From Dehalococcoidia bacterium (GTDB lineage: Bacteria; Chloroflexota; Dehalococcoidia; Lucifugimonadales; UBA2985): a DNA stretch of 64,000 nt. The notes under the pieces are model-generated. The model was given only the letters and a program-made list of their open reading frames with translations. It had not been told where the DNA came from and did not search any database. This document shows, piece by piece, positions 1 through 64,000 of this stretch (within the stretch, counting starts at the first letter, position 1; each line of letters starts with the position of its first letter). The position numbers were made by a program, and so were the translations under genes. Location: positions 2,208,819-2,272,818 of the forward strand of contig OZ253466.1 of NCBI GenBank assembly GCA_965261605.1, read 5' to 3'.

Positions 1-353
1 TTGTGGAAGACATTGGAAACAGAGAGGGTTGGGCCTATGGCCTCGTCTTTCGCATTAATCTGGTCCTTGAAGAGTTGGGTCTTAACATCATAGACTACGG
101 CCATGATGAGGGCGTCCATGAGTTCGACATTTGCCTGACCTCCGAAGAGGGTGCGATCACAATTGAGGTCGTAGACGACGGCAAGCCATTCGATCCTTTG
201 AATGACGCCCCACAGCCCGATTTGGCTTCGGATCTTGAGGACAGGCGCGTGGGTGGCCTTGGACTTCACTTAGTGCGCACTACCATGGACGATATGAGCT
301 ATCGGCGAGATCAAGGGAAAAACCATCTGACGCTGGTCGCCCGCAGGACGTAA
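1..353 (+). CDS. anti-sigma regulatory factor / RsbW-SpoIIAB-like serine protein kinase (HATPase_c_2); 5' end lies outside the window
   Basis: The ORF is open from the window edge. It carries a GHKL ATPase C-terminal signature (VVDDGKPFDP...RVGGLGLHLV). Confidence 0.55.
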   Translation, partial: VEDIGNREGWAYGLVFRINLVLEELGLNIIDYGHDEGVHEFDICLTSEEGAITIEVVDDGKPFDPLNDAPQPDLASDLEDRRVGGLGLHLVRTTMDDMSYRRDQGKNHLTLVARRT

Positions 354-1619
354 ATGAACCTGGCAAGGCGTCTGCCGGTGGCTCTTCTGATTCGGAGGGG
401 GGCGTGGGTAGCGCTTGCCCTGGCTATCTCTGTGATTCTGGGAGCCTGTCCGAGCTCCCCGGAAGTGACGGTGGTTGTCCCCACGGAAGTGGTTCCTACC
501 CCCACAGTTGAACTGTCTGACCCCGGAGTCATGGACGACCGCATTCTTTTCGGCCAGTCCGCCGCATTCACCGGCCCGGCCCAGGAGTTGGGTGTGGGCA
601 TGAGACTTGGCATTCAGGCCGCATTCGACGAGGTCAACCGGCAAGGTGGCGTCAATGGGCGTCGACTGGAGTTGATGTCCGTTGACGACGAGTACGAGCC
701 GGAAATGGCTATCGCCAACACCATCCACCTGATCAATGAGGAAGAGGTCTTTGCTCTAATTGGCGCTGTTGGCACGCCAACGTCCAGATCAGCTGTCCCG
801 ATTACCGAGGATTCAGGCGTTCCATATGTAGCGCCTTTTACGGGGGCCGATTTCCTGCGGGACGCGAAGCTGAACAGTGTAGTCAATCTGCGGGCTTCCT
901 ATTTCCAGGAGACTGCGGAGATGGTTTCACGCTTGATTGATGACCTTGGCATTGAAAGAATAGCCGTGCTGCACCAGGACGACTCCTTCGGACGCGCCGG
1001 GTACCTTGGAGTCAAGCTCGCACTGGACCGGCGCAGCATGGAGCCGGTGGCAATTGGGGTCTATCCACGCAACACAACGGCGGTAAAGGCGGCCTTACTG
1101 GACCTGCGCCGCGGAGACCCGGAAGCGGTTATCCTGGTAGGAGCTTACGAGCCGGTTGCGGCCCTGATCTCCTGGGCGCGCCAGATTGGCATGGACCCCG
1201 TATTTATGACCGTCTCCTTTGTGGGGACCAACGCGTTGGCTCAGGAGCTTGGCTCCAGCGGGGCCGGGGTCTATATCACTCAGGTGGTGCCCTCGCCTAT
1301 GGACGACACAATTCCCATAGTTGCTACCTATCGCAATGCTCTCTCCGTTTACGACCCGGTGGCTGTACCTGGCTTTGTATCGTTTGAGGGCTATCTGGCC
1401 GGCCGCCTGGCCATTGCCGGCTTGAAAGGGTGCGGCCGGGAAGTCGATAGAGCCTGCTTCCTGGAGAGTCTGCGGGGCGCGAATATAATTGACATTGATG
1501 GGTTCCAGCTCCGCTACGGGCGCGGCGATAACCAGGGATCGGACACCGTATTCCTGACAGTGATCGGGGAAGATGGCCTTGTTTACCCAGTCACTTCTTT
1601 GAGGGACGCGGAGCAATGA
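354..1619 (+). CDS. LivJ-like (Peripla_BP_6) solute-binding lipoprotein, probably the sensory partner of the adjacent kinase
   Basis: It has a signal peptide with a lipobox (SVILGAC) and a branched-chain-amino-acid-type binding-protein body. It abuts the upstream stop (TAA-ATG) and overlaps the downstream kinase by 4 nt. Confidence 0.75.
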   Translation: MNLARRLPVALLIRRGAWVALALAISVILGACPSSPEVTVVVPTEVVPTPTVELSDPGVMDDRILFGQSAAFTGPAQELGVGMRLGIQAAFDEVNRQGGVNGRRLELMSVDDEYEPEMAIANTIHLINEEEVFALIGAVGTPTSRSAVPITEDSGVPYVAPFTGADFLRDAKLNSVVNLRASYFQETAEMVSRLIDDLGIERIAVLHQDDSFGRAGYLGVKLALDRRSMEPVAIGVYPRNTTAVKAALLDLRRGDPEAVILVGAYEPVAALISWARQIGMDPVFMTVSFVGTNALAQELGSSGAGVYITQVVPSPMDDTIPIVATYRNALSVYDPVAVPGFVSFEGYLAGRLAIAGLKGCGREVDRACFLESLRGANIIDIDGFQLRYGRGDNQGSDTVFLTVIGEDGLVYPVTSLRDAEQ

Positions 1620-3814
1620 TTGGCAAACTGAAGAGCATAATCGGCCTGCGATTTCGCATCTCTACCCAGCTGTACTTAGTGATCGGGGGAGCGGTCGTGA
1701 TGACCGTGGCAGCAAGCCTTGTCGGCTGGTTCTCTTTCAACCAGGTTGGTGAGGTCCAGAGCAGAGTGAACGAGGGGAGCGTTCCGGAGTTGGAGGCGGC
1801 ATTCGGCATTGCTCAGCACAGCAACACCCTAGTGACCGCGGCCCCGCGGCTGACGTCCGCGGCAAATGCCAAGGACCTTGGTGAGGTTGCCGCTCTCATT
1901 GAAGGCGCCCATTCGGCGCTTGAGGGAGAGATAGACACTCTTGAGGAGAGGGGCACGGGAGATGCCGGTGTCCAACGGATACGCGAGCATGCCAACTCAC
2001 TGGTGATCAACATCCACAACGTAACTGACTCCATGGATGAAATCTTTATAGTAACTGAGCAGAGGGATGCCCTGAGAGACCAGCTTACGACCGTTAACAC
2101 CAGGCTGGACGCCACAGTGGTGCCGGCTGTGGACAACCAGTATTTCTATACGATGACGGGATACAGGAATCCGGGAGAGCCCCCGGCGATTCCGCAGTTC
2201 CATTTCACGGAAGATGAATTAAGCCTGTATCGTAGTCTTGCCGAAATTCAGGCCGACGCCAACGTCGCAACTCAGCTCCTGGTCAGCGTCTTCAGCCTCT
2301 CGGAAGCGCCTCTGATAGAGCCGCTGCGCGAGCGGTTTGAGGCGATCGCCGGCAGCATAGATAGAAGGGTGGACAGCCTTCAGGATAACCAGGTTCGCGC
2401 GGTGCTTATCCCTATCTTCACCTGGCTTTTTGATCTGGGCATGGGGGAGGAGAACGGGTTTGATCTGCGCGCCCGGGAGCTTGAGCTTCTCCAGAGTCAA
2501 CAGTCCCTCCTCGCGACAAACCGAAATATAGCTGTTGAGCTTGTGGACGAGGTGGATGGCCTTGTAAACGCAGCCCACCTAAATGTACAGGCGGCTACCG
2601 AAGCATCGACACAAGCAATTCTGACTGGGCGTACCCTGCTGCTTGCTATCACCGCGATAAGCGTAGCCGCAGCTATGCTCATATCCTGGCAATTTGTGTG
2701 GCGGGTCCTGTTGCGCCGTCTCGAAATGCTGTCAGACTGGATGCGTCGTATGGCCAGGGGAGATCTGGAGGCCCAGGTGGAGATTGGCGGGAGAGATGAA
2801 GTTGCTGATATGGCCGCGGCGCTGGAGGTGTTCCGTCAGCATGCTCTTGAAATACAGAGATTGAACCTGGTGGAACAGCTGGCTCAGGAGCTGCAAGGGA
2901 AGAACGAGGAACTGGAGAGTGTTCTGGCAGACTTGCAGAGGGCGCAGAACCAGATAGTCATGCGCGAGAAGCTGGCGGCCCTTGGTGAGCTCACCGCAGG
3001 AGTGGCCCATGAGATCAGGAACCCTCTGAATTTCGTCAACAACTTCTCTGAGGTCTCGGCAGAGCTTCTTCAGGAGTTGAATGAAATCCTTGAAGAGGGG
3101 GGGGGGACTCTGAACGAGGAGCAGAGGGGTCTCATCCAGGATATCTCCCAGGACCTGAGCAGCAATCTGGAGCGAATTCGCACCCACGGCTCCCGCGCCA
3201 ATCGCATTGTCCACGATATGCTTATGATGGGCCGCGGCTCAGGAGAGCACAGACCCACGGACATCAACGGTTTGGTAGACGAATACTCTAAGCTGGCCTA
3301 CCATAGCGCCAGAGCGACCAATACGGAGTTCCAGATTGACCTGCAACAGGACTTCGATCCAGATGTGGGGGAGCTGGACGTAATACCCCAGGACCTTGGC
3401 CGCGTATTCCTGAACATGGTGAGCAACTCCTGCCACGCCACCCATGAGAAGCGAATCGCCAGGGTGGAGGCGGGGAATGGTTCGGAAGTCTATTTCCCTA
3501 CCGTATGGCTCACCACGCGGCGCAAAGAAGAGCAGATAGAGGTACGTATCCGGGACAACGGCAGTGGGATACCGGACGACGTTATAGATAAGATATTCAA
3601 CCCCTTCTTCACCACCAAGCCCACCGACCAGGGGACGGGGCTTGGGCTTGCCATATCCAGCGATATTATCCGGCAGCACGGCGGCGCTATCAGGGCCACC
3701 TCGGAACCGGGTGAGTATACGGAGATGATCATAGATCTGCCACTGGTCATGGAGACGGCGGTAACGGAACAGGAGGCCGGCGAAGAAGTGGATGAGGAGC
3801 AAGATCAGGACTAG
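1616..3814 (+). CDS. sensor histidine kinase (periplasmic domain, HAMP, HisKA, HATPase_c)
   Basis: HAMP-like segment (RRMARGDLEAQVEIGGRDEVADMAAALEVF), H-box (AGVAHEIRNPLN), N-box (LNMVSNSCHA), G-boxes (DNGSGIP, GTGLGLAIS). Confidence 0.88.
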   Translation: MIGKLKSIIGLRFRISTQLYLVIGGAVVMTVAASLVGWFSFNQVGEVQSRVNEGSVPELEAAFGIAQHSNTLVTAAPRLTSAANAKDLGEVAALIEGAHSALEGEIDTLEERGTGDAGVQRIREHANSLVINIHNVTDSMDEIFIVTEQRDALRDQLTTVNTRLDATVVPAVDNQYFYTMTGYRNPGEPPAIPQFHFTEDELSLYRSLAEIQADANVATQLLVSVFSLSEAPLIEPLRERFEAIAGSIDRRVDSLQDNQVRAVLIPIFTWLFDLGMGEENGFDLRARELELLQSQQSLLATNRNIAVELVDEVDGLVNAAHLNVQAATEASTQAILTGRTLLLAITAISVAAAMLISWQFVWRVLLRRLEMLSDWMRRMARGDLEAQVEIGGRDEVADMAAALEVFRQHALEIQRLNLVEQLAQELQGKNEELESVLADLQRAQNQIVMREKLAALGELTAGVAHEIRNPLNFVNNFSEVSAELLQELNEILEEGGGTLNEEQRGLIQDISQDLSSNLERIRTHGSRANRIVHDMLMMGRGSGEHRPTDINGLVDEYSKLAYHSARATNTEFQIDLQQDFDPDVGELDVIPQDLGRVFLNMVSNSCHATHEKRIARVEAGNGSEVYFPTVWLTTRRKEEQIEVRIRDNGSGIPDDVIDKIFNPFFTTKPTDQGTGLGLAISSDIIRQHGGAIRATSEPGEYTEMIIDLPLVMETAVTEQEAGEEVDEEQDQD

Positions 3815-3948
3815 AGCCGTTCAGTGGAAAGATACGGAGCCCCAGAATAGACTGGGGTAGCAGTGCAAGAGGACGGAATATAGCCCACGCTTAGCCGAGA
3901 CCGCTGAGGGATTGGCGCTTGAATCAGTTCGGGAAACGCTGCGCCAAG

Positions 3949-4674
3949 CTAGCGTTCGGCTCGGAACTGACCGGTCAATCTGTGGAACGGTTCGTCGGGG
4001 TCTCTGGGCACTCTCGCCAATGTGATTGCTTCCGGCAGGACTATACCGCCTGAGAAGACGAGCTTCATTGCCGCCTCAACGCTGAGGTCCGTCTCAATAA
4101 TGTCGTCCTCCAACACAAAGGCCATGTTCCCGGAAGTTGGGTTGGGTACTGTGGGAATGTATACCACAACCATTGAATGGTTACTCTCGCGCGAGTGGAT
4201 GCGGCCGGTCACGAAGCCCATCGCAATCATACCTTCCCTGGGCCACTCCAGGAACACGACCCGGCTGAAGTTGTATTGCGACGTCATGGCTGTCGTAGCC
4301 TGCTTGGTGACGCCGAATATAGTCTTGATTATTGGAGTGCGCGCAAGAACAAAGCTCAATGCGTCCATCAGCCGGCGTCCCGTGGGGATGACGACTATGA
4401 GTCCCACAAGATAGAAGAGGAAGAAGAGTACGATTATCCCAATGCCGGTAAAGTCCCAGGGTTGTCCGGCCACAAAGGGGAGGGGCCGAATCAAGTTGTC
4501 TGCGTGGCCTACAAAAAAGAGGATGACGACAATTGTTGCAAGCAGGGGTAATAGGTGCAGCAGGCCCGCCATTGTCCTGCTCTGCATATGGCGATCGAAG
4601 CGGGCGAAGATGTTGGGACGCTTCTCCTGCTCCTGATTTGGTCGCGATTGATTTAGACTACCCAAAGAACACAC
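3949..4674 (-). CDS. DUF502-family membrane protein
   Basis: N-terminal TM helices and the DUF502-type motif VVVYIPTVPNPTSG. The start codon is uncertain; internal Met codons are possible. Confidence 0.6.
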   Translation of the reverse strand: MCSLGSLNQSRPNQEQEKRPNIFARFDRHMQSRTMAGLLHLLPLLATIVVILFFVGHADNLIRPLPFVAGQPWDFTGIGIIVLFFLFYLVGLIVVIPTGRRLMDALSFVLARTPIIKTIFGVTKQATTAMTSQYNFSRVVFLEWPREGMIAMGFVTGRIHSRESNHSMVVVYIPTVPNPTSGNMAFVLEDDIIETDLSVEAAMKLVFSGGIVLPEAITLARVPRDPDEPFHRLTGQFRAER

Positions 4675-4872
4675 TCCTACCCAAGTCCGCTCTGTGTCCG
4701 GCTGGGACGCTAGATCGTCGGTTGTCTTAAACTCTTCGCTTGGAGGCGAGATTCGACCTTCGAGCGCCAGCGGCGCGCGGATCTGACAACGCTAAGTACT
4801 CAAAGACTAGCTAAACCTATTGAGCGTGTCAATAGTGTGAAATATCACAGACTCTTTGTCTTCCCGCTTGTA

Positions 4873-6714
4873 CTAGATGTCAGTCCGGTACAGGTAGCGG
4901 GTGTCCCAAAGCCCGTACAGGGTGGGCGTCGTGTTGCCGAATATGTTGCGGGTTGCGGTCAGACGTTCGGAGAGCGTTGTGTAGATGACCGGCACGTTCT
5001 CCGCGGCGACCTCCTGGGCGCGGTGGTAGTATGCCACCCGCTTTTCGTGGTCAAGCTCCTGGCTGCCCTTGATATACAGGTTGTCTATTTCGGCTTCCCA
5101 TTCCGTTGCGGGCTCCGGCTGGTAGGGGTACCACAGGTGCAGGCCCTCGCTGCTGTGCCAGAAATTGATGCCGCTGTATGGGTCCGACCCCCCGGTGAAG
5201 CCTACGATCATGGCCTCCCAGTCGTACGATACGGTCAGACTGAAGACCAGTTCCCCGAACTCAACTTGCTTGTAGTCCACGTTCAAGCCGATATCCCTGG
5301 TTCCCTGGCTGATTATCTCACCGACCCTCTCGCGTACGCTGTTGCCCGTGTTGGTTATCAGCGTGAACTCTATCTCGTTGCCGTCGCCGTCCTCCCGTAC
5401 GCCGTCGCCGTTGGTGTCCGTCCAGCCGAGTCCGTCCAGGATTTCGTTGGCCTTGTCAAGATCGTACTCGTACTTCCGAACGCCCGGGTTGTGGAAATCA
5501 CCTGCGGCGGGGCTTATGGATGACCACTGAGGGTAGCCCTGACCGTGCTGGACGTCGTTGATGATGGCGTCTTTGTGAATGCTGTGGGCAACGGCCTGAC
5601 GGAACTGCGTGTTGCGGAACCACTCCAGCTTCTCCGGCGCCACGAAGGGTTGGCCGGGTCCCATCTCGCCGGGGTTCATGTTGAAGCCCAGGAAGGCAGT
5701 CCCGAAGGCGGGTCCGCGCCTGTGTATGGTGAAGTTTCCCTCCTCCTGTAGCGGCTCCAGCTGTGGGAGGTCCTCTCCCAGCACCCCGTAGGTGTCCGAC
5801 TCGCCTGCCAGGAATCTGGCAAGCTCGGCCTCGAAGTCCGGGACTATTATCTGGACCACTTCGTCCAGGTAGGGCAGGTTGTTGCCTTCATCGTCCTTGA
5901 GCCAGTAGTTGGGGTTACGCTGCAAGACCACCCGCTCGCCCGGGACGTAGCTTCCGATGGTGAACGGGCCAGCGCCTATGACCTGGGACGGGTCCGTATC
6001 GATATCCCAAGTGGATGTGAATGTGCCGTCGTCCACGTGCGCCTCCAAGACGTGCTTGGGATATATTGCTGTGCCCATGGAGCGGAGGAACGGGGCGAAG
6101 GGCATGGGCAACACGCATTCGACGGTGTAGTCGTCCAGCGCCGTGACGGTCATGGGCGATTCTTCCCATAGGCCGCTCGCCTCGTCCAGGAAGCGGAAGT
6201 GGAACGACGGACGGCTGCTGGCCGGTATGTCGTGGTTGTAGATGATGCGGTTGAATGTGAAGTCCACGTCGTGGGCGGTGAAGGGCTGTCCGTCGTGCCA
6301 GGTTGCGTCCCTGCGAATGTGAAATGTCCATGTCAGGCCGTCGTCCGAGCTCTCCCAAGACTCCGCCAGCGCCGGCTCCACCCGGTCGGTCAGCCACGAG
6401 GTCTCGGTCAACCCGTCAAAGAGATACCCCAGGACGCCGGACGAACCGGCGTCGGTGGATATGGCGAGGTTGAGGGTTAGAGGCTCGGAAATGGTGGCTA
6501 CGGTCAGGGCCCCGCCGCGCTTCCCAATGGTGTACTGAAACTCCTCGGCGTTCTTCCTGAGCCGCTCTACTACGTCGGGTTCAGAGGTTGGTGTGGGCTG
6601 CGAGTCAGGAGTGGCGCCGGTCTCGTCCGTGCAGGCCGCCAGCAGGAGCAGGGAACAGACCACGAGCAAGGCAAGGCTGTGCCGGAGCGTCATATTTCCA
6701 AAAATCCTATACAC
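4873..6714 (-). CDS. ABC transporter substrate-binding lipoprotein, family 5 (peptide/nickel/opine type)
   Basis: 613 aa, lipobox LLLAAC, and SBP_bac_5-like sequence throughout. No permease genes are adjacent. Confidence 0.85.
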   Translation of the reverse strand: MYRIFGNMTLRHSLALLVVCSLLLLAACTDETGATPDSQPTPTSEPDVVERLRKNAEEFQYTIGKRGGALTVATISEPLTLNLAISTDAGSSGVLGYLFDGLTETSWLTDRVEPALAESWESSDDGLTWTFHIRRDATWHDGQPFTAHDVDFTFNRIIYNHDIPASSRPSFHFRFLDEASGLWEESPMTVTALDDYTVECVLPMPFAPFLRSMGTAIYPKHVLEAHVDDGTFTSTWDIDTDPSQVIGAGPFTIGSYVPGERVVLQRNPNYWLKDDEGNNLPYLDEVVQIIVPDFEAELARFLAGESDTYGVLGEDLPQLEPLQEEGNFTIHRRGPAFGTAFLGFNMNPGEMGPGQPFVAPEKLEWFRNTQFRQAVAHSIHKDAIINDVQHGQGYPQWSSISPAAGDFHNPGVRKYEYDLDKANEILDGLGWTDTNGDGVREDGDGNEIEFTLITNTGNSVRERVGEIISQGTRDIGLNVDYKQVEFGELVFSLTVSYDWEAMIVGFTGGSDPYSGINFWHSSEGLHLWYPYQPEPATEWEAEIDNLYIKGSQELDHEKRVAYYHRAQEVAAENVPVIYTTLSERLTATRNIFGNTTPTLYGLWDTRYLYRTDI

Positions 6715-6774
6715 TACATTGTGATGTTAAGTATTGTTTGCGCTCGGTGTCAAGCATCGGAATACCGGCCTGAG

Positions 6775-8193
6775 CTAGTCCTCTTCGAAGTCCTCCGGCA
6801 TGAGCACGAACTCCGGGTATGCCTCCATGCCCAACTCGCCGACGTCCTGGCCCAGTTGCTCCACCTTGTGGGATACCCGGACGCCCAGCGTCCAGGCCAT
6901 CACGCGCCACAGCAGCCACGTAGTCCCGAACACGAATGCTCCCACCGAGACAACGCCCAGCAGCTGTATGTGGAACTGCCCGCCGGAGGTGAGGCAGACC
7001 GCCATAGTCCCCCAGATTCCGGCCATCAGGTGTGCGGGGATGGCGCCAACCACGTCGTCCAGTTTGACCTTCTCCAGTAGCTTCAGGCCGGCGGTGCAGA
7101 TGACCCCGCCGACGGCCCCTACAATGACGGCCCAGTAGTGCTCTGTAATGTCTGGTCCTGCGGTGATGGAGACAAGCCCGGCTATCGCCCCGTTCAGTCC
7201 TGCGAAGAGGTCCATGCGCCCCAGGATGGGCCGCGATACCAACAGCGCCGCCATGACGCCGGCGGCTGCCGCCAGATTGGTGTTGACCAGAACGTTGCTC
7301 ATTGCCACCGCGTCGGCAGCGCTCCCCAGCGCCAGCTGCGATCCGCCGTTGAAGCCGAACCAGCCAAACCAGAGGATGAAGACGCCCAGGGTTACCACAA
7401 GTACGTTTGATGGAGGCGTTGGCCTGACGCGGCCGTCGCTCCGGAACTTGCCAAGCCTGGGCCCCACGAGCATTACGCCTGCCAGGGCTGCCCATCCGCC
7501 CGTGCCGTGTACAATGGTTGAACCGGCGAAGTCCTTGAACCCCAGATCGTTGAGCCACCCGCCGCCCCACGTCCACGCGCCCACGACGGGGTAGATTATG
7601 GCGGTCAGGATCAGCGTGAATAGCAGGAAAGGCCATATCTTTATGCGCTCGGCAATGGCGCCGGACACCACTGAGGCAGCGGTAGCCACGAAGACCATCT
7701 GGAAGAACCAGTCCGACATTGTAGAATAGCCCTTCTCGATCACTCCGGCCACCGCCTCGGCCTGTCCGCCCACCAGGGCTATCTCATCCACCGTCGGACC
7801 GTACATAAACCTGAAGGAGCCAATCACCTTGTCAACGTCTACATACATCAGGTTGTAGCCGATGAAGAAGTATGCCAGGCCGGCAATGGAGTAGAGACCA
7901 ATGTTCTTCAGGCAGATCATGGAGGCGTTCTTGGTGCGCACTGAGCCGGACTCCAGCATGGTGAATCCGGCGCACATCCACATGACCAGCGCGCCCCAGA
8001 CCAGGAACGCGAAAGTGTTGAAGATGAACTGCGTCTCCTCGTCAACCCCCTGAGCTTGGGCGATGTACGGCCGCGCCAGAAAGAACCCAATCGCCGGAAG
8101 CGCCATACCCACCGTCACCGCCACGCGTCTGCGATTCGCAAGTACGTTCACTGGCTCCTCCTCCGGTCGCTGGTCCGTCAGGCTGCGAGACAC
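6775..8193 (-). CDS. amt: ammonium transporter (Amt/MEP family)
   Basis: Polytopic membrane protein with Amt signatures AGFTMLESGSVRTKNA, DFAGSTIVHGTGGWAAL and AIPAHLMAGIWG. No glnK is adjacent. Confidence 0.92.
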   Translation of the reverse strand: MSRSLTDQRPEEEPVNVLANRRRVAVTVGMALPAIGFFLARPYIAQAQGVDEETQFIFNTFAFLVWGALVMWMCAGFTMLESGSVRTKNASMICLKNIGLYSIAGLAYFFIGYNLMYVDVDKVIGSFRFMYGPTVDEIALVGGQAEAVAGVIEKGYSTMSDWFFQMVFVATAASVVSGAIAERIKIWPFLLFTLILTAIIYPVVGAWTWGGGWLNDLGFKDFAGSTIVHGTGGWAALAGVMLVGPRLGKFRSDGRVRPTPPSNVLVVTLGVFILWFGWFGFNGGSQLALGSAADAVAMSNVLVNTNLAAAAGVMAALLVSRPILGRMDLFAGLNGAIAGLVSITAGPDITEHYWAVIVGAVGGVICTAGLKLLEKVKLDDVVGAIPAHLMAGIWGTMAVCLTSGGQFHIQLLGVVSVGAFVFGTTWLLWRVMAWTLGVRVSHKVEQLGQDVGELGMEAYPEFVLMPEDFEED

Positions 8194-8314
8194 CTCTTAA
8201 TGCCCCTCATATTACACCACCATCAGGTACTCTACTAGCCGAGGTGGTAGGGCCGCCCCCAGCGAATCGCTATAACCAAATGGGAGTGGTTAGGGGAGTT
8301 GATGCCGCGGGAGT

Positions 8315-8890
8315 CTAGCCTCCGCCTGACGCCGGAAATGGGTCGCCCTCGCTAACGAAGGCCTGAGACTCACTTATCGAGAGGCCGCTGCGGCTGGTCT
8401 TGCCGCTCCAGAGGCTCTTGACGTACGTGAGCACCTCTATTATCTCTTCATGGCTTAGATTGTCGCCAAACGCGGGCATACCACTCTTGAAGTCCGGCAC
8501 GCCCGGGCCCTCCTGTATCCTTCCACCCTGGCTAACTACCCTGTACAGGAAACCGTCCGGGTGGTGCCAGGTGTGACCTTCGCCGTTTAGGGGCGGCGCA
8601 GGAAGCGTGCCGTCCTCCTTGGGAATATGCCAGTTGGGTTGGCCCTGACCGGTGTCCCCGTGGCAGGCGGCGCAGGTGGAAGTGAAGGTCTCCTGGCCTG
8701 TTCTCGAAGTCGGGGTAGGGGAGACCCGGCTGTCTGGAGTGGCGTCGCTAGCGCCGGGAGAAGATGAGCAGGCGATAGACGCCGCGACGGCGAGCAGGGC
8801 TACTACGAAAGCCGCAGCGCACCAGCCGGTCTTTGCCACGACGGCCCGCAAACGAGCTACTTCCGAATAGGCTCCCTCATTGTCCATCAC
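8315..8890 (-). CDS. membrane-anchored mono-haem c-type cytochrome
   Basis: Single CxxCH motif (TCAACHGD), an N-terminal TM segment, and a distal GMPAFG region typical of class I cytochrome c. Confidence 0.75.
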   Translation of the reverse strand: MMDNEGAYSEVARLRAVVAKTGWCAAAFVVALLAVAASIACSSSPGASDATPDSRVSPTPTSRTGQETFTSTCAACHGDTGQGQPNWHIPKEDGTLPAPPLNGEGHTWHHPDGFLYRVVSQGGRIQEGPGVPDFKSGMPAFGDNLSHEEIIEVLTYVKSLWSGKTSRSGLSISESQAFVSEGDPFPASGGG

Positions 8891-9194
8891 GTTACACGCT
8901 TCCTCCGAATGACATTGGAGGTGGGCAGGATACGGCTTTTCTCACTGGATAAACCACGTCATTTGAGCTGGGTCGGTTGCTCCTGTTCGCGCAGCTTGCC
9001 ATGGGTCGTATTCTAAACCCTGAAGCGCCAGTGTTCCAGTGGGACGCAGTAGTTGTGGTGTGTGTAGCCTGTACGTCAAGACCCAGCCGGCGTGAACGGC
9101 CTGTGCCCCCCTACGGACGTTGATGGACGTAACTGGATACCCTATAATAAAAGTGTATCGAGAGTTGTAAGTAAATGATGAGAGAGGTAGCGCT

Positions 9195-9845
9195 ATGCTG
9201 AGATTCACCGAGGAAATCACCCTGCTTCTGCTTGACGACGATGGCAGATTCGCGCGTGTGCCGAACTGGTCGCTCAACTACGCCCTCGCGGGAGGCGTGC
9301 TGATGGACCTCGCGCTAGAGTACCGCATAGACACCGATCTTGAAAAGCTCATCCTGATCGACTCTTCGCCACTGGGTGACAATTTGCTGGACGCTGTGCT
9401 GGCGGATATCGCAGCCGGCGAGGAAGTGCAGGACGCCCGCTACTGGGTAGAGCGCACGGCTGCTCGAGGCGAGGCCATACTTGAAGAATCTCTCTCGCGG
9501 CTGGTCAAACACGGGATTCTGGAATCCAGGGACGACCGCTTCATGTGGGTGTTCCGCTCCAGGCGTTACCCGGCCATTGACGGGAAGGTGGAGCGGGAGG
9601 TGAAGCTGCGTATCATGGAGGTGCTGTTCAGCGACGAGGTGCCGGATCCCCGCGACATCGTGATTATCGCACTGGCTCACGCATGCGGAATCTTCACTGA
9701 ACTGCTGTCAAGCAAGGAGTTGGAGACCGCGGCCCCGCGCATAGAGCAGGTGCGCAGGCTTGACCTCATCGGCCAGGCCATGACCAAGGCGATACGCGAC
9801 ATTGAGATGTCGATAGCTACTTCTCTGCACCCGCAGATGTACTAA
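9195..9845 (+). CDS. GPP34 (GOLPH3-like) family protein
   Basis: The N-terminus (LRFTEEITLLLLDDDGRF...NYALAGGVLMDLAL) matches the bacterial GPP34 pattern as I remember it. Confidence 0.55.
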   Translation: MLRFTEEITLLLLDDDGRFARVPNWSLNYALAGGVLMDLALEYRIDTDLEKLILIDSSPLGDNLLDAVLADIAAGEEVQDARYWVERTAARGEAILEESLSRLVKHGILESRDDRFMWVFRSRRYPAIDGKVEREVKLRIMEVLFSDEVPDPRDIVIIALAHACGIFTELLSSKELETAAPRIEQVRRLDLIGQAMTKAIRDIEMSIATSLHPQMY

Positions 9846-9849
9846 AGAC

Positions 9850-9885
9850 GCCCGGGGCCGCGCTCTCATATGCGCGGCCCCGGGC
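9850..9885 (+). terminator. GC-rich hairpin after the GPP34 gene
   Basis: Perfect 14-bp stem GCCCGGGGCCGCGC / GCGCGGCCCCGGGC with an 8-nt loop. No U-tract follows. Confidence 0.45.
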
Positions 9886-10034
9886 CAGTTCAGCGCTTCA
9901 TCGGATTTTACGCGCCTGCCACTCTCCTTTTTGTCTTCTTAGGTCAAGCGCATCCTTCTCGTGCTTGTGTATCCTAACCATAGAAAGTTGTTCCGCATCC
10001 AACTTTAACCGCCGGCGGAAAACTAAGGAGACTT

Positions 10035-10466
10035 ATGATTGCACTGAAGAGAGTGGTCGGAGTCTACATGGTTCTTGCGGCTGTGGCTGTAGCGGTCTTC
10101 TTCATTATCAACGCGTTCTTCCTGGATTCCATCGATGTGCCGGGTGTATGGAACGTCCTGGACGTATTGATGTTGGTGGGACTGGCGCTGGCGCTGATCT
10201 TCAACTACGCCAACAAGCGTGAGGAGAGTGAAAGCGACCTGGACGGGTCCGTTACCCGCCGGTATCTGGATGCCACGGCGCTCTTCTACCTGACCGCTGC
10301 GGTTACCATCCTGTTTTTGCACAACTGGCTTTCGCTGCTGGCCCTTGGCGGGGACAGCCTGGATGGCAATCACCAGGCTTGGGTCATCTGGGCGATTGTC
10401 GATACGCTGGTTCCCATCACATTGGGCGTCACAGGATGCCGTCTCTGGTGCGAAGCGGACCGATAA
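10035..10466 (+). CDS. small integral membrane protein, function unknown
   Basis: 143 aa with about four hydrophobic segments. An SD-like AAGGAG lies upstream of the ATG. Confidence 0.5.
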   Translation: MIALKRVVGVYMVLAAVAVAVFFIINAFFLDSIDVPGVWNVLDVLMLVGLALALIFNYANKREESESDLDGSVTRRYLDATALFYLTAAVTILFLHNWLSLLALGGDSLDGNHQAWVIWAIVDTLVPITLGVTGCRLWCEADR

Positions 10467-10483
10467 AGACCCGTAGGAGTTAG

Positions 10484-10915
10484 CTAGACCGTTGGGCTGC
10501 CCAGGCCTCCAAGGGAAGCGGGCTGCGCCTCGTCCTCGCCGGGCCACGGAGGTGAGGTGAAGCATAGGAAGGTCAGCGCGGACTCTCCGGCTGCGAACTG
10601 AAAGCTCCACCCGGTTGGGATTACCAGCGCGTCTCCCGGGCCGACCTCCACGGGCTTTACTGTTGCGGCGTCCTTGTCCGGCGGGCAGCGCCACACTCTG
10701 CCGACCCCTTTAATCACGTACCATAGCTCCTCGACGCTGCGATGCCACACCGGACGGGACACTTCCCGGGCTCCCAGCGTCACTTCACATAAGGACGCCT
10801 TGGTTGCGGCCTCCGGCTCGCCCAGCAGCAGCCGTATCTCGGAGCCGTCGGGTGCAAGGGTGTCCGGGGTCTCGGCCCGGCGGCCGACCGCGGGAACATT
10901 GCTGTCTTCGGTCAT
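10484..10915 (-). CDS. cupin-domain protein
   Basis: Cupin beta-barrel-like core (WHRSVEELWYVIKGVGRVW...PGDALVIPTGWSFQF). Its start abuts the stop of the upstream nucleotidase gene. Confidence 0.6.
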   Translation of the reverse strand: MTEDSNVPAVGRRAETPDTLAPDGSEIRLLLGEPEAATKASLCEVTLGAREVSRPVWHRSVEELWYVIKGVGRVWRCPPDKDAATVKPVEVGPGDALVIPTGWSFQFAAGESALTFLCFTSPPWPGEDEAQPASLGGLGSPTV

Positions 10916-13195
10916 TTACGCAACCTCCTGCTCGAACACGGTGTCCTCTTTGTCGGGAATGCTGAGGTCCTGGATGCGCCGGTCTTCAATGGGTGGCGTC
11001 TCCGCCTGGTCGAAGGGGGTATCGCTGTAGAAGTGGGCCAGGTACTCCGCCAGAGCGTCCTGCTCGGACCCCGTCCTGGCGAAGTCGGCGAGGCCGGGGT
11101 CAGTCTGTACCGCCTCGTCCAGGAAGCCGTTCCCGTTGGTGTCCGGGAAGCTGGGGTCCGGAGCGTTAAGCTGGCCGCCCTCGCCCGCAAGATCAAATCT
11201 GTCGGCGGTGGGGACTGGGAAGGGGTAGCTGTCGCCGCCGTTCGCCAGGAAGTCCAGAGTGACCACCTTTATCAGGCGCTCCGGGTCGCCTGCCAGAGCG
11301 CCATCCTCAACCACGCGGTCGACTACCGCGCCGTTTTCGTCCACGATAGCCAGAGAGCGGACGCGCTCGCCTGCGGGCGCGGTTGGATCGAAGCTGAAGC
11401 GCATCCCTCCAACTTGGGGAAACCGCCCCTCGGTTGCCTCTCCGACGCCTTCAAAACCGATTGTGTGCTCCACCACTTCGACGAGCTGCCGCGCGGTCAC
11501 CGGAACTATCGCCAGCCCGTTGTTGAAGCGCACTGCGCCCTCTACTTTGAACTGTGAGATGTCGCCCTCCTCCTTGTTGGAGTCCGGGTTGGCCGGCGGC
11601 GGCAGGAGCACTACATCTGTCGGACTGGTAGTACCGGGCGGCTGTACCTTCAGGCCTATGCTGTCGCGTATTCCGCCTCCGTTCTTCAGGGAGACCGCTA
11701 CCTCAGGGTCAAACTGCCGGGCATACCACAGGTTCGCGTCGGCGGTGAGATTGCCCAGGTTGGTCTCCTGGGTGCGCACATCCCGCCTGTCGCCCGCCAG
11801 GAAGACGCCAGTCTTCCCCAGAATATTGCCGTCGCGGCTTCTGAGCACGTTTCGCAGGGACTCGGCTATTCTGGTCACCTCCGTGATGGGCCGCCCGGCG
11901 AATGCCTGGCCTCCTTGCGTGTCCGTGGCGTAGGCGCCGCTTACGTAGGGATCAATGGAGTCTGGGAGCGCAAGGCCCTGCGCGTCGAACTCTACCACCA
12001 GACGCCCAAGGTACCGGTAGTCGGCGTCGGTATTGACTAGGAGCACGGGCTCGCCCTTGGGGGACTCGAAGGGCAGGGGATAGGTCCCTGCGGCATTGTC
12101 TCCAATGCGCAGTCGGTCTGTAGAGTCCGCCAGAATCGTATTTGACCCTCCGGCAACTATGATATCGACGTCCACCAGCTTTGTCGCCAACTCTTTCTCG
12201 ATGTCGATACGCTGCATATGCGCCAGCAGAATGACCTTGTCGATGCCCTGACCCACCAGCGCGTCGACCTCCTGCTGGATGATGGCGGCCAGTCCATCAA
12301 TGTTCTCTTCAGTTGCGGGCAGCACCTCGATGCCGCTGGCAGCTGTTATGCTCTTCAGGGTCGGCGTAGTTGCTCCCACAACCCCGATACGCTCGCCGCC
12401 GACGGTGATGACTGCGCTCTTCGCGAGTCCTCCCCCTGCGAGCCAGGCCTCCTGACCGTCGGGCGCCACCATATCCGTCAGGTCCTCATCAGCGGCAAAC
12501 ACGAGGTTGCTGGACAGGTAGGGGAACATGGCGCCTGGGTAGAGGGAGCCGTCTTCGGTCTCGGAGCCTATCGCCGCGGCAAAAGCTCCGACGCCGCGAT
12601 CAAGCTCGTGGGTGCCCACTGCGGACGCCTGGAAGCCCATTGCGTTGAGGAAGGCGATGTCCCCGCGGCCTTCCCCTGGCACGCCCAGCACATGAGCCAT
12701 CGCGCCGTCGGTAGCGGCGTAGTAGCGCGGCCCAGGGATGTAGTTATCTCCTGAGCTCAGTACCAGGGTGTTGTTGGGGAGCTGCCGCCTGAAGCCGTCC
12801 AGAATAGCAGAGAAGTTCTCCACGTCAGCCAGCGCCCCTACGGAGCCGTCCATGTCCGAGACGTGCAGCAGCTGCAATGTGAAGGTCTCCTCATACTGCT
12901 GCTCCAGAATGTCTGTGATAATGTTGAGTTGCTTTTCCAGTTCATCGGCTTCCGCAGCGGTTTGGTTCACGGCTTCAGTGAGCTTCGAGTCCTTATCCAA
13001 TACGTCTTCCGCCTGCTGGTCAGCGTCTGCCTCATACTGAGCCAGGTCCGCTCTGAGTGACTCGACCTCCTGCTGGAGGGAGTTGACTGCATTTTGCAGC
13101 TCCGTCAATTCCTCCGAGTCCTGTCCTCCGCAAGACACGGAGAACAGGATGGCAAGAGAGGCAAGCCCGATTACCAGTATGCGTCTGATCATCAT
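10916..13195 (-). CDS. metallophosphoesterase / 5'-nucleotidase-family lipoprotein with an N-terminal coiled coil
   Basis: Lipobox (FSVSCGG), an E/Q/A-rich coiled coil of about 90 aa, calcineurin-like motifs (LLHVSDMDG, SSGDNYIPGP, GTHELD), and a 5'-nucleotidase C-terminal domain. Confidence 0.8.
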   Translation of the reverse strand: MMIRRILVIGLASLAILFSVSCGGQDSEELTELQNAVNSLQQEVESLRADLAQYEADADQQAEDVLDKDSKLTEAVNQTAAEADELEKQLNIITDILEQQYEETFTLQLLHVSDMDGSVGALADVENFSAILDGFRRQLPNNTLVLSSGDNYIPGPRYYAATDGAMAHVLGVPGEGRGDIAFLNAMGFQASAVGTHELDRGVGAFAAAIGSETEDGSLYPGAMFPYLSSNLVFAADEDLTDMVAPDGQEAWLAGGGLAKSAVITVGGERIGVVGATTPTLKSITAASGIEVLPATEENIDGLAAIIQQEVDALVGQGIDKVILLAHMQRIDIEKELATKLVDVDIIVAGGSNTILADSTDRLRIGDNAAGTYPLPFESPKGEPVLLVNTDADYRYLGRLVVEFDAQGLALPDSIDPYVSGAYATDTQGGQAFAGRPITEVTRIAESLRNVLRSRDGNILGKTGVFLAGDRRDVRTQETNLGNLTADANLWYARQFDPEVAVSLKNGGGIRDSIGLKVQPPGTTSPTDVVLLPPPANPDSNKEEGDISQFKVEGAVRFNNGLAIVPVTARQLVEVVEHTIGFEGVGEATEGRFPQVGGMRFSFDPTAPAGERVRSLAIVDENGAVVDRVVEDGALAGDPERLIKVVTLDFLANGGDSYPFPVPTADRFDLAGEGGQLNAPDPSFPDTNGNGFLDEAVQTDPGLADFARTGSEQDALAEYLAHFYSDTPFDQAETPPIEDRRIQDLSIPDKEDTVFEQEVA

Positions 13196-13447
13196 AGATT
13201 CATCTCCCTAATCGTCGGTCTCAACCGCGACAGTATACTCGGATGAGCCGCGGGCCTGAGAGGTAGTTTGAGATAAGCTCTGACTACGTGTCAACAGGTG
13301 AGATGTGAGGAGCCTTCACTTCCCAGTCGTACCTACGGGATTCAACCGAAGCGACCCTCAATGGGGTGGACAGCATAGATTTCACCTGTTATCCTCAACA
13401 CTTGAAACCGACCTTAATCGAGGGAGATAGGGACATATAGAGGCGTA

Positions 13448-14140
13448 ATGAACATCCTCACTGGCATACCGAGATGGCTGCCCCTGGCTTTATGCGTGTC
13501 TATGGCCGCCGTTCTGCTCGTCGGCTGTGGCAGCGAATCGCCCGCCACCAGTGCGCCGACTGCTCTCCCCACCTCCGCACCGACTGCTCTCCCCACCTCC
13601 ACGCTCACCGCCCCTGGCACATCTGCGGAAACACAACCACCCACAGCGGCGCCTACAACCGTTTCACCACCTGAACCAACCTCACTACCCACCCAAGCGC
13701 CGGTGGATGTAGGCCACCAACCGGGACAGAAGGCCCCGGATTTCGCCCTGACCACTGTGGATGGTGAGCAGGTTACTCTGGTCAGCCTGCAGGGCCAACC
13801 GGTGGTCCTCTACTTCTACGCCACTTGGTGACCAACCTGCCGTGCCTCGTTGAGGCAACTGAAGGAGGTTCACCCCGAATACGCTGACCGCTTGGGCTTT
13901 CTTGCGGTGAACGTGGACCCCTCTGAGAGCGTAGAAAAGATACTGTCTTACAAGGCGTCCGAGGGATACACCTGGGACATGACCTCCGCCGACTTAGACA
14001 TGCTGAAGAGCTACAACGTCACTCGTCAAGCTGCCTATGCCACCATCGATGCCAGCGGCATCGTTGTGTCCGGTGTCACCTACGGAAGCGAGTCTGCTGA
14101 AAGCTGGCGAGAGCTTTTCGATTCCCTGCTCAACCACTGA
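13448..14140 (+). CDS. TlpA/ResA-like thiol-disulfide oxidoreductase lipoprotein, putative selenoprotein (TGA 13829-13831 read as Sec in a W-U-P-T-C motif)
   Basis: ORFs 13448-13831 and 13850-14140 share one frame and are separated only by one TGA. Read through, the junction is VVLYFYATW-U-PTCRASL, which puts the TGA at the first Cys of WCxxC. Lipobox LLVGCGS and a Pro/Ala/Thr linker are present. Confidence 0.6.
13553..13600 (+). repeat. in-frame 24-bp tandem duplication inside the linker of the TlpA-like gene
   Basis: Two adjacent 24-nt units (gcGccgactgctctccccacctcc / gcAccgactgctctccccacctcc) are 23/24 identical and encode (S)APTALPT twice. Confidence 0.9.
13836..13868 (+). promoter_or_regulatory. 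candidate bacterial SECIS hairpin
   Basis: It starts 5 nt after the TGA. The lower stem is CCU(G)CC / GGAGG, and the apical stem is UGCCUC / GAGGCA with loop GUU. The loop G lies about 20 nt from the UGA, similar to fdhF-type SECIS spacing. Confidence 0.4.
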
Positions 14141-14489
14141 TCCTCACCTGTCTGTAGGACTCCAGCAAACGTGGGGCGCCCAAAAGGGTTGACGCCCTCT
14201 TACGTAAACGGCGTGAGTCTATATCCCAAGTCTTCCTTAAGAGGGTACGCGGCAAAGAGCAATGCCCTCAATTGTTGGATGGGGCAGTGGCGGCGGACAT
14301 GTGAGATTGAGCCAAGGCCTCCCGCTTGTTCTTATCGTCCAATGTACCGCGTCTGTCCGGAACCAGGCAGACAAGTCGCCAGATTCCTACACAGGGATCA
14401 TGTCTTGCCCGATTATCCCTTGCGCCTGTGATCCATTCACATCGCTACACTGGATACTGAACTGACCGGGATAGAGGAGACCCGAAGAT

Positions 14490-15206
14490 ATGGACAGCAT
14501 ACGTCAACCAATGGAGACCCCAATAGGCCAGCCTAAGGACTCCGCTGCGCGCAGAGCGGGGCTATTTCTGCTGCTGACGGCGGCGGCCACCGTTGTTATG
14601 GTGTACGCCCGCGTCTCCGCGGACGCCGACCAACCAACTCTGCTGGAGTCGCTGCGGGCAATCGCCGCGAGCAAGGCCATGTACAGCCTCAGCGGCGCTG
14701 CCCGGTTCATCTCCGGAGTAACGCTCATCGCCGGGGCGTGGTTCCTGTTGAGAACCAGGGTCATTCTAGGGGGATTTGGGATTCCCATTGTCCCGTACCT
14801 GTTCGTAGCGTCGGGAGCATTCACGGCCGTATCCGGCGCCTGCGCGCTGGCGCTGGCGGCATCCGCGCCGGATGCACCCGGGGCCGCTGCCCTCAGCGCC
14901 GTGGACTCATCAACAGAGATCGTAGCCTATCTCCGGTGGCTCACCGGCAAGATAGGTTTCTCTGTAGCAGGGTTGGCGCTGGGGTTTGCGGCGCATCGCC
15001 AGTGGAAGGACGGCGGTGCGATAAGGCGTATTGCGCCTGCGTCGGTGTCGATTGGTATCGGGATGCAGTTCATATGGGTGGACGCCGCGACAATCATGCA
15101 TCGAATCACGGGTGTCACCTTCTTCGTGTGGTTGATCGTCATCGGCGTCGTGCTGCTTACGGGCAGGGTAGAGCAGCGCTTCGCCGCAATGCACGATTCA
15201 CCCTAG
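14490..15206 (+). CDS. integral membrane protein, function unknown
   Basis: 238 aa with several hydrophobic helices. I recognise no motif. Confidence 0.5.
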   Translation: MDSIRQPMETPIGQPKDSAARRAGLFLLLTAAATVVMVYARVSADADQPTLLESLRAIAASKAMYSLSGAARFISGVTLIAGAWFLLRTRVILGGFGIPIVPYLFVASGAFTAVSGACALALAASAPDAPGAAALSAVDSSTEIVAYLRWLTGKIGFSVAGLALGFAAHRQWKDGGAIRRIAPASVSIGIGMQFIWVDAATIMHRITGVTFFVWLIVIGVVLLTGRVEQRFAAMHDSP

Positions 15207-15274
15207 GAGCCTGTCCGAGAAACACGGTTGGCGAGTGGTTGGGTGTATGATGGGTCCAGTCCAGTAGCGGGGAG

Positions 15275-16747
15275 TTGTTGATGAGCAAGACCTACCTTCC
15301 CTACGAACCCGACCAGCAGTTGCTGTTGCCGGCGGCGTTGCAGGAGTGGTTGCCTGACGACCATCTGGCCTACTTCATATCCGACGTGGTGGACCAGTTG
15401 GACATGTCAGAGGTCACCGCTCGCTACGAGCGGGAACGGCGTGGCGGGCCTCCGTATCATCCACGGATGATGGTCAAGGCGCTGCTCTACGGCTACTGCG
15501 TCGGGGTGGCGTCCTCACGCCGCATCGCCCAGCGTCTCCACGAGGACATCGCCTTCAGGGTGTTGGCGGCGAACAACACACCGGACTTCCGGACCATCTC
15601 CGACTTTCGCAAGGATAATCTGGATGCGCTGTCGGGCCTGTTCATACAGGTACTGGCGTTGTGCCAGCAGGCGGGGCTGGTGAAGCTGGGGCACGTGGCG
15701 CTGGACGGCACGAAGGTCAAGGCCAACGCATCGAAGCATAAGGCGATGAGTTATGGACGCATGAAGGAGAGGGAAGCGCAGTTGGCGGCGGAGGTAGCGG
15801 AGTTGTTGCGACAGGCTCAGGCAACGGATGAAGAGGAAGACCGGCGGTACGGCAAAGACAAGCGTGGAGATGAGTTGCCGGAGGAGTTGGCCTTTCGAGA
15901 GGGTCGGTTGGAGAAGATACGGGAAGCCATGGCGGCGCTGGAAGCCGAGGCGCAGGCGGCTGCCGAACAGGCCGAGACCGAAGGTGGTAAGCTCCCGGGT
16001 GTGCCCGATGACAAGGCCCAGCGCAACTTCACCGATACTGAGTCGCGCATCATCCCCGCGCCTGGAGGAAAGGACTTCCTGCAAGGGTACAACTGTCAGG
16101 CGGTGGTGGACAGCGCTCACCAGGTGATCGTGGCGGCGCGGGCCACCAACCAGACTTCGGATAAGCAACAGGCTGCGGCGATGATGGAGGAGACCATCGA
16201 CAACGTCGGCGCAGTCCCCAGGGAAGTATCCGCCGATGCCGGCTACTACTCGGCAAAGGCAGTCGACGAGCTTTATGCTCTGGGCGTGGACCCGTTCGTC
16301 GCGCCGGAGCAGACCCGCCACGGCCGGGTTGTGCCACCCGCGCCCCGAGGTCGCATACCCAGCCATCTGTCCCCCAGGGACCGGATGCGACGGAAGTTAC
16401 AGACCAAGCGGGGTCGGCAGCGCTACGCTTTGCGGATGCAAACTGTGGAGCCGGTATTCGGTCAGATCAAGCAGGGCCGGGGATTCCGGCAGTTCCTGCT
16501 GCGGGGACTGGAGAAGGTGAACGGCGAATGGTCGCTGATCTGCACGGGCCACAACCTGCTCAAACTGTTCCGCTTTGGGGTCAATCTGCACAGGAAAGCA
16601 CGGGGCGATGGGCCAGCCCAACGCATCAGGAACTTTTGCCGAGGTAGTGAGCACGGCGCTATTCGCAAAGCTATCTGGGATCTGGCCGGGGCAACCGGCA
16701 CAATTAATTGTCGCGATCCATTGTCGCTGACCCGCAAGCACCGTTAG
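15275..16747 (+). CDS. IS1182-family (IS5-like, DUF772 plus DDE) transposase
   Basis: N-terminus (LPYEPDQQLLLP...WLPDDHLAYFI...YHPRMMVKALLYGY) and DDE region (HVALDGTKVKANAS...ADAGY). The IS ends and inverted repeats were not identified. Confidence 0.8.
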   Translation: MLMSKTYLPYEPDQQLLLPAALQEWLPDDHLAYFISDVVDQLDMSEVTARYERERRGGPPYHPRMMVKALLYGYCVGVASSRRIAQRLHEDIAFRVLAANNTPDFRTISDFRKDNLDALSGLFIQVLALCQQAGLVKLGHVALDGTKVKANASKHKAMSYGRMKEREAQLAAEVAELLRQAQATDEEEDRRYGKDKRGDELPEELAFREGRLEKIREAMAALEAEAQAAAEQAETEGGKLPGVPDDKAQRNFTDTESRIIPAPGGKDFLQGYNCQAVVDSAHQVIVAARATNQTSDKQQAAAMMEETIDNVGAVPREVSADAGYYSAKAVDELYALGVDPFVAPEQTRHGRVVPPAPRGRIPSHLSPRDRMRRKLQTKRGRQRYALRMQTVEPVFGQIKQGRGFRQFLLRGLEKVNGEWSLICTGHNLLKLFRFGVNLHRKARGDGPAQRIRNFCRGSEHGAIRKAIWDLAGATGTINCRDPLSLTRKHR

Positions 16748-17931
16748 ATAATCCTCGGACGGGCTGCTAGTTCGCCACTCACTCTAGTTCGAACCGAAAA
16801 ACCTATGGCCAGCAGAACAGGATTCCATCCAGGCCCTGACAGGATCGTCGCTCTAATGTCCGAGTTGGTTGTCTCATGCTTCGAGGACTCATAGAACATC
16901 GTCTCGACGAATTTCGGTCGCTGATTGAACTCAGCAGCAGGAAACTCCCGTCGGATTTCAGCGTGCAACGGCTCCAACAATTCCTGTAAGCGTCGAACTG
17001 CTGCCTGGAAGCACTGTCGCTGCGTGGCTTCCTCGTTGACTTGGCGCAGCCTTGGCTCAGCTGTCTCACGGAGTCTGCTCCACATGGCCGACAAGTCTAC
17101 CGATTGTTGTGGAGTTGCCTCATCCAGAGCCAGCCAAGCGTGGAGCTCCTCCGTGACCTGCCTCATCGAGGGACGCTTCGAAGGCTCATGCCGCGTGCAC
17201 CGCTCGATAAGCTCATCAAGGTGACGCGCGAGCGGGTGTGGCCGGATACTCGCGATTGAGTACGCGCTATTCGAAGCATGTTGCTCCCCCTGTGGGGGCC
17301 ACCGCTGGTCCGTGCACAAGACCCACAGAGTTTTCGCCAGCGAAAAAACATCCGCTGGCGCGGGATCGGCATGCGTCGAGTCAGCGATCATCTCATACGC
17401 TAGGAAGTATTTCGGCCCTAGCGGTCGACCGGAAACAGTTAGATCATTGGCGTCGGGGAGATCCACGAGGCCAAAGTCTGAGATTGCAAGATGTCCATCA
17501 AGCAGATGCAGATTCGAGGGTTTGATGTCCCGATGGTGTATATGAAGGCGCTCGTGTAAGTCCGCCAGCGTATCCGAGATTTCGGCAACTGCGGTCACTA
17601 CTTCGCGAAGCGCCGACTGCGAAAGCGACTCAGCGATAGGCATCGCAATGGGCATCGCCAGCCATGCTGGGAGTGCTCTGGATGGCGCTTTGGGGAGGCT
17701 CGCATCTAGCAGTGGCATGATGCAGGGATGGGAACCGATCTGCCTCAGCGCTTGGATTTCCTGACAAAAGCGCTGGTATGGCTCTGAATCCGTTTTGTGC
17801 CTGTGTAGAATCTTGAGCGCAACGTCCGCATCGCCGTCACGCGCTCTCCAGACCTCTGCGTTACCGCCTTCCCCTAGGGGGTCAACGAGCACCCATTTCC
17901 CAACGACATCTCCCTTGCTACGACCAGGCAT
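16744..17931 (-). CDS. Ser/Thr protein kinase with a C-terminal domain of about 120 aa of unknown function
   Basis: Gly-loop LGEGGNAEVW, VALK, catalytic loop HHRDIKPSNL, and DFG-like SDFG. The likely start is MPGRSKGD at 17931. The stop lies 3 nt from the converging transposase stop. Confidence 0.8.
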   Translation of the reverse strand: MPGRSKGDVVGKWVLVDPLGEGGNAEVWRARDGDADVALKILHRHKTDSEPYQRFCQEIQALRQIGSHPCIMPLLDASLPKAPSRALPAWLAMPIAMPIAESLSQSALREVVTAVAEISDTLADLHERLHIHHRDIKPSNLHLLDGHLAISDFGLVDLPDANDLTVSGRPLGPKYFLAYEMIADSTHADPAPADVFSLAKTLWVLCTDQRWPPQGEQHASNSAYSIASIRPHPLARHLDELIERCTRHEPSKRPSMRQVTEELHAWLALDEATPQQSVDLSAMWSRLRETAEPRLRQVNEEATQRQCFQAAVRRLQELLEPLHAEIRREFPAAEFNQRPKFVETMFYESSKHETTNSDIRATILSGPGWNPVLLAIGFSVRTRVSGELAARPRII

Positions 17932-18397
17932 CTGAGATTGTTCCACAGCTGAGGCAGTGCACTGATCGACGCCACGCCTCATTAACCTTGATGGGTTCCT
18001 TGGGGTGGCAAGAAAAGGTGACCTGCCTCATATCATCGGGTTCGAATACAGGTGGCGCCTGGCGTCGTTTGGGAGGTTCAATACTGGCGGTGATCTCAAT
18101 TAGCCCCCCAGACGATCGGTTCAACTGCCGAACGGATTCTGCTAGCTCCTCGAATGAAGGACCAAATACCTCGTCGAAAACCGCTGCGTCGATGTACGCT
18201 CGTTGCTCCAAGGTAAACCAGTCGTTGGGTGCTGCGGACGCCCCGCAGTAAGGGCAGAAATATTCTTCCGGAGAAGGAGATGCGGCATCTCCTTCTACCG
18301 ACAACCACTTAAACTCTCCCCCGCAGGCAGAACAAGCACGGCGAAGGAAGCCTTGGGAATCGAGAGGAAAACTGACTGAAAGCTCTATCTCACTCAC
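17918..18397 (-). CDS. zinc-ribbon protein of unknown function, first gene of the kinase operon
   Basis: CxxC...CPYC pairs (CSACGG...CPYCGAS) and a C-terminal CLSCG. It overlaps the likely kinase start by 14 nt. Confidence 0.5.
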   Translation of the reverse strand: MSEIELSVSFPLDSQGFLRRACSACGGEFKWLSVEGDAASPSPEEYFCPYCGASAAPNDWFTLEQRAYIDAAVFDEVFGPSFEELAESVRQLNRSSGGLIEITASIEPPKRRQAPPVFEPDDMRQVTFSCHPKEPIKVNEAWRRSVHCLSCGTISDAWS

Positions 18398-18433
18398 GGG
18401 GCCTTAGCCTCACCTTTGCTCATCAAAATCAGT

Positions 18434-18811
18434 TCACTGTCCGTAGCTTCGGATGTGGACATCGCGGGATTCTCCAATGTTCCGATTATTCTCTATCCGG
18501 TCGCGCTTATCAGCTACTGTTTGGTGATCGGATTGATGCCGCTGCACAGCATCCAGGAAAGCACCCTCCGCGTCTCGGATGGCTTTGCTACGGATTCTGT
18601 CGGCCTCGTCAACCGCCTTGCCGTACACTTCGTCTGCGTCCTCGACAGCCTCGGTGTAGACGACAAGATGATCAAGGATGGTGACCTCGTGTTCCTCTTG
18701 ATCACCTCGCGCTGTCTGCGCCATGGCCCGGAACTCCGGAATCAAATCGTTGTGGATGACCAGGATATGAGGGTTGCCGTTGCCGGTGAAATCCCAGTTG
18801 GAGACCCGCAC
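18434..18811 (-). CDS. hypothetical protein; the frame stays open upstream to about 18955, so it may be a 5'-disrupted longer gene
   Basis: 125-aa ORF starting at GTG. The same frame is open and coding-like for 48 more codons, up to a TGA that overlaps an out-of-frame ATG preceded by an SD. Confidence 0.35.
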   Translation of the reverse strand: MRVSNWDFTGNGNPHILVIHNDLIPEFRAMAQTARGDQEEHEVTILDHLVVYTEAVEDADEVYGKAVDEADRIRSKAIRDAEGAFLDAVQRHQSDHQTVADKRDRIENNRNIGESRDVHIRSYGQ

Positions 18812-19095
18812 CGCCCAGCCGGAGTTGACGGCGTGGGGGAGGTCGTACCCCTCCCCTGCACAGATGGGGCGGAAGGGGGACCATTCCTCGCGGGGGACGA
18901 TGGGACGACCGGGGCGACCAAGGGGATACTCGCTAACGTCCGGGTTGCGGTTTGTTAAAGGGTTGCTCCTTCATGCAAATGAATTTGGCCTTGACAGTTA
19001 GGCGGGAGGTCCGACTTCAGACCGCCCGCCTTGGGTGATGTGAGCACTCTTACACCAACTCAGATTATACTAGATATCGCAACTTCGAGGGAAAA

Positions 19096-19131
19096 GTGGA
19101 ACCCCGCCAGCGCGCGCTGGCGGGGTTCCAC
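19096..19131. terminator. bidirectional intrinsic terminator
   Basis: Perfect 17-bp stem GTGGAACCCCGCCAGCG / CGCTGGCGGGGTTCCAC with a 2-nt loop, flanked by GAAAA upstream and TTTG downstream. Confidence 0.6.
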
Positions 19132-19482
19132 TTTGTCTGATGGGAGTTGCGCAATTTTCTCTGAGTCGGTTCCAAGACCGAACCCGGTCTGAATCATTGC
19201 TGCCCTGATGGGCTTGGAGCAGCCTTGCGTTCTCTCGTTTCGGCACCACATCGACCACTAGCATTACTTGGAGCCACATCCTGACCGATTAGTTTACGGG
19301 GAGCGGCAGCCGGACCCATAAAGGCATGTGGACGCTTACTTTATGCTCAAACCTAGCTATAAGGCCCGCCTTTTCGGAAGCAGAGAGTTCTTCAAACGGA
19401 CGGTTCAGCACGGCCTCGCTGAATAGGTTGCAGATTCACCCAGCCCCCAAATTGGGCATTTCAACCCGCACACTAATACTAG

Positions 19483-19683
19483 TTATGTAGAGTCGTCGCC
19501 TTCTCCAGCGTCTGCAGACTCGCTTACATTGTCCCGCTTAGCCCATCCCGCGTGATCCGAAAAGGACGCAATAATATTGCGGGTTGCGTCCATGAAAAGC
19601 ACCTGAGTGGACCTAACTACAACGGTGTTTGCTCGTACAATCACCGTGCGGCCGTCCTTCAGCCATACCATATACTCATTCAC
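19483..19683 (-). CDS. small hypothetical protein (about 66 aa)
   Basis: A GTG start lies 7 nt after a GGGAG SD. The long N-terminal extension in the ORF track looks non-coding. Confidence 0.3.
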   Translation of the reverse strand: MNEYMVWLKDGRTVIVRANTVVVRSTQVLFMDATRNIIASFSDHAGWAKRDNVSESADAGEGDDST

Positions 19684-20156
19684 CGTATTTCTCCCTTCTA
19701 TTTCCAGTGGGTGGCTAGTATAGCACTGGCGGCGAGCATCCAAGGCGACGTTCGGGTTGCTCGACTTTTGGCACAATCTAAAACGGGGTTGGCCCCAGGC
19801 GGACCCGGGATCCACTGGACGCCGGTAGTGGATCCCGGGCCGGTCCAGGGAGCGCAACTCTCACCACTGCCAACTCCAGGGCCTCGGAGCAACCCACACG
19901 CTATACCTCTTATGTAGACTCAGGCACGAAAAGGGTAGGGCCGTAGGTCGGTTGAGGCCCTCAGAATGGCGCTACGGGCCTCTATGAACCTCGTTTCCAC
20001 CAGCTCGCCGGGATCCAGTGCCCTACTCCCGCTCCTGTCGCCGGCGCGGTCGCGGAGGCGACGATAAGCCAAAGGGGTACAAGATGCCGGAGATCGTGAT
20101 TGTTCAGGAACCACATTCAGGCCGCCGTACACGGGGAATGTGACGTGAAAAAGGTG

Positions 20157-20435
20157 CTATGCACCCAGGGACCGACCAGGGCCTCGGAAACGGTGTTGCG
20201 CGGTGCCGTGTTGGGCCATATCGCGCTCCACAAGTTCCTTGAGGCTTTTACCGCTACGCGGCGGTGTTGGCAGTTGCCCCGCGGTCTTTCGTACACGCGT
20301 ATGGCTCTCGTGGTGGACCACGCGTGCGATGGTTCTGCGGTGCCGACGGAAGGACTGAGACAGTGATTCTATTGTGTAACCAGCATCGTGCAGCTCCCGG
20401 ATGCGGAGAACTTGCGGGGGGGTTAATCTAGGCAT
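20157..20435 (-). CDS. helix-turn-helix protein (resolvase/IS-type HTH), probably part of the IS remnant
   Basis: From the internal Met the sequence reads MPRLTPPQVLRIRELHDAGYTIESLSQSFRRHRRTIARVV. Confidence 0.4.
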   Translation of the reverse strand: MPRLTPPQVLRIRELHDAGYTIESLSQSFRRHRRTIARVVHHESHTRVRKTAGQLPTPPRSGKSLKELVERDMAQHGTAQHRFRGPGRSLGA

Positions 20436-20595
20436 TATGTGTGTACCTTTCATGCAGTTTATGTGACGCCCAGTCGCGAATTTACGCGCACATATTGTGA
20501 CGCATATAGTACCATACATGGGACACTTTAGGCATAAAGGAAAGTTTCGAGTGGTGGGGGGGACAGACAATAGACTGATATTATATAAGAGCAAA

Positions 20596-21486
20596 CTAAA
20601 CTAGACCGACCGACACCCGCCGAGGCAGTGCCAGTGTTGCTGGTTGCCAACACAGGTAGGGACACCCTCGTTGGTGTAGATGCCGTCCTGTAGCCCGCTG
20701 TTCCGCGCCCGGCGTATGTGAATGACTGGTACTGCCCCTTTCGCAATTACATAGCGGTGATTTGCCTGAGAGTCGTAGCCTTTGTCGCCAATCACATACC
20801 CAGGCCGAAACCAAGGGTAGGCGTCGGCTGCTCCGTCTATGAGCGTGGGCAACTCCGAAACATCGTTGCGGCTGGCCGTCGTTAACAATACCCCAAAGAG
20901 GAATGCCATGCTCGGCGTCAGCGGCGACGTGAAGCTTGTAGCCGAAGCTCCACTCCGTCCCGTTCTTCGCACCCGGTCTGGTGCTGGTCTTGGCCGTCCA
21001 GCTGGCTTCGGGATCGCTGATCGGGTGCCTGTTGGGATTGGAGTAACTGCTGACGACGGTGCTGTCCACCGCGACCTTATCCCCCAAGTTGGGAAGGTAG
21101 TCGCGTAGCCTGTCGGTCGCGGTCGTGGTGGCGAGCTGCACTAGGTCTAAGTGGAGGCTAACCCTGGAGAAGAATCGGCTGAACGTAGACCTTTGAGGTA
21201 GCGCTTTGAAGCCACAGATGCGGCGAAGGCGCGGTTCTTCCTGTAGTCTGCGAATGAGGGCGCTGGTGCTGGGTATGTTCAGGATGTAACTCAGAAGAAC
21301 GGCCCGCCAGAGGGCTTCTACAGAGTAGCCAGACCGCCCCCTCCACCTGCTGCCGGTCCATCGGTACAGCCGGAGCCGCTCAAGCAAGGCCGTAGCATCC
21401 ACGCTGTTGAGTATTGCCTTGACTTCAGTGAGGCTAGGCCCCACTTGAGCCGATGATATGGTTGTCATAGAATGAGGTAACGCCAT
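20596..21486 (-). pseudogene. IS4/IS5-superfamily DDE transposase, frameshifted
   Basis: The N-terminal part (...VAVDSTVV...FGYKLHVAADAEHGIPL) is in one frame. The continuation (TASRNDVSELPTLIDGA...YVIGDKGYDS...) is in the overlapping ORF 20601-20972. Confidence 0.65.
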
Positions 21487-21666
21487 CTGGAGGTGCTTTC
21501 TCCTGGTTGGCTAGAGGTCGCAGGTGTTTTGCAGACGCCTACGACCTCGACTATTTTGTGCCTATATTTCAATTGTAGGGACATATCCACGCCCGGCCCA
21601 ATAGGTCTGCGACCTATCTTCGGGGAGTTTCTCTATTTTGCACATCTCTCTCAATAATTGGCCGTG

Positions 21667-21695
21667 TTGCTTATAACGCTAGATACGGATACAAT
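21667..21695 (+). promoter_or_regulatory. candidate sigma70-type promoter of the R-M operon, giving a near-leaderless transcript
   Basis: TTGCTT, 17 nt, TACAAT. The first ATG (21702) lies only 6 nt after the -10, in an AT-rich intergenic region. Confidence 0.35.
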
Positions 21696-21701
21696 ATTAT
21701 A

Positions 21702-22301
21702 ATGAGTCTTCTTCTAGGATTGGCCGAAATCTACCAAGGCCTCGCGCGGGCGGGACATGGGGCGGGTGCCCGTTCCGGCGAATGGATGCTGCGGCTGGTC
21801 GAGAGCGGCGACTTGAGTGACGACGGCTGGCTGAAGCTTGATGGCCTGCGAGAGGTCGGGGTCGTTCAGGGCGTTCGCACGGAGCGCCACCTCCTCCGAC
21901 CATACGATGTGCTGGTAACGGCCCGCTCCGGGTCTATACATGCGGCACTGGTGCCACCAGAGGTGTCCAGGACCGTTGCCGGCGTTACGCTGTTGGTAGT
22001 TCGACCCAAGCAGCCGGAGTTGGGAATGGGCCATTGGCTCTGGTACTTCCTGACCTCCACTCATGGCCGTGCCCAGATAGAAAAGCGACTGACCGTGAGC
22101 TCCACGGTCACGTCGTTGTCTGCAAGCAGCCTTGGCGAGATCGAGATCCCCGTGGCATCACCTCGTGAGCTTAGTATTGTGGCCCGGCTTGTGGAGGCTT
22201 CCGAGGAGTCATACAATTCGGCTGTGGAGGCTGCGCGGATTCGCCGCGAAGCCATTCGAGACTCGGTCATACAAGAGATTGGCTACAGGTCGAAGTCGTA
22301 G
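21702..22301 (+). CDS. half-size Type I restriction specificity subunit (one TRD plus one conserved helix)
   Basis: 199 aa ending in an HsdS conserved-region-like segment (LGEIEIPVASPRELSIVARLVEASEESYNSAVEAARIRREAI). It sits 16 nt upstream of hsdM. Confidence 0.55.
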   Translation: MSLLLGLAEIYQGLARAGHGAGARSGEWMLRLVESGDLSDDGWLKLDGLREVGVVQGVRTERHLLRPYDVLVTARSGSIHAALVPPEVSRTVAGVTLLVVRPKQPELGMGHWLWYFLTSTHGRAQIEKRLTVSSTVTSLSASSLGEIEIPVASPRELSIVARLVEASEESYNSAVEAARIRREAIRDSVIQEIGYRSKS

Positions 22302-22317
22302 CCTGGAGGAGCATTCC

Positions 22318-23844
22318 ATGACAGTTTCCAGACAGGAGCTTGAGTCTAAGCTGTGGCAGGCCGCAGACATCCTGCGGGGCCAGATAGACTCGGCGGACTA
22401 CAAGAACTATATCTTTTCCATCCTCTTCCTGAAACGCCTCTCGGACCGCTTCAACGAGGAGGTGGAGCAGGCCGTGGCCTCTGGCATCTCGCATGCGGTG
22501 GCCATCGAAGACCGCGACGAGCACGAGTTCTTCGTGCCGGAGACCGCCAGGTGGACAGCGATTACAGGGGCATCAATGAACCTTGGGGAGACGCTCAACG
22601 TCGCTGGCCACGAAATCGAAGACCTCAACCCCAGGCTGGACGGCGTGCTGACCGGCACTAACTGGAACGACGAGAGCAAGCTGGGCAGCCCGGCAAACCG
22701 GGAGAGCATCATCCGAAGCCTGCTCAACCACTTCGGGGACATGGATTTGAGCGATGAGAACCTGCGGGAGGACGATGCAGGCGGCGGCAATGTGTTGGGC
22801 GACGCCTACGAGTACCTGATCAACCGGTTCGCGGACGATGCCGGCAAGAAGGGCGGCGAGTTCTATACGCCCCGCTCGGTGGTGCGCCTCATAGTTGAAC
22901 TGCTGGAGCCGTCGGAGGGGATGCGCATCTGCGACCCTACGGCAGGCTCCGGCGGTATGCTCATTTACACAGCCCAGTACGTTAGGGAGAAGGGCGGAGA
23001 CCTGCGCAACCTGGCGCTTCATGGGCAGGAGCGCAACCTTGGTACCCTGGCAATCGGCAAGCTCAACCTGCTGCTGCACGGGCTGCGATCCCCTCGGCTG
23101 GAGGCCGGAGACGTTATCGCCGAACCGGGCCTGGTTGACGATGCGGGACGACTTCTCTCCTACGACAGGGTCGTCGCCAATCCCCCCTTCAGCCTCAAGA
23201 GTTGGGGGCACGACTTCGCGCCCAACGACCCGCACCATCGCTTCGACCGCTACGGCGCCATCCCGCCCAAGACCAAGGGCGACCTGGCCTTCCTGCTTCA
23301 TATGCTGGCGGTGACCAATGCCCAGGGCATGGTGGGGGTGGTCATGCCCCACGGCGTCCTGTTCAGGGGCGGCGCGGAGGGCAAAATACGCAAGGGCATA
23401 GTTGAGGCAGACCTGTTTGAGGCGATCATCGGTCTGGCGCCCAACCTCTTCTTCGGTGCAAGCATACCCGTGGCCATCTGTGTGCTGAACAGAGCCAAGC
23501 CGCCGGAGCGCAGGGGCAAGGCGCTGTTCGTGGACGCATCTCAGCCCGGCAGCTTTCGACAAGGCAGGGCGCAGAACTTCATCGACCAGGAGCACATCGA
23601 CAGGATAGTGGAGGCGTACAGCGCATTTGAGGACGTGGACCGCTTCGCCCACGTCGCGGACCTGGAGGAGATACGGGGCAACGACTTCAACCTGAACATC
23701 AGCCGGTACGTGGACACCACTGAAGTCGTAGACGTAATGAGCGTGGAGGAGGCCCTCACCCAGCTGCGAGACGCGGAGCGGAGGCGGGACGAGGCCGTAT
23801 CGAAGATGGACGCGCTGCTAAGGGAGATGGGCTACGTCCGGTAG
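22318..23844 (+). CDS. hsdM: Type I R-M system N6-adenine DNA methyltransferase subunit
   Basis: HsdM N-terminal domain (LWQAADILRGQIDSADYKNYIFSILFLKRLSD), SAM motif (DPTAGSGGML), and catalytic NPPF (VVANPPFSL). The start was chosen at the ATG after the GGAGGA SD. Confidence 0.92.
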   Translation: MTVSRQELESKLWQAADILRGQIDSADYKNYIFSILFLKRLSDRFNEEVEQAVASGISHAVAIEDRDEHEFFVPETARWTAITGASMNLGETLNVAGHEIEDLNPRLDGVLTGTNWNDESKLGSPANRESIIRSLLNHFGDMDLSDENLREDDAGGGNVLGDAYEYLINRFADDAGKKGGEFYTPRSVVRLIVELLEPSEGMRICDPTAGSGGMLIYTAQYVREKGGDLRNLALHGQERNLGTLAIGKLNLLLHGLRSPRLEAGDVIAEPGLVDDAGRLLSYDRVVANPPFSLKSWGHDFAPNDPHHRFDRYGAIPPKTKGDLAFLLHMLAVTNAQGMVGVVMPHGVLFRGGAEGKIRKGIVEADLFEAIIGLAPNLFFGASIPVAICVLNRAKPPERRGKALFVDASQPGSFRQGRAQNFIDQEHIDRIVEAYSAFEDVDRFAHVADLEEIRGNDFNLNISRYVDTTEVVDVMSVEEALTQLRDAERRRDEAVSKMDALLREMGYVR

Positions 23845-23859
23845 GGGGAGGAGTGACCA

Positions 23860-24055
23860 ATGCCGACATTGTTGCGAGAGGGGTCCCTACCGGTTTTACT
23901 TCTATCTGGGCGACCGGCCGGAGCCGCCCCACGTGCACGTGCAGAGGGACAATCACATCGCCAAGTTCTGGCTGGACACGGTAGCGCTCCAGAGCAGCGG
24001 TGGATTGAGGCCCTATGAACTTAGACACGTCGAGCGTATCATACAGGAGCATTAA
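23860..24055 (+). pseudogene. DUF4160-family gene with a +1 frameshift after codon 7
   Basis: ATG-MPTLLRE is followed, in the +1 frame, by GPYRFYFYLGDRPEPPHVHVQRDNHIAKFWL..., which is the DUF4160 hallmark. The break is at the G4 run 23880-23883. No alternative start exists in the long frame. Confidence 0.5.
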
Positions 24056-24064
24056 GAATCATTC

Positions 24065-24421
24065 TTGAGGGAGTGGGTGTACGTTTCAACGACTGAAATC
24101 AACGTGCCGGAAGCCATGACGGTCTCTGTGACGGAGGATGTTCTTGCCGTCCAGCTGTCCGATGGGCGCGACATCTCTGTGCCGCTATCGTGGTACCCAC
24201 GGCTTGTGCACGCGACGACGGAGGAGCGAATCCACTGGGAACTCATCGGCGGCGGACAGGGCATCCACTGGCCCGACCTGGACGAAGACATCAGCGTCGA
24301 GATGCTGCTGGCGGGCCGCAAGTCCGGCGAGAGCCGGCGGTCCTTCAAGCAGTGGCTGGAAGCCAAACAGGCCGGGCTGGGCCTCACGCTGTATGAGCTT
24401 ACAGCCCATGAGCGGGAATGA
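24065..24421 (+). CDS. DUF2442-domain protein, the usual partner of DUF4160
   Basis: The sequence reads LAVQLSDGRDISVPLSWYPRLVHATTEERIHWELIGGGQGIHWPDLDEDISVEMLL. Confidence 0.65.
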   Translation: MREWVYVSTTEINVPEAMTVSVTEDVLAVQLSDGRDISVPLSWYPRLVHATTEERIHWELIGGGQGIHWPDLDEDISVEMLLAGRKSGESRRSFKQWLEAKQAGLGLTLYELTAHERE

Positions 24422-24465
24422 CAACAACAGGGCGATGATGTCCAGTAAGGCGTAGGACGTGAAAT

Positions 24466-24666
24466 ATGCCCAAGGTTAGAAACGCGATCCGGCTCATAGA
24501 GAGAGACGGCTGGAGGTTGGCTCGGACCCGGGGCAGCCACCGCCATTACCATCACCCCGACAAGCCCGGGACCGTTACCGTTCCGGGCCATCCGAGCGAT
24601 GATTTGCATCCAAAGACTTGGCGGGCTATTCTGAGACAAGCGGGAATTCAGGAGGGAGACCGATGA
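24466..24666 (+). CDS. hicA: HicA-family mRNA interferase toxin
   Basis: 66 aa; the sequence reads LIERDGWRLARTRGSHRHYHHPDKPGTVTVPGH. It overlaps hicB through ATGA. Confidence 0.8.
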   Translation: MPKVRNAIRLIERDGWRLARTRGSHRHYHHPDKPGTVTVPGHPSDDLHPKTWRAILRQAGIQEGDR

Positions 24667-25007
24667 AGCTGAAGTATGTGGTTGTCTACGAGAAGACCCC
24701 CAACAACTACTGCGCCTATCTGCCCGATTTGCCCGGCTGCATTAGTACGGGCAAGACCTGGGAAGACATACAAGGGATGATTCGAGAGGCTGTAGCCTTC
24801 CATATTGAAGCCATGATGGAACAGGGTGAACCGCTGCCGGAGAAGCCCATGTCCGTGGAAGAGGCTATGGCTCATCACTGCCAACCCCTGACCGAGCGCG
24901 AGAAGGAGACTCTGGCTGAGTACGGCGAAGCCGGCCCAACGATCTCGACCACCTTTCAGATGGTGGAGATTGAGGTTGCCGTCCCGGACGCTGCTAGGGC
25001 GGGGTGA
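24663..25007 (+). CDS. hicB: HicB-family antitoxin (UPF0150 fold)
   Basis: The sequence reads YVVVYEKTPNNYCAYLPDLPGCISTGKTWEDIQGMIREAVAFHIE. Its stop overlaps the hsdS start (GTGATGA). Confidence 0.8.
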   Translation: MKLKYVVVYEKTPNNYCAYLPDLPGCISTGKTWEDIQGMIREAVAFHIEAMMEQGEPLPEKPMSVEEAMAHHCQPLTEREKETLAEYGEAGPTISTTFQMVEIEVAVPDAARAG

Positions 25008-26278
25008 TGATCGGCAGGACGCACGTTCCCGATGGCTGGCAGGTGGCGCGCCTGGGGGATGTGGCGGAGGTCAATCCAAGACGGCCACGACTGAATGTCC
25101 CAGATGACACCCAGATAAGCTTCCTGCCAATGGCGGCAGTCGGTGAGCGTTTGTCTGGGGTCATTGAACGCCAGGACCGCCCCTATCGCGAAGTATCAAG
25201 TGGCTACACCTATTTTGAAGAGGGTGATGTCATATTCGCGAAGATTACGCCATGTCTCCAGAACGGCAAACACGCTCTTTTGGGTGATCTGCCCAATAGG
25301 TTCGGTTTCGGTTCTACTGAGTTCCATGTAGTGCGCGCTGATAGCCAAATGGATCCGCGACATCTGTTTCGCGTATTGACTCAGCCACAGAACATTCGAG
25401 AGTGCGTCAATAGCTTTACAGGAACTGCCGGACAACAGCGTGTGCAACCAGAAGTGCTGAAATCCCTTCCCATACTCCTGCCTCCCTTGCAGGAGCAGCG
25501 GGCAATTGCCGCCGTGCTGGACTCCATTGATGACGCCATTGAGCGCACGGAGGAGGTCATCGCAGCCACGGAGCGCCTGCGGGACGCCCTGCTCCACGAG
25601 CTTCTCACCCGCGGCGTCCCCGGCTGGCACAGCGAGTGGAAGGAAGCGCCGGGCATCGGCACAATCCCGGCGTGCTGGGATGTGGTGCGGCTGGGGGATG
25701 TGGTGGAGGTACGCAACGGGACCACGCCTTCTCGCGCTGAGACAAACTATTGGCAGGACGGAGACGTTCCGTTTATCAAGACAGGACAAGTGAACGATAC
25801 TCTTATTGAAGTACCCGATGAGTTCATTACATCTCAGGCAGTTGCTTCGGCAGGGGCTGTGGTTGTCCCAAGGGGATCTGTATTGATTGCTATGATTGGG
25901 CAGGGCAAGACTCGCGGGATGACTGCACAGCTTAAGATTGACGCAGCAATTAACCAGAATTTCGCTGCCGTGTTCGGAGCGGACGGAGATTTCAGCTTAG
26001 ATTTCTTCTTCACTTGGGCTAGGCAAAATTATTCTCACATTCGCGCTCTCGGGCAAGGGTCAAATCAGGACGCTCTGAATTGCGCCCTTATCGAAGGTAT
26101 GCGTGTGCCAAAACCAACTTTAGCTGAGCAGCAGACCATAGTGGCAGTGGCGAATAGTATGGATGACGCCATAGAGCAGGCGAGCCAGGAACGGGATGGG
26201 TTACAATTGCTGAAGGCGTCGGCCGCGGACGCGCTGCTCACGGGGCGCGTGCGGGTGCCTCTGGGAGGTGACTCATAG
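25004..26278 (+). CDS. hsdS: Type I R-M system specificity subunit (two TRDs)
   Basis: Two TRD plus conserved-region repeats (LPPLQEQRAIAAVLDSIDDAIERTEEVI and PKPTLAEQQTIVAVANSMDDAIEQASQE). The second TRD is visibly richer in AT. Confidence 0.88.
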   Translation: MMIGRTHVPDGWQVARLGDVAEVNPRRPRLNVPDDTQISFLPMAAVGERLSGVIERQDRPYREVSSGYTYFEEGDVIFAKITPCLQNGKHALLGDLPNRFGFGSTEFHVVRADSQMDPRHLFRVLTQPQNIRECVNSFTGTAGQQRVQPEVLKSLPILLPPLQEQRAIAAVLDSIDDAIERTEEVIAATERLRDALLHELLTRGVPGWHSEWKEAPGIGTIPACWDVVRLGDVVEVRNGTTPSRAETNYWQDGDVPFIKTGQVNDTLIEVPDEFITSQAVASAGAVVVPRGSVLIAMIGQGKTRGMTAQLKIDAAINQNFAAVFGADGDFSLDFFFTWARQNYSHIRALGQGSNQDALNCALIEGMRVPKPTLAEQQTIVAVANSMDDAIEQASQERDGLQLLKASAADALLTGRVRVPLGGDS

Positions 26279-27534
26279 TGCCTTACTATCATGTCCGCAT
26301 TACGTCAAAACCCGCTCTATCCAAGGTTGATGTAGAGCTTGACCTTAATCTGGAAAAGTTAACAAATCGTTTTATCGACCCTTACAAGAAAGGCACACCT
26401 ATAGTCATTGATGGACGAGCAATAGCTGCTGAAGATGTCGGGCGTATTCAGATAAACAAAACCGACCAAGACTCGGCATACCTTAACGCGACAATATTGG
26501 AGCAATATAGAGCGAGGAGAACCGTCGTGGGGGTTGATCACAGAGGTCGATTGTCTGCAGCTCTCCTCGCCAACAACGGAGAGGATGTGACAGACGAATT
26601 CATCACTGGCCCACCGGGTAGTGAATCCGAGTCTGCCTCTCACTCTTCACAGGAGGTTAGACCCGCAACAGGCACTCGAGATGTCTTTGTAGTTCATGGG
26701 AGGAATACTGAAGCCCGCGATGCTCTATTCGAGTTCCTGAGGGCAATTGACCTCCATCCGCTGGAGTGGTCCGAAGCTGTACGTGCCACAGGCAAGCCAT
26801 CACCTTATATTGGAGAGATTCTGGATGCTGCCTTTTCCCGGGCGCACGCGGTTGTAGTTCTTTTTACACCAGATGATGAGGCTAGACTGAGAGAACAGTT
26901 CCGAATTGACAGCGACCTTCTCCACGAGACTCAACTGACCGGTCAAGCCAGACCCAATGTCCTGTTTGAAGCCGGCATGGCAATGGCCAGAGACCAAGAC
27001 CGGACTGTTCTGGTAGAGCTTGGCAACTTGCGACCATTCAGCGATGTTGCCGGGCGTCATGCCATACATCTAGCCAACAATTCACAGCGGAGGCAAGAAC
27101 TAGCACAACGCTTAGAGGCGGCAGGCTGTCCAGTGAACTTGCAGGGAACTGACTGGCATACAGCGGGCGATTTTGAAGCCGCGCTTGCTTTGCTGACACA
27201 AGGGTTATCTGAGCCTATGGCCGTTGAGGAGCAGCCATCAAACAACGCCGCGTATCCGCAGCTATCGGATGACGCAAAAGAACTTCTCGTTGCAGCAACG
27301 AAGAGCTCAGCCAGAGAGATACTCAAAGCAGCGGCTTCTGGTGGTCTGACGATACAGGCAAATGGTAAGAGCTTTACCGAGAGGGGCAATGCAAAGTCAG
27401 AGGCTAGATGGGAGCAAGCCCTTGAGGACCTCTTGGACTACGGACTCGTTACAGACCCAAGAGGCAAAGGCCAAGTTTTTGAGGTCACACACAGAGGTTT
27501 TGAAGTTTCTGATGGGCTAGGGACTTCGGAATAA
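26278..27534 (+). CDS. three-domain protein with a central TIR-like nucleotide-binding domain (COG4271 / CAP12-PycTIR type) and unknown N- and C-terminal domains
   Basis: The GTG start overlaps the hsdS stop (TAGTG). The core reads DVFVVHGRNTEARDALFEFLRAIDLHPLEW...AHAVVVLFTPDDEARLR...ARPNVLFEAGMAMA...RTVLVELG. Confidence 0.7.
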   Translation: MPYYHVRITSKPALSKVDVELDLNLEKLTNRFIDPYKKGTPIVIDGRAIAAEDVGRIQINKTDQDSAYLNATILEQYRARRTVVGVDHRGRLSAALLANNGEDVTDEFITGPPGSESESASHSSQEVRPATGTRDVFVVHGRNTEARDALFEFLRAIDLHPLEWSEAVRATGKPSPYIGEILDAAFSRAHAVVVLFTPDDEARLREQFRIDSDLLHETQLTGQARPNVLFEAGMAMARDQDRTVLVELGNLRPFSDVAGRHAIHLANNSQRRQELAQRLEAAGCPVNLQGTDWHTAGDFEAALALLTQGLSEPMAVEEQPSNNAAYPQLSDDAKELLVAATKSSAREILKAAASGGLTIQANGKSFTERGNAKSEARWEQALEDLLDYGLVTDPRGKGQVFEVTHRGFEVSDGLGTSE

Positions 27535-27554
27535 CTCCATTCGCAGGGTGCAAA

Positions 27555-27617
27555 ATGCATACACCTAGTTCAACCAAGCTCAACGAGTACAACCACGCGG
27601 AGGAGCCGTGTCGATGA
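27555..27617 (+). pseudogene. hsdR 5' stub A (20 codons: MHTPSSTKLNEYNHAEEPCR-stop)
   Basis: The 35 nt at 27574-27608 are identical to 29695-29729 at the start of the full-length hsdR. Confidence 0.7.
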
Positions 27618-27904
27618 ACAGAGATGAAGCGCTTGACCTGCTCAGGACGCACAAGCCGGCGCTTGCGGAGCGCTTTGGCGTAACCGGTCTCGCTCTGTTC
27701 GGCTCTTTCGCCCGGGACCAGGCCACGGACAGCAGCGACGTCGACATCCTTGTCGAGTTTGTCGCACCCCCTGACTGGAAGGCCTATTTCGGGGTGGTGT
27801 CTTATTTGGAGGACATCCTTGGCAGGCCGGTGGATGTGGCCACTATTTCGGAAGTGCGGAAGGAGATACGCCCGTTCGTTGAGAGGGACGCTGTTCATGT
27901 TTGA
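27614..27904 (+). CDS. MNT-type nucleotidyltransferase (antitoxin of a HEPN/MNT module)
   Basis: The sequence reads LALFGSFARDQATDSSDVDILVEF (GSxxR...DxD). It overlaps the HEPN gene through ATGTTTGA. Confidence 0.8.
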   Translation: MNRDEALDLLRTHKPALAERFGVTGLALFGSFARDQATDSSDVDILVEFVAPPDWKAYFGVVSYLEDILGRPVDVATISEVRKEIRPFVERDAVHV

Positions 27905-28268
27905 TTCCCGAGAGCAGGAGCGCCCTTGGAGCTTCTACGTCCAGGACATGCTGGATTTTGCGGAAACGGTCTTGGGCTATACCTCTGGGCTGGACATGGA
28001 CGCATTTGTCGCCGACCGAAGAACCTATGACGCCACTCTGCGCAATATTCAACTGATCGGCGAGGCTGCCACTCATGTCCCTGCTGATGTCCGAGAAGCC
28101 TATACGTCCATTCCATGGCACGCAATGATAGGGACTCGAAACCGCCTGGCTCACGCCTACCTGCATATCAGCGACGCCATCCTTTGGTCGATAATCCAGG
28201 ACGCCATTCCAGGTCTGGTACCCCAGCTACGAAAGCTATTGGAAGACGTCCGACGGGAGTCGCCATGA
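27897..28268 (+). CDS. HEPN (DUF86) toxin
   Basis: It contains the Rx4H motif (GTRNRLAHAY). The start is taken at the ATG overlapping the MNT stop. Confidence 0.8.
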   Translation: MFDSREQERPWSFYVQDMLDFAETVLGYTSGLDMDAFVADRRTYDATLRNIQLIGEAATHVPADVREAYTSIPWHAMIGTRNRLAHAYLHISDAILWSIIQDAIPGLVPQLRKLLEDVRRESP

Positions 28269-28348
28269 CTTCCACCACCGCCAAGCTCAACGAGTACAAC
28301 CACGCTGAGGAACCGGCGCGCCGGCTGCTGGAGCAGCTACGTGCGTAG
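28265..28348 (+). pseudogene. hsdR 5' stub B (27 codons: MTSTTAKLNEYNHAEEPARRLLEQLRA-stop)
   Basis: 28265-28338 aligns with 29682-29752 (the hsdR start) with one 3-nt indel and a few mismatches. Its ATG overlaps the HEPN stop (ATGA). Confidence 0.8.
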
Positions 28349-28358
28349 TTGGCGGGGA

Positions 28359-28367
28359 TGGTATAAT
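28359..28367 (+). promoter_or_regulatory. extended -10 promoter element (TGgTATAAT) ahead of the 283-aa/PIN pair
   Basis: A TGG-TATAAT sequence lies immediately after stub B. A strong SD (GGAAGGAGGAGG) follows before the 28415 start. Confidence 0.4.
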
Positions 28368-28414
28368 TCTCTTCAGAGCAACGATCGCGCTCAGGCGTTG
28401 GGAAGGAGGAGGCG

Positions 28415-29266
28415 GTGATGACACAGCTATACCTGACCTTTGAAGGGCCGCGTATCAGTAAGCATGGGGTGCCGGTAGACGCCCTTGTCTCCGCGCTCCA
28501 AGGCATCCAGGACGCCCTACAGCTGATGGTCGAGCACCTGGCGAATTACCAACGCAAGCGCGGTAAACCTCCCAAGTGGATTAAGGACCAGAGCGTCTTG
28601 CAGCTTTCAGCCACTCGCCCGGGCTCTTTTGTGGCCGAGCTGACTCTGGACCCCGACGCTATAGACTCAGGCATATCGGAACGCTACGGAGAGCGGGCTC
28701 TCCACGCGTTCCAGCATTGGAGCGGGGGATACGGTTCTACCCTTCCCAAATCTGTAGTGGACAGGCTCTGGAGGATACCACCCAAAATCCCCGTAGACGT
28801 GCAACTTTGGCTGGGCGATGCTGAGGTTCTAAGAAGAGTGGTGATCGTACCCAGGAACGGATTCAGTGAGCGTGTTCCGTATCAAGCTCAAAAGACTGAA
28901 GAGGCCTTGGTATACGGCTGGCTTAAGATGGTCAACTGGGACAAGCGAACGGCCCAACTCCACCGCTACGGAGACCGTTATGTGCCGTTGCGGTTCGACC
29001 CCGATTTGGACGATGAGATGCGCCGTCTCGCAACTCAGTTCGTTGAGGTTAAAGGCGAGGGACGCTTTAACAACAACGAACAGTGGCAGTCGGTAAAGGT
29101 GGAAGAAATCACTGCTACGCGCTCCAGTAGTGAGCCCTTTGACATGGAGGCGTTTTTGAAGAATCCCAACCCTAAGATCTTCGATCCTGAGACCGTAGTC
29201 ACCGCGAGCGAACCCTTTGACGTGGACGAGTTCATACGCGTAGTCCGTGAAGGCCGAGACGCCTAA
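28415..29266 (+). CDS. 283-aa protein of unknown function, upstream partner of the PIN protein
   Basis: Good SD. The stop overlaps the PIN start (TAATG). The C-terminal tail carries a duplicated SEPFD(M/V)(E/D)(A/E)F motif. I recognise no domain. Confidence 0.5.
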   Translation: MMTQLYLTFEGPRISKHGVPVDALVSALQGIQDALQLMVEHLANYQRKRGKPPKWIKDQSVLQLSATRPGSFVAELTLDPDAIDSGISERYGERALHAFQHWSGGYGSTLPKSVVDRLWRIPPKIPVDVQLWLGDAEVLRRVVIVPRNGFSERVPYQAQKTEEALVYGWLKMVNWDKRTAQLHRYGDRYVPLRFDPDLDDEMRRLATQFVEVKGEGRFNNNEQWQSVKVEEITATRSSSEPFDMEAFLKNPNPKIFDPETVVTASEPFDVDEFIRVVREGRDA

Positions 29267-29685
29267 TGGTTACAGGTCTCCGGCTGGTAGTTGTGGACAC
29301 AAGTGTCGTATCCATCATTTTCAATCGAGCTCGAGATTGGCGGGCTCCGTTTTATGAGGGACACTTGGAAGGGCGGCAGGCTATTGTATCGTTCCAGACG
29401 CTGGAAGAGATACATTTCTGGCCTCTTGCCAATGACTGGGGTGAAAGACGACGAAACGAATTGATGCAGCACATGGCTCAATACGAGGTCATTTGGCCCG
29501 ACATAGCCTTAGTTAATATCTCTGCACAACTGCGTATAGAGCGAGTGCGGGCTGGACATAGTTTAAACACCGCCGACGCTTGGATTGCTGCAACCGCTCT
29601 TTATTTGGATTGCCCACTAGTAGCTGATGACGGAGATTTTGAAGGTGCCCCGGGGCTGGAACTCATACGAGCGCCACGACATTGA
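29266..29685 (+). CDS. PIN-domain ribonuclease (VapC-like toxin)
   Basis: Acidic PIN residues appear in VVVDTSV, TLEE, TADAWIAATA and VADDGDF. The stop overlaps the hsdR start (TTGA). Confidence 0.75.
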   Translation: MVTGLRLVVVDTSVVSIIFNRARDWRAPFYEGHLEGRQAIVSFQTLEEIHFWPLANDWGERRRNELMQHMAQYEVIWPDIALVNISAQLRIERVRAGHSLNTADAWIAATALYLDCPLVADDGDFEGAPGLELIRAPRH

Positions 29686-32600
29686 CTTCCACGGCCAAGC
29701 TCAACGAGTACAACCACGCGGAGGAGCCGGCGCGCCGGCTGCTGGAGCAGCTTGGCTGGACGTACGTTACGAGAGAGGCACTAGCATCTGAGCGGGGAGA
29801 CGAGCGGGAGGCGCTTCTAAAGGGCAGACTGAGGCGGGCGCTGCTGCGGCTCAACGAGTGGATGACGGAGGAGCAGGCGGAGCGGGCCATATTCAACCTG
29901 GAGCGTATCGAGGCGACTGGCATGGCCCGCAACCAGGCCGCCCACGAGTACCTCACCTACGGAATGCCCCTGACGGTGGACTCAACCCGGGGCCGGGAGA
30001 CGCGCACCGTCCGCTTCTTTGACTTCGACCATCCAGAAGGCGGCCTCAACGAGTTCGTGGTCACCACGCAATTCCGCGTCAGGCGCAGCAATGAGCGCGG
30101 CGGCCCGGAGGACGACGAGCGGATGGTCATCCCGGACCTTGTGCTATTCGTAAACGGCATCCCCCTGGTGGTGATGGAAGCCAAATCGCCGTCCCTAATG
30201 GACGTGTGGAAATCCCAGGCGGTACGGCAGCTGCGCCGCTACCAGGAGGCCGGGCCGGAGTGGCGCAGCTGCGGCGCTCCGGAGCTGTTCCACTACAATC
30301 TGATGTGCGTCGCGCACTGCGGGGCCGCTGCTGTGTACGCAGCACAGGGCGCGTCGGAGGATGCCTACTTCGAGTGGAAGTCCGTCCTGCCTTACTCGGA
30401 TGATGAGGTGAGGCAGCGCTTCGGCGTAGAGCCGCTGGGCCAGGCGCAGCTCATCGTAGGGCTGCTGTCCCCGTCGTCGCTGCTGGACGTGCTGCGGGAC
30501 TACGTCATATACGAGCCGGAGCGAGGACGCCTGACGAAGAAGCTGCCACGCTACCAGCAGTATCGCGCTGTGCGGTCGGCCGTGAAGCGCATCCTGTCGG
30601 GCGGCAAACCGGAAGAGCGCGGCGGTGTCGTGTGGCACACCCAGGGGTCCGGCAAGTCGCTGACCATGCTTTGGCTGGCGACCAAGGTGCGACGAGAGCC
30701 GCGGCTCGCCAACGCCACTATTGTCGTCGTCACAGACCGGACGCAGCTCGACAGGCAGATAGCCGCCACTTTCGAGCGTTGCGGCTTCCCCGCGCCTGAG
30801 CAAGCAAGTAGCACCCGAGACCTGCGGCGCCTGCTGACGACAGGCGTTGGCCGCACTGTGATGACCACCATACAGAAGTTCGAGGAGGCGTTGACAGCCA
30901 CAGGAGAAGACCTAGACGTGCTGAACCCATCCAATAACGTCATTGTGATGGTGGACGAGGCGCACCGCACCCAGTACGGGACCCTGGGAGCCCGAATGTC
31001 TCAGGGCCTGCCCAACGCTACCCTCATCGGCTTTACGGGCACTCCAATAGACAAGGACTTTCGCAGAAGCACCATGCGCCGTTTCGGACCTCTCATCGAC
31101 TCCTACACCATCCCCCAGTCCGTGGCCGATGGAGCGACCGTGCCAATACTCTACGAGGCGCGTCTGCCGGAACTGGCTATAGAAGGGCCAGAGACGCTGG
31201 ACAGGCTATACGAGGCCATGTTCGGAGACCAGCCGCCAGAGGTGCAGGAGCAGATACGACGCCGCTATGCCAACAAGGAGACGGTGGCCGAGGCGGAGCG
31301 TCGCATAGAGATGATTGCCCTGGACATCTCGGAGCACTTCAAGTCGAAGATACGTCCCAATGGGTTCAAGGCGCAGGTGGTCGCGCCCAGTCGCCGCGCC
31401 GCCCTGCGCTACGCCGAGTACCTGAACAACTTCGGCCTGCGGGCTTACCCGATAATCACTACGACTTCCGGCGACGGGCCGGAGTTCAGGATACCCCGGG
31501 AACTTGAACAAGAGCAGATTACAAGTGCCTTTGTAGACCCCAATGGGGAGCCGGAGGCGCTGGTAGTCGTGGACATGCTGCTAACGGGCTTCGACGCTCC
31601 CGTGGAGCAAGCGCTGTACCTGGACCGGGCCCTGAAAGAGCACGGCCTGCTCCAAGCCATTGCCCGGGTGAACCGCAGATTCTCCCACGAGTGGGACGGG
31701 GTCGTCACAGACAAGTCAGAGGGCATCGTGGTCGACTACCACGGCGTGTCTCGTGATCTGGAGAAAGCGCTATCCAGCTTTGATTGGCCTGATGTTCAGG
31801 ATTCTATGCGACGGATGGAGGAAGACCCGGTGCAGGTGGTAGAGTCGGCGGCGGTCCGGGCAGAGGCCCACTTCAAGGGACACAACCTGAGTGACACGTG
31901 GGACTGCGTAGGGGTCTTCGCGCCGGATGCCGATACGGAGGGCAACTTCAAGGCCGACCTGTTCGAGCGATTCAACGCGGACTACCGCCAACTCACACGG
32001 CTGATGGACCGCTTCCTTCCGGATCCGCGAGCTCTGCCTTACGCAGACCGGCTGGCGAGGCTCACTGAGATACGGGCCTACGTCCGCTCGCACTTCCTAC
32101 GAGAAGACGCCGCTACCAACTGGACAGAAATTGGAGCGAAGGTCAAGAAACTGGTGGACGAGCGCATCAGCGCTCGCGTGCGGGATCTGATGAGTCCAGT
32201 GTCAATACTCGACCAGGACTTTGACCAGAAGATAGCGGGTTTGCCCCACGACGAGGCGCGGGCTTCCGTTATGGAGCACTCCATACGAGCGCAGATACAT
32301 GAGAGGCTGGCAGACAACCCCGTGTATTTCGAGAGGCTTTCGGCGCAGCTTGAGCGCATCATCCAGGACCTTCGCAATCGTCTGATAGACTCCGCGGAGG
32401 CGTGCCTGCGAATGGAACCGATTCTGCGGCAAGCGCGAAGCGAGGCGGATGTCGCCGCCGAGCACGGCCTGTCGCCAGTGGCTTTCGCCATCCTAGAGCT
32501 GCTCAGCGGTGGGTCAGGGGAGGTCGGCTCCGCGGCTCGAGTGCGTGAGAGTCAATCCCCCTACCACGCAAATCTGGACGATGAGGCGAAGAACGTCGCC

Positions 32601-32789
32601 ATCAGGGTGGAATCAGTGGTAGCCCGTCACAGTAGCGTCGTGGATTGGCAATCGAACGAGGATATCAAGCGGCAGATGCGCCGGGACATAAAGCGCGAGC
32701 TGAGACCTACGGGTGAATATACCGAACAGCAACTGGATGAACTGGCGAGCCGGATCGTGGAGCTTGCCGGTCGCAGGAGCGGGCAGTGA
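29682..32789 (+). CDS. hsdR: Type I R-M system restriction (helicase-nuclease) subunit
   Basis: 1035 aa with the HsdR N-terminus (EEPARRLLEQLGW), nuclease region (DLVLFVNGIPLVVMEAK), Walker A (QGSGKSLT), DEAH (MVDEAHRTQ) and helicase motif VI (QAIARVNR). It has a TTG start. Confidence 0.92.
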   Translation: MTSTAKLNEYNHAEEPARRLLEQLGWTYVTREALASERGDEREALLKGRLRRALLRLNEWMTEEQAERAIFNLERIEATGMARNQAAHEYLTYGMPLTVDSTRGRETRTVRFFDFDHPEGGLNEFVVTTQFRVRRSNERGGPEDDERMVIPDLVLFVNGIPLVVMEAKSPSLMDVWKSQAVRQLRRYQEAGPEWRSCGAPELFHYNLMCVAHCGAAAVYAAQGASEDAYFEWKSVLPYSDDEVRQRFGVEPLGQAQLIVGLLSPSSLLDVLRDYVIYEPERGRLTKKLPRYQQYRAVRSAVKRILSGGKPEERGGVVWHTQGSGKSLTMLWLATKVRREPRLANATIVVVTDRTQLDRQIAATFERCGFPAPEQASSTRDLRRLLTTGVGRTVMTTIQKFEEALTATGEDLDVLNPSNNVIVMVDEAHRTQYGTLGARMSQGLPNATLIGFTGTPIDKDFRRSTMRRFGPLIDSYTIPQSVADGATVPILYEARLPELAIEGPETLDRLYEAMFGDQPPEVQEQIRRRYANKETVAEAERRIEMIALDISEHFKSKIRPNGFKAQVVAPSRRAALRYAEYLNNFGLRAYPIITTTSGDGPEFRIPRELEQEQITSAFVDPNGEPEALVVVDMLLTGFDAPVEQALYLDRALKEHGLLQAIARVNRRFSHEWDGVVTDKSEGIVVDYHGVSRDLEKALSSFDWPDVQDSMRRMEEDPVQVVESAAVRAEAHFKGHNLSDTWDCVGVFAPDADTEGNFKADLFERFNADYRQLTRLMDRFLPDPRALPYADRLARLTEIRAYVRSHFLREDAATNWTEIGAKVKKLVDERISARVRDLMSPVSILDQDFDQKIAGLPHDEARASVMEHSIRAQIHERLADNPVYFERLSAQLERIIQDLRNRLIDSAEACLRMEPILRQARSEADVAAEHGLSPVAFAILELLSGGSGEVGSAARVRESQSPYHANLDDEAKNVAIRVESVVARHSSVVDWQSNEDIKRQMRRDIKRELRPTGEYTEQQLDELASRIVELAGRRSGQ

Positions 32790-33514
32790 GTGAGAGCAGC
32801 GTCATCCGATTCGGCGACACGACCATTCTATACCAGGTCCGGCGCAGCGGGAGGCGCAAGAAGACCGTGCAAATCACAGTCGACGGTGGTGGTGTGCAGG
32901 TTGCCGCGCCAATGGCAACACCGGAGAGCGACTTACGGGCAATCGTAAGGAAGCGGGCGCCTTGGATTCTGAGCCATGCCTCAGAGGGTATGCTTGAAGC
33001 CGCGCACAAGCGTTTCGTCAGCGGCGAGACGCTTCCGTATCTGGGCCGCAACGTCCGCATTGTAGTCGAGTCCGGGAATGTGCGTTCTCCTGAGGTGCGC
33101 TTCGATCATTGGCGGTTTCGGATAGTTGTACCGGAGGGTATTGGCGATGTTGAACGCTTTGGCTCGGTACGTCGGGCCGTTATTGCGTGGTACCGTTTAC
33201 GTGCAAAGGAACGGCTGACGGCCAGCGTTGGGCGGTGGTGGCCACGACTGGGCAGTGGAGAAAACTCGCCTGTGCTCATCCGAGACCAGCGCCAACGTTG
33301 GGGAAGTTGCGCGCCTGATGGCACGCTGCGGTTCAACTGGCGCGCAGTGATGTTGAAGCCGGCACTTATCGAATACGTTGTCGTACACGAGTTGGCCCAC
33401 CTCACACACCGGAACCACTCCAGGGACTTTTGGGGATTAATGTCCAATGTACTGCCGGATGTGCAGAAAAGACGGAAGGCCCTGCGGGAGGCGGGGCGAG
33501 TATTGCCTTTGTGA
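32786..33514 (+). CDS. DUF45/YgjP-type (M48-like) zinc metallopeptidase commonly linked to hsdR
   Basis: It contains HExxH...H (VVHELAHLTHRNHSRDFW). Its GTG start overlaps the hsdR stop (GTGA). Confidence 0.8.
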   Translation: MSESSVIRFGDTTILYQVRRSGRRKKTVQITVDGGGVQVAAPMATPESDLRAIVRKRAPWILSHASEGMLEAAHKRFVSGETLPYLGRNVRIVVESGNVRSPEVRFDHWRFRIVVPEGIGDVERFGSVRRAVIAWYRLRAKERLTASVGRWWPRLGSGENSPVLIRDQRQRWGSCAPDGTLRFNWRAVMLKPALIEYVVVHELAHLTHRNHSRDFWGLMSNVLPDVQKRRKALREAGRVLPL

Positions 33515-33682
33515 CTCCCGTTTGATGCGCATTTTTGGCAATCAGCAAAAGTGAGACATTTTCACTTGATTGCCGCCCTACCGTCCTAAGTTGCCACCAC
33601 TACCCGTGGCAGAGCGGTCAAGGGCAACACATATGCACTCCAGACCCAAGCCACTTGGGACACCGGAAGGAGGGACCCGCGG

Positions 33683-34411
33683 GTGAAGCTGCTGCCGGGA
33701 GGATTTGCCCAATTGCTTCTCATCGTCCAGTGGTTCGTCGACTTGCACCTTGAACACATTGAAGAGGCTGCTCTCGGTACCCTAGCCCCCGAGACCGACG
33801 CACCCAGCGAGGAAGAAGCACTTGAGTGTCTGCTCTGGATCTTCGAGGAGAGGCAAGAGGAGTCCGATAGGGAGACCCTGGAGGCCTACATGGGAGCACG
33901 GGCCGGGGAGTGGTGGACGGATTACCCAGAATGTCAGCTTCTCACCACTCTAGTGCAGCGGGCCGACCGGCGGAAGAAGTGGCTTGGCACAAAGGATGAC
34001 AAACGACGCCCGTGGCATGAAGAGGGTCTCCGGATTGCCAGGCCGCTGCTGGCCGGCATCCCCGACAAGATCAACCTGGACCCCGATGGGGAGTACGAGG
34101 CCATGGCGAATGTCCTCGCAGCCCTCCTGTCGCCCCCCATGGGCGAATCCTCCCCCGAAACGCTGCAGAGGTACATTGAGCTCGCCAAGTTCCACCCGGT
34201 CTACAGCGACGCCCTCAAGCGCTACATTGAGGAGCTTGATGACCCCGTCAAGACCATCCCACGTCCGGAGATCAGGTGGCATCCGAGGGCTGCTGGCAGG
34301 CGTAGGGTGCGGCATTACTCCAAGACAAAAGTCCAGCCCCACCCCCCCCGTCAAACCGGCCCTCCTTCTGCGCAATCTCCACATCCAGTTTGTCATCGGG
34401 CTCCTGGATAG
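33683..34411 (+). CDS. hypothetical island protein; possibly one 33683-34589 gene split at a C8 tract
   Basis: The first roughly 200 codons look coding. Removing one C from the run 34342-34349 would fuse this frame to the coding-looking tail of ORF 33984-34589. Confidence 0.35.
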   Translation: MKLLPGGFAQLLLIVQWFVDLHLEHIEEAALGTLAPETDAPSEEEALECLLWIFEERQEESDRETLEAYMGARAGEWWTDYPECQLLTTLVQRADRRKKWLGTKDDKRRPWHEEGLRIARPLLAGIPDKINLDPDGEYEAMANVLAALLSPPMGESSPETLQRYIELAKFHPVYSDALKRYIEELDDPVKTIPRPEIRWHPRAAGRRRVRHYSKTKVQPHPPRQTGPPSAQSPHPVCHRAPG

Positions 34412-35037
34412 AGTTCAAGTACCGCCACGGGGCAAATACGTATCGGGTTGCCGCATCGTGGCATGTGTGCTGGGCCTTTCCGAATATACCGTGAAGGGCA
34501 TCTGGGAAATGCGCTTCACGCACGAGATTCGGAAGCATTCTGAGGCCATCGCCGAACGCATCGGGCTACTCGATACTACTGAGGCCTGAGCCTCCCTCAG
34601 GCTGCGGTCTCCCTCCCATTCCCTCTCCCTCTCTCCCTGCGAGAGCCTGCTCCACGCTACTCACGGTCGCCAAGGTGCCTCCCTATGTCCAAAGGGTGTC
34701 GGACACGACGAGACCTATGGTGAGGGCGGTTGCCCAGTGTATAGGGGCTTCCATCGATACAACGTATCGATAAGTCGCTACTAAATGCTCCACTTTCCGT
34801 CGCCGCGCCCGTCTACACTTAAAGTAAGTGAACCTGTTCTAGGAATGACCGGAACATCCCGCCGCGCGCAGGCGCAACGGCGGCAAGGCGGGGCATGAGA
34901 CGGCATGGACGCCGCTGGCGCCCGCTCATTCCGTCGGCGCCGTCGGTGAACTCAAAGACCAGGTGGAAGAGAATTGCGGCCGGACCGGCCGCAGCGACCA
35001 GGCAACATGAGTAAACTCAGGAGAAGGGAGCGCCAGG

Positions 35038-35262
35038 ATGAACCAAAGGCTGCTGCGTTGTCAACAAGTAGAGGAACTGACCGGACTGAGCCGCGCCTCG
35101 ATTTACAGGCTTATCTCAGAGGGAGGATTCCCGCGGCCCGTCAGGGTCAGCGCCACGGGCGTCAGGTGGAAGGCCAGCGACATCGCCGCCTGGATAGAGT
35201 CCCGGCCGCTGTCGACCAGCGAACTTGGCTCGGCCGCCGCCCCCTGGGTTCCGCCTGATTGA
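35038..35262 (+). CDS. alpA: AlpA-family excisionase / phage transcriptional regulator
   Basis: The sequence reads LLRCQQVEELTGLSRASIYRLISEGGFPRPVRVSATGVRWKASDIAAWIESR. Confidence 0.8.
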   Translation: MNQRLLRCQQVEELTGLSRASIYRLISEGGFPRPVRVSATGVRWKASDIAAWIESRPLSTSELGSAAAPWVPPD

Positions 35263-35272
35263 TGCTTCGCGG

Positions 35273-36481
35273 CTAAGTTGTGAGGTAGTCCGCCCACTGC
35301 TGCATGAGGGTCCGCCGTCGTACGAACAGGTCGGACCTGGCGTAAGCCTGCTCGACACTGCCCCCGAGCTGGTGTGCCAGGGCCGCCTCCGCGACAGCCC
35401 AGGGCGCGTCCGTCTGCTCCATTGACCATGTCCTGAAGGACGTCCTGAAGCCGTGCACAGTCGCCCGCTCCGCAAGGCCTGTTGCACGGAGAATCTTCGT
35501 CAGCGTCATGTCGCTCAGCATCCGGCCGCGGAGCAGGGGAGAGGGGAAGCACAGACCTGACCCACCCTGGAGTTCGCGGGCGAGTGTCAATACCCCCACT
35601 GCCTGATTGCTGAGCGGTACCCGGTGCTCTTCGCCTGCCTTCATACGGGAGCCCGGTATCGTCCACGTAGCGCCTTCCATATCGATCTCATTCCAAGTTG
35701 CGCCCCTTGCCTCACCGGAGCGCGCCGCCGTGAAGACCAGGAACGCTAGGCAGAGCTTCGAAGCGGGTGAGGTCTGGGACGCATCGACGGTCCTGAGGGC
35801 CGCGCCCACTTCCTCGTAGGGTAGCGCCCTGAGATGCGCCTTGACCTTGGGCATCGACGGCAGGGCCCCGTCTATGGCTTCCCCTGCCGGGTTGCCCTCG
35901 ACGAGCTCGTTGGCCATGGCCCACCTGAATATCGTTCGCATCCTCTGCCTGACTCGCCGGGCGGTCTCGGGGCGCGTCGACCATATGGGTGTAAGGACTG
36001 CCAGCAGGTCGCTGCGGCTTATGGTGTCGACAGGCTTGTTGCCGATCTTTGGGAAGGCGTGTCGTTCGAGGGTCTGGATCCACCCTGACGTGTGGCTCCC
36101 GTTGCGCCAGCGAGGCTTGTTGGCTTCGTGCACAGCATAGGCAGTCTCTCGGAAGGTGGGCATCGCCGGCCTGTGCTTCTCCGCAACTGGGTCCCTCCCA
36201 TTGCCAACCGCCTCGCGGTTGTAGGATGCACGCTTCCTAGCCTGGGCTAGCGACACAGACGGATACCCTCCCAGGCCTATATCGCGCCGCTTGCCGTCGA
36301 TGGTTATCCGCTGCACCCAGCTCTTGCCGCCCGACTTGCTTATGAAGAGATGCAGGCCGTCGCCGTCCGTGTGGCGGCCCGGCTCACTGAGCGCCTTCAC
36401 TTCTGTTGCCGAAAACTTCACGCCAGGTGGCCTCCTCAACTTGTTACCACGCAAATTACCACAATAGAGGCGAGATAGCAA
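35273..36481 (-). CDS. int: P4-type tyrosine integrase (DUF4102 arm-binding N-terminus)
   Basis: The N-terminus reads DGDGLHLFISKSGGKSWVQRITIDGKRRDIGLGGYPSVSLAQARKRA. Catalytic residues appear in TAARSGE, TVHGFRTSFRTW, ALAH and YARSD. The true start may be the GTG at 36421. Confidence 0.9.
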   Translation of the reverse strand: MLSRLYCGNLRGNKLRRPPGVKFSATEVKALSEPGRHTDGDGLHLFISKSGGKSWVQRITIDGKRRDIGLGGYPSVSLAQARKRASYNREAVGNGRDPVAEKHRPAMPTFRETAYAVHEANKPRWRNGSHTSGWIQTLERHAFPKIGNKPVDTISRSDLLAVLTPIWSTRPETARRVRQRMRTIFRWAMANELVEGNPAGEAIDGALPSMPKVKAHLRALPYEEVGAALRTVDASQTSPASKLCLAFLVFTAARSGEARGATWNEIDMEGATWTIPGSRMKAGEEHRVPLSNQAVGVLTLARELQGGSGLCFPSPLLRGRMLSDMTLTKILRATGLAERATVHGFRTSFRTWSMEQTDAPWAVAEAALAHQLGGSVEQAYARSDLFVRRRTLMQQWADYLTT

Positions 36482-36616
36482 GGGATTGCGGGGGAGTGCC
36501 GGGGAGGCCTCGACCTGACTAATCAGGCCTTAATGATACCTGCTACAGCTACGGTAAGGGGCCTAAATGAGACACACTGGGACGGCTATGGAACGCATAG
36601 GAAGAGGGGAGAGAAG

Positions 36617-36689
36617 TGGAGCTGAGGGGAGTCGAACCCCTGACCTCCTCCGTGCAAAGGAGGCGCTCTCCCAACTGAGCTACAGCCCC
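36617..36689 (-). tRNA. tRNA-Ala (anticodon UGC), CCA not encoded
   Basis: Reverse complement is GGGGCTGTAGCTCAGTTGGGAGAGCGCCTCCTTTGCACGGAGGAGGTCAGGGGTTCGACTCCCCTCAGCTCCA. It folds as a cloverleaf with the G3:U70 Ala identity pair. Confidence 0.92.
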
Positions 36690-36826
36690 ACGGCGGATAC
36701 AAGTATATAGCGGTGCGGGGGATTTGGGGAGACCCTGGGTGGATGGGCAGGGGATAGGTTCGTAAATTAAAGAGAGAGGGCGATTCACATCGCCCCCTGC
36801 TTGGTGTTTATGGATAGCGCTTAGCG

Positions 36827-36846
36827 GTTGGATAGTGGAAGGAAGG
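36827..36846 (-). other. 3' strand of the pre-16S processing (RNase III-type) helix
   Basis: gttggatagtggaaggaagg is the reverse complement (19/20) of 38569-38588. Confidence 0.6.
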
Positions 36847-37040
36847 AAAGTTTCCGAATGTGTGTATATACGATGGGTTCTCTCAGGGGTTTAGTTCTGA
36901 AAGGTCCCTGGTGGTGAGGGAGATCCCACCGGTCTTGGTTAAGGAGACCGGGTCATGCTGCGACCTCACTATTTGGGGCCGATCACCCATCGACCGAACT
37001 GGGGTACCTGGGTGTGGAGCAAGTCCACACTTGCAGGACT

Positions 37041-38566
<1,526 letters not shown>

Positions 38567-38568
38567 AA

Positions 38569-38588
38569 CCTTCCTTCCACTATTCAAC
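38569..38588 (-). other. 5' strand of the pre-16S processing helix
   Basis: ccttccttccactattcaac pairs with 36827-36846 in the minus-strand transcript. Confidence 0.6.
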
Positions 38589-38688
38589 TGTTAAGGTGCT
38601 ATGCCACGCTCATTATACCCCCTATCATCTCTATGTCAATCCAGCGAGGGTGTCACTATTACATTTTCAAAAGTTAATGCCCTCGCGC

Positions 38689-39285
38689 TTATCTGATTAG
38701 CCTAACCATTTCCATAAAGCCCTGAGTCAACTCTACACGCTCATCTGCTGCGGACCACAGTTCCTGAGCATAGTTTGAATCCTCTCTCCTATCCTTGGTG
38801 GGTCCGTGAAAAAGGCTAACTACAACTCCTTCCTGTTTCGCTATCTCAACTGCAGATATGAAATCGCTATCCCCGGCTACCAGTGCCGCGTGCGTAATTT
38901 GGCGCTTACCGCTGAGTAGAGCAAAATCAAGGCCGAGTAGCAGGTCGGTACGCTTCTGCTGGAATATAGGCTCGCCTTGGTTGTCGCGCCCGCGAAACGC
39001 TAACCTGCCCTCCCTGACTAGAAACTTGTCAAGCCGGGTTAGCGCTCCAAAAAAGCTGCGTTTACTGGCGAACTGCTTTTCTTCGAAAGCAGTGGGAGGC
39101 GAGCTTTGGTATGGCAGGCAGTTATAGTAATATGTCCGTAGCAGATCCAGAGGCTCTTTGGTATTACTTGAGATGACATTGACTATCTCATTCACAAACT
39201 TTTGGTAGTCAACCCACACTGAGAACTCGGTGGACGCTAGTTTGTCGACGTATCCGCCGTCAATAAATATTGCTAAACGAGCCAA
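38689..39285 (-). CDS. NYN-domain (LabA/PIN-like) protein
   Basis: The sequence reads LAIFIDGGYVDK...LVAGDSDFISAVEIAKQEGVVV. It is an AT-richer gene upstream of the 16S. Confidence 0.7.
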   Translation of the reverse strand: MARLAIFIDGGYVDKLASTEFSVWVDYQKFVNEIVNVISSNTKEPLDLLRTYYYNCLPYQSSPPTAFEEKQFASKRSFFGALTRLDKFLVREGRLAFRGRDNQGEPIFQQKRTDLLLGLDFALLSGKRQITHAALVAGDSDFISAVEIAKQEGVVVSLFHGPTKDRREDSNYAQELWSAADERVELTQGFMEMVRLIR

Positions 39286-39807
39286 AGCAACACCTAGCCC
39301 TGTTCAGTAGAAACACAATATAACTAAAAGAGGGGCCAGGAAAGTCTCCTTCCCTGGCCCCACATTACTCACCTGACATGCTCTCTCTCCCAGAGCCTCT
39401 CCTTACCTAACAGCCTATAGCCCTAAGTGGCTGGCCTTACTGGTTGGATAGGGAGCTTTTGGAGTGGAGTGGACGCCAGGGGGCATTCCAATAATCTTTA
39501 TAGCAATGTTCTATAGAGGTGTCAATATTGGGTAGTCGCTCTGTCTTGTCTCTGTAATATGTAATCTTTAAAACAGGTACCATGTTCGGTCGAATGGAGA
39601 AATCAGCGCTCACAACCTTGTCCGGGTAAATCGCCGAGCGGTCAAATAGGCCTTCGGCCGGCTTGACTTTTGAAGTCCATCCTCTTAAATTCTCTCAATA
39701 CGTGATTTCCATCCCAAATTGTATTCAAGGTCTTGCGGGATTGTGTTATCATATAGTGTAGCTTCCCCTGTAGGGGAAGTTGTATTATGTCACTGTCGGG
39801 AGAGGAC

Positions 39808-39880
39808 GCCCGAGTGGCGCAAGGGCAGCGCAACCGATTTGTAATCGGTAGGTTAGTGGGTTCGAATCCCCTCTCGGGCT
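39808..39880 (+). tRNA. tRNA-Thr (anticodon UGU), CCA not encoded
   Basis: Perfect acceptor (GCCCGAG/CTCGGGC), D (GCGC/GCGC) and anticodon (ACCGA/TCGGT, loop TTTGTAA) stems. The T-stem has one mismatch and the variable region is 6 nt, so this needs tRNAscan confirmation. Confidence 0.7.
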
Positions 39881-39962
39881 GAAAAAGGCCCCGAGAAGAG
39901 GCTAAATACAAAGGAAAAGACTTGGCGGGTTCTTTCGAGAGGTGATAAACTAAGGCACATCC

Positions 39963-40050
39963 GGAGGGGTGGGTGAGCGGTTAATACCACCAGACTGTAA
40001 ATCTGGCGCCCGGAAGGGCTTCGTAGGTTCGAATCCTACCCCCTCCACCA
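39963..40050 (+). tRNA. tRNA-Tyr (anticodon GUA), long variable arm, CCA encoded
   Basis: The sequence reads GGAGGGG...CCAGA-CTGTAAA-TCTGG...GTAGGTTCGAATCCTAC-CCCCTCC-A-CCA. Confidence 0.9.
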
Positions 40051-40079
40051 GAGAGAAATGGAACAGAAAACAGGATTCT

Positions 40080-40155
40080 GCCCACATAGCTCAGTTGGTA
40101 GAGCACGTTCTTGGTAAGAACGAGGTCATCGGTTCAAATCCGATTGTGGGCTCCA
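40080..40155 (+). tRNA. tRNA-Thr (anticodon GGU), CCA encoded
   Basis: The sequence reads GCCCACATAGCTCAGTTGGTAGAGCA-CGTTC-TTGGTAA-GAACG-AGGTC-ATCGGTTCAAATCCGAT-TGTGGGC-T-CCA. Confidence 0.92.
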
Positions 40156-40192
40156 TATAGAGTAAACTTGCAAAACTTTAGGAGGTAAAGAT

Positions 40193-41389
40193 TTGGCTAA
40201 GAGGAGATTTGAGAGGAACAAGCCCCACCTGAACGTAGGCACCATTGGTCACGTCGACCACGGCAAGACCACTCTTACTTCGGCTATCACTATGGTGTTG
40301 AGCAAGCACACGGGCAGCCAGTACCGGGCTTTCGACACCATCGACAACGCTCCGGAGGAGAAGGCCAGGGGTCTGACTATCGCTATCCAGCACGTGGAGT
40401 ACGAGACGGATAACCGTCACTACGCCCATGTGGACTGCCCCGGTCACGCCGACTACATCAAGAACATGATCACCGGCGCCGCCCAGATGGACGGAGCCAT
40501 CCTGGTTGTGAGCGCCCCGGACGGACCCATGCCCCAGACCCGCGAGCACATTCTGCTGGCTCGCCAGGTGCAGGTGCCCAGCATCGTGGTGGCGCTGAAC
40601 AAGGTGGACGCTATGGACGACCCCGAGTTGCTGGACCTGGTGGAGTTGGAGCTGAGGGAGTTGCTCAGCGCCTACGACTTCCCCGGGGAAGACATCCCCA
40701 TAGTGCGGGTGAGCGCACTCAAGGCCCTGGAGGACGAGGGCGCCCCCGACTCTGAGTGGACTCATAATATCCTGGAGTTGATGCAGGCAGTGGACGACTA
40801 CATTCCCATGCCGGAGCGTCCGCGTGACATGCCATTCCTCCTGCCGGTTGAGGACGTGTTTGGAATCAAGGGCAGGGGAACTGTCGTGACCGGTCGAGTG
40901 GAGAGAGGGATGGTAAAGACCGGCGACGAAGTGGAGATAGTTGGCATCACTGATACCAAGAAGACGGTGGTAACCGGTGTAGAGATGTTCCATAAGACGC
41001 TGGACGAGGGCGAGCCTGGGGACGCCGTAGGCTGCCTGCTGCGAGGCGTAGAGCGTGACGATATCGAGAGAGGCCAAGTGTTGGCAAAGGTCGGCTCTAT
41101 CAGGCCGCATAACGCCGCTGAGGCGGAAGTGTACGTTCTGAGCAAGGAGGAGGGAGGTCGGCATACGCCCTTCTTCAACGGCTACAAGCCCCAGTTCTAC
41201 ATTCGTACCACAGACATAACTGGCGAGATCTCTCTTCCTGAGGGAGTGGAGATGATAATGCCCGGGGACAACGTCAAGATGGGCATAAAGCTGATCAACC
41301 CGGTAGCTCTCGAAGAGGGGCTGCGCTTCGCTATCAGAGAGGGCGGCCGGACTGTGGGAGCGGGCGTTATCACAAAGGTGGAGGCATAA
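40193..41389 (+). CDS. tuf: translation elongation factor Tu
   Basis: Motifs [23 protein letters not shown] and NKVD, at full length. It has a TTG start after an AGGAGG SD. Confidence 0.98.
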
Positions 41390-41390
41390 A

Positions 41391-41561
41391 ATGGCAAGGA
41401 AGAGGGGAGAGGTACGCCCGATTATAACCCTGGCTTGCGGCGATTGCCGCGAGCGCAACTATACAACGGTTAAGAACCAGCGCAGCGACCCGCAGCGCAT
41501 GGAGCTTTCCAAGTACTGCCCGCGCTGTCGACAGCACAGGGCGCATCGAGAGATAAGGTAG
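41391..41561 (+). CDS. rpmG: 50S ribosomal protein L33
   Basis: A 56-aa ORF missed by the ORF track (under 60 aa): [56 protein letters not shown]. It lies in the canonical position between tuf and secE. Confidence 0.88.
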
Positions 41562-41567
41562 AAAAGC

Positions 41568-41807
41568 GTGGCTAGTTCATCGCCATTGAGAAGGGCCCTA
41601 CGGCCCCAGGGCGCTGACCGTGGGCGGCGAGTTCCCGGTTTCCAGATTTTCCGCGAGACCGTCTCCGAGCTCAGGAAAGTTGTGTGGCCCACAAGGGAGC
41701 AGACCACCCGTCTCACCATCTTGGTGATAGTAATATCCGCCTTTGTGGGAGTTCTGCTTGGCGCTGTTGACTTGGGCTTTGGACGGCTCTTTGCATTCTT
41801 GACATGA
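41568..41807 (+). CDS. secE: preprotein translocase subunit SecE
   Basis: The sequence reads FRETVSELRKVVWPTREQTTRLTILVIVISAFVGVLLGAVD, with a single TM segment, at the position upstream of nusG. Confidence 0.82.
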   Translation: MASSSPLRRALRPQGADRGRRVPGFQIFRETVSELRKVVWPTREQTTRLTILVIVISAFVGVLLGAVDLGFGRLFAFLT

Positions 41808-41825
41808 GGACAAAAACTCAATTGG

Positions 41826-42395
41826 TTGATATCTATGAGCACTACTAGCGAACAGGAAGCGCGTTGGTACATCATTCACACCTACTCCGGTCAGGAGGAG
41901 AGGGTGAAGAAGAACCTGGAACTGCGCGTTACCACAATGGATGTGAAGGACAGAATCTTCCAGGTGGTTGTTCCCACGGAGGAGGAGATTGAGATACGGG
42001 AGGGGAGGAGGAGGTCCGTCCGACGCAAGGTGTTCCCCGGCTACATCCTGGTCCAGATGACCATGGACGACAACAGTTGGCATGTGGTGAGGAACACCCC
42101 CGGAGTCACAGGCTTTGTATCGGCTGAGGACGAGCAGGAGCGAAGGCCCAAGCCTGTGCCCTTGGAGGAAAACGAGGTCGAGAAGATACTAAGCCAGATG
42201 GAATCCGAGGCTCCAAGGGTGAAGGTGGGCTTTACGCTGGGCCAAAGCGCACGAATTACCGACGGCCCATTTACAGACTTTATCGGTGTTGTGGACCAGG
42301 TGATGGCAGACAGGGGCAAGGTGAGGATACTGGTCTCCTTCTTCGGTAGGGAAACGCCCGTGGAGTTGGACTTCCTTCAGGTGGAGAAGCTCTAG
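41826..42395 (+). CDS. nusG: transcription termination/antitermination factor NusG
   Basis: NGN domain ([20 protein letters not shown]) and KOW domain ([18 protein letters not shown]). An alternative ATG start lies at 41835. Confidence 0.93.
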
Positions 42396-42403
42396 GAGGA
42401 ACT

Positions 42404-42829
42404 TTGGCTAAGAAAGTTCGCGCTATTGTCAAACTTCAGATCGCCGCAGGCAAGGCAACGCCCGCGCCCCCGGTGGGTCCGGCTCTGGGCCAGCACGGCG
42501 TGAATATCATGGCCTTTGTGAAGGAGTACAATGAGCAGACCTCCACTCGGGAGGGCACCATTGTTCCTGTGCACATTACTATATACGAGGACAGGTCTTT
42601 CACATTTGTAACCAAAACTCCACCGGCGTCCGACCTCATACGGAGGGCCGCGGGTGTGGAGAAGGGAAGCGCAGCCGCCAACCGACAGACCATCGGCGCC
42701 ATTTCAAGGGACGCGGTGCGCGAGATTGCACAGATAAAGCTGGCGGACCTCAATGCACCGGATATAGAGGCGGCGGTGAAGGTGATAGAGGGGACGGCGC
42801 GGAGCATGGGTGTCCAGATAGCAGAGTAA
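42404..42829 (+). CDS. rplK: 50S ribosomal protein L11
   Basis: The sequence reads [34 protein letters not shown]. It has a TTG start after AGGAGGA. Confidence 0.96.
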
Positions 42830-42842
42830 GGATGCATAACAC

Positions 42843-43553
42843 ATGGTAAAGCGCGGAAAGCAATATACGGAAGCCGCAAAGGCGGTTGAGAAGGACAGAC
42901 TGTACTCACCAGGAGAGGCCGTGGATATAGCCAAGCAGACGGCCAGGGCAAAATTTGATGAGACGGTTGAGTTACACCTGCGCACCAACTCGGACCCGCG
43001 TCACGCGGACCAACTGGTGAGGGGCGTTGCCCTGCTGCCTCACGGCCTTGGCCGGGAGATCAGAGTACTGGTCTTCGCCGTCGGCGAGGCCGCAGCTGCG
43101 GCCAGGCGGGCCGGCGCAGACTACGTTGGCGACGACGACCTAGTGCAGAGAATTGAGGAGGGCTGGCTGGAGTTCGACGTGGCTATGGCTACCCCGGACG
43201 TGATGGGGCGTATAAGCCGTCTGGGACGCGTCCTTGGTCGTCGGGGGCTGATGCCGAATCCCAGGGCCGGGACAGTGGTTCAGCCCCAGGATTTCGCCAG
43301 AGCTATCGAAGAGGCCAAGATGGGCCGTGTGGAGTTTCGCCTGGACCGCACTGCAATAATTCACGTGCCTCTGGGCAAGGTGAGCTTCGATAACGAAAAG
43401 CTGTTGGATAACTTCAATGCCTTGGTGGACACGGTGGTGAAGGCAAGGCCGTCGGCCGTTAAGGGGCAGTTCATACGCACTGCCTACCTAACCACTACTA
43501 TGGGCCCCAGCATCAAGCTGGATGTTCCTCGAATGATGGCGGTGAGGACGTAG
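42843..43553 (+). CDS. rplA: 50S ribosomal protein L1
   Basis: The sequence reads [24 protein letters not shown]...[18 protein letters not shown]. Confidence 0.96.
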
Positions 43554-43729
43554 TATTAAGAGGACGCAATAAATTCAGACTGCATTGCCGCAGAAAGCGG
43601 GTGGCCACAGGCCTTAATTGATGAACATTCCCGCCGAGGCAGAAAACCAAGTGACCAGAACGCGCTGAAAGTGTGTTTGGCTGCCCGGCTTTCTGGCTCG
43701 GGGAGCCAAAACTATTTTGAGGGAGCATA
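43554..43729 (+). promoter_or_regulatory. rplJ 5' leader (possible L10/L12 autoregulatory leader)
   Basis: A 176-nt untranslated gap lies exactly where bacterial L10 leaders occur. I did not fold the structure. Confidence 0.3.
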
Positions 43730-44467
43730 GTGCCTACTGCTAGAAAAGAAGCTCAAGTTGAAGAGATAAAGGACAAGCTGAGCCGGTGCACCATAGCCAT
43801 TGCCACGGGGTACCAGGGTTTGAGCGGCTCTGCTATGACGGAGCTAAGGAAGCGACTGCGAGAGCAGGGTATAGAGTACAGGGTTGTCAAGAATACCCTG
43901 ACTCTACTGGCGGCCCAGGAGTTGGGCAAGGAGGGAATTGGCGATGTGATGCAGGGCCCAACCGGCTTGGCTTTCGGGTATGGAGATGAGGCCGCCGTAG
44001 CCAAGGGCCTCAATACCTACATCACCTCCACAAGGTCGCCGCTGGTGATTAACGGGGCGGTGATGGGCAGAGGTGTTATAAGCGGCGATCAGGTCAGGAA
44101 CCTGGCCACGCTGCCCCCCAGAGAGGAACTGCTGGCCAGACTTCTGGGGCAGATGCAAGCGCCGGTGACTGGACTGGTCTATGTGCTCAGCGCCCCTCTC
44201 AGGGGCTTGGTTACCGTCCTGCAACGCGCTGCTGAAAGCGGCGGTGGATCCCAGGGCGGGACTGCGGTTATGGACGAGCCGGCTGAGCAAGCCGAGACCC
44301 CTCCGCCAGACGATCCTGTTGAAGTAGCAGAGGATAGCGCGCCCGCGGAAGTCCAGGCCGAGGTCGATGAGGAATCGGCTCCGACGGCGGAGGCCGAAGT
44401 TGTCGCAGATGAAGAAGAGTCGCCGCCTACTGAGGAAGAGGAGGCTGAGGCCGAAGCAGCCCCTTAG
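43730..44467 (+). CDS. rplJ: 50S ribosomal protein L10 with an acidic C-terminal extension of about 70 aa
   Basis: The L10 core runs through the L12-binding helix (LLARLLGQMQAPVTGLVYVLSAPLRGLVTVL). An E/A/P/D-rich tail then follows. It has a GTG start. Confidence 0.9.
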   Translation: MPTARKEAQVEEIKDKLSRCTIAIATGYQGLSGSAMTELRKRLREQGIEYRVVKNTLTLLAAQELGKEGIGDVMQGPTGLAFGYGDEAAVAKGLNTYITSTRSPLVINGAVMGRGVISGDQVRNLATLPPREELLARLLGQMQAPVTGLVYVLSAPLRGLVTVLQRAAESGGGSQGGTAVMDEPAEQAETPPPDDPVEVAEDSAPAEVQAEVDEESAPTAEAEVVADEEESPPTEEEEAEAEAAP

Positions 44468-44516
44468 CTGAGGCGGACACAGTCGGTAGTTTGTCAAATC
44501 AAGAAGGAGAGGGAAA

Positions 44517-44900
44517 ATGACAAAGGATGAGGTACTTGAGGCCGTAAAGGGTATGTCCGTGCTGGAGTTGGCGGACTTGGTTAAGCTCTTTGAAGAGGAG
44601 TTCGGGGTCAGCGCCGCGGCGCCTATGGCAATGATGGTTGGACCGGCAGCCGGAGCTGCAGAGGCAGCGCCCGCAGATGAGGAGGAGAAGACGGAGTTTG
44701 ACGTTATCATCAAGGAGATCGGCCCCAACAAGATCAACGTTATTAAGGGCGTCCGCGAGGTGACTACCCTGGGTCTGAAGGAGGCCAAGGACCTGGTGGA
44801 GGGCGCTCCGCAAGCCGTAAAGGAGGGGATCTCCAAGGAAGACGCGGAGCAGGTGAAGGAGAAGCTGGAGGCCGCCGGAGCCGTCGTAGCCGTACAATAG
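44517..44900 (+). CDS. rplL: 50S ribosomal protein L7/L12
   Basis: The sequence reads [17 protein letters not shown]...[27 protein letters not shown]...EKLEAAGA. Confidence 0.96.
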
Positions 44901-44975
44901 CTCTGGAGATCCGGACCTCTCCGCCGCGGTGTCCTTAACGGGTGGTGAGGCATTCCTGCGCCGCATGGTAAAGCT

Positions 44976-45206
44976 ATGAGCCGTAGAAAAGACAAGGAAA
45001 GATTCCAGGCGATGAAACGCCTGGACCCCGACTACCAGGGCTTTCGCGGGCAAGAACAGGAGCCCAGCGAGGGCAACGTACCCCTCGAACGGGCCACCTG
45101 CACCGTGTGCGGACGCACGCGCAACGTGGCCCGCGGAGTGGCCCTGGAGCAGGGGGATAGCTTCGTCTGCTCCAACTGCCTTGAGGAACAGAAGGCGGAG
45201 ACCTAG
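44976..45206 (+). CDS. small zinc-ribbon protein, function unknown
   Basis: 76 aa with CTVCG...CSNC pairs. It sits where rpoB would normally follow rplL. Confidence 0.4.
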   Translation: MSRRKDKERFQAMKRLDPDYQGFRGQEQEPSEGNVPLERATCTVCGRTRNVARGVALEQGDSFVCSNCLEEQKAET

Positions 45207-45258
45207 GGCTTTTACTAATTCGATGTGCCCCCCAACACGCAGGCCGTGGTTTGTGTAA

Positions 45259-45972
45259 ATGACCGAAGGCAAGGAGTCGCCGGAATACCGGATTATGATA
45301 CGAGACCTCCCCCAGGAGGAGAGGCCTCGCGAGCGACTGAGAAACTATGGCCCCTCGTCGTTGAGCAACGCGGAGCTGTTGGCAATCATTCTTCGCACGG
45401 GCACCCAGTCCGAGAACGTCCTGAACCTCAGCACGAGGCTGATTTCCCAGTTTGGCGGACTGTCCGGGCTGGCGCGGGCCAGCTACGACGAGTTGCGCAG
45501 TGTCCACGGATTCGGCGACGCCAAGACGGCTCAGGTCAAGGCGGCCTTTGAGTTGGGTATGCGCGCCCTTTCCCTTCACGAGAACGACCGGCCAACTGTC
45601 CACTCTCCCCAGGACGTAGCCAATCTCCTTCAGGGGGAGATGGCGTTCCTGGAGCAGGAGCACCTGCGGGTTGTGCTGCTCAACACCAGGAATCGTATTC
45701 AGTCCATCCACGAGGTGTACAAGGGCAACGTGAACTCCGCAGTGATACGCGCCGGCGAGATATTCAGAGAGGCGGTCCGCTCCAACGCCCCGGCTGTCAT
45801 TCTGGCGCATAACCATCCCTCAGGCGACCCTGCACCCAGCGATGAGGATGTACAGATTACCAGGCAGATCATAGATGCGGGCAAGCTGCTGGACATTGAA
45901 GTCCTGGACCACGTGGTGCTGGCGCAGAGGGGGTTTGTGAGCCTGAAGGAGAGGAAGCTGGGGTTTGACTAG
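45259..45972 (+). CDS. radC: RadC-family (JAB/MPN) protein
   Basis: The sequence reads [25 protein letters not shown]...[17 protein letters not shown]. Confidence 0.87.
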
Positions 45973-46013
45973 CGAGGTTGAAGTGATGAAGAGACCTACC
46001 CGGAGAACCGCCA

Positions 46014-46802
46014 ATGCCTGAGAAGCCCTGCGCCAGGTGCAACACCCCTAACCAGGACAACGCCAGCTTCTGCCATCAGTGCGGGTGGCGGGCCTTCGGA
46101 GAGGTAACGACAGGAGAGGGCACCGATGTTCCCGTAGCTACCAAGGCCTGCCCGATGTGCGGCAACCGGAATCCGGAGAGCGCCGGCTTCTGCCCACAGT
46201 GTGGGAATCAACTCGCGGAAGACGGTCCTGAGCAGCAGGGCGGGGGCTACCCCTACATAACGGGGACTGCGCCTGCCAACGCTCTCCTCATCGGTTCCAC
46301 CCGTCTCATTGTCCTGTCCATAATATCGTTGGGGCTATACTTCTACTACTGGGCATATCTTACCTGGAAGCAGCTCCAGCCGGAGACGCAGGATGTCCAC
46401 TACCCGGTTTGGCACGCACTGTCCCTCCTTGTGCCTGTGTACGGTTTCTTCCGCATACACAAGCACGTCAGAGTCATTCGCGACCTTGCCGCGAAGTCTG
46501 GAGTTGAGACGTCTCTCAGCCCGGACCTGGCTTTTGTGCTGATGATGCTCTACACCATCTTGGTGTTTGCCCCATTGGCCTTGGTGGGCTCAGGCTCTAT
46601 GCTTCTGCTGTTTATCAATGCTATTAGCCTTACCATGGCCATTACCATCATAGTCTGGGCCCAGGCCCCGCTCAACCGCTACTGGGGAAACTCCCGCAGT
46701 AGTACTCCCACGTCCGTTCCGGTAGATCTATGGGAGATAGGCGTAGTGCTGCTGGGTATCATCGGCACGGTGGTGGTCAATCTACTGCCGGCGCCCGCCT
46801 GA
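46014..46802 (+). CDS. double zinc-ribbon plus DUF4234-like membrane protein
   Basis: The N-terminus carries CARCN...CHQCG and CPMCG...CPQCG. It is followed by TM helices with a YFYYWAYLTWKQL motif. Confidence 0.55.
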   Translation: MPEKPCARCNTPNQDNASFCHQCGWRAFGEVTTGEGTDVPVATKACPMCGNRNPESAGFCPQCGNQLAEDGPEQQGGGYPYITGTAPANALLIGSTRLIVLSIISLGLYFYYWAYLTWKQLQPETQDVHYPVWHALSLLVPVYGFFRIHKHVRVIRDLAAKSGVETSLSPDLAFVLMMLYTILVFAPLALVGSGSMLLLFINAISLTMAITIIVWAQAPLNRYWGNSRSSTPTSVPVDLWEIGVVLLGIIGTVVVNLLPAPA

Positions 46803-46804
46803 GA

Positions 46805-47611
46805 TCACCATCGCGACCATCGCCAGGGGATTCGCCGCACGTTCGGCAAAGCGCGCCTCCGGGTGATCGCAAGATAGAGCGTCATAACCAGGAACCCGGC
46901 TATGAAGCCGCCTATGTGGGCCCAAAAGGCCACGCCGCCAGTGTTGGAGGCGGTCGTTACCAGTGATCCGAGTCCCGGAAGTACGTTCTGGATGAAGAAC
47001 CAGAACCCAAGCAGGAACAGCGCCGGCACCCGTATCACGAACATGAGGCCAAAGAACAAAATCGTGGTAATCCGGTTGTAGGGGTACATGATGATGTATG
47101 CGCCAAGTATCCCGGCGACGGCTCCGCTAGCTCCTATCAAAGGTATCCGGCTGTCCGGGTCGATGTAAACTTGGGTCAATGCGGCTGCTACACCGCACGC
47201 CAGGTAAAAGACCAGGTACTTTATGTGGCCCAGGCCGTCCTCAATGTTGGCCCCGAAGACCCACAGGTAGACCATGTTTCCGGCGAAATGCATGAACCCC
47301 CCGTGAATGAACATGGAGCTGAGCACCGTGACCCACACCTCGTTGTGAGCCTCCAGTTCCAGGATGGTCCCCTGGCACACTGCGCCCAGTGGAGTGGAGA
47401 TGATTCGTCCTTCGCATACCTGCCCGAACTCGCTCAGACCTTCGGAGAGCTTGGCCGGAATCAACCCCCAGTTGTAGAAGAACTGGGTGGTCTGAAAGCC
47501 GCCCAAGAAGAGCAGCTCGTAGAGGAATACGGCGGCATTGAGCGCTATGAGTGCCAGGGTCACATAGGGGCTGATACGGCGTTGTACGTCCGGGTCTGTC
47601 AGTGGGATCAT
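46805..47611 (-). CDS. rhomboid-family intramembrane serine protease
   Basis: HGGFMHFAGNMVYLWVFG and the catalytic GASGAVAGILGAY, plus AHIGGFIAG. Confidence 0.87.
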   Translation of the reverse strand: MIPLTDPDVQRRISPYVTLALIALNAAVFLYELLFLGGFQTTQFFYNWGLIPAKLSEGLSEFGQVCEGRIISTPLGAVCQGTILELEAHNEVWVTVLSSMFIHGGFMHFAGNMVYLWVFGANIEDGLGHIKYLVFYLACGVAAALTQVYIDPDSRIPLIGASGAVAGILGAYIIMYPYNRITTILFFGLMFVIRVPALFLLGFWFFIQNVLPGLGSLVTTASNTGGVAFWAHIGGFIAGFLVMTLYLAITRRRALPNVRRIPWRWSRW

Positions 47612-47827
47612 ATTGAGGCGCTTCCTGAGCGTTCCGGGACCTGAGCGGTATTGAGGCTCATGGGGATTCCCGGTATACCCCGAAGGCCGAAGTTCTCACC
47701 GGGACTGTACCACAATGATAACATCCTGGCGCCGATAGAGAAACGAGCATCCATGAGGCGCAAGCGGCAGCCTCAAGCCCACGTAACCGACGTCACACTG
47801 AGGAATGCCACGCTATCAGAGATACTA

Positions 47828-47856
47828 TTGACAAGAGTATGTGATAGATTTAGCAT
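47828..47856 (+). promoter_or_regulatory. candidate sigma70 promoter (TTGACA, 17 nt, TAGCAT)
   Basis: A perfect -35 with 17-nt spacing lies in the rhomboid/treT-like intergenic region. Confidence 0.35.
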
Positions 47857-47924
47857 TTCAATCGAAGTGACACTCTCCAACGTTGCAACGGACCGGCTGG
47901 AGGGAGAATCCCTGTACAAACGGT

Positions 47925-47958
47925 AGGCCCAGACCTCCGCGGGGCTGGGCCTATTTAT
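47925..47958 (+). terminator. hairpin with a short T-rich tail about 70 nt downstream of the candidate promoter
   Basis: Stem AGGCCCAG / CTGGGCCT with a 12-nt loop, followed by ATTTAT. Confidence 0.35.
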
Positions 47959-48076
47959 GCGCGACTCGGAGGTGACGTACGACACGACAGACGGACCTTA
48001 AAAAGCACGTTTCTCTCTTAGCCCTCTTGGGTATCCCGAAGCGCTTCCCGCTGTCCGATATTAGAGAGGCGACAGG

Positions 48077-49372
48077 ATGCTGACCCAGGTTGAGACCTTC
48101 CCGAAGCTGCTGGAAGACTATCGGGCTATCATTGGAGACGAGAACGCCGATGAGATAAGCAGACTGTCTGAATCCCTCAAGGGCGCTAAAGTCCTTCACA
48201 TCAACGCTACCGCTTTTGGTGGCGGTGTAGCCGAGCTCCTGTACTCCTTGGTCCCACTCATGAACGACGCGGGCCTCCAGGCGGACTGGCAGGTCATGCA
48301 CGGCGACGGCGTGTTCTACAACGTCACCAAGCAGCTCCACAACAGCCTTCAGGGCGCCCGGGTGGACTGGACCCCGGAGATGTGGAAGACGTGGCGCGAC
48401 TATAACGTAATGAACGCCGAGCGGTTCGAGGGCGATTACGACTTTGTGGTTGTGCACGATCCGCAGCCTGCCGGTATCCTTCGCTTACTCCGAGAGAACG
48501 GGCATCGCAACGGGGGCACGCGCTGGATATGGCGCTGCCACATCGACTCCACGGATGCCCAGCCCGAGGCTTGGGAGTACATAACGCCGTACCTGGAGCC
48601 CTACGATGCCGCTATCTTCACTCTTGAGCAGTTTGTCAACAAGGACATAAGAAACTCGGAGATATGGGTGGTTCCTCCCGCCATAGATCCACTGAGCCCA
48701 AAGAACACGCCCATCTCCCGGGAGACCGTGGATGAAGTGCTGGGTCGTTTCGGCATAGACCCTGAGCGCCCCCTGGTTATCCAGGCGTCCAGGATGGATG
48801 TGTGGAAGGACCCTATAGGAGTCCTTGAGGCATATTTGCAGGTCAAGAAAGAGATACCCCAGTTGCAATTAGCCTTTCTTGTAGCTATTGCCAATGACGA
48901 CCCTGAGGGCTGGGACTACTATAACCAGACTGCGGAGCGCGCCGGGGACGACCCGGATGTCCACATCCTGCCGAACATAGTCCACGGCATCGGTGATGTG
49001 GAGATAAACGCCTTCCAGTCCGGGGCCAATGTCGTGATACAGAAATCCCTGAGAGAAGGGTTTGGCCTGGCGGTAACTGAGGCGCTGTGGAAGGGGCGTC
49101 CGGTCATCGGGGGCAGGGCAGGGGGAATACCGTTGCAAGTCCTGGACGGCGAGACGGGATACCTGGTCAGCAGTCCTTCCGAGTGTGCTCAAAAGATGGC
49201 CTACCTGATTGAGCACCCTGAAACGGCCGACCAGTTTGGCCGGCAGGGCAGGGAGCATGCCCGGCAGAACTTCCTGATAACCCGATATCTGAGGGACTAC
49301 CTGAGGGTGTTCAAATCCCTCGAGCGTAACGAGAAGAGGACTTACGCCGGTGTGGATGTGACGATTGCTTAA
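48077..49372 (+). CDS. GT4 glycosyltransferase, TreT-like (trehalose glycosyltransferring synthase family)
   Basis: LEDYRAIIG...VLHINATAFGGGVAELL...FYNVTKQLHNSLQG...WRCHID...PPAIDPLSPKN...REGFGLAVTEALWKGRPVIGG...GETGYLV resembles archaeal and bacterial TreT as I remember it. Confidence 0.65.
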   Translation: MLTQVETFPKLLEDYRAIIGDENADEISRLSESLKGAKVLHINATAFGGGVAELLYSLVPLMNDAGLQADWQVMHGDGVFYNVTKQLHNSLQGARVDWTPEMWKTWRDYNVMNAERFEGDYDFVVVHDPQPAGILRLLRENGHRNGGTRWIWRCHIDSTDAQPEAWEYITPYLEPYDAAIFTLEQFVNKDIRNSEIWVVPPAIDPLSPKNTPISRETVDEVLGRFGIDPERPLVIQASRMDVWKDPIGVLEAYLQVKKEIPQLQLAFLVAIANDDPEGWDYYNQTAERAGDDPDVHILPNIVHGIGDVEINAFQSGANVVIQKSLREGFGLAVTEALWKGRPVIGGRAGGIPLQVLDGETGYLVSSPSECAQKMAYLIEHPETADQFGRQGREHARQNFLITRYLRDYLRVFKSLERNEKRTYAGVDVTIA

Positions 49373-49553
49373 TGGACCGTCAAAGCGGTCTGAAGGAGAG
49401 CACACTTCCGTTCCATCGGCCTTGCTCAGAGCGGCAACTGAGCAGGAGGTCGGGGAGTGGGGTATTGCTATTTCCCGAATCTGTGTTAAGGTGTTGAGGT
49501 TACGTGAAGCTAGGAATATCGCGGTACTAGAAGAAAGACGAGTTTAGCAGTAT

Positions 49554-50618
49554 ATGTTCGAGCCAGGGGGGAGACAGCGGCCTGAGTTCCAGTTGGAGGA
49601 AATCCTCCGGAACATAGGCAACGTGATTAGCGGGGTTACTCAGAAGCTGGGTGGTGGCGGCATGAAGATTATTGTATTCGCCGCATTTGTCTTGCTCATC
49701 TTGGGCTGGCTCGCCACCGGCGTCTATCAGGTGGGCCCCAGAGAGCAGGCGGCCCTTCAGCTTTTTGGAGACTTTCAGGACACCGCGGACTCGGGCCTTC
49801 ACTGGTACTTCCCATCTCCCATAGGCAAGCGCACCATCGTTGACGTTGAAGTGAGCCGAAGCATGGAGTTGGGCTTCTTCACAACGGATACCGGCGTAAC
49901 CAGCGACACTCCGGTAGAGGCGTTGATGATCACGGGAGACCTGAACATCGTTAACGTGCAAATGGTCGTCCAGTACCAGATAGCGGATCTGGAGAGATAC
50001 CTGTTCCGCGTCGATGACCCGGGAGAGGTCGTACGCAGTATTGAAAGAGGTAATCCTGAGGGGCGCACCCTCAAGGACGCCACGGAGGCGGCCCTGCGTC
50101 AGGTGGTTGGACAGCGCAGCATTGACGACACGCTGGTGCTCAACAGAGAGGTAGTGGAGGCGCGGACTAGGGAGTTGCTCCAGGAGATATTGGACCAATA
50201 CGATACCGGGATCCAGGTGAACACCGTGGCGCTTCAGACGGTGCGCCCCCCGGACCAGGTGAGGGCCGCTTTCGATGACGTGGTCAACGCCCGGGTAGAC
50301 AAAGAGAGTCGCATCAACGAGGCCAAGGCCTTTGAGCAGGACCGGATTCCCAGAGCGGAGGGTGACGCCGCCCAGGTGGTGCAGGCTGCCGAGGCTTTCA
50401 AAGCTGAGCGCATAGCCAGGGCCACCGGTGAAGTAAACCGATTCCGGTCAGTCTTGATAGAGTACCTCAGCGCTCCAGACGTTACCCGCCAGCGTCTCTA
50501 CCTTGAGGCAATGGAGGGTATTTTGCCCGGCATCAAGAAGTTCATCTTGTCTGAGGAGAGCCAGGGCAGTCTGCTGCAGTTCCTCCCATTGACCGACAAT
50601 GAGGTGACTACGCCATGA
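49554..50618 (+). CDS. hflK: FtsH protease modulator HflK (SPFH/band-7)
   Basis: An N-terminal TM segment, then GVYQVGPREQAALQLFG and an SPFH domain. It overlaps hflC by 4 nt. Confidence 0.8.
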   Translation: MFEPGGRQRPEFQLEEILRNIGNVISGVTQKLGGGGMKIIVFAAFVLLILGWLATGVYQVGPREQAALQLFGDFQDTADSGLHWYFPSPIGKRTIVDVEVSRSMELGFFTTDTGVTSDTPVEALMITGDLNIVNVQMVVQYQIADLERYLFRVDDPGEVVRSIERGNPEGRTLKDATEAALRQVVGQRSIDDTLVLNREVVEARTRELLQEILDQYDTGIQVNTVALQTVRPPDQVRAAFDDVVNARVDKESRINEAKAFEQDRIPRAEGDAAQVVQAAEAFKAERIARATGEVNRFRSVLIEYLSAPDVTRQRLYLEAMEGILPGIKKFILSEESQGSLLQFLPLTDNEVTTP

Positions 50619-51985
50619 TGAAAATCATTGGAATGGCTCTTGCCGTCCTTCTGTTCGTGGCTCTGCTCGCCCAGGTGGCTGGCTTTGGGGTGGCTTATAC
50701 GGTGGACGAGACCGAGTTCGTGGTTATAACGCGCTTTGGAGAGGTGCAGAGGGGAATTATCAGCCCCGGCCTGAAGTTCAAGTCACCTGTTGAGAGCGTT
50801 GTACGGTTCGATAAGAGGCTGCTCCGTATCGACGTGCCGGTGGCCAGTATGCCCGACAGGGACAGCCAGTTCCTTGAGATAGACGCCTACATCCGCTACA
50901 GGATCAGTGATCCGAAGGTCTTTCTGGAGAACCTGCGGGACGAGTTCACCGCCGGGCAGCGTATCGGAAGCCTGGCTATCTCAGCCATCCGCGATGAGGT
51001 GGGTGTGAGAGACCGGAAGGATATAATCGGAGGCGACCCCATAACCCAGGATGACGGAACTATCATTGTAAGACCCAGGCAAACGGAAGAAGGCAACCCA
51101 AGTCGCGCTGAAATGATGCAGCTTGTGCTCCATGGTCTTAGGGAGAATACCGAGGAACAGTGGGGAGTTGAGGTTGTGGACGTGAGGGTCAAGCGGGCCG
51201 ACTTCCCCACCGCGGCAGAGGCAAGCGTATTCGATCGGATGCGTTCTGAGCGCTCCGTTCAGGCACAGAGGCTCCGGGCCGAGGGCGCGGAGCAGTTCCT
51301 CACCATCACAGCTGATGTGTCCAGGAGAGTGCGGATTATCAGGGCCAACGCTGACAGGGATGCCAACATCCTCTCCGGTGAAGGTGAAGCCCAGGCTGTC
51401 CAGATATTCGCGCGGGTTCTGGGCACGGGAGCCTTGCGTCCAGAAGCCTTGGACGCCCTGGATGCCCTAGAGTCTTTATCCCCAGAGGTGCTGGACGCCA
51501 TTGGGGCTCTGGACGTAGAATTCATAACCGACGAGACTATCGCAGACCTGAGGGCTGGAAATGTTCTCAGCGTCGACATCCTTGAGGACGTAATCAAGGC
51601 GATACGAGCTTTGGGTCCAGAGACCATTGATTCCATGGAATTGGTCATCGGATTCGAGGCCGCTAATGCCCTGAGGGCGCTGGCGGCATCCGGCGATGAT
51701 GCGCTGAACCCCATCGACTCTCAGTCGCTGGCCGAGGCCCTGGAGTTCTTCACCTTCAGGCGCAGCCTTGAGGCTTACACCAACTCCCTCCAGCAAGATA
51801 CTACCTTGGTGCTTTCAGCGGACAGCGAGCTGTTCCGGTATCTGCAAGGCCCCACCTTAGCGAATCAGCAGAATGACGCTGAAGCGTTCCTGTCGCTATT
51901 CAGTGAGATGGCCCAGTATATGGGAGACCCTGACGCAATGAGTATGGAGGAGTCCTCGGAGCAAGATCAGGACTCCAGCCAATAG
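50615..51985 (+). CDS. hflC: FtsH protease modulator HflC (SPFH/band-7) with a long C-terminal insertion or extension
   Basis: YTVDETEFVVITRFGEVQRGIISPGLKFKSPVESVVRFDKRLL matches HflC. At 456 aa it is well above the usual size. Confidence 0.75.
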   Translation: MMKIIGMALAVLLFVALLAQVAGFGVAYTVDETEFVVITRFGEVQRGIISPGLKFKSPVESVVRFDKRLLRIDVPVASMPDRDSQFLEIDAYIRYRISDPKVFLENLRDEFTAGQRIGSLAISAIRDEVGVRDRKDIIGGDPITQDDGTIIVRPRQTEEGNPSRAEMMQLVLHGLRENTEEQWGVEVVDVRVKRADFPTAAEASVFDRMRSERSVQAQRLRAEGAEQFLTITADVSRRVRIIRANADRDANILSGEGEAQAVQIFARVLGTGALRPEALDALDALESLSPEVLDAIGALDVEFITDETIADLRAGNVLSVDILEDVIKAIRALGPETIDSMELVIGFEAANALRALAASGDDALNPIDSQSLAEALEFFTFRRSLEAYTNSLQQDTTLVLSADSELFRYLQGPTLANQQNDAEAFLSLFSEMAQYMGDPDAMSMEESSEQDQDSSQ

Positions 51986-52174
51986 ACTCTCCTGGCTCTC
52001 TTCCCCGTCCTAATGGTATAGGTCCCGTTTCCAGTTCAGGACAATCCCTGGCCCGCTTTCAATGCTTGGGGATTATCCGCGACTTATCTGGGGCCAGCGC
52101 ATCCACCATAGTTGCGAGCATAGGAAACCGGCGTGAAAGCGCCGCGTTTCGCTTTTTATGAATGTAGGGCCCCA

Positions 52175-52871
52175 TTGGCGTACGGACACCACAGACTCTA
52201 CGGCGACCTCGCTCACCTGTGGCCGCTGTGATGAGTCCTCCTGAGAACTACTAAGAAGAGGCCCTCTACTGGCTGCGCGAACTCCGGAAGAGACTCGAGC
52301 CGGGCAAGGGAAGCATCCTTGACCTGGGCGCCGGAGGCGGCCACCACCTCCATCAACTTGTCGGCGAGTTCGACGCGGCCGCAGTCGACTTGTCGGAAGC
52401 GATGCTCGCCCGCTCGCGGCGGCTGAACCACGGCGTTTCCCACCACGTTGGCCACATGAGGACCGTCCGGCTCGGCGGGACGTTCGACGCCGTCCTTGTC
52501 CACGATGCCATAAGCTACATGACGTCGGAGGCTGACCGGCTGCCCGTCCTCGAGACGGCGCGCTCTCACCTACGCCCTGGTGGTCTGCTGATTGTGGCGC
52601 CTGTTACACCGAAACGTTCGAGACCAATCACGACGCCGAGACCGAGCTAACGTTCGTTGAGTACTCGGCGGACCTCGAACCCGACGACACGACTATTGAG
52701 TCGACCTACGTGTTCTTCATCAAGCGGGGCGGCGAGCTGCAGGTGGAGGTGGACAGCCACACAACGGGCCTGGTGGCCGAGACCGGCTTTGAAGTCGAGC
52801 GGGTCGATTATCCCGTTAGCAAGGGTGGTCGTCCCATGTTTCTCTGGGTTGGGCAGGATGACTCCTGGTAA
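52175..52871 (+). pseudogene. class I SAM-dependent methyltransferase, decayed (at least 2 frameshifts and 1 in-frame stop)
   Basis: The protein is spread over three frames: YGDLAHLWPL-stop (shift), MSPPENY-TAA(52252)-EEALYWLRELRKRLEPGKGSILDLGAGGGHH...DAVLVHDAISYM...LRPGGLLIVAP (shift near 52597), then YTETFETNHD...MFLWVGQDDSW-stop. Confidence 0.6.
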
Positions 52872-53063
52872 AACTGTTTGTTCTCCCAACACTTAGTATT
52901 GCCGCCGAATGGTCTTCGTATTCCGCGCTCCTCGTCATAATGGGCCATTTGAAGCATGGGATGCGTGGGAGGACCCGACTACAGCCCCGATACCCAAGGC
53001 AGGGTAGGGGAGTGGGCGGACCGGATATGCGGACTTCCGGTACGTGGGGAGCCGGAGGCCCCC

Positions 53064-54188
53064 CTACAAGCCGTGGACCGGGAATATGCGGCTCTCCACC
53101 TCTCTCACGCCCTCCTCGGCGACTTCGCGTGCCTTGGCCAGGACACCAGGGTCCAATGACGGCCCATCCGGGTCGCGGAGGAGCTTCAGACCGTAGCGCT
53201 CCTGATAGTCCTGAGGGATCTCGTTGGGCCACTGCTCCTCCAGCATCACGCCGTAGTCCAACGCCCAGCCGCGAGCCACCGCTCCAACGTCGTAACCGCC
53301 TCCGCCAAAGGCTAGCCATTTGGGACACAGCTTCCCCAGCTCCTCGACCAGTCGAGAGTGTCCCTGGACTGTGAGGCCAAGCTGGGTGATGGGATCCCGG
53401 AAGTAGGGGTCCATGCCCAGTTGAGTGGCAAGGACGTCCGGTTTGAAGGCACGGATAAGGGGCGCTACTGCCTGATTCAGGACCCACAGATAAAGCTCGT
53501 CGTTGGTGTAGGGGTAGAGCGGTACGTTGACGGAGTAGCCGAGGCCGCTTCCCGTTCCCATCTCGTTGACAAACCCGGTGCCGGGGAACAGGTACGTACC
53601 GGACTGGTGCAGCGATATGGTCATAACTTGGTCCGTGTCGTAGAAGGCGTGCTGCACTCCGTCCCCGTGGTGAGCGTCGATGTCCACGTACACCACCCGC
53701 TGCCCCTGTTCCAGCAGGTACTTTATTGCTACCACTGGGTCATTGAAGATGCAGAAGCCGGAGGCTCGGCCCGGCATGGCGTGGTGAAGCCCGCCGGAGC
53801 AGTTGAAGGCCACGTCCACCTCTCCCTTGTGCACCATTTCCGCTGCCAGCAGGGAGCCGCCAGTGGACCAGCAGGAGGCTTCGTACATGCCGGAGTAGAC
53901 GGGATTGTCGCCATGGTCGCTGAAACCGTAGGCGTCCTGATTGTACCCGGCCTCCCCGCGGCTCAGGCTCTGGACCGCGCTCACGTACTCCTGGGTGTGA
54001 GAGGTCAGTATCTCCTCTTCCGCGGCCTGGCGCGGCTCCACCAGGACGGCGTTGGGACGCTGGAAGGCGCCGTACGACTCCAGAAGCTCGTAGGTGTAGC
54101 GAAGGCGGGTAGGGATCATCACGTGGTCTTCGCGGAGGACGTGGCGAGACAGGATGTCGTGGTACACGAAGGCTGCGCGGCGGCTCAT
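53064..54188 (-). CDS. histone deacetylase-family enzyme (AcuC/acetoin utilisation-type deacetylase)
   Basis: The sequence reads AFNCSGGLHHAMPGRASGFCIFND...DIDAHHGDGVQ...GGGGY. The start is taken at MSRRAAFVYHD. Confidence 0.8.
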   Translation of the reverse strand: MSRRAAFVYHDILSRHVLREDHVMIPTRLRYTYELLESYGAFQRPNAVLVEPRQAAEEEILTSHTQEYVSAVQSLSRGEAGYNQDAYGFSDHGDNPVYSGMYEASCWSTGGSLLAAEMVHKGEVDVAFNCSGGLHHAMPGRASGFCIFNDPVVAIKYLLEQGQRVVYVDIDAHHGDGVQHAFYDTDQVMTISLHQSGTYLFPGTGFVNEMGTGSGLGYSVNVPLYPYTNDELYLWVLNQAVAPLIRAFKPDVLATQLGMDPYFRDPITQLGLTVQGHSRLVEELGKLCPKWLAFGGGGYDVGAVARGWALDYGVMLEEQWPNEIPQDYQERYGLKLLRDPDGPSLDPGVLAKAREVAEEGVREVESRIFPVHGL

Positions 54189-54267
54189 TTGGGAACTCCT
54201 TTCACTTTGGCAAGTCCCGGATTGATTCACCATTGGACGCGTCTAGTCTATAAGTGTAGGGCATTTA

Positions 54268-55026
54268 TCAGAATCCTTCATCCTCCGTCTGTTCCTGGGA
54301 ATCCGCGTATTCCTGCTGAGGGGTTGCGTATATCCGTTGCGCGCGCCTGAGAAACACCGTGCCGAGAGCGTTCCACACTTCCCAGAAGTCGTCTTCACGC
54401 ATAAACGCTGCGTCCTCAAGAGAAAGCCCCAGGAACTGGGTGGGTTCCGGCAACGCCTCCCTCATGGCGGCTGCTCCGTTGCTGCTGGGAGCGCCGCCGT
54501 CCGCCGGCTGCTGTGTCGTACGCTGCGCCGCGCTCCCGCGAACGGCTTTCCGACCCTGGGTCCTGCTCCTCATCTCCCGCCTTCGGGGCACATCCAGAGT
54601 CGCAAGTCCGGCCTCTCTGCAGAGCCCAAGGAAGAGCATAACCTGCCTCGCGTGCTGGGAGCGGGGAGTGTATTTCTGGAAGGCGTTCATAATGACTTCC
54701 TGCGGATCTCTACCGGGGTCAATGATCGTAAAGTCGTCCGCATAGGCGTTTCGGATGGTCCGCTCCAGCAGCTGGCGATACTCGTCCTCGGTGCTGCCGG
54801 CAAGACCTCTCAGGATGTCCGTGGGTTCATGGGTGTCCGTGATCAGTTCCAGGAATCGCAGGGTTGAGAGCACTCTGGGGATGATGTTCTCCGAGATGCC
54901 TATGCCTTTGAGTATCTCCCGGGTGACTCGCGGGGGTATATTCATCCGACGGATGCGGTACAAGAAGGCCTGCATATTGGCAGGGGGAGAGTATGGACGG
55001 AACAAAGGGGCTTTTTCTGTAACCAT
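54268..55026 (-). CDS. hypothetical protein (possibly DUF5343-like)
   Basis: The coding-like N-terminal half reads PPANMQAFLYRIRRMNIPPRVTREILKGIGISENIIPRVLSTLRFLELI. The start is taken at MVTEK. The family assignment is from memory only. Confidence 0.35.
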   Translation of the reverse strand: MVTEKAPLFRPYSPPANMQAFLYRIRRMNIPPRVTREILKGIGISENIIPRVLSTLRFLELITDTHEPTDILRGLAGSTEDEYRQLLERTIRNAYADDFTIIDPGRDPQEVIMNAFQKYTPRSQHARQVMLFLGLCREAGLATLDVPRRREMRSRTQGRKAVRGSAAQRTTQQPADGGAPSSNGAAAMREALPEPTQFLGLSLEDAAFMREDDFWEVWNALGTVFLRRAQRIYATPQQEYADSQEQTEDEGF

Positions 55027-55140
55027 AACGTAACACCCGTATCTATTAAGATATATGTATCTTAACCAGAAGCGTAGAAATTGTAAAGAGTGCTTCACAT
55101 GGCGCTCTGGATATGATACGCCTGAATCTATTGACTATAT

Positions 55141-55198
55141 CTGATGATTAGCTTAGTATAGAATAAACTCTGATGACTAGCTTAGTATAGGGTAAACA
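55141..55198 (+). repeat. 29-bp imperfect tandem direct repeat (2 copies) in the intergenic region upstream of ftsZ
   Basis: ctgatgaTtagcttagtatagAAtaaact is followed directly by ctgatgaCtagcttagtatagGGtaaaca. Confidence 0.85.
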
Positions 55199-55485
55199 CA
55201 ACAGAGGAGGTGCAGTACAGGCATAATCGTAACAGTAAGAATTCACTCAACCCTATAACTGAACCTTCGATGGCCGGGCGAGATTAAGGATTCGGTACAG
55301 AGTTATCAGTTCAACAGGTTTCTGGGCTACCGCCCAGAGTGCCGGGTCTCTCGGATAGGCAGGATGGGGATTTTATCCGGTGAGTCTCTTGACTAGGTCT
55401 AAGTTGGTTCCAAATTGATATTACCTTAACTGCGTAGCTTGATGTCGGACCACTAGCCAGGTGAAGGAAAGGAAATGAGAGATCA

Positions 55486-56535
55486 ATGCTAGCAACCCAT
55501 ACAACTGAAAACAACGTAGCCCATGACCAGGAGTGGGAAAGGGCCCCTGCGCGAATAAAGGTGGTGGGGATTGGCGGAGGGGGATGCAATTGCGTGCGCA
55601 GGATGATGAAGGACCAGGTCCCGGGCGTTAAGTTTGTGATGGTCAACACGGACATCAAATCCCTGGAGCCTTCCGTACAGGGTGCTGAGATAGTTCAAAT
55701 TGGCGCTAGGGCGACCCACGGCTGGGGCGCCGGCGGCGACTCAAAGATGGGCGAGAAGGCTGCCGAGGAGTCGGAGGCCGACCTCCGCGCCGCTCTGAAG
55801 AACGCCGAGTTGGTGTTCATTACGTCAGGCATGGGCGGCGGCACCGGCACGGGGGCTTCGCCTTATATAGCCTCCATAGCCAAGGACATGGGCGCCCTAG
55901 TGGTGGGCGTTGTAACAACACCCTTCAGCTTTGAGGGGAGTCGCAGAATCGGCCAGGCAATGAACGGAGTAGCCCGCCTTCGGCCCTTCCTAGACAACCT
56001 GATTGTAATCCACAACGATAGGCTCCTCAAGTACGTCGACCACGATGCCGAGATGGTGGAAGCCTTCAGGACTGCTGACGACGTGGTAACTCAGGGCATC
56101 CTGAGCGTCTCTGAGCTCATCAACGTCCCGGGCGAGATAAATGTGGACTTCGCGGACGTAAGGACCGTCATGGGCTTCCCGGGAGCGGCGCTCATGGCCA
56201 TCGGCCAGGGCCGAGGCAAGATGGGTGTAGTGGATGCAGCGCGAACGGCTATGGCCAACCCACTGCTGAACATGTCCATCAAGGGCGCTCAGGGGGTTCT
56301 CTTTTCGGTCAAGGGTGGCCATAGCCTGACCCTGGGTGGAGTCAACGCAGCAGGCGACCTGATTGGCAAGACGGTGAGGAAGAGCGCGTCCATTTTCTTT
56401 GGAATGTCCATGGACGAGGGCTTGGAGGATTCCGTGAAGCTCACCTTGATTGCGACGGGCTTGAAGGGTGAAGGTGGCAGCAGAGGAGGGTCGGCATTCC
56501 CCGGGAAGATACGCAGCGTAATTCCCGGCCTCTAG
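55486..56535 (+). CDS. ftsZ: cell division GTPase FtsZ
   Basis: The sequence reads IKVVGIGGGGCNCVRRM...GMGGGTGTGASPYIA...NVDFADV. Confidence 0.96.
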   Translation: MLATHTTENNVAHDQEWERAPARIKVVGIGGGGCNCVRRMMKDQVPGVKFVMVNTDIKSLEPSVQGAEIVQIGARATHGWGAGGDSKMGEKAAEESEADLRAALKNAELVFITSGMGGGTGTGASPYIASIAKDMGALVVGVVTTPFSFEGSRRIGQAMNGVARLRPFLDNLIVIHNDRLLKYVDHDAEMVEAFRTADDVVTQGILSVSELINVPGEINVDFADVRTVMGFPGAALMAIGQGRGKMGVVDAARTAMANPLLNMSIKGAQGVLFSVKGGHSLTLGGVNAAGDLIGKTVRKSASIFFGMSMDEGLEDSVKLTLIATGLKGEGGSRGGSAFPGKIRSVIPGL

Positions 56536-57171
56536 ACTGCAGTCTGACATACAATATGTGTAACGACGACGACTTACAAAGCATCCCACCTGGCTAGTCT
56601 TCGACGTATGTTGCGCCAATGAGTGCCCCTCCAGAAGGGTTTCCGGCAGGAGGGGCACTTCACTATTATGTCCTGAGTCTGAAAGACGTAGGGAGACGCC
56701 TGATCCCTGATTTCCTCTCTGGCAGTTCTTACCAAGGGTGAGTTGCGCTCTATGCACAGAGAGAAATCCCGCTGCGTGTCGAGCTTGCAGTCATGACGAT
56801 CTGACGAAGCTGCTCTTCTACGCGCTCGCTTTCCAGAAGGATGGCCCTCAGCTTGCCCGATGCTATCAACCTGCGCCTCACTATGTTCCTGTTCATTGTC
56901 ACGAGGATACGTCATTCCTCTTGGGCCATGCTCACTAACCTGCCATCCTCGATACCTGGTACGAATGTCGTGTCGTTTCCCGTGATCCTCAGTCATTTGA
57001 CCAGGCGGCCCGCGTTGAGGTCTACAATGAACTTCGATTCGGACACACTATACCCCTCAAAACGATAATGAACTGCGGGTATGAGGTACAGACTCGCGTC
57101 GAAATGGAGTACAATTTCACATTGAGGTGGGTCACACCATTCCACTTGAGGTGGTTACAGGGACTCAGACT

Positions 57172-57504
57172 ATGTCCTCCGAAGATAAAGCAAACAGAGT
57201 TGCTCCGCTAAACATAGAGGTCTCGGGTGAGAATGGGGCTCTCAGCATAGCCTGGGACGACGGCCATACGGGCGTTTATCCTTGGGGCTTTCTGCGGGGC
57301 GCTTGTCCATGCGTATTGTGCAAGCGCAGCCATCGGGGCGTGGAGATTAGCGAAATAGAGGATGTAGATGGAGTATGGCTGATTGATTGGATGCCCGTTG
57401 GGAACTACGCCGTACGCCTGCTGTGGAGCGACGCCCATGAGACTGGGATCTACAACCATCACTACCTGAGGGCCATTTGCAGGTGCAATGAATGTCTGGG
57501 ATAG
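57172..57504 (+). CDS. DUF971-domain protein (gamma-butyrobetaine hydroxylase-like N-terminal domain)
   Basis: The sequence reads LSIAWDDGHTGVYPWGFLRGACPCVLC...NYAVRLLWSDAHETGIYNHHYLRAICRC. The start is taken at MSSEDK. Confidence 0.65.
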   Translation: MSSEDKANRVAPLNIEVSGENGALSIAWDDGHTGVYPWGFLRGACPCVLCKRSHRGVEISEIEDVDGVWLIDWMPVGNYAVRLLWSDAHETGIYNHHYLRAICRCNECLG

Positions 57505-57522
57505 ACACTCCGACAGACCTGG

Positions 57523-58338
57523 ATGATTCATCCAACGCCGCAGCGAGGCGCAAGGAGGCATGACATAGACGTCAGGTATCTGGAGCAGCTCCTTTCGCAG
57601 GTGCAGCGAGGAGAGACGGAGGTTGGGGAGGCCCTGGAGAAGCTGCGGACGCTCCCCTTCGAGGACTTGGGCTTTGCCAAAGTCGACCATCATCGCGCCA
57701 TTCGCACAGGCTTTCCTGAGGTTGTGTACGCCCCGGGAAAGACCCTGGAGCAGCTGTCCCGGATTGCCATGAAAATATCGGAGACTTCCTCCAAACTCCT
57801 GATAACCAGGGCAGGGGGCGATGCGTATGAGAAGGTCAGGGAAGCGCTGCCGGAGGCCCGTTACAGCGAGGTTGCGAATGTCATTGTGGTGGACCGGTCG
57901 TCAGGAGAGGCCGCGCCTGTGCCGGGTGTGCTGACGGTGGCCGCCGGAACGTCCGACCTGCCGGTGGCGGAGGAGGCTGCACTTACTGCAGAGCTGATGG
58001 GCAACTCTGTGGAGAGGTTGTGGGACGTGGGCATAGCCGGGGTGCACAGGCTGCTGGAGAATTTGCCCATGCTAAGACAAGCAAGGGTCATAGTGGCCGT
58101 GGCCGGGATGGAAGGCGCTCTCCCAGGCCTTATAGGAGGCTTGGTATCGGCGCCGGTTATTGCAGTGCCCACCAGCGTAGGCTACGGGGCGAACTTTCAT
58201 GGGCTCTCGGCCCTTCTGACGATGCTGAACTCATGCAGCCCGGGCATCGCCGTTGTAAACATCGACAACGGGTTCGGAGCAGGTTACATGGCTGGCATGA
58301 TCAACCTCTCCATGTCATCCGGCCCGCCTGAGTCCTGA
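57523..58338 (+). CDS. larB: LarB-type (PurE-like) nickel-pincer cofactor biosynthesis protein
   Basis: FAKVDHHRAIRTGFPEVVYAPGKTLEQL plus a PurE-like C-terminal half (AGTSDLPVAEEA...VAGMEGALPGLIGGL...VIAVPTSVGYG). Confidence 0.72.
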   Translation: MIHPTPQRGARRHDIDVRYLEQLLSQVQRGETEVGEALEKLRTLPFEDLGFAKVDHHRAIRTGFPEVVYAPGKTLEQLSRIAMKISETSSKLLITRAGGDAYEKVREALPEARYSEVANVIVVDRSSGEAAPVPGVLTVAAGTSDLPVAEEAALTAELMGNSVERLWDVGIAGVHRLLENLPMLRQARVIVAVAGMEGALPGLIGGLVSAPVIAVPTSVGYGANFHGLSALLTMLNSCSPGIAVVNIDNGFGAGYMAGMINLSMSSGPPES

Positions 58339-58461
58339 GCAGGGATTGGCCCGCGTTCCATCGGGAATGCGTCATCCTTCAAAACAGGGCAGGGGCCTGG
58401 CACTCGACCAAGCCCCTGCGATAGTTGCTTCGACTGTCCCCTGTCTGTGTCCCCTCAAAAA

Positions 58462-59025
58462 CTAGGGCGTCACCTCAAATGTACCGTGCATGGTGGCGTT
58501 GTGGCCTGGGAATGTGCACACGAACTGGTATGTCCCTGCTGCGGGGGCCGTAAACGTGACCTGCCCCGATTCCCCCGGGTCGAGCAACGGAATGCTCGCA
58601 ATTACGTTGGGATCGTCCGGCTGGAGCCAGTCGGTGGTTGACGCTGACACTCCGGCAAGGGCTACGTCGTCCTTGGTGCCGTTCTGCACCAGGACCCAGT
58701 TGTGCTGCTGTGTGATGGCGTTGTTGGTGTAGGTTACGGTCACGGTTGAGCTGGCGCCGGCCGTGAGTGACTCCGTGCCGAAGACCAGGTCGTCGCTGTT
58801 GACGGAACCCAGCGAAAGGGATACGCCGTCCCCTGTAGGGGCGCTGGGAGTCTCCACCATGGGTGGGGATGTGGGGGTGGGCTCGACCATCGCCGGAGTC
58901 GTGGCCGTGGGCGATGGGGTAGAAGTAGGCGCTTTGGTGGGTTCCGGCTCGCTGCCTCCCCCACAGGCTAAGCCCACAATGGCGATTATCGCTATTCCAA
59001 AATACAAGAACCACTGCTTCTTCAT
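58462..59025 (-). CDS. blue-copper (cupredoxin) lipoprotein, azurin/auracyanin-like
   Basis: Lipobox GLACGG and a Pro/Thr linker. The Cu ligands are HNWVL...CTFPGHNATMHG (His, Cys, His, Met). Confidence 0.78.
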   Translation of the reverse strand: MKKQWFLYFGIAIIAIVGLACGGGSEPEPTKAPTSTPSPTATTPAMVEPTPTSPPMVETPSAPTGDGVSLSLGSVNSDDLVFGTESLTAGASSTVTVTYTNNAITQQHNWVLVQNGTKDDVALAGVSASTTDWLQPDDPNVIASIPLLDPGESGQVTFTAPAAGTYQFVCTFPGHNATMHGTFEVTP

Positions 59026-59182
59026 TTTTCCTCCCGAATGGATACTGCTTACAACCTCAATCCGTCTTCACTGGTGAATCCCAGGCTCGATTGGCAAGAC
59101 TAAATTTTATCATAGGGGATATGTTTGTTCAAGTATTCACAATCTTTTCTGCCCATCCTTCAGGCGGCGCCGTTTTGTTGAC

Positions 59183-59929
59183 ATGCCAGATTCGTCTCCC
59201 TACAATAGCAGCCACACGAGAGCTAATATGACAGTTGTTCATCAGCTATACGACCTTCTGGTCGTTGACGAGGACATAGACAGACATAACCAGACTATCG
59301 CATCCCTGGATGCGGCTCTGGCGGACACACAGCGGCTTGTCCAGACCCGGCAGGCAGTGGAGGAGGCCAGGGGAACACTTAGGAAGCAGCAGGCGGAGCG
59401 CAGGGACTTGGAGATGACCGTTGAGGCCTCCCAAAGCAAGGCTGGCGAGGTGGAAGTTAAGCTCTACGGCGGGACCGTTCGCAATCCACGAGAGCTGGAG
59501 GATTTACAAACCGAGCTGAACCTCCTCCGAGAACGGCAGAAGAGGCACGAGGATACCCTGCTCCAGAGCCTGGAGGTAGTAGAGGAAGCCGAGGGCAGTC
59601 TGGGAGCGCTGGAAACCACTCTTGAAGAGATGGAGTCTTCCTGGCAGCAGGATGAGGCGCGCATGCTGGCCGAGAGGTCGAACCTACAGAAAGGTCTGGC
59701 CCAGTTGCAGAAGAAGCGCGATGGTATGTCAGCTCTCGTAAGCCCCGCCCATCTGAGCCTATACGATACCCTTCGCTCCACGCGCCAAGGGCTTGCGGTG
59801 GTTAAAGTGGAGAGAGGTAGTTGCCAGGGTTGCCGCATAACCCTGCCAACCAGGGTGGTGCAGCAGGCCCGCACATCGCCGGAGCCTGTCAAGTGCCCCA
59901 GCTGCAGCCGGATACTGTATGTAAGCTGA
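59183..59929 (+). CDS. COG1579-type coiled-coil plus C4 zinc-ribbon protein
   Basis: A long coiled coil ends in CQGCRITLP...VKCPSCSRILY. The start may instead be at MTVVHQLYDL (59228). Confidence 0.65.
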   Translation: MPDSSPYNSSHTRANMTVVHQLYDLLVVDEDIDRHNQTIASLDAALADTQRLVQTRQAVEEARGTLRKQQAERRDLEMTVEASQSKAGEVEVKLYGGTVRNPRELEDLQTELNLLRERQKRHEDTLLQSLEVVEEAEGSLGALETTLEEMESSWQQDEARMLAERSNLQKGLAQLQKKRDGMSALVSPAHLSLYDTLRSTRQGLAVVKVERGSCQGCRITLPTRVVQQARTSPEPVKCPSCSRILYVS

Positions 59930-59935
59930 TCATCA

Positions 59936-61288
59936 ATGAAGGCCATCGGTTATTTCGTTGTCCGAAATGGAGATCAGGAGCAAGCCGACTTACTCGAGGC
60001 CTTCTCCAATCATTGCCAGCGTAACGGACACCAACCCGTGGAGACCTTTGTGGAGTGGGAGGGGGTGGAGAACGGGCGACCCCAGTACGGGAATATGCTT
60101 GACTATATGAAGAGGTCCGGCTCGGAGTTCCTGGTGGTTACCGCAGGCGTGCAGCACCTCGGAGACACGTTGGAGTCCTCCGTACGCCGGTTGCTGGAGA
60201 TGGATGTCCTCGGCTCCAGGGTCGTCTGCATTGATGAGGATATGCCTGATCCCTATCAGCAAGCTCTCAAGCACTGGCCCGGTGACGGGGGCGCCAGAGG
60301 GCAGCGCATAAAAGAGGCCATGATGGCCAAGGCATTCCGAGGGGAGGGGCTGGGCAAGCCCCCCAATGGTTACAGGATAGGGTCTCAGGGCAAGCTGGAG
60401 GTAATACCTGAAGAGGCGGCTACTGTGCGCCTGATTTATGATCTCTACCTCCGTGAGGACATTGGTATGAGGCGCATAGTTCGTCACCTGAACGAGAGGG
60501 AAGTACCCACTCGCGGCGGAGGCGGCTGGAGCATAGTCACGGTCAGAGATGTCCTCCGCAACCGCGTTTATCTGGGCACCTACTCCAGATTCGGCACGAG
60601 GGTGCCCCGCAGCCATACGGCGATAATCAACCCTGAGGACTTTGAGATGGCTCAACAGAAGATGACGCGAATGAAGACCAATCGGGTATCACGCGCCCCG
60701 GAGCCGTTTCTCCTGTCCGGCTTGGCCTTTTGCGCCTTCTGCGGCAACAAGATGTTGGGGGTGAGCCGGCGTCAGGGGTGGCGTCGAAAGGACGGCTCCA
60801 GCGCTGTAGGGCATTACCGGTATTACCAGTGCCAGTCTCGAACGAACCAGGGCATGTGCCGCTACCACACCTGGCGTTCCGAAGCCCTTGAGGAGTATGT
60901 GCTGGAGAAGGTCAGGGATGCCTTGGAGAGTGGAAAGACAAGGCTTCAGCCGGTTGATTATCAACCCAATGCCAAGGCAGCAAAGGGCGTGAAGCTCCTT
61001 GAGACGCAGTTTCTGAGGACACTGGAGAGGGCCGCCTCCGGAGCCATATCCCTGAAACATCTCAGGCTGGGTCTTGAGGAAATAGATGCGCAGAGAGAGG
61101 CGCTGAAGAAGGATTCTGCGCCTCACCCGGACCTGACTGACGCCATCGCCGGCGGGGATGCGTCCCGCCTGCTGAGCAATTGGGACTCGCTGGACAGGGA
61201 TGCCATCGGCCACATTATTCGCGCCATGGTATCCAGGGTATCGGTGGGAGACGACTCTGATCATGTAATGTTGACACTGAAGGAGTGA
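59936..61288 (+). CDS. large serine-recombinase-like protein whose resolvase domain lacks the catalytic Ser/Arg residues
   Basis: The Recombinase domain (GKPPNGYRIG...AATVRLIYDLY...GMRRIVRHLNE...WSIVTVRDVLRNRVYLG) and zinc-ribbon (CAFCGNKM...YYQCQ) are intact. The N-terminal YARVST-type motif reads YFVVRNGDQEQ, and the DRLsR motif reads QHLGD. Confidence 0.7.
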   Translation: MKAIGYFVVRNGDQEQADLLEAFSNHCQRNGHQPVETFVEWEGVENGRPQYGNMLDYMKRSGSEFLVVTAGVQHLGDTLESSVRRLLEMDVLGSRVVCIDEDMPDPYQQALKHWPGDGGARGQRIKEAMMAKAFRGEGLGKPPNGYRIGSQGKLEVIPEEAATVRLIYDLYLREDIGMRRIVRHLNEREVPTRGGGGWSIVTVRDVLRNRVYLGTYSRFGTRVPRSHTAIINPEDFEMAQQKMTRMKTNRVSRAPEPFLLSGLAFCAFCGNKMLGVSRRQGWRRKDGSSAVGHYRYYQCQSRTNQGMCRYHTWRSEALEEYVLEKVRDALESGKTRLQPVDYQPNAKAAKGVKLLETQFLRTLERAASGAISLKHLRLGLEEIDAQREALKKDSAPHPDLTDAIAGGDASRLLSNWDSLDRDAIGHIIRAMVSRVSVGDDSDHVMLTLKE

Positions 61289-61291
61289 GCA

Positions 61292-61708
61292 ATGATCGAA
61301 TTTACCGATGAGATGCGTGAAGCAATCGACAACGCCCTGGCAAATGGGACGCCCTGCATTGTGGGCACAGCCTCCGCCGGCGGGGACCCGAATCTAGGGT
61401 TCAAGGGCAGCGTAATGGCCCTCGACGGTAGCCGCCTGGCGTATTGGGAGCGCAGCATGCGCACGATTCTGGAGCACATCGAAGAGAACCCCAAGGTTGT
61501 GGTGATGTACAGGGATCCGGCCAGAAGACTGGCCTGGCGGCTCTACGGCGATGTAACAGTGTATCGCGACGGGTCGGTCCGGGACGAGGTAATGGCTAGG
61601 GTAGTGCAGCCGGAGTTGGACAGGGACCCGGAGCGCCAGGGATTCGCTGTGGTCATAGACGTGGAGCGCATAACCACGCTGGGCGCGGATGTTGTTCAGG
61701 AGAGGTAG
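61292..61708 (+). CDS. pyridoxamine 5'-phosphate oxidase-family (FMN/F420-binding split-barrel) protein
   Basis: 138 aa; the sequence reads MREAIDNALANGTPCIVGTASAGGDPNLGFKGS...NPKVVVMY. Confidence 0.65.
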   Translation: MIEFTDEMREAIDNALANGTPCIVGTASAGGDPNLGFKGSVMALDGSRLAYWERSMRTILEHIEENPKVVVMYRDPARRLAWRLYGDVTVYRDGSVRDEVMARVVQPELDRDPERQGFAVVIDVERITTLGADVVQER

Positions 61709-61758
61709 GCCATCGCTTTTGACCCTGGCAGCCGCCGGTGTTAAACTGGAGTAGAGTT

Positions 61759-62111
61759 GATAGGCAGGCTGGGCGATCGCCCTGACGTAGTCGGGGAGGA
61801 AAGTCCGAGCTCCACAGGGCAGGGTGCTGGCTAACGGCCAGGCGGGGTAACCCGACAGAAAGTGCCACAGAAAATATACCGCCCTGATTTATCGGGGTAA
61901 GGTTGAAATGGCGAGGTAAGAGCTCACCGCTCCGATGGCGACACCGGAGGCATGGTAAACCTCACTCGGTGCAAGGCCTAATAGGGGGACTGAGGGTGCC
62001 CGTCCCGTCCCCGGGTTGGCCGCTAGAGGCTTTGAGTAATTGAAGTCCCAGATAGATGATCGCCGTCCCGATATTTCGGGATACAGGACTCGGCTTACAG
62101 GCCTGCCTATC
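61759..62111 (+). ncRNA. rnpB: RNase P RNA, bacterial class A
   Basis: Conserved blocks GGAGGAAAGTCCGAGCTCCACAGGGCAGGGTGCTGGCTAACGGCCAG, GAAAGTGCCACAGAAAA and ACAGGACTCGGCTTACAG are present. The P1 helix GATAGGCAGGC / GCCTGCCTATC defines the ends. Confidence 0.9.
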
Positions 62112-62183
62112 AGCGCCATGCCGGTCTGCTTGTACCCTGGACCTCCTAACGTCCGACGCTTTACTGACTAGGGGGCGCTTCAA

Positions 62184-62981
62184 GTGCTTTACGACGACCC
62201 ACTGAGCAGCGAGATTGTTCTGAAGGCCCTGCGCACGTCCATACTGGGCAGCCGAGTAGACTTCTTCCCAACCACAACCTCAACTATGGACGAAGCGAGG
62301 AGGGCGGCTCTGGCCGGCGCTCCGGAGGGTACGCTGGCGCTTGCGGAAGAGCAGACACAAGGGCGCGGGCGCTTTCAGCGGACCTGGGTCTCGCCGCCAG
62401 GGGCGAACCTGCTCTTCTCACTGGTTCTGCGCCCCGGCTTGGAGGCGTCCTCACAGCTTAGCATGATGTCCTCGTTGGCCCTTGCCACAGCGCTCGGCAG
62501 ACTTGTGCCGTCGCCCTCGCAGGTCTCGATCAAGTGGCCCAACGACGTTCGCGTCGGCGGCAGGAAAATAGGGGGCATCCTCATAGAAGGGTCCGCGGCG
62601 TCGTCGGAGGGTTCCAAGGGGTTTGCCATTGTCGGTATGGGGGTCAACGTCAACTTCGATCCCGGCGATTACCCGGAGATTAGGGATATTGCCACCAGTC
62701 TCAGGCGGGAGCTGGGACATCCATTCCCGCGCCTGGACCTTCTTACAGCCGTTCTGGAGGAGATGGAGTCGCTTTACGTTGGCATTACGAAGGGCGACCC
62801 AGTCAGGGAGCGGTGGGCGTCACTGCTTGACACGGTAGGCCGCCGCATACAGGTAGCTTCAGGGGATGCGGTGTACGAGGGATACGCTGAAGGGGTGGAC
62901 GATGACGGGAGCCTGCTCATGCGCAGGGACGACGGCTCCGTCCAGGTCCTGGCGGCAGGCGAGGTGACGCTGCACCTGTGA
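62184..62981 (+). CDS. birA: biotin--[acetyl-CoA-carboxylase] ligase (group I, no HTH)
   Basis: The sequence reads AEEQTQGRGRFQRTWVSPPGANLLFSLVL...KWPNDV...GKIGGILIE. It has a GTG start. Confidence 0.87.
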   Translation: MLYDDPLSSEIVLKALRTSILGSRVDFFPTTTSTMDEARRAALAGAPEGTLALAEEQTQGRGRFQRTWVSPPGANLLFSLVLRPGLEASSQLSMMSSLALATALGRLVPSPSQVSIKWPNDVRVGGRKIGGILIEGSAASSEGSKGFAIVGMGVNVNFDPGDYPEIRDIATSLRRELGHPFPRLDLLTAVLEEMESLYVGITKGDPVRERWASLLDTVGRRIQVASGDAVYEGYAEGVDDDGSLLMRRDDGSVQVLAAGEVTLHL

Positions 62982-63007
62982 CCTAGGCCTTGCCACACGA
63001 CTCACGG

Positions 63008-64000
63008 CTACGCCGGAGTCAGGCGGTAGACGCCTTCATTGCGGGAGAGGACGTACAGGTTGCCCTCCGAGTCCTCTGCAAATGATGTAATGAGGAGATC
63101 CGACTCGACAAGCAGCGCCTGCTCCGTCACCAACTGGCCGTCGTAGATAAGGCCCCATATCCTGCCTGAGCAGTAGTCTCCGTACACATAGACGCCCTTG
63201 AGAGACGGTATCTCCTCGCCGCGATAGACGTACCCGCCGGTGATGGAGCAGCCGTCGGAGCGGCCGTACTCCGCCACGGGCGCCACCAGCCCGGAGGAGT
63301 CGCAGCCCGTGCGTGGGGAGAAGCAGTAGCTTCCCTCCGTGACGTTCCAGCCATAGTTCATCCCCTGGGTTATCAGGTCAACCTCCTCCCACTTGTTTTG
63401 TCCCACGTCACCCGTCCAGAGCGCGCCCGTCTCCATGTCGAAGGAGAAGCGCCAGGGGTTGCGCAGCCCGTACGCCCATATCTCACCCCGCGCGCCTTCG
63501 ACTCCGGCGAATGGGTTGTCGCGTGGTATGACGTAAGGGAGATCAGGGACGGCGTCCCCCACGTCGATTCGAAGGATGGAGCCCAGCAGCGTACCCAGGT
63601 TCTGGCCGTTGCCCCTTGGGTCGCCGCCGCTGCCGCCGTCTCCCAGGCCAACGTATAGATAGCCGTCCGGGCCGAAGGCAAGCTGGCCGCCGTTGTGGTT
63701 ACCGTAGGGCTGTGGTATCTCCATGAGGACAAGCTCGCTGTCCGGGTCGGCCGCGCGAAGGTTGTCATCGCTGACGGTGAATCGAGATAGAACGGAGCGT
63801 CGAGGCGATGCTGCGGAGTAGTAGACGTAGAGATGGCCGGTGGCGGCGTAGTCGGGGTCGAAGGCCAGGCCCAGCAGACCCTCCTCGTTGTTGTCCTCGC
63901 TCACCATGTCCCGGATGTCCAGGAACACGGAGGCCTCGGCTGCGTCCGGGTCGTTGGGGAACACGCGGACAACCCCGGCCTGCTCGGTTGCGAAGAAGAG
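63008..64000 (-). CDS. PQQ-dependent sugar (glucose/sorbosone) dehydrogenase-family beta-propeller; the N-terminus lies outside the window
   Basis: The sequence reads EEGLLGLAFDP...HNGGQLAFGPDGYLYVGLGDGG...GLRNPWRFSFD. The frame stays open through the window end (…LFFATEQAGVVRV). Confidence 0.78.
   Translation of the reverse strand, partial: LFFATEQAGVVRVFPNDPDAAEASVFLDIRDMVSEDNNEEGLLGLAFDPDYAATGHLYVYYSAASPRRSVLSRFTVSDDNLRAADPDSELVLMEIPQPYGNHNGGQLAFGPDGYLYVGLGDGGSGGDPRGNGQNLGTLLGSILRIDVGDAVPDLPYVIPRDNPFAGVEGARGEIWAYGLRNPWRFSFDMETGALWTGDVGQNKWEEVDLITQGMNYGWNVTEGSYCFSPRTGCDSSGLVAPVAEYGRSDGCSITGGYVYRGEEIPSLKGVYVYGDYCSGRIWGLIYDGQLVTEQALLVESDLLITSFAEDSEGNLYVLSRNEGVYRLTPA

Follow-up and report, generated by a model that had tools for sequence, protein, structure and literature searches.

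A gene with a predicted CAP12/PycTIR-type TIR NADase domain between hsdS and hsdR of a Dehalococcoidia type I restriction–modification operon

The locus and its operon setting

The window, the whole 64,000-nucleotide stretch of DNA from an uncultured Dehalococcoidia bacterium that was analysed, carries a type I restriction–modification (R–M) operon in which a TIR-domain gene lies between hsdS and hsdR (Table 1). The hsdM, hsdS and hsdR ORFs are intact and on the same strand. As stated in the original prediction, the 418-aa ORF is located inside the operon, and its GTG start codon (26278–26280) overlaps the hsdS stop codon (TAG, 26276–26278), a single G being common to both in the sequence TAGTG; a GGAGG motif is found 9 nt 5' of the GTG. 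The assignment of this start is well supported, since the homologous proteins begin at the equivalent residue (M.YYHVRI) and the homologues at loci L081–L083 also use GTG. In related operons the spacing between hsdS and the TIR gene varies between −56 and +144 nt, with most values at or below 20 nt, and at locus L001 there is a 4-nt overlap between the TIR gene and hsdR. Such close overlap with hsdS, and at L001 with hsdR as well, would fit a functional partnership too. Promoter- or terminator-like signals above chance counts were not found in the operon with a sigma-70 consensus, which may not suit this phylum.

Table 1. Features of the TIR gene, its R–M operon and the adjoining integrase (positions within the window)
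Feature	Position	Strand	Evidence
hsdM	22321–23844	+	PF02384 (E 2e-95), PF12161
HicAB toxin–antitoxin within the operon	24466–25007		
hsdS, two target-recognition domains (TRDs)	25004–26278	+	PF01420 (E 5e-33)
GGAGG Shine–Dalgarno (26264–26268) and TAGTG stop/start overlap with hsdS (26276–26280)	26264–26280	+	Read from sequence
TIR-domain ORF, 418 aa, three domains (N-terminal, CAP12/PycTIR-type TIR, C-terminal)	26278–27534	+	ORF list, PF10137, PDC-S35 models
N-terminal domain, residues 1–118	26278–26631	+	AF2 model; domain fusions
Predicted TIR NADase domain and conserved helical extension, residues 134–310	26677–27207	+	PF10137, Foldseek, alignment to SfSTING TIR
GAA codon of E231, predicted catalytic glutamate in NVLFEAGM	26968–26970	+	Alignment to SfSTING E84; invariance
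C-terminal domain, residues 326–418, possibly winged-helix-like	27253–27531	+	Full-length model; profile matches
hsdR 5' remnant 1 (MHTPSSTKLNEYNHAEEPCR, then stop), right after the TIR gene, overlapping the MNT start	27555–27617	+	Direct repeat family D1, DNA alignment, tblastn
MNT–HepT toxin–antitoxin cassette, matching PDC-S09 and PDC-M05A models	27608–28268	+	PF01909, PF01934, PADLOC
hsdR 5' remnant 2 (MTSTTAKLNEYNHAEEPARRLLEQL...), ATG overlapping the HepT TGA stop	28265–28339	+	Direct repeat D1, DNA alignment, tblastn
Cassette of a 283-aa protein without family and a PIN-domain protein	28415–29685	+	PF01850 for the PIN protein
hsdR, 1035 aa, intact ORF	29682–32789	+	94–98% identical to L081/L082 genes annotated HSDR_N, ResIII, T1RH-like_C
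YgjP-like metallopeptidase, conserved last gene of the R–M lineage	32786–33514	+	PF01863 (E 7e-53)
Tyrosine integrase (35273–36481) adjoining tRNA-Ala (36616–36689)	35273–36689	−	93% identical to Phage_integrase-annotated L082 gene

A Pfam scan of the operon ORFs of at least 80 aa (21702–33514) identified hsdM, DUF2442, HicB, hsdS, MNT, HepT, PIN and YgjP together with two ORFs without a family, and no cyclase, SIR2, ThsA, SLOG or Macro gene; the absence of a cyclase, SIR2 or ThsA partner had been predicted. The hsdS–hsdR junction is a variable cargo slot in this Dehalococcoidia type I R–M lineage, where it is occupied by the TIR gene, DUF3644/PDC-S19, ThsB-like TIR pairs (ThsB_TIR and TIR_2 in L095), MNT–HepT, PIN modules or unknown ORFs, or by nothing. 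The pair formed by the 283-aa protein and PIN genes recurs at five other loci (L019, L026, L029, L032 and L095). Throughout the lineage, a copy of the initial ∼16–50 codons of hsdR trails each cargo cassette. This trailing copy suggests that the embedding of defence genes in R–M operons can run by homologous recombination at the 5' end of hsdR, a mechanism that the embedding catalogue (10.1101/2024.01.29.577857) left open. The operon is carried on a tRNA-Ala integrative island, for which a search for a distal att repeat found none.

Domain architecture and the predicted active site

On the strength of its family match, the middle of the protein is a TIR domain of the CAP12/PycTIR type, carrying the predicted catalytic glutamate. 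This had been proposed from the residues, which were quoted correctly, with a Pfam scan as the suggested check; in that scan PF10137 (CAP12-PCTIR_TIR) matches residues 136–265 at E 3.4e-27, scoring 95.3 bits where the curated gathering cut-off is 24.7 bits, and covers profile positions 2–117 of 119. Alignment to the TIR domain of SfSTING (hhalign and MAFFT) pairs F137, W164, R225, N227, E231 and D256 with F6, W33, R78, N80, E84 and D110, respectively, and all six residues are invariant across 47 TIR-family sequences. The glutamate of the FEAG motif picked out in the original prediction is thus E231, aligned to the catalytic E84, and D256 is aligned to the trans-acting D110 (residue roles from PMC9402430). 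This mapping rests on the hhalign alignment, in which the protein resembles solved PF10137 structures only weakly (E 0.0025–0.008, local mode), together with the strong Pfam match. Sequence searches of PDB chains with the full-length profile and with the TIR segment alone gave no significant match, an NCBIfam scan of the 418-aa protein assigned no family, and PF08937 (ThsB_TIR) did not match it down to E 1 in the Pfam scan. Foldseek with the full-length model recovered the TIR fold at E 2e-3 and weaker, with FprA flavodoxin-like matches ranking alongside, and these poor E-values are attributable to the multi-domain nature of the model (pTM 0.43); TIR structures retrieved at a probability of ∼1 were TIR-STING (9lmq and 6wt7), PdTIR, BtTir and AbTir. 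Estimated dN/dS values of 0.06–0.09 show that the TIR core is under purifying selection.

The two flanking domains (residues 1–130 and 300–418), originally reported as unrecognised, gave no hits in Pfam with the threshold relaxed to E 10. The N-terminal domain is predicted by AF2 to adopt a beta-beta-alpha-beta-beta-beta-alpha arrangement (pLDDT 92, pTM 0.82), and the modelling and Foldseek search proposed with the original prediction, run on this domain, gave a confident model and no significant structural match: the best hit in the PDB had E 1.5, and BFVD returned only weak, uncharacterised phage proteins of ∼60–145 aa (E ≥ 0.02). The N-terminal profile likewise retrieved nothing significant among PDB chains; a match to the CASK PDZ domain (E 0.31) was not counted as evidence. 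The domain has 1060 cluster representatives at E ≤ 1e-3. Among 98 proteins, the domain directly following it is PF10137 in 49, TIR_2 in 11, TIR in 6, a DpnII-MboI REase in 4 and Hypoth_Ymh in 3, and further fusion partners include HNH, PNP_UDP_1 and alpha/beta-hydrolase domains. This range of partners elsewhere, from other TIR clades to REase, HEPN-like, HNH and hydrolase domains, makes a role as a modular sensor or regulator probable. Two fusions to other effectors were inspected, and both are located outside R–M operons.

The C-terminal domain is modelled with a pLDDT of ∼90 in the full-length model, and its profile gives weak matches (E 0.035–0.045) to the wHTH proteins RosR and HxlR over the recognition helix and wing, so that a winged-helix-like fold is possible. 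Not all family members have this domain: relatives composed of the N-terminal and TIR domains match residues 1 to ∼303 only. When the profiles of the two flanking domains were used in word-indexed searches, they returned short proteins only, and those checked were rejected as standalone domains, P0134 and P0125 being truncations by IS elements and P0056 and P0294 the halves of a frameshifted copy.

Family, genomic distribution and acquisition

Five PADLOC PDC-S35 HMMs match the protein (E 7e-21 to 9e-14), the best over residues 16–288 and profile positions 19–274 of 278 (92%). By these profile matches, the TIR gene belongs to a family already catalogued as candidate phage defence, and the description of the gene as undescribed does not hold for its N-terminal and TIR parts. 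PDCs are defence candidates recognised because they occur inside BREX, DISARM or type I R–M systems (Payne, Hughes, Fineran and Jackson 2024, 10.1101/2024.01.29.577857), and the window gene likewise sits within a methylase-based defence system and shares the strand of its flanking genes. PDC-S35 is a single-gene computational candidate, for which no paper by that name was found in the literature searched; other PDCs (S05, S70 and M05) have been validated (PMC12881386). The window protein differs from PDC-S35 in its extra ∼95-aa C-terminal domain, which lies outside the PDC-S35 profiles (231–278 positions).

Homologues of the TIR protein number more than 120 among the matches listed, nearly all of them full-length and with 52–86% identity. 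The 80 closest genomic homologues comprise 18 in the same R–M operon type, 5 in its remnants and 57 elsewhere, in loci without any detectable type I R–M component of the operon; these are the loci most similar to an R–M-embedded query, and the proportions are not an unbiased census. The TIR family thus occurs outside R–M operons, and the proposed scoring of homologues inside hsdMSR operons finds some there and most elsewhere. Placement between hsdS and hsdR is also seen in the three closest metagenomic relatives. At the non-R–M loci, the genes nearby include methylases (Eco57I-like and DUF1156), defence genes of the ABC-ATPase kind and toxin–antitoxin genes (MazF, Phd, PIN and HicB), but housekeeping genes as well. 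About 30 of the 80 loci adjoin methylase-based systems of some kind, an adjacency that could reflect more than hitch-hiking. When the family is clustered by TIR-core identity, embedded and non-embedded copies are interleaved.

The G+C content of the TIR gene is 51.5% (GC3 46.5%), compared with 62.4% (82.1%) for hsdM and 62.5% (76.5%) for hsdR, and this low GC3 marks it, on composition, as horizontally acquired. Counts per 60 nt range from 22 to 35 in the gene (mean 31.1; hsdM mean 37.4), so the two hand counts on which the original prediction drew (27/60 and 31/60) were representative. Later acquisition of the gene is supported by these values. The second part of that proposal, joint acquisition with TRD2 of hsdS, does not stand: although TRD2 is intermediate in composition (55.2% G+C, GC3 57.1%), co-transfer is rejected because the closest relatives have unrelated HsdS proteins, the TIR protein of L081 being 86% identical to that of the window and its HsdS only 35%. 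Across the family, TIR genes are paired with very different HsdS proteins (35–41% identity). Amino-acid identities to the N-terminal, TIR and C-terminal parts of the window protein are 82, 98 and 69% for L081 and 39, 90 and 94% for L082; these values indicate that both flanking domains are exchanged independently of the TIR core.

Proposed function and alternative explanations

The window protein shares its PF10137 family, the NAD+-pocket residues and the equivalents of E84 and D110 with the CBASS/Pycsar effectors CAP12/TIR-STING (SfSTING, PDB 7UN8), PycTIR and TIR-SAVED, and this combination of family, conserved pocket, glutamate and trans aspartate makes it a predicted NADase activated by oligomerisation. 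It differs from these effectors in lacking a STING, SAVED or cNMP-binding domain, with flanking domains that have no Pfam match, and its operon differs from CBASS and Pycsar in containing no CD-NTase or pyrimidine cyclase gene. With neither a cyclase gene nor a nucleotide-sensing domain, the trigger is therefore predicted not to be a known cyclic nucleotide pathway.

We infer NADase activity, oligomerisation-driven activation, a sensor role for the N-terminal domain and an anti-phage function, and consider it on balance likely that the protein is an autonomous, single-chain abortive-infection NADase riding as cargo in the R–M operon. The TIR domain would be the effector and would probably hydrolyse NAD+ upon oligomerisation of the protein, which would be needed because completion of the active site likely happens in trans, as it does in TIR-STING. 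The sensor or regulator would probably be the N-terminal domain, and the C-terminal domain, optional and winged-helix-like, may have a part in sensing or assembly. As horizontally acquired cargo in the hsdS–hsdR slot of an R–M lineage on a tRNA-Ala island, the gene would be co-transcribed and probably translationally coupled with the R–M genes, and would thereby gain co-regulation and co-transfer; the R–M complex would not be needed for the TIR protein to work.

The original prediction was of a back-up that senses the state of the R–M complex. In its PrrC-like form, the TIR protein would be bound inactive to HsdMSR and unleashed as an NAD+-depleting back-up when an Ocr-, ArdA- or Stp-like phage anti-restriction protein disables R–M. 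A conceptual precedent is PrrC in EcoprrI (hsdM–hsdS–prrC–hsdR), where a toxic effector is likewise nested in a co-oriented type I R–M operon and Stp is the anti-restriction protein (10.1101/2024.01.29.577857). The location of the TIR gene at the hsdS–hsdR junction, together with its stop/start overlap and Shine–Dalgarno motif, the repetition of this placement in the other embedded loci and the closest metagenomic relatives, the overlap with hsdR in L001, the occurrence of other homologues beside Eco57I-like type IIG and DUF1156 (Hma-type) methylases, and a winged-helix-like domain that could bind DNA or a DNA mimic would all agree with such a guard. PrrC differs in its effector, an ABC-ATPase plus an anticodon nuclease, from the TIR protein of the window. 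However, PrrC is reported to be almost exclusively R–M-embedded, whereas the TIR family is found mostly elsewhere. In other operons of the lineage the slot is filled by different cargo or left empty, the HsdS partners are very different, embedded and non-embedded copies interleave, and N-terminal-domain fusions with other effectors occur outside R–M operons. The evidence thus leans against a guard, which we regard as unlikely. If it were true, surveillance of HsdMSR, or of a DNA mimic attached to it, would fall to one or both of the flanking domains, and the repeated occurrence of the family next to methylases of type I, type IIG (Eco57I-like) and Hma type would amount to a general watch over methylase-based immunity.

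It is less probable again that the TIR protein is mainly a toxin-like addiction module, stabilising the R–M operon or island and not acting as a dedicated phage sensor. Such a role would suit an operon rich in toxin–antitoxin modules (HicAB, MNT–HepT and a PIN-domain gene), its location on an integrative island and the toxin–antitoxin neighbours of non-embedded homologues, but there is no cognate antitoxin gene, the single chain with a conserved N-terminal domain common to many effectors is typical of sensor–effector immune proteins, and characterised PF10137 TIR domains are ligand-activated defence effectors (PMC9402430).

TIR domains can also be signal synthases (10.64898/2025.12.03.692087), and the window protein resembles Thoeris ThsB as a TIR-fold protein in a defence context, with a ThsB_TIR and TIR_2 pair occupying the same slot in L095. 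That the protein makes an ADPR-derived second messenger acting on an effector from another locus is nevertheless highly improbable: ThsB belongs to the signal-making PF08937 clade, to which the protein has no match down to E 1, whereas characterised members of its own PF10137 clade are NAD+-depleting effectors; the same study set CBASS/Pycsar-context and standalone TIRs aside as likely NAD+-depleting effectors; and the operon has no ThsA-type partner and no SLOG, Macro or other Thoeris-type effector. Equally remote is a nucleotide/nucleoside hydrolase of the DNPH1/MilB type or a non-catalytic adaptor built on a TIR/flavodoxin-like fold, as weak Foldseek matches to DNPH1 (8rpt and 8qhq) and flavodoxin-like folds and the weak sequence similarity to solved TIR NADases might allow, given a PF10137 match far above cut-off and the invariance of the positions that correspond to the NAD+ pocket of SfSTING, the trans-acting Asp among them.

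If the reading as an autonomous abortive-infection NADase is true, the set of single-chain TIR NADase defence proteins would grow by one, the new member coming from a phylum that has hardly been studied (Dehalococcoidia/Chloroflexota), and the PDC-S35 candidate would gain a testable anatomy in the form of the predicted catalytic E231, D256 as the predicted trans-acting residue and a sensor-like domain at the N terminus. The hsdR 5' footprint and the N-terminal module, both by-products, are perhaps worth more than the TIR gene itself. The N-terminal domain is widespread, lacks Pfam annotation and lies directly 5' of at least 10 different effector-type domains, and is therefore a promising candidate for a sensory or regulatory domain not previously recognised in prokaryotic immunity.

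The TIR protein, its catalogued family and its predicted active site

The 418-aa ORF at 26278–27534 (+) is present as originally predicted, and its GTG start (26278–26280) has one G in common with the hsdS stop codon (TAG, 26276–26278). The motif GGAGG lies 9 nt 5' of this start, the equivalent start residue is found in homologues (M.YYHVRI), and the closest homologues also begin with GTG. The deviant base composition noted from the sequence is likewise borne out (51.5% G+C and GC3 46.5%, versus 62.4% and 82.1% for hsdM and 62.5% and 76.5% for hsdR). The original observation is confirmed.

The effector is of a well-known type. Residues 136–265 match Pfam PF10137, the CAP12/Pycsar effector TIR domain (E = 3.4e-27, 95 bits, cut-off 24.7); a profile scan of NCBIfam gave no model for the 418-aa protein. 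The family comprises 4924 proteins at E ≤ 1e-3, and among the matches listed are more than 120 homologues of 52–86% identity, nearly all full-length and with the same three domains. An AF2 full-length model built from 47 of these (mean pLDDT 78) is matched in Foldseek, with probability about 1, by TIR-STING (9lmq, 6wt7), PdTIR, BtTir and AbTir; the presence of several domains in the model makes the E-values weak.

Five PADLOC-DB models of PDC-S35, a single-gene phage defence candidate, match the protein (best E = 7e-21), the best of them over residues 16–288 and 92% of the profile, that is, the N-terminal domain and the TIR domain. The PDCs are 145 ‘phage defence candidates’ identified by ‘guilt-by-embedding’ in BREX, DISARM or type I R-M (10.1101/2024.01.29.577857). 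PDC-S05, PDC-S70 and PDC-M05 have since been validated (PMC12881386), and our literature search found no paper naming PDC-S35. The TIR gene is a new member of this catalogued candidate family, with an added C-terminal domain, and the earlier claim that no such system is described fails as a statement about catalogues and holds as regards mechanism.

For the active site, the SfSTING TIR sequence (identical to PDB 7UN8) was aligned to the family profile. [quoted passage not shown] All six residues are invariant in the 47-sequence alignment, and a dN/dS of 0.06–0.09 shows strong purifying selection on the TIR core. These sequence data make it most likely that the TIR protein is an active NADase in which TIR–TIR packing completes the site. 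On a 10,224-nt ENA contig of another public assembly the same gene is split by a frameshift (P0056, 290 aa; P0294, 123 aa) just 3' of the codons for NVLFE, the motif with the catalytic Glu; the split may be an assembly error or a naturally occurring inactive allele.

A modular N-terminal domain and an optional C-terminal domain

Pfam has no match for either flanking domain. Modelled alone, the N-terminal domain (residues 1–118; 26278–26631) gave a pLDDT of 92 and a pTM of 0.82; no structural relative was found in the PDB (best E 1.5), and otherwise the model matches only small uncharacterised phage proteins, and these weakly. In an exhaustive profile search, 1060 cluster representatives were found to carry the domain. 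Among 98 of the best matches of at least 200 aa, the domain that follows is PF10137 TIR (49), TIR_2 (11), TIR (6), a DpnII-MboI-type REase (4) or Hypoth_Ymh (3), with single cases of HNH, AAA, PNP_UDP_1, alpha/beta-hydrolase, AbiJ_NTD4, DUF4145 and nSTAND3. A Pfam-annotated partner is present in nine of ten examples, and in those nine it is preceded by the N-terminal domain. Representatives between P0153 and P0290 carry the domain fused directly upstream of three TIR clades and of other effector-type domains. A shared module would be expected to show this arrangement, upstream of varied effectors; the N-terminal domain is probably a sensor or regulatory module, so far undescribed, that is common to interchangeable toxic effectors. 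A distant standalone homologue, P0152 (167 aa), is found in Lysobacteraceae (L104:2092–5504, NWQQ01000021.1), where it overlaps the end of a 712-aa protein with a faint QueC match; a 262-aa ORF precedes the two and a serine recombinase adjoins. These genes may form a different defence-like module using the same N-terminal domain.

The C-terminal domain (about residues 326–418) has weak but consistent profile matches to the winged-helix proteins RosR and HxlR (E 0.035–0.045), spanning the recognition helix and wing. It is optional in the family, since many relatives end at about residue 303.

The closest relatives are domain-wise mosaics. Amino-acid identities of the N-terminal, TIR and C-terminal domains are 82, 98 and 69% to the metagenomic relative L081 (649–1905) and 39, 90 and 94% to L082 (8001–9203), from which it follows that the outer domains have been exchanged around a conserved TIR core. 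Against L081, dN/dS is 0.49 in the N-terminal domain and 0.06 in the TIR core. Together, the mosaic pattern and dN/dS values point to recombination; the outer domains may in addition be under diversifying selection.

A variable cargo slot on an integrative island

All genes of the R-M operon lie on the + strand, in the order half-HsdS-like ORF, hsdM, DUF4160-like remnant, DUF2442, HicA, HicB, hsdS, TIR gene, MNT, HepT, 283-aa protein, PIN-domain protein, hsdR and YgjP-like peptidase. A scan of the R-M block found no promoter- or terminator-like signals above chance, which is consistent with a single operon, with the proviso that the sigma-70 consensus may not suit this phylum.

Features of the R-M operon and its flanks in the window
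Feature	Position	Strand	Remark
Broken transposase-like ORF	20596–21486		upstream
199-aa ORF	21702–22301	+	no Pfam match; directly 5' of hsdM
DUF4160-like remnant, frameshifted	23860–24055	+	second cargo slot, hsdM–hsdS
DUF2442	24065–24421	+	second cargo slot
HicA	24466–24666	+	second cargo slot
HicB	24663–25007	+	second cargo slot; 3' end overlaps hsdS start
hsdR 5' remnant 1	27555–27617	+	20 codons, 3' of TIR gene, overlapping MNT start
hsdR 5' remnant 2	28265–28339	+	3' of HepT
283-aa protein	28415–29266	+	no Pfam family; faint PADLOC PDC-M32A matches only
True hsdR start copy	29682–29752	+	hsdR start 29682
Tyrosine integrase	35273–36481	-	downstream of R-M operon
tRNA-Ala	36616–36689	-	adjoins integrase

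The whole operon is on an integrative island, as seen from the integrase, which adjoins tRNA-Ala and has 93% identity to its L082 counterpart; an AlpA-like gene and integrase also follow the operon in L081 and L082. A distal att repeat was looked for and not found. In the region downstream of the operon (33683–36689), a 242-aa ORF of no assigned identity comes first, followed by the integrase and tRNA-Ala. The 199-aa ORF, which by eye looks like a single-TRD HsdS-like protein, is kept in related operons of the lineage at 50–74% identity (96% in L082).

To find further R-M operons of this lineage whatever their cargo, we used the HsdR N-terminus as the query against metagenomes. Between hsdS and hsdR, L084 and L085 carry a TIR gene of this type, L090 and L092 a DUF3644 gene matching PDC-S19, L088 MNT-HepT, L086 and L091 ORFs without assigned identity, and L095 a TIR_2 and ThsB_TIR pair followed by the 283-aa-protein/PIN cassette; in L093 and L099 the slot is empty. 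These variable contents, with the low GC3, show the TIR gene to be cargo that is interchangeable with other genes, rather than an integral subunit. The contents of the second slot, between hsdM and hsdS, also differ among related operons. The L095 pair (4261–5273) consists of two adjacent small TIR genes, ThsB and PDC-M50B-like by PADLOC; no Thoeris effector is recognisable beside them. The 283-aa protein always has a PIN-domain gene downstream (pair found in L019, L026, L029, L032 and L095), and the two may be an uncharacterised PIN-associated two-gene module.

In the window the hsdR 5' end is present as three direct copies. Here and in 11 related loci, a copy of about the first 16–50 hsdR codons follows the cargo cassettes, with three hsdR 5' copies each in L002, L010 and L021, two in L020, L029, L033 and L095, the true start and a remnant 3' of the TIR gene in each of L081–L083, and a remnant upstream of the TIR gene in L012. 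The left junction of the MNT-HepT cassette falls at hsdR codon 16–18 in the five loci where it is readable (slash marks the junction: HAEEP/CR in the window and L081–L083, HAEEP/MNR in L002, HAGEA/MNR in L021). This footprint suggests a single ancestral cassette insertion into the hsdR 5' end. The hsdR 5' homology that now flanks the cassette would allow homologous recombination with any related operon to add or remove it.

Role of the TIR gene

Relatives were sought in one genome per species and 415 were found. The best 80 are mostly from Dehalococcoidia/Chloroflexota MAGs, with others from Actinomycetota, Acidobacteriota, Spirochaetia, Verrucomicrobiota and Bathyarchaeota. When these 80 loci were searched with the window's own operon proteins, the same operon (hsdM-...-hsdS-TIR-...-hsdR-YgjP) was found in 18, whose HsdM proteins are 76–88% identical and which therefore represent one R-M lineage; five contain remnants of it and 57 have no such neighbours. 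In the non-operon loci the neighbouring genes are mixed. Some encode methylases (Eco57I-like type IIG enzymes and one of DUF1156, Hma-type), others ABC-ATPase defence proteins or toxin-antitoxin systems, and others again hydantoinase, Cpn60, GcvP or aconitase. When the copies are clustered by TIR-core identity, embedded ones interleave with those that are not embedded. The three closest metagenomic relatives, L081–L083, are arranged as in the window.

We favour, with some confidence, an autonomous single-chain abortive-infection protein to which the R-M operon would supply co-expression and co-transfer. The N-terminal and/or C-terminal domain would sense an infection cue, and oligomerisation of the protein would then complete the TIR site in trans, leading to the destruction of NAD+.

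The original interpretation is supported in part. One element of it, a TIR effector responding to the state of the R-M complex, has its precedent in PrrC of EcoprrI, discussed with Stp as a back-up effector inside hsdMSR by Payne et al. (10.1101/2024.01.29.577857). Such a PrrC-like guard of the R-M complex would accord with the close coupling within the operon and with the way in which the TIR family recurs beside methylase-based systems; however, the majority of the family lies outside R-M operons, the hsdS–hsdR slot is variable, the HsdS partners are unrelated and other fusions of the N-terminal domain occur in non-R-M contexts, so that we regard this role as unlikely. An addiction module seems less probable again, and we give very little credence to either a ThsB-like signal synthase or a non-NADase hydrolase or adaptor.

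The TIR gene itself will not surprise a specialist. Most worth pursuing are the N-terminal domain, modular and without annotation, and the footprint of duplicated hsdR 5' ends.

Follow-up and report, generated by a model that had tools for sequence, protein, structure and literature searches.

Why should one restriction-modification (R-M) operon carry the beginning of its restriction gene three times? The question is raised by a 64,000-nucleotide stretch of a Dehalococcoidia genome, hereafter the window, in which region 22318-33514 is a single Type I R-M operon. Its gene order is hsdM, DUF4160/DUF2442, HicAB, hsdS, TIR, stub A, MNT-HepT, stub B, unk283-PIN, hsdR and YgjP, and its features are as follows.

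22318-23844, + strand: hsdM, Type I methyltransferase (Pfam N6_Mtase 3e-95, HsdM_N 3e-24)
23860-24421, + strand: DUF4160-like gene and DUF2442 gene (Pfam DUF4160 9e-07, DUF2442 5e-22)
24466-25007, + strand: toxin-antitoxin cassette of HicA (24466-24666) and HicB (24663-25007) (Pfam HicA_toxin 4e-23, HicB_lk_antitox 2e-14)
25004-26278, + strand: hsdS specificity subunit (Pfam Methylase_S 5e-33; repeat families D2 and D6)
26278-27534, + strand: cassette 1, TIR-domain protein of 418 aa (Pfam CAP12-PCTIR_TIR 3e-27; PADLOC PDC-S35 7e-21)
27555-27617, + strand: stub A, dead copy of the hsdR start, reading frame MHTPSSTKLNEYNHAEEPCR and stop (27574-27608 identical to 29695-29729, 35/35)
27614-28268, + strand: cassette 2, MNT (27614-27904) and HepT (27897-28268) (Pfam NTP_transf_2 2e-14, HepT-like 7e-26; PADLOC PDC-S09)
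28265-28348, + strand: stub B, dead copy of the hsdR start, reading frame MTSTTAKLNEYNHAEEPARRLLEQLRA and stop (hsdR homology over 28266-28338)
28339-28414, + strand: left edge of cassette 3, with ACGTGCGTAG, then the TGGTATAAT element (28359-28367) and the ribosome-binding site GGAGGAGG (from alignment with the unk283 upstream regions of loci L022, L003, L002, L006, L039 and L044)
28415-29685, + strand: cassette 3, 283-aa protein (28415-29266) and PIN-domain protein (29266-29685) (Pfam PIN 8e-11)
29682-32789, + strand: intact hsdR, 1035 aa, TTG start (Pfam HSDR_N, SWI2_SNF2, ResIII, T1R_D3-like, T1RH-like_C)
32786-33514, + strand: YgjP-like metallopeptidase gene (Pfam YgjP-like 7e-53)

The mechanically called hsdM reading frame begins at 22132, with the ATG at 22318 being the likely start, and its product is 74-88% identical to those of related loci; for hsdR the corresponding range across 80 related loci is 64-80%. 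Between hsdM and hsdS lies a small two-gene cassette, comprising an apparently frameshifted DUF4160-like gene (23860-24055) and a DUF2442 gene (24065-24421), which occupies the same place in many related loci. The HicB stop overlaps the start of hsdS. Likewise, the YgjP-like gene overlaps the hsdR stop and lies downstream of hsdR in nearly every related locus. A tyrosine integrase gene is located 2.5 kb past the operon (35273-36481), beside tRNA-Ala. The original prediction correctly listed TIR, HEPN and PIN modules between hsdS and hsdR, but overlooked MNT and the 283-aa partner of PIN. MNT is a nucleotidyltransferase antitoxin and HepT a HEPN RNase toxin, and the GSxxR...DxD and RNRLAH motifs are present in the translations. 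A Pfam search of the 283-aa protein returned no domain, while the unk283-PIN pair, present in at least 10 loci, weakly matches PADLOC PDC-M32A.

Three + strand copies of the hsdR 5′ end are confirmed, as had been claimed. A 25-nt core, CCAAGCTCAACGAGTACAACCACGC, occurs exactly three times in the window, at 27574, 28281 and 29695 and always on the + strand, and has no match in 100 dinucleotide-preserving shuffles. The 35-nt identity reported for stub A is exact, and the first 19 nt of this stub are unlike hsdR. In stub B, 67 of 70 aligned bases (28266-28338 versus 29683-29752) are identical, and BLAST gives 91.8% across 73 columns; the single 3-nt indel had been noted correctly, but there are three mismatches rather than two, plus an A/T difference in the start codon.

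The junctions also read as first described. A 20-nt gap separates the end of the TIR stop (27534) from the stub A ATG (27555); the HepT TGA (28266-28268) and stub B ATG (28265-28267) overlap as ATGA; and the PIN TGA (29683-29685) and hsdR TTG (29682-29684) overlap as TTGA. Two details had escaped notice. The TGA of stub A overlaps the MNT ATG (ATGA at 27614-27617), and stub B is followed by about 10 hsdS-like nucleotides and the conserved TGGTATAAT element. The former, ACGTGCGTAG at 28339-28348, probably represents the final ~10 nt of a donor hsdS, as judged from a match of only this length. A sigma-70 promoter scan of 28339-28414 called none because a -35 element is absent. The stubs are the sole sequence that the three window cassettes have in common.

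If the stubs derive from former hsdR genes, each module should once have resided directly upstream of one, as the original prediction proposed. Every window cassette indeed has such a native position, immediately before an intact hsdR, in at least one relative, where the junction is again of the ATGA or short-gap type. TIR is so placed in two loci (L053, L014), MNT-HepT in five with the same (A/G)TGA overlap (L012, L024, L026, L032, L040), and unk283-PIN in four with an ATGA overlap (L006, L039, L021, L022).

The comparison set of 81 loci (80 related) is drawn mainly from MAGs of Dehalococcoidia/Chloroflexota, of which many are chromosome-level. With a profile built on the hsdR 5′ end (E<1e-3), 33 extra same-strand copies were identified in 24 of these loci, or about a third, all upstream of hsdR and within ~3.5 kb of it; the same search found no opposite-strand copies in the 81 loci. 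When four internal hsdR segments were used as controls, the numbers of loci with extra copies were 0, 1, 0 and 0. The stubs are thus specific to the hsdR 5′ end and form a recurring footprint of the hsdS-hsdR interval, which had been proposed as a capture hotspot. Even the unrelated hsdR lineages of L100 and L118 carry the same footprint, and many stubs (L026, L024, L056, L032) are visibly decaying. Comparison with related genomes for cassette occupancy and stubs had been suggested at the outset, and all three original predictions hold in the 80 related loci. The expectation of one stub per step does not, since near-identical hsdR genes among these loci bear different single cassettes and no stub.

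Ranked against 80 hsdR 5′ ends, the stubs place their own hsdR first in 14 of 33 cases and among the top five in 27, which is a weak signal given stubs of 35-80 nt. Stub A matches its own hsdR at 35/35 positions and any other locus at 33/35 at best, while stub B matches the hsdR of L012 about as well as its own.

The ends of the stubs are variable, ranging from 45 to 165 nt and, on the search profile, from position 58 to 165. None longer than ~200 nt was seen in the 81 loci, a limit that purely random breakpoints would not predict and that may reflect efficient homologous recombination on longer tails, or later deletion. Many stubs are fused to an hsdS 3′ remnant, and the point of fusion is often a short stretch of homology shared by hsdR (LLKGRL) and hsdS (LLTGRV). 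Such a remnant directly follows the stub in five loci by profile search (L002, L022, L035, L054, L074) and, by inspection, in L003, L009, L047, L071, L005, L050, L057 and the window. The hsdS 3′ end of the window (26227-26255, ...DALLTGRVRV) has this short homology to hsdR around 29807, and repeat family D2 is found at 23808, 26227 and 29807. These features indicate that the stub-creating joint is usually illegitimate or based on short homology, linking the hsdR 5′ region to the hsdS 3′ end or cassette left edge of another locus.

A different process appears to operate once a stub exists. A junction of a ~54-nt stub with MNT is shared by the window, L009, L013 and L003 (where it occurs two times), and decayed versions of it are present in L056, L032 and L040, so that this stub and MNT are common to at least five loci. 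The gene upstream of the junction is TIR, DUF2971 or an unnamed gene, depending on the locus, and in L013 the DUF2971-to-ATG junction is the native one. The same stub/MNT junction behind different upstream genes points to crossovers inside the stub, and homologous exchange through the stub, after its formation, seems to have occurred. The original idea of stacking by recombination through the hsdR 5′ end therefore seems apt for later exchange, but usually not for the joint that creates the stub.

We propose, with a probability of roughly 0.75, that each stub is what remains of the start of an earlier hsdR gene, severed as a new segment was spliced in, and that cassettes accumulate by one-sided recombination and then spread by homologous exchange. 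A segment consisting of an hsdS 3′ tail, a cassette and hsdR, from a related Type I locus, would join the resident hsdR on its left side 45-165 nt past the start codon. This joint, as the junction anatomy shows, is illegitimate or relies on short homology, often between the coding sequences for hsdR E(A/V)LLKGRL and hsdS DALLTGRV. The right side would then be resolved by a homologous crossover deeper in hsdR, and the two steps together would form the pattern of homology-facilitated illegitimate recombination. Two event directions give the same product, with a right anchor in hsdR or with a left anchor in hsdM/hsdS and a donor-derived stub. The resident upstream cassette would stay intact, the old hsdR start would be kept as a stub, and the incoming segment would supply a complete hsdR start.

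The shared junctions suggest that stub-plus-cassette units could subsequently enter other loci by homologous crossovers in the stub, which would thereby offer a short arm of homology. The combination of stub A and MNT-HepT would be an old, shared unit, and stub B would record a separate event that brought unk283-PIN along with a piece of donor hsdS tail of ~10 nt. Selection would presumably retain events that disrupt neither hsdR nor the resident cassettes, and toxin-antitoxin addiction may favour stacking over replacement. No donor-recipient pair was found; the sole candidate, L035 and L038 (two loci of one genome), has unrelated DUF2971 DNA.

Several other explanations merit consideration. 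The stubs might be working sites rather than scars, with RecA-type recombination between hsdR-start repeats inserting, excising and shuffling cassettes, and excision restoring an in-frame hsdR. The occurrence of one stub/MNT junction behind varied upstream genes, each still with its native X-to-ATG junction, fits such a system, as does the tendency of stubs to track the resident hsdR. Stub A, moreover, is 35/35 identical to the resident gene, whereas the MNT protein finds no match better than 82% identity in the 80 loci, and recombining either window stub with the hsdR start would yield an in-frame, full-length hsdR. However, no near-identical pair of loci differing by exactly one stub-flanked cassette was found, the homology arms would be very short (35-160 nt), and the decaying stubs are as expected for unmaintained scars. 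We regard this integrase-free system, whose outcome would be analogous to that of attC-flanked integron cassettes, as possible but less likely than not, and it would extend the severed-start reading rather than exclude it. An unlikely origin is local duplication, wherein unequal sister-chromosome exchange at the hsdS-tail/hsdR-5′ homology duplicates hsdS tail, cassette and hsdR start, with one cassette later replaced or diverged. That short homology is real, stubs are closest to the resident hsdR, L003 has two copies of the 54-nt stub with MNT, and L028 has a duplicated PIN 3′ end plus stub. Yet the duplicated units are only 84-87% identical and so are not recent tandem copies, unrelated gene families flank the stub in nearly all loci, and the three window cassettes share nothing but stubs.

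Far less probable is site-specific insertion at the hsdR 5′ end by a mobile element that bears a replacement start, in the manner of integrative elements with a copy of a tRNA 3′ end. Although the direct repeats around each cassette resemble attL/attR and the tyrosine integrase gene (35273-36481) is situated by tRNA-Ala 2.5 kb downstream, stub ends spread over more than 100 nt without a fixed core, a variability that refutes such an element. The cassettes, which code only for proteins of TA, Abi or defence type, contain no recombinase gene. The window repeat families include no inverted repeats bounding the cassettes, and the presence of hsdS 3′ tails at the junctions indicates that the DNA came from another R-M locus. 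The original prediction had named such an element as a refuting alternative, and stub A can be said, in a limited way, to accompany its cassette, but no recombinase, fixed core site or inverted repeat takes part. It had also raised an assembly chimera, in which strain variants are joined via the shared hsdR start. The source looks like a metagenome-type genome, and the window proteins and a 22-mer across junction B were not found in other collections. Nevertheless, a misjoin through a shared repeat cannot produce stub-to-MNT or stub-to-hsdS-tail junctions, because these are absent from any simple single-cassette variant. The stub A/MNT junction also recurs in independent assemblies (L003, L009, L013), and 23 loci other than the window, several titled chromosome-level, carry this kind of stub. 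A chimera is in practice excluded, and we consider it the least credible of these explanations.

The hsdR stubs have their closest counterparts in the orphan immunity arrays of the Vibrio cholerae T6SS and the C-terminal displacement arrays of Rhs/CDI loci. Homology-facilitated illegitimate recombination was proposed for T6SS effector-immunity arrays and Rhs loci (Kirchberger et al. 2017, PMC5361080). As proposed for the window, new modules are placed beside a conserved gene while older ones are displaced but kept, fragments of the conserved gene are left as scars, and a homologous joint is paired with an illegitimate one, with no integrase. The anchor in the window, however, belongs to a downstream restriction gene, of which it is the 5′ end, whereas in those arrays a toxin gene provides it with its 5′ part. 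What is left as a scar is a 5′ stub, in many cases joined to an hsdS 3′ tail, and the cargo consists of toxin-antitoxin or defence cassettes within an R-M operon. The displaced hsdR also appears to be functionally restored, whereas those arrays swap in a new toxin domain.

Integron arrays likewise have tandem, promoter-poor, co-oriented cassettes, a repeated short element between them and entry beside a fixed point. The window locus lacks an IntI integrase, attI and attC hairpins; its repeated element is a fragment, of variable length, from the gene next to it, and recombination would be general (homologous or illegitimate) rather than site-specific. Duplicated tRNA-gene 3′ ends at integrative elements are similar in that the insert replaces the displaced part of its target, giving direct repeats and an intact target. 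Here there is no site-specific recombinase or fixed crossover site, and a 5′ gene end is duplicated instead.

Co-oriented accessory defence or TA genes between hsd genes are also known from embedded systems, including PrrC of EcoprrI, TgvAB of V. cholerae VPI-2 (PMC11411939) and the defence genes that Payne et al. (2024, bioRxiv 10.1101/2024.01.29.577857) describe as embedded in Type I R-M, BREX, DISARM and Hma systems. The window TIR and MNT match the embedding-derived candidates PDC-S35 and PDC-S09. Embedding papers catalogue such genes and leave the origin of embedding open, citing a 'genomic sink' idea, and the words 'recombination', 'truncated', 'remnant' and 'hsdR' are all absent from the text of the Payne preprint. 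Unlike these catalogues, the stubs and hsdS tails would provide a direct mechanistic footprint. By analogy, the stub array is best viewed as a new variant of the T6SS, Rhs and CDI displacement arrays and, if the reading of its scars is true, it shows how defence genes pile up inside R-M operons.

Pfam scans of the window delineate a single co-oriented operon that extends from hsdM through a gene for a YgjP-like metallopeptidase. The hsd open reading frames are intact, and hsdM, hsdS and hsdR carry the signature domains of a predicted Type I R-M system. Between hsdS and hsdR lie three cassettes (TIR; MNT-HepT; and unk283-PIN, where unk283 is a 283-aa protein) and two dead copies of the hsdR start, stubs A and B.

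Features of the R-M operon and its surroundings (window positions)
15275-16747, + strand: IS-type DDE transposase (DUF772 and DDE_Tnp_1), upstream of the operon
19093-19134: perfect 42-nt palindrome made of two 21-nt arms that abut directly (AAAGTGGAACCCCGCCAGCGC/GCGCTGGCGGGGTTCCACTTT)
20596-21486, - strand: truncated relative of that transposase, upstream of the operon
22318-23844, + strand: hsdM (Pfam N6_Mtase and HsdM_N)
23860-24055, + strand: DUF4160-like gene, apparently frameshifted (Pfam)
24065-24421, + strand: DUF2442 (Pfam)
24466-25007, + strand: HicA/HicB (Pfam)
25004-26278, + strand: hsdS (Pfam Methylase_S, two target-recognition domains)
26278-27534, + strand: TIR-domain protein (Pfam; PADLOC PDC-S35, 7e-21)
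27555-27617, + strand: stub A, hsdR-start copy
27614-27904, + strand: MNT (Pfam NTP_transf_2; PADLOC PDC-S09, 1e-26)
27897-28268, + strand: HepT (Pfam HepT-like)
28265-28348, + strand: stub B, hsdR-start copy
28415-29266, + strand: unk283 (no Pfam domain; weak PADLOC PDC-M32A, 8e-05)
29266-29685, + strand: PIN (Pfam)
29682-32789, + strand: hsdR (HSDR_N, SWI2_SNF2/ResIII and C-terminal domain)
32786-33514, + strand: YgjP-like metallopeptidase (Pfam)
35273-36481, - strand: tyrosine integrase, beside tRNA-Ala and 2.5 kb downstream of the operon
36616-36689, - strand: tRNA-Ala, adjoining the integrase gene

The MNT and HepT genes overlap by 8 nt (27897-27904) and have both the domains and the motifs of a type II/VII toxin-antitoxin pair, namely the nucleotidyltransferase motif GSx10DxD (FGSFARDQATDSSDVDI in MNT) and the HEPN motif Rx4-6H (RNRLAH in HepT). 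Matches to PDC models, together with nesting inside a defence operon, mark embedded defence candidates; the PDC-S35 and PDC-S09 families were originally defined by such embedding. The unk283-PIN pair is found in at least 10 loci, invariably with unk283 upstream of PIN, and unk283 could be a large antitoxin or a sensor of an uncharacterised kind. The DUF4160-like gene at 23860-24055 begins MPTLLREG... in one frame and continues ...YRFYFYLGDRPEPPHVHVQRDNHIAKFWLD... in another, and is either a pseudogene or the product of a sequencing error. A tyrosine integrase adjoins tRNA-Ala downstream, and the entire R-M locus may reside on an integrated island.

The original prediction held that the start of hsdR occurs three times on the same strand and that each copy directly follows a different accessory module, an arrangement that is borne out. 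The 64 kb contain exactly three copies of a 25-nt core from the hsdR start, CCAAGCTCAACGAGTACAACCACGC, all on the + strand (27574, 28281 and 29695), and 100 dinucleotide-preserving shuffles gave no match. Stub A is identical to the intact gene at 35 of 35 positions (27574-27608 versus 29695-29729) and lies within a 20-codon open reading frame (27555-27617) that reads MHTPSSTKLNEYNHAEEPCR before its stop. Stub B (28266-28338) matches 29683-29752 at 67 of 70 bases with one 3-nt indel, and its reading frame (28265-28348) encodes MTSTTAKLNEYNHAEEPARRLLEQLRA. A 20-nt gap separates TIR from stub A, HepT overlaps stub B by ATGA, and PIN overlaps hsdR by TTGA. At 27614-27617 a further ATGA joins the stop of the stub A frame to the MNT start codon, and stub A may by now act as a leader coupled translationally to MNT. 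Intact hsdR begins with TTG (29682-29684), while both stubs begin with ATG (27555 and 28265). Relatives mainly use ATG as the hsdR start codon, and some use GTG, TTG or CTG; the TTG may lower hsdR translation in this genome.

A scan of the window hsdR protein against one genome per species yielded 80 related loci whose hsdR is 64-80% identical, nearly all from Dehalococcoidia, Caldilineaceae and other Chloroflexota MAGs. Many of the record titles read 'chromosome: 1', and record names suggest that several of these genomes belong to sponge symbionts. The YgjP-like gene, which overlaps the hsdR stop in the window, is conserved behind hsdR in nearly all of the 80 and has the look of a fourth constant component in this family of Type I R-M systems. 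When the 81 loci (these 80 plus the window) were searched with a DNA profile built on the opening ~150 nt of hsdR (E<1e-3), 33 extra hsdR-start copies were recovered from 24 of them, with as many as four in locus L003 and three in L028. Every one lies on the strand of hsdR, within ~3.5 kb upstream of the intact gene. The same profile gave no match on the opposite strand, and four internal hsdR segments of equal length found an extra copy in 0, 1, 0 and 0 loci. These controls establish that the duplication is specific to the hsdR 5′ end and not peculiar to a single assembly. Inspection by eye adds decayed stubs, for example after the TIR gene (L026, L024) and before MNT (L056, L032, L040, L078).

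The footprint is also present beyond this lineage. Among 67 further hsdR loci from metagenomes, most of them distant (33-40% identical), the AT-rich locus L100 carries a duplication of hsdR nt -33 to +147, including the ribosome-binding site, 925 nt upstream (stub L100:5382-5534), with a 182-aa open reading frame between the copies. L118 has a clear stub (L118:3544-3611) of its own, different hsdR N-terminus. The two loci come from other metagenomes and represent unrelated Type I R-M lineages. In addition, L083, also among the 67, has the long-stub/MNT junction of L076 and L080. Scores for L100, L118 and L083 were 206, 46 and 45, versus 34 for the best opposite-strand control. Stubs are far commoner in the Chloroflexota loci than in the distant set.

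A few modules recur in varied combinations between hsdS and hsdR of the related loci. Each window cassette occurs alone upstream of hsdR elsewhere: TIR in L053 and L014, MNT-HepT in L012, and unk283-PIN in L006, L039 and L044. TIR and MNT-HepT are found together in L024 and L026, and L079, with the order TIR-stub-MNT-HepT-stub-PIN-like-hsdR, is close to the window. Further cassettes include Phd-PIN, MazE-PIN, DUF2971, DUF3644, DUF6414, a trypsin-like protease, and AbiJ-like and Mrr-like genes. The gap is empty in only ~5 of 78 loci, as judged from a crude longest-ORF map in which some antisense 'genes' are probably spurious. Native (A/G)TGA overlaps onto intact hsdR are made by HepT in five loci (L012, L024, L026, L032, L040), and overlaps of this type by PIN in five (L006, L039, L021, L022, L052). 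The HepT overlaps directly support the view that stub B was once the start of an hsdR that followed HepT, and single-cassette relatives together with native overlaps support the proposal that each module once sat directly upstream of an hsdR.

Stubs begin at the hsdR start codon or a few bases before it, and end anywhere from ~45 to 165 nt into the gene. Very often they run into an hsdS 3′ end and not into the beginning of a cassette gene. A profile built on this hsdS end picks up an additional copy directly behind the stub in L002, L022, L035, L054 and L074, and shorter tails, ending ...LLTGRVRV and a stop, are seen in L003, L009, L047, L071, L005, L050 and L057. In the window, ~10 nt that probably represent such a tail (ACGTGCGTAG) follow stub B. 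The tail is succeeded by a TGnTATAAT element and a ribosome-binding site, as between intact hsdS and unk283 in L006, L039 and L044. This element upstream of unk283 (TGGTATAAT) is conserved among loci and is promoter-like at most; a sigma-70 scan called no promoter there (28359-28367). Together, the hsdS tails and shared upstream element indicate that the incoming DNA was the 'hsdS-cassette-hsdR' of another Type I locus, which would have been cut inside its own hsdS 3′ end.

Several joints fall in short homology between hsdR E(A/V)LLKGRL (nt ~135-160) and hsdS DALLTGRV, with 5-17 nt of similarity at several stub joints. In the window a repeat family, D2, is located at 23808 (hsdM 3′ end), 26227 (hsdS 3′ end) and 29807 (hsdR). 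Its 17-nt similarity, GGAsGCGCTkCTmAmGG, codes for (D/E)ALL (23808-23824, 26227-26243, 29807-29823) and coincides with recombination joints in other loci. Scars of the same kind are seen in the operon's other variable gap, where extra hsdM 3′-end copies between hsdM and hsdS (L003:2623-2681 and 3323-3475; L002:4396-4447) adjoin DUF4160-DUF2442 or HicAB. No hsdS 5′ stubs were seen in the hsdM-hsdS gap of the window.

One junction is shared. A ~54-nt stub with the MNT start codon 5-10 nt beyond it is present in the window, L009, L013 and, twice, L003, with decayed forms in L056, L032 and L040. The gene upstream of it is TIR in the window and L009, DUF2971 in L013 and an unnamed gene in L003, and the DUF2971-to-ATG junction in L013 is the same as that before intact hsdR. 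A crossover inside the stub of at most 54 nt is the simplest account of this junction behind different genes, and independent breaks at one nucleotide are much less likely. Stub A, at least, appears to be part of an old stub-plus-cassette unit that has changed its surroundings through crossovers in the stub. Stubs also tend toward the hsdR of their own locus, which ranks first for 14 of 33 and among the top five for 27 of 33 when compared with 80 hsdR 5′ ends, a modest signal from very short sequences.

We consider cassette accretion by one-sided recombination the best reading of these observations, with a probability of about 0.75. On the left, an illegitimate or short-homology joint links an hsdR start to the hsdS tail or cassette edge of another locus; on the right, a homologous crossover in hsdR would complete the event. 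Later, stubs would be re-used as homology, and stub-plus-cassette units moved by crossovers within them. The hsdR breakpoints indeed vary, and the joints reach hsdS tails and cassette edges. Among close hsdR pairs, homology begins sharply at the start codon, which fits crossovers in hsdR, and no donor-recipient pair was identified. L038 was considered as a donor for L035, which is in the same genome, has 96% identical hsdR and likewise carries DUF2971, and was rejected because the DUF2971 DNA is unrelated. Homology-facilitated illegitimate recombination, a process shown experimentally in transformable bacteria, is expected to produce such a pattern, a variable short-homology joint at left with an intact homologous hsdR at right.

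The original prediction, that modules were stacked through the conserved hsdR 5′ end with a stub left at each step, is supported with refinements. Cassettes do stack, and exchange through the hsdR 5′ end seems to hold for the stub A unit, but the stubs themselves come from illegitimate or short-homology joints. Likewise, the gap does accumulate stubs, but hsdR pairs of 94-98% identity carry different single cassettes with no stub, and ordinary two-sided replacement is also taking place.

An assembly chimera could be suspected in the window because a 22-mer spanning junction B had no match in metagenome_contigs and exact-protein look-ups of PIN, HepT and YgjP gave none, leaving its arrangement unconfirmed by an independent assembly. 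However, chimeras cannot create stub-to-MNT or stub-to-hsdS-tail junctions, and the stub A/MNT junction recurs in independent assemblies; a chimera is rejected on these grounds. Local tandem duplication followed by divergence is possible for a few loci, with L003 and L028 as candidates, but does not fit arrays of unrelated cassettes. The alternative in which stubs belong to a mobile element with its own hsdR end is contradicted, even though stub A does in a limited sense travel with its cassette. A site-specific integrative element should have a fixed core, and the spread of stub ends and the hsdS tails argue against one, as does the lack of inverted repeats and, in Pfam scans of the window, of any recombinase inside the array. 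An integron is rejected on similar grounds. There is no IntI or attI, no inverted repeats separate cassettes, and the only integrase is the one downstream by the tRNA.

Cassette accretion makes stubs and hsdS tails a readable record of insertion events, in which the cassettes come from other Type I loci, insertion is additive and conserved hsd genes are recombination anchors. A dead hsdR-start copy is accordingly a simple signature for cassette boundaries and acquisition order in any genome. A more tentative proposal, which we consider somewhat improbable, is that stubs are portable homology arms and the hsdS-hsdR gap an integrase-free cassette exchange site. If so, stub-flanked cassettes could be taken up, transferred from genome to genome and precisely excised with in-frame hsdR restored, all by general homologous recombination alone, and populations would gain rapid, reversible variation in toxin-antitoxin and defence content. 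The locus would then be a recombinase-free analogue of an integron.

PrrC is a documented gene embedded in a Type I R-M operon, and embedded accessory genes in R-M operons are now used to find immune systems ('guilt by embedding'). TgvAB is likewise documented in such an operon (PMC11411939). A systematic survey of embedded genes does not settle how embedding arises and says nothing of recombination scars (Payne et al., bioRxiv 10.1101/2024.01.29.577857). The literature on truncated, partial or duplicated hsdR fragments yielded only unrelated staphylococcal and E. coli cases, in agreement with the earlier impression that this footprint is undescribed. The nearest described process is sequential displacement, which generates arrays of orphan immunity genes (T6SS) or orphan toxins (Rhs/CDI); homology-facilitated illegitimate recombination was put forward for effector-immunity arrays of T6SS and for Rhs loci (PMC5361080). 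Unlike in those systems, what remains as a scar here is the 5′ end of a restriction gene lying downstream, in many cases joined to an hsdS tail; hsdR, the target, is restored; and the cargo consists of toxin-antitoxin and defence cassettes.
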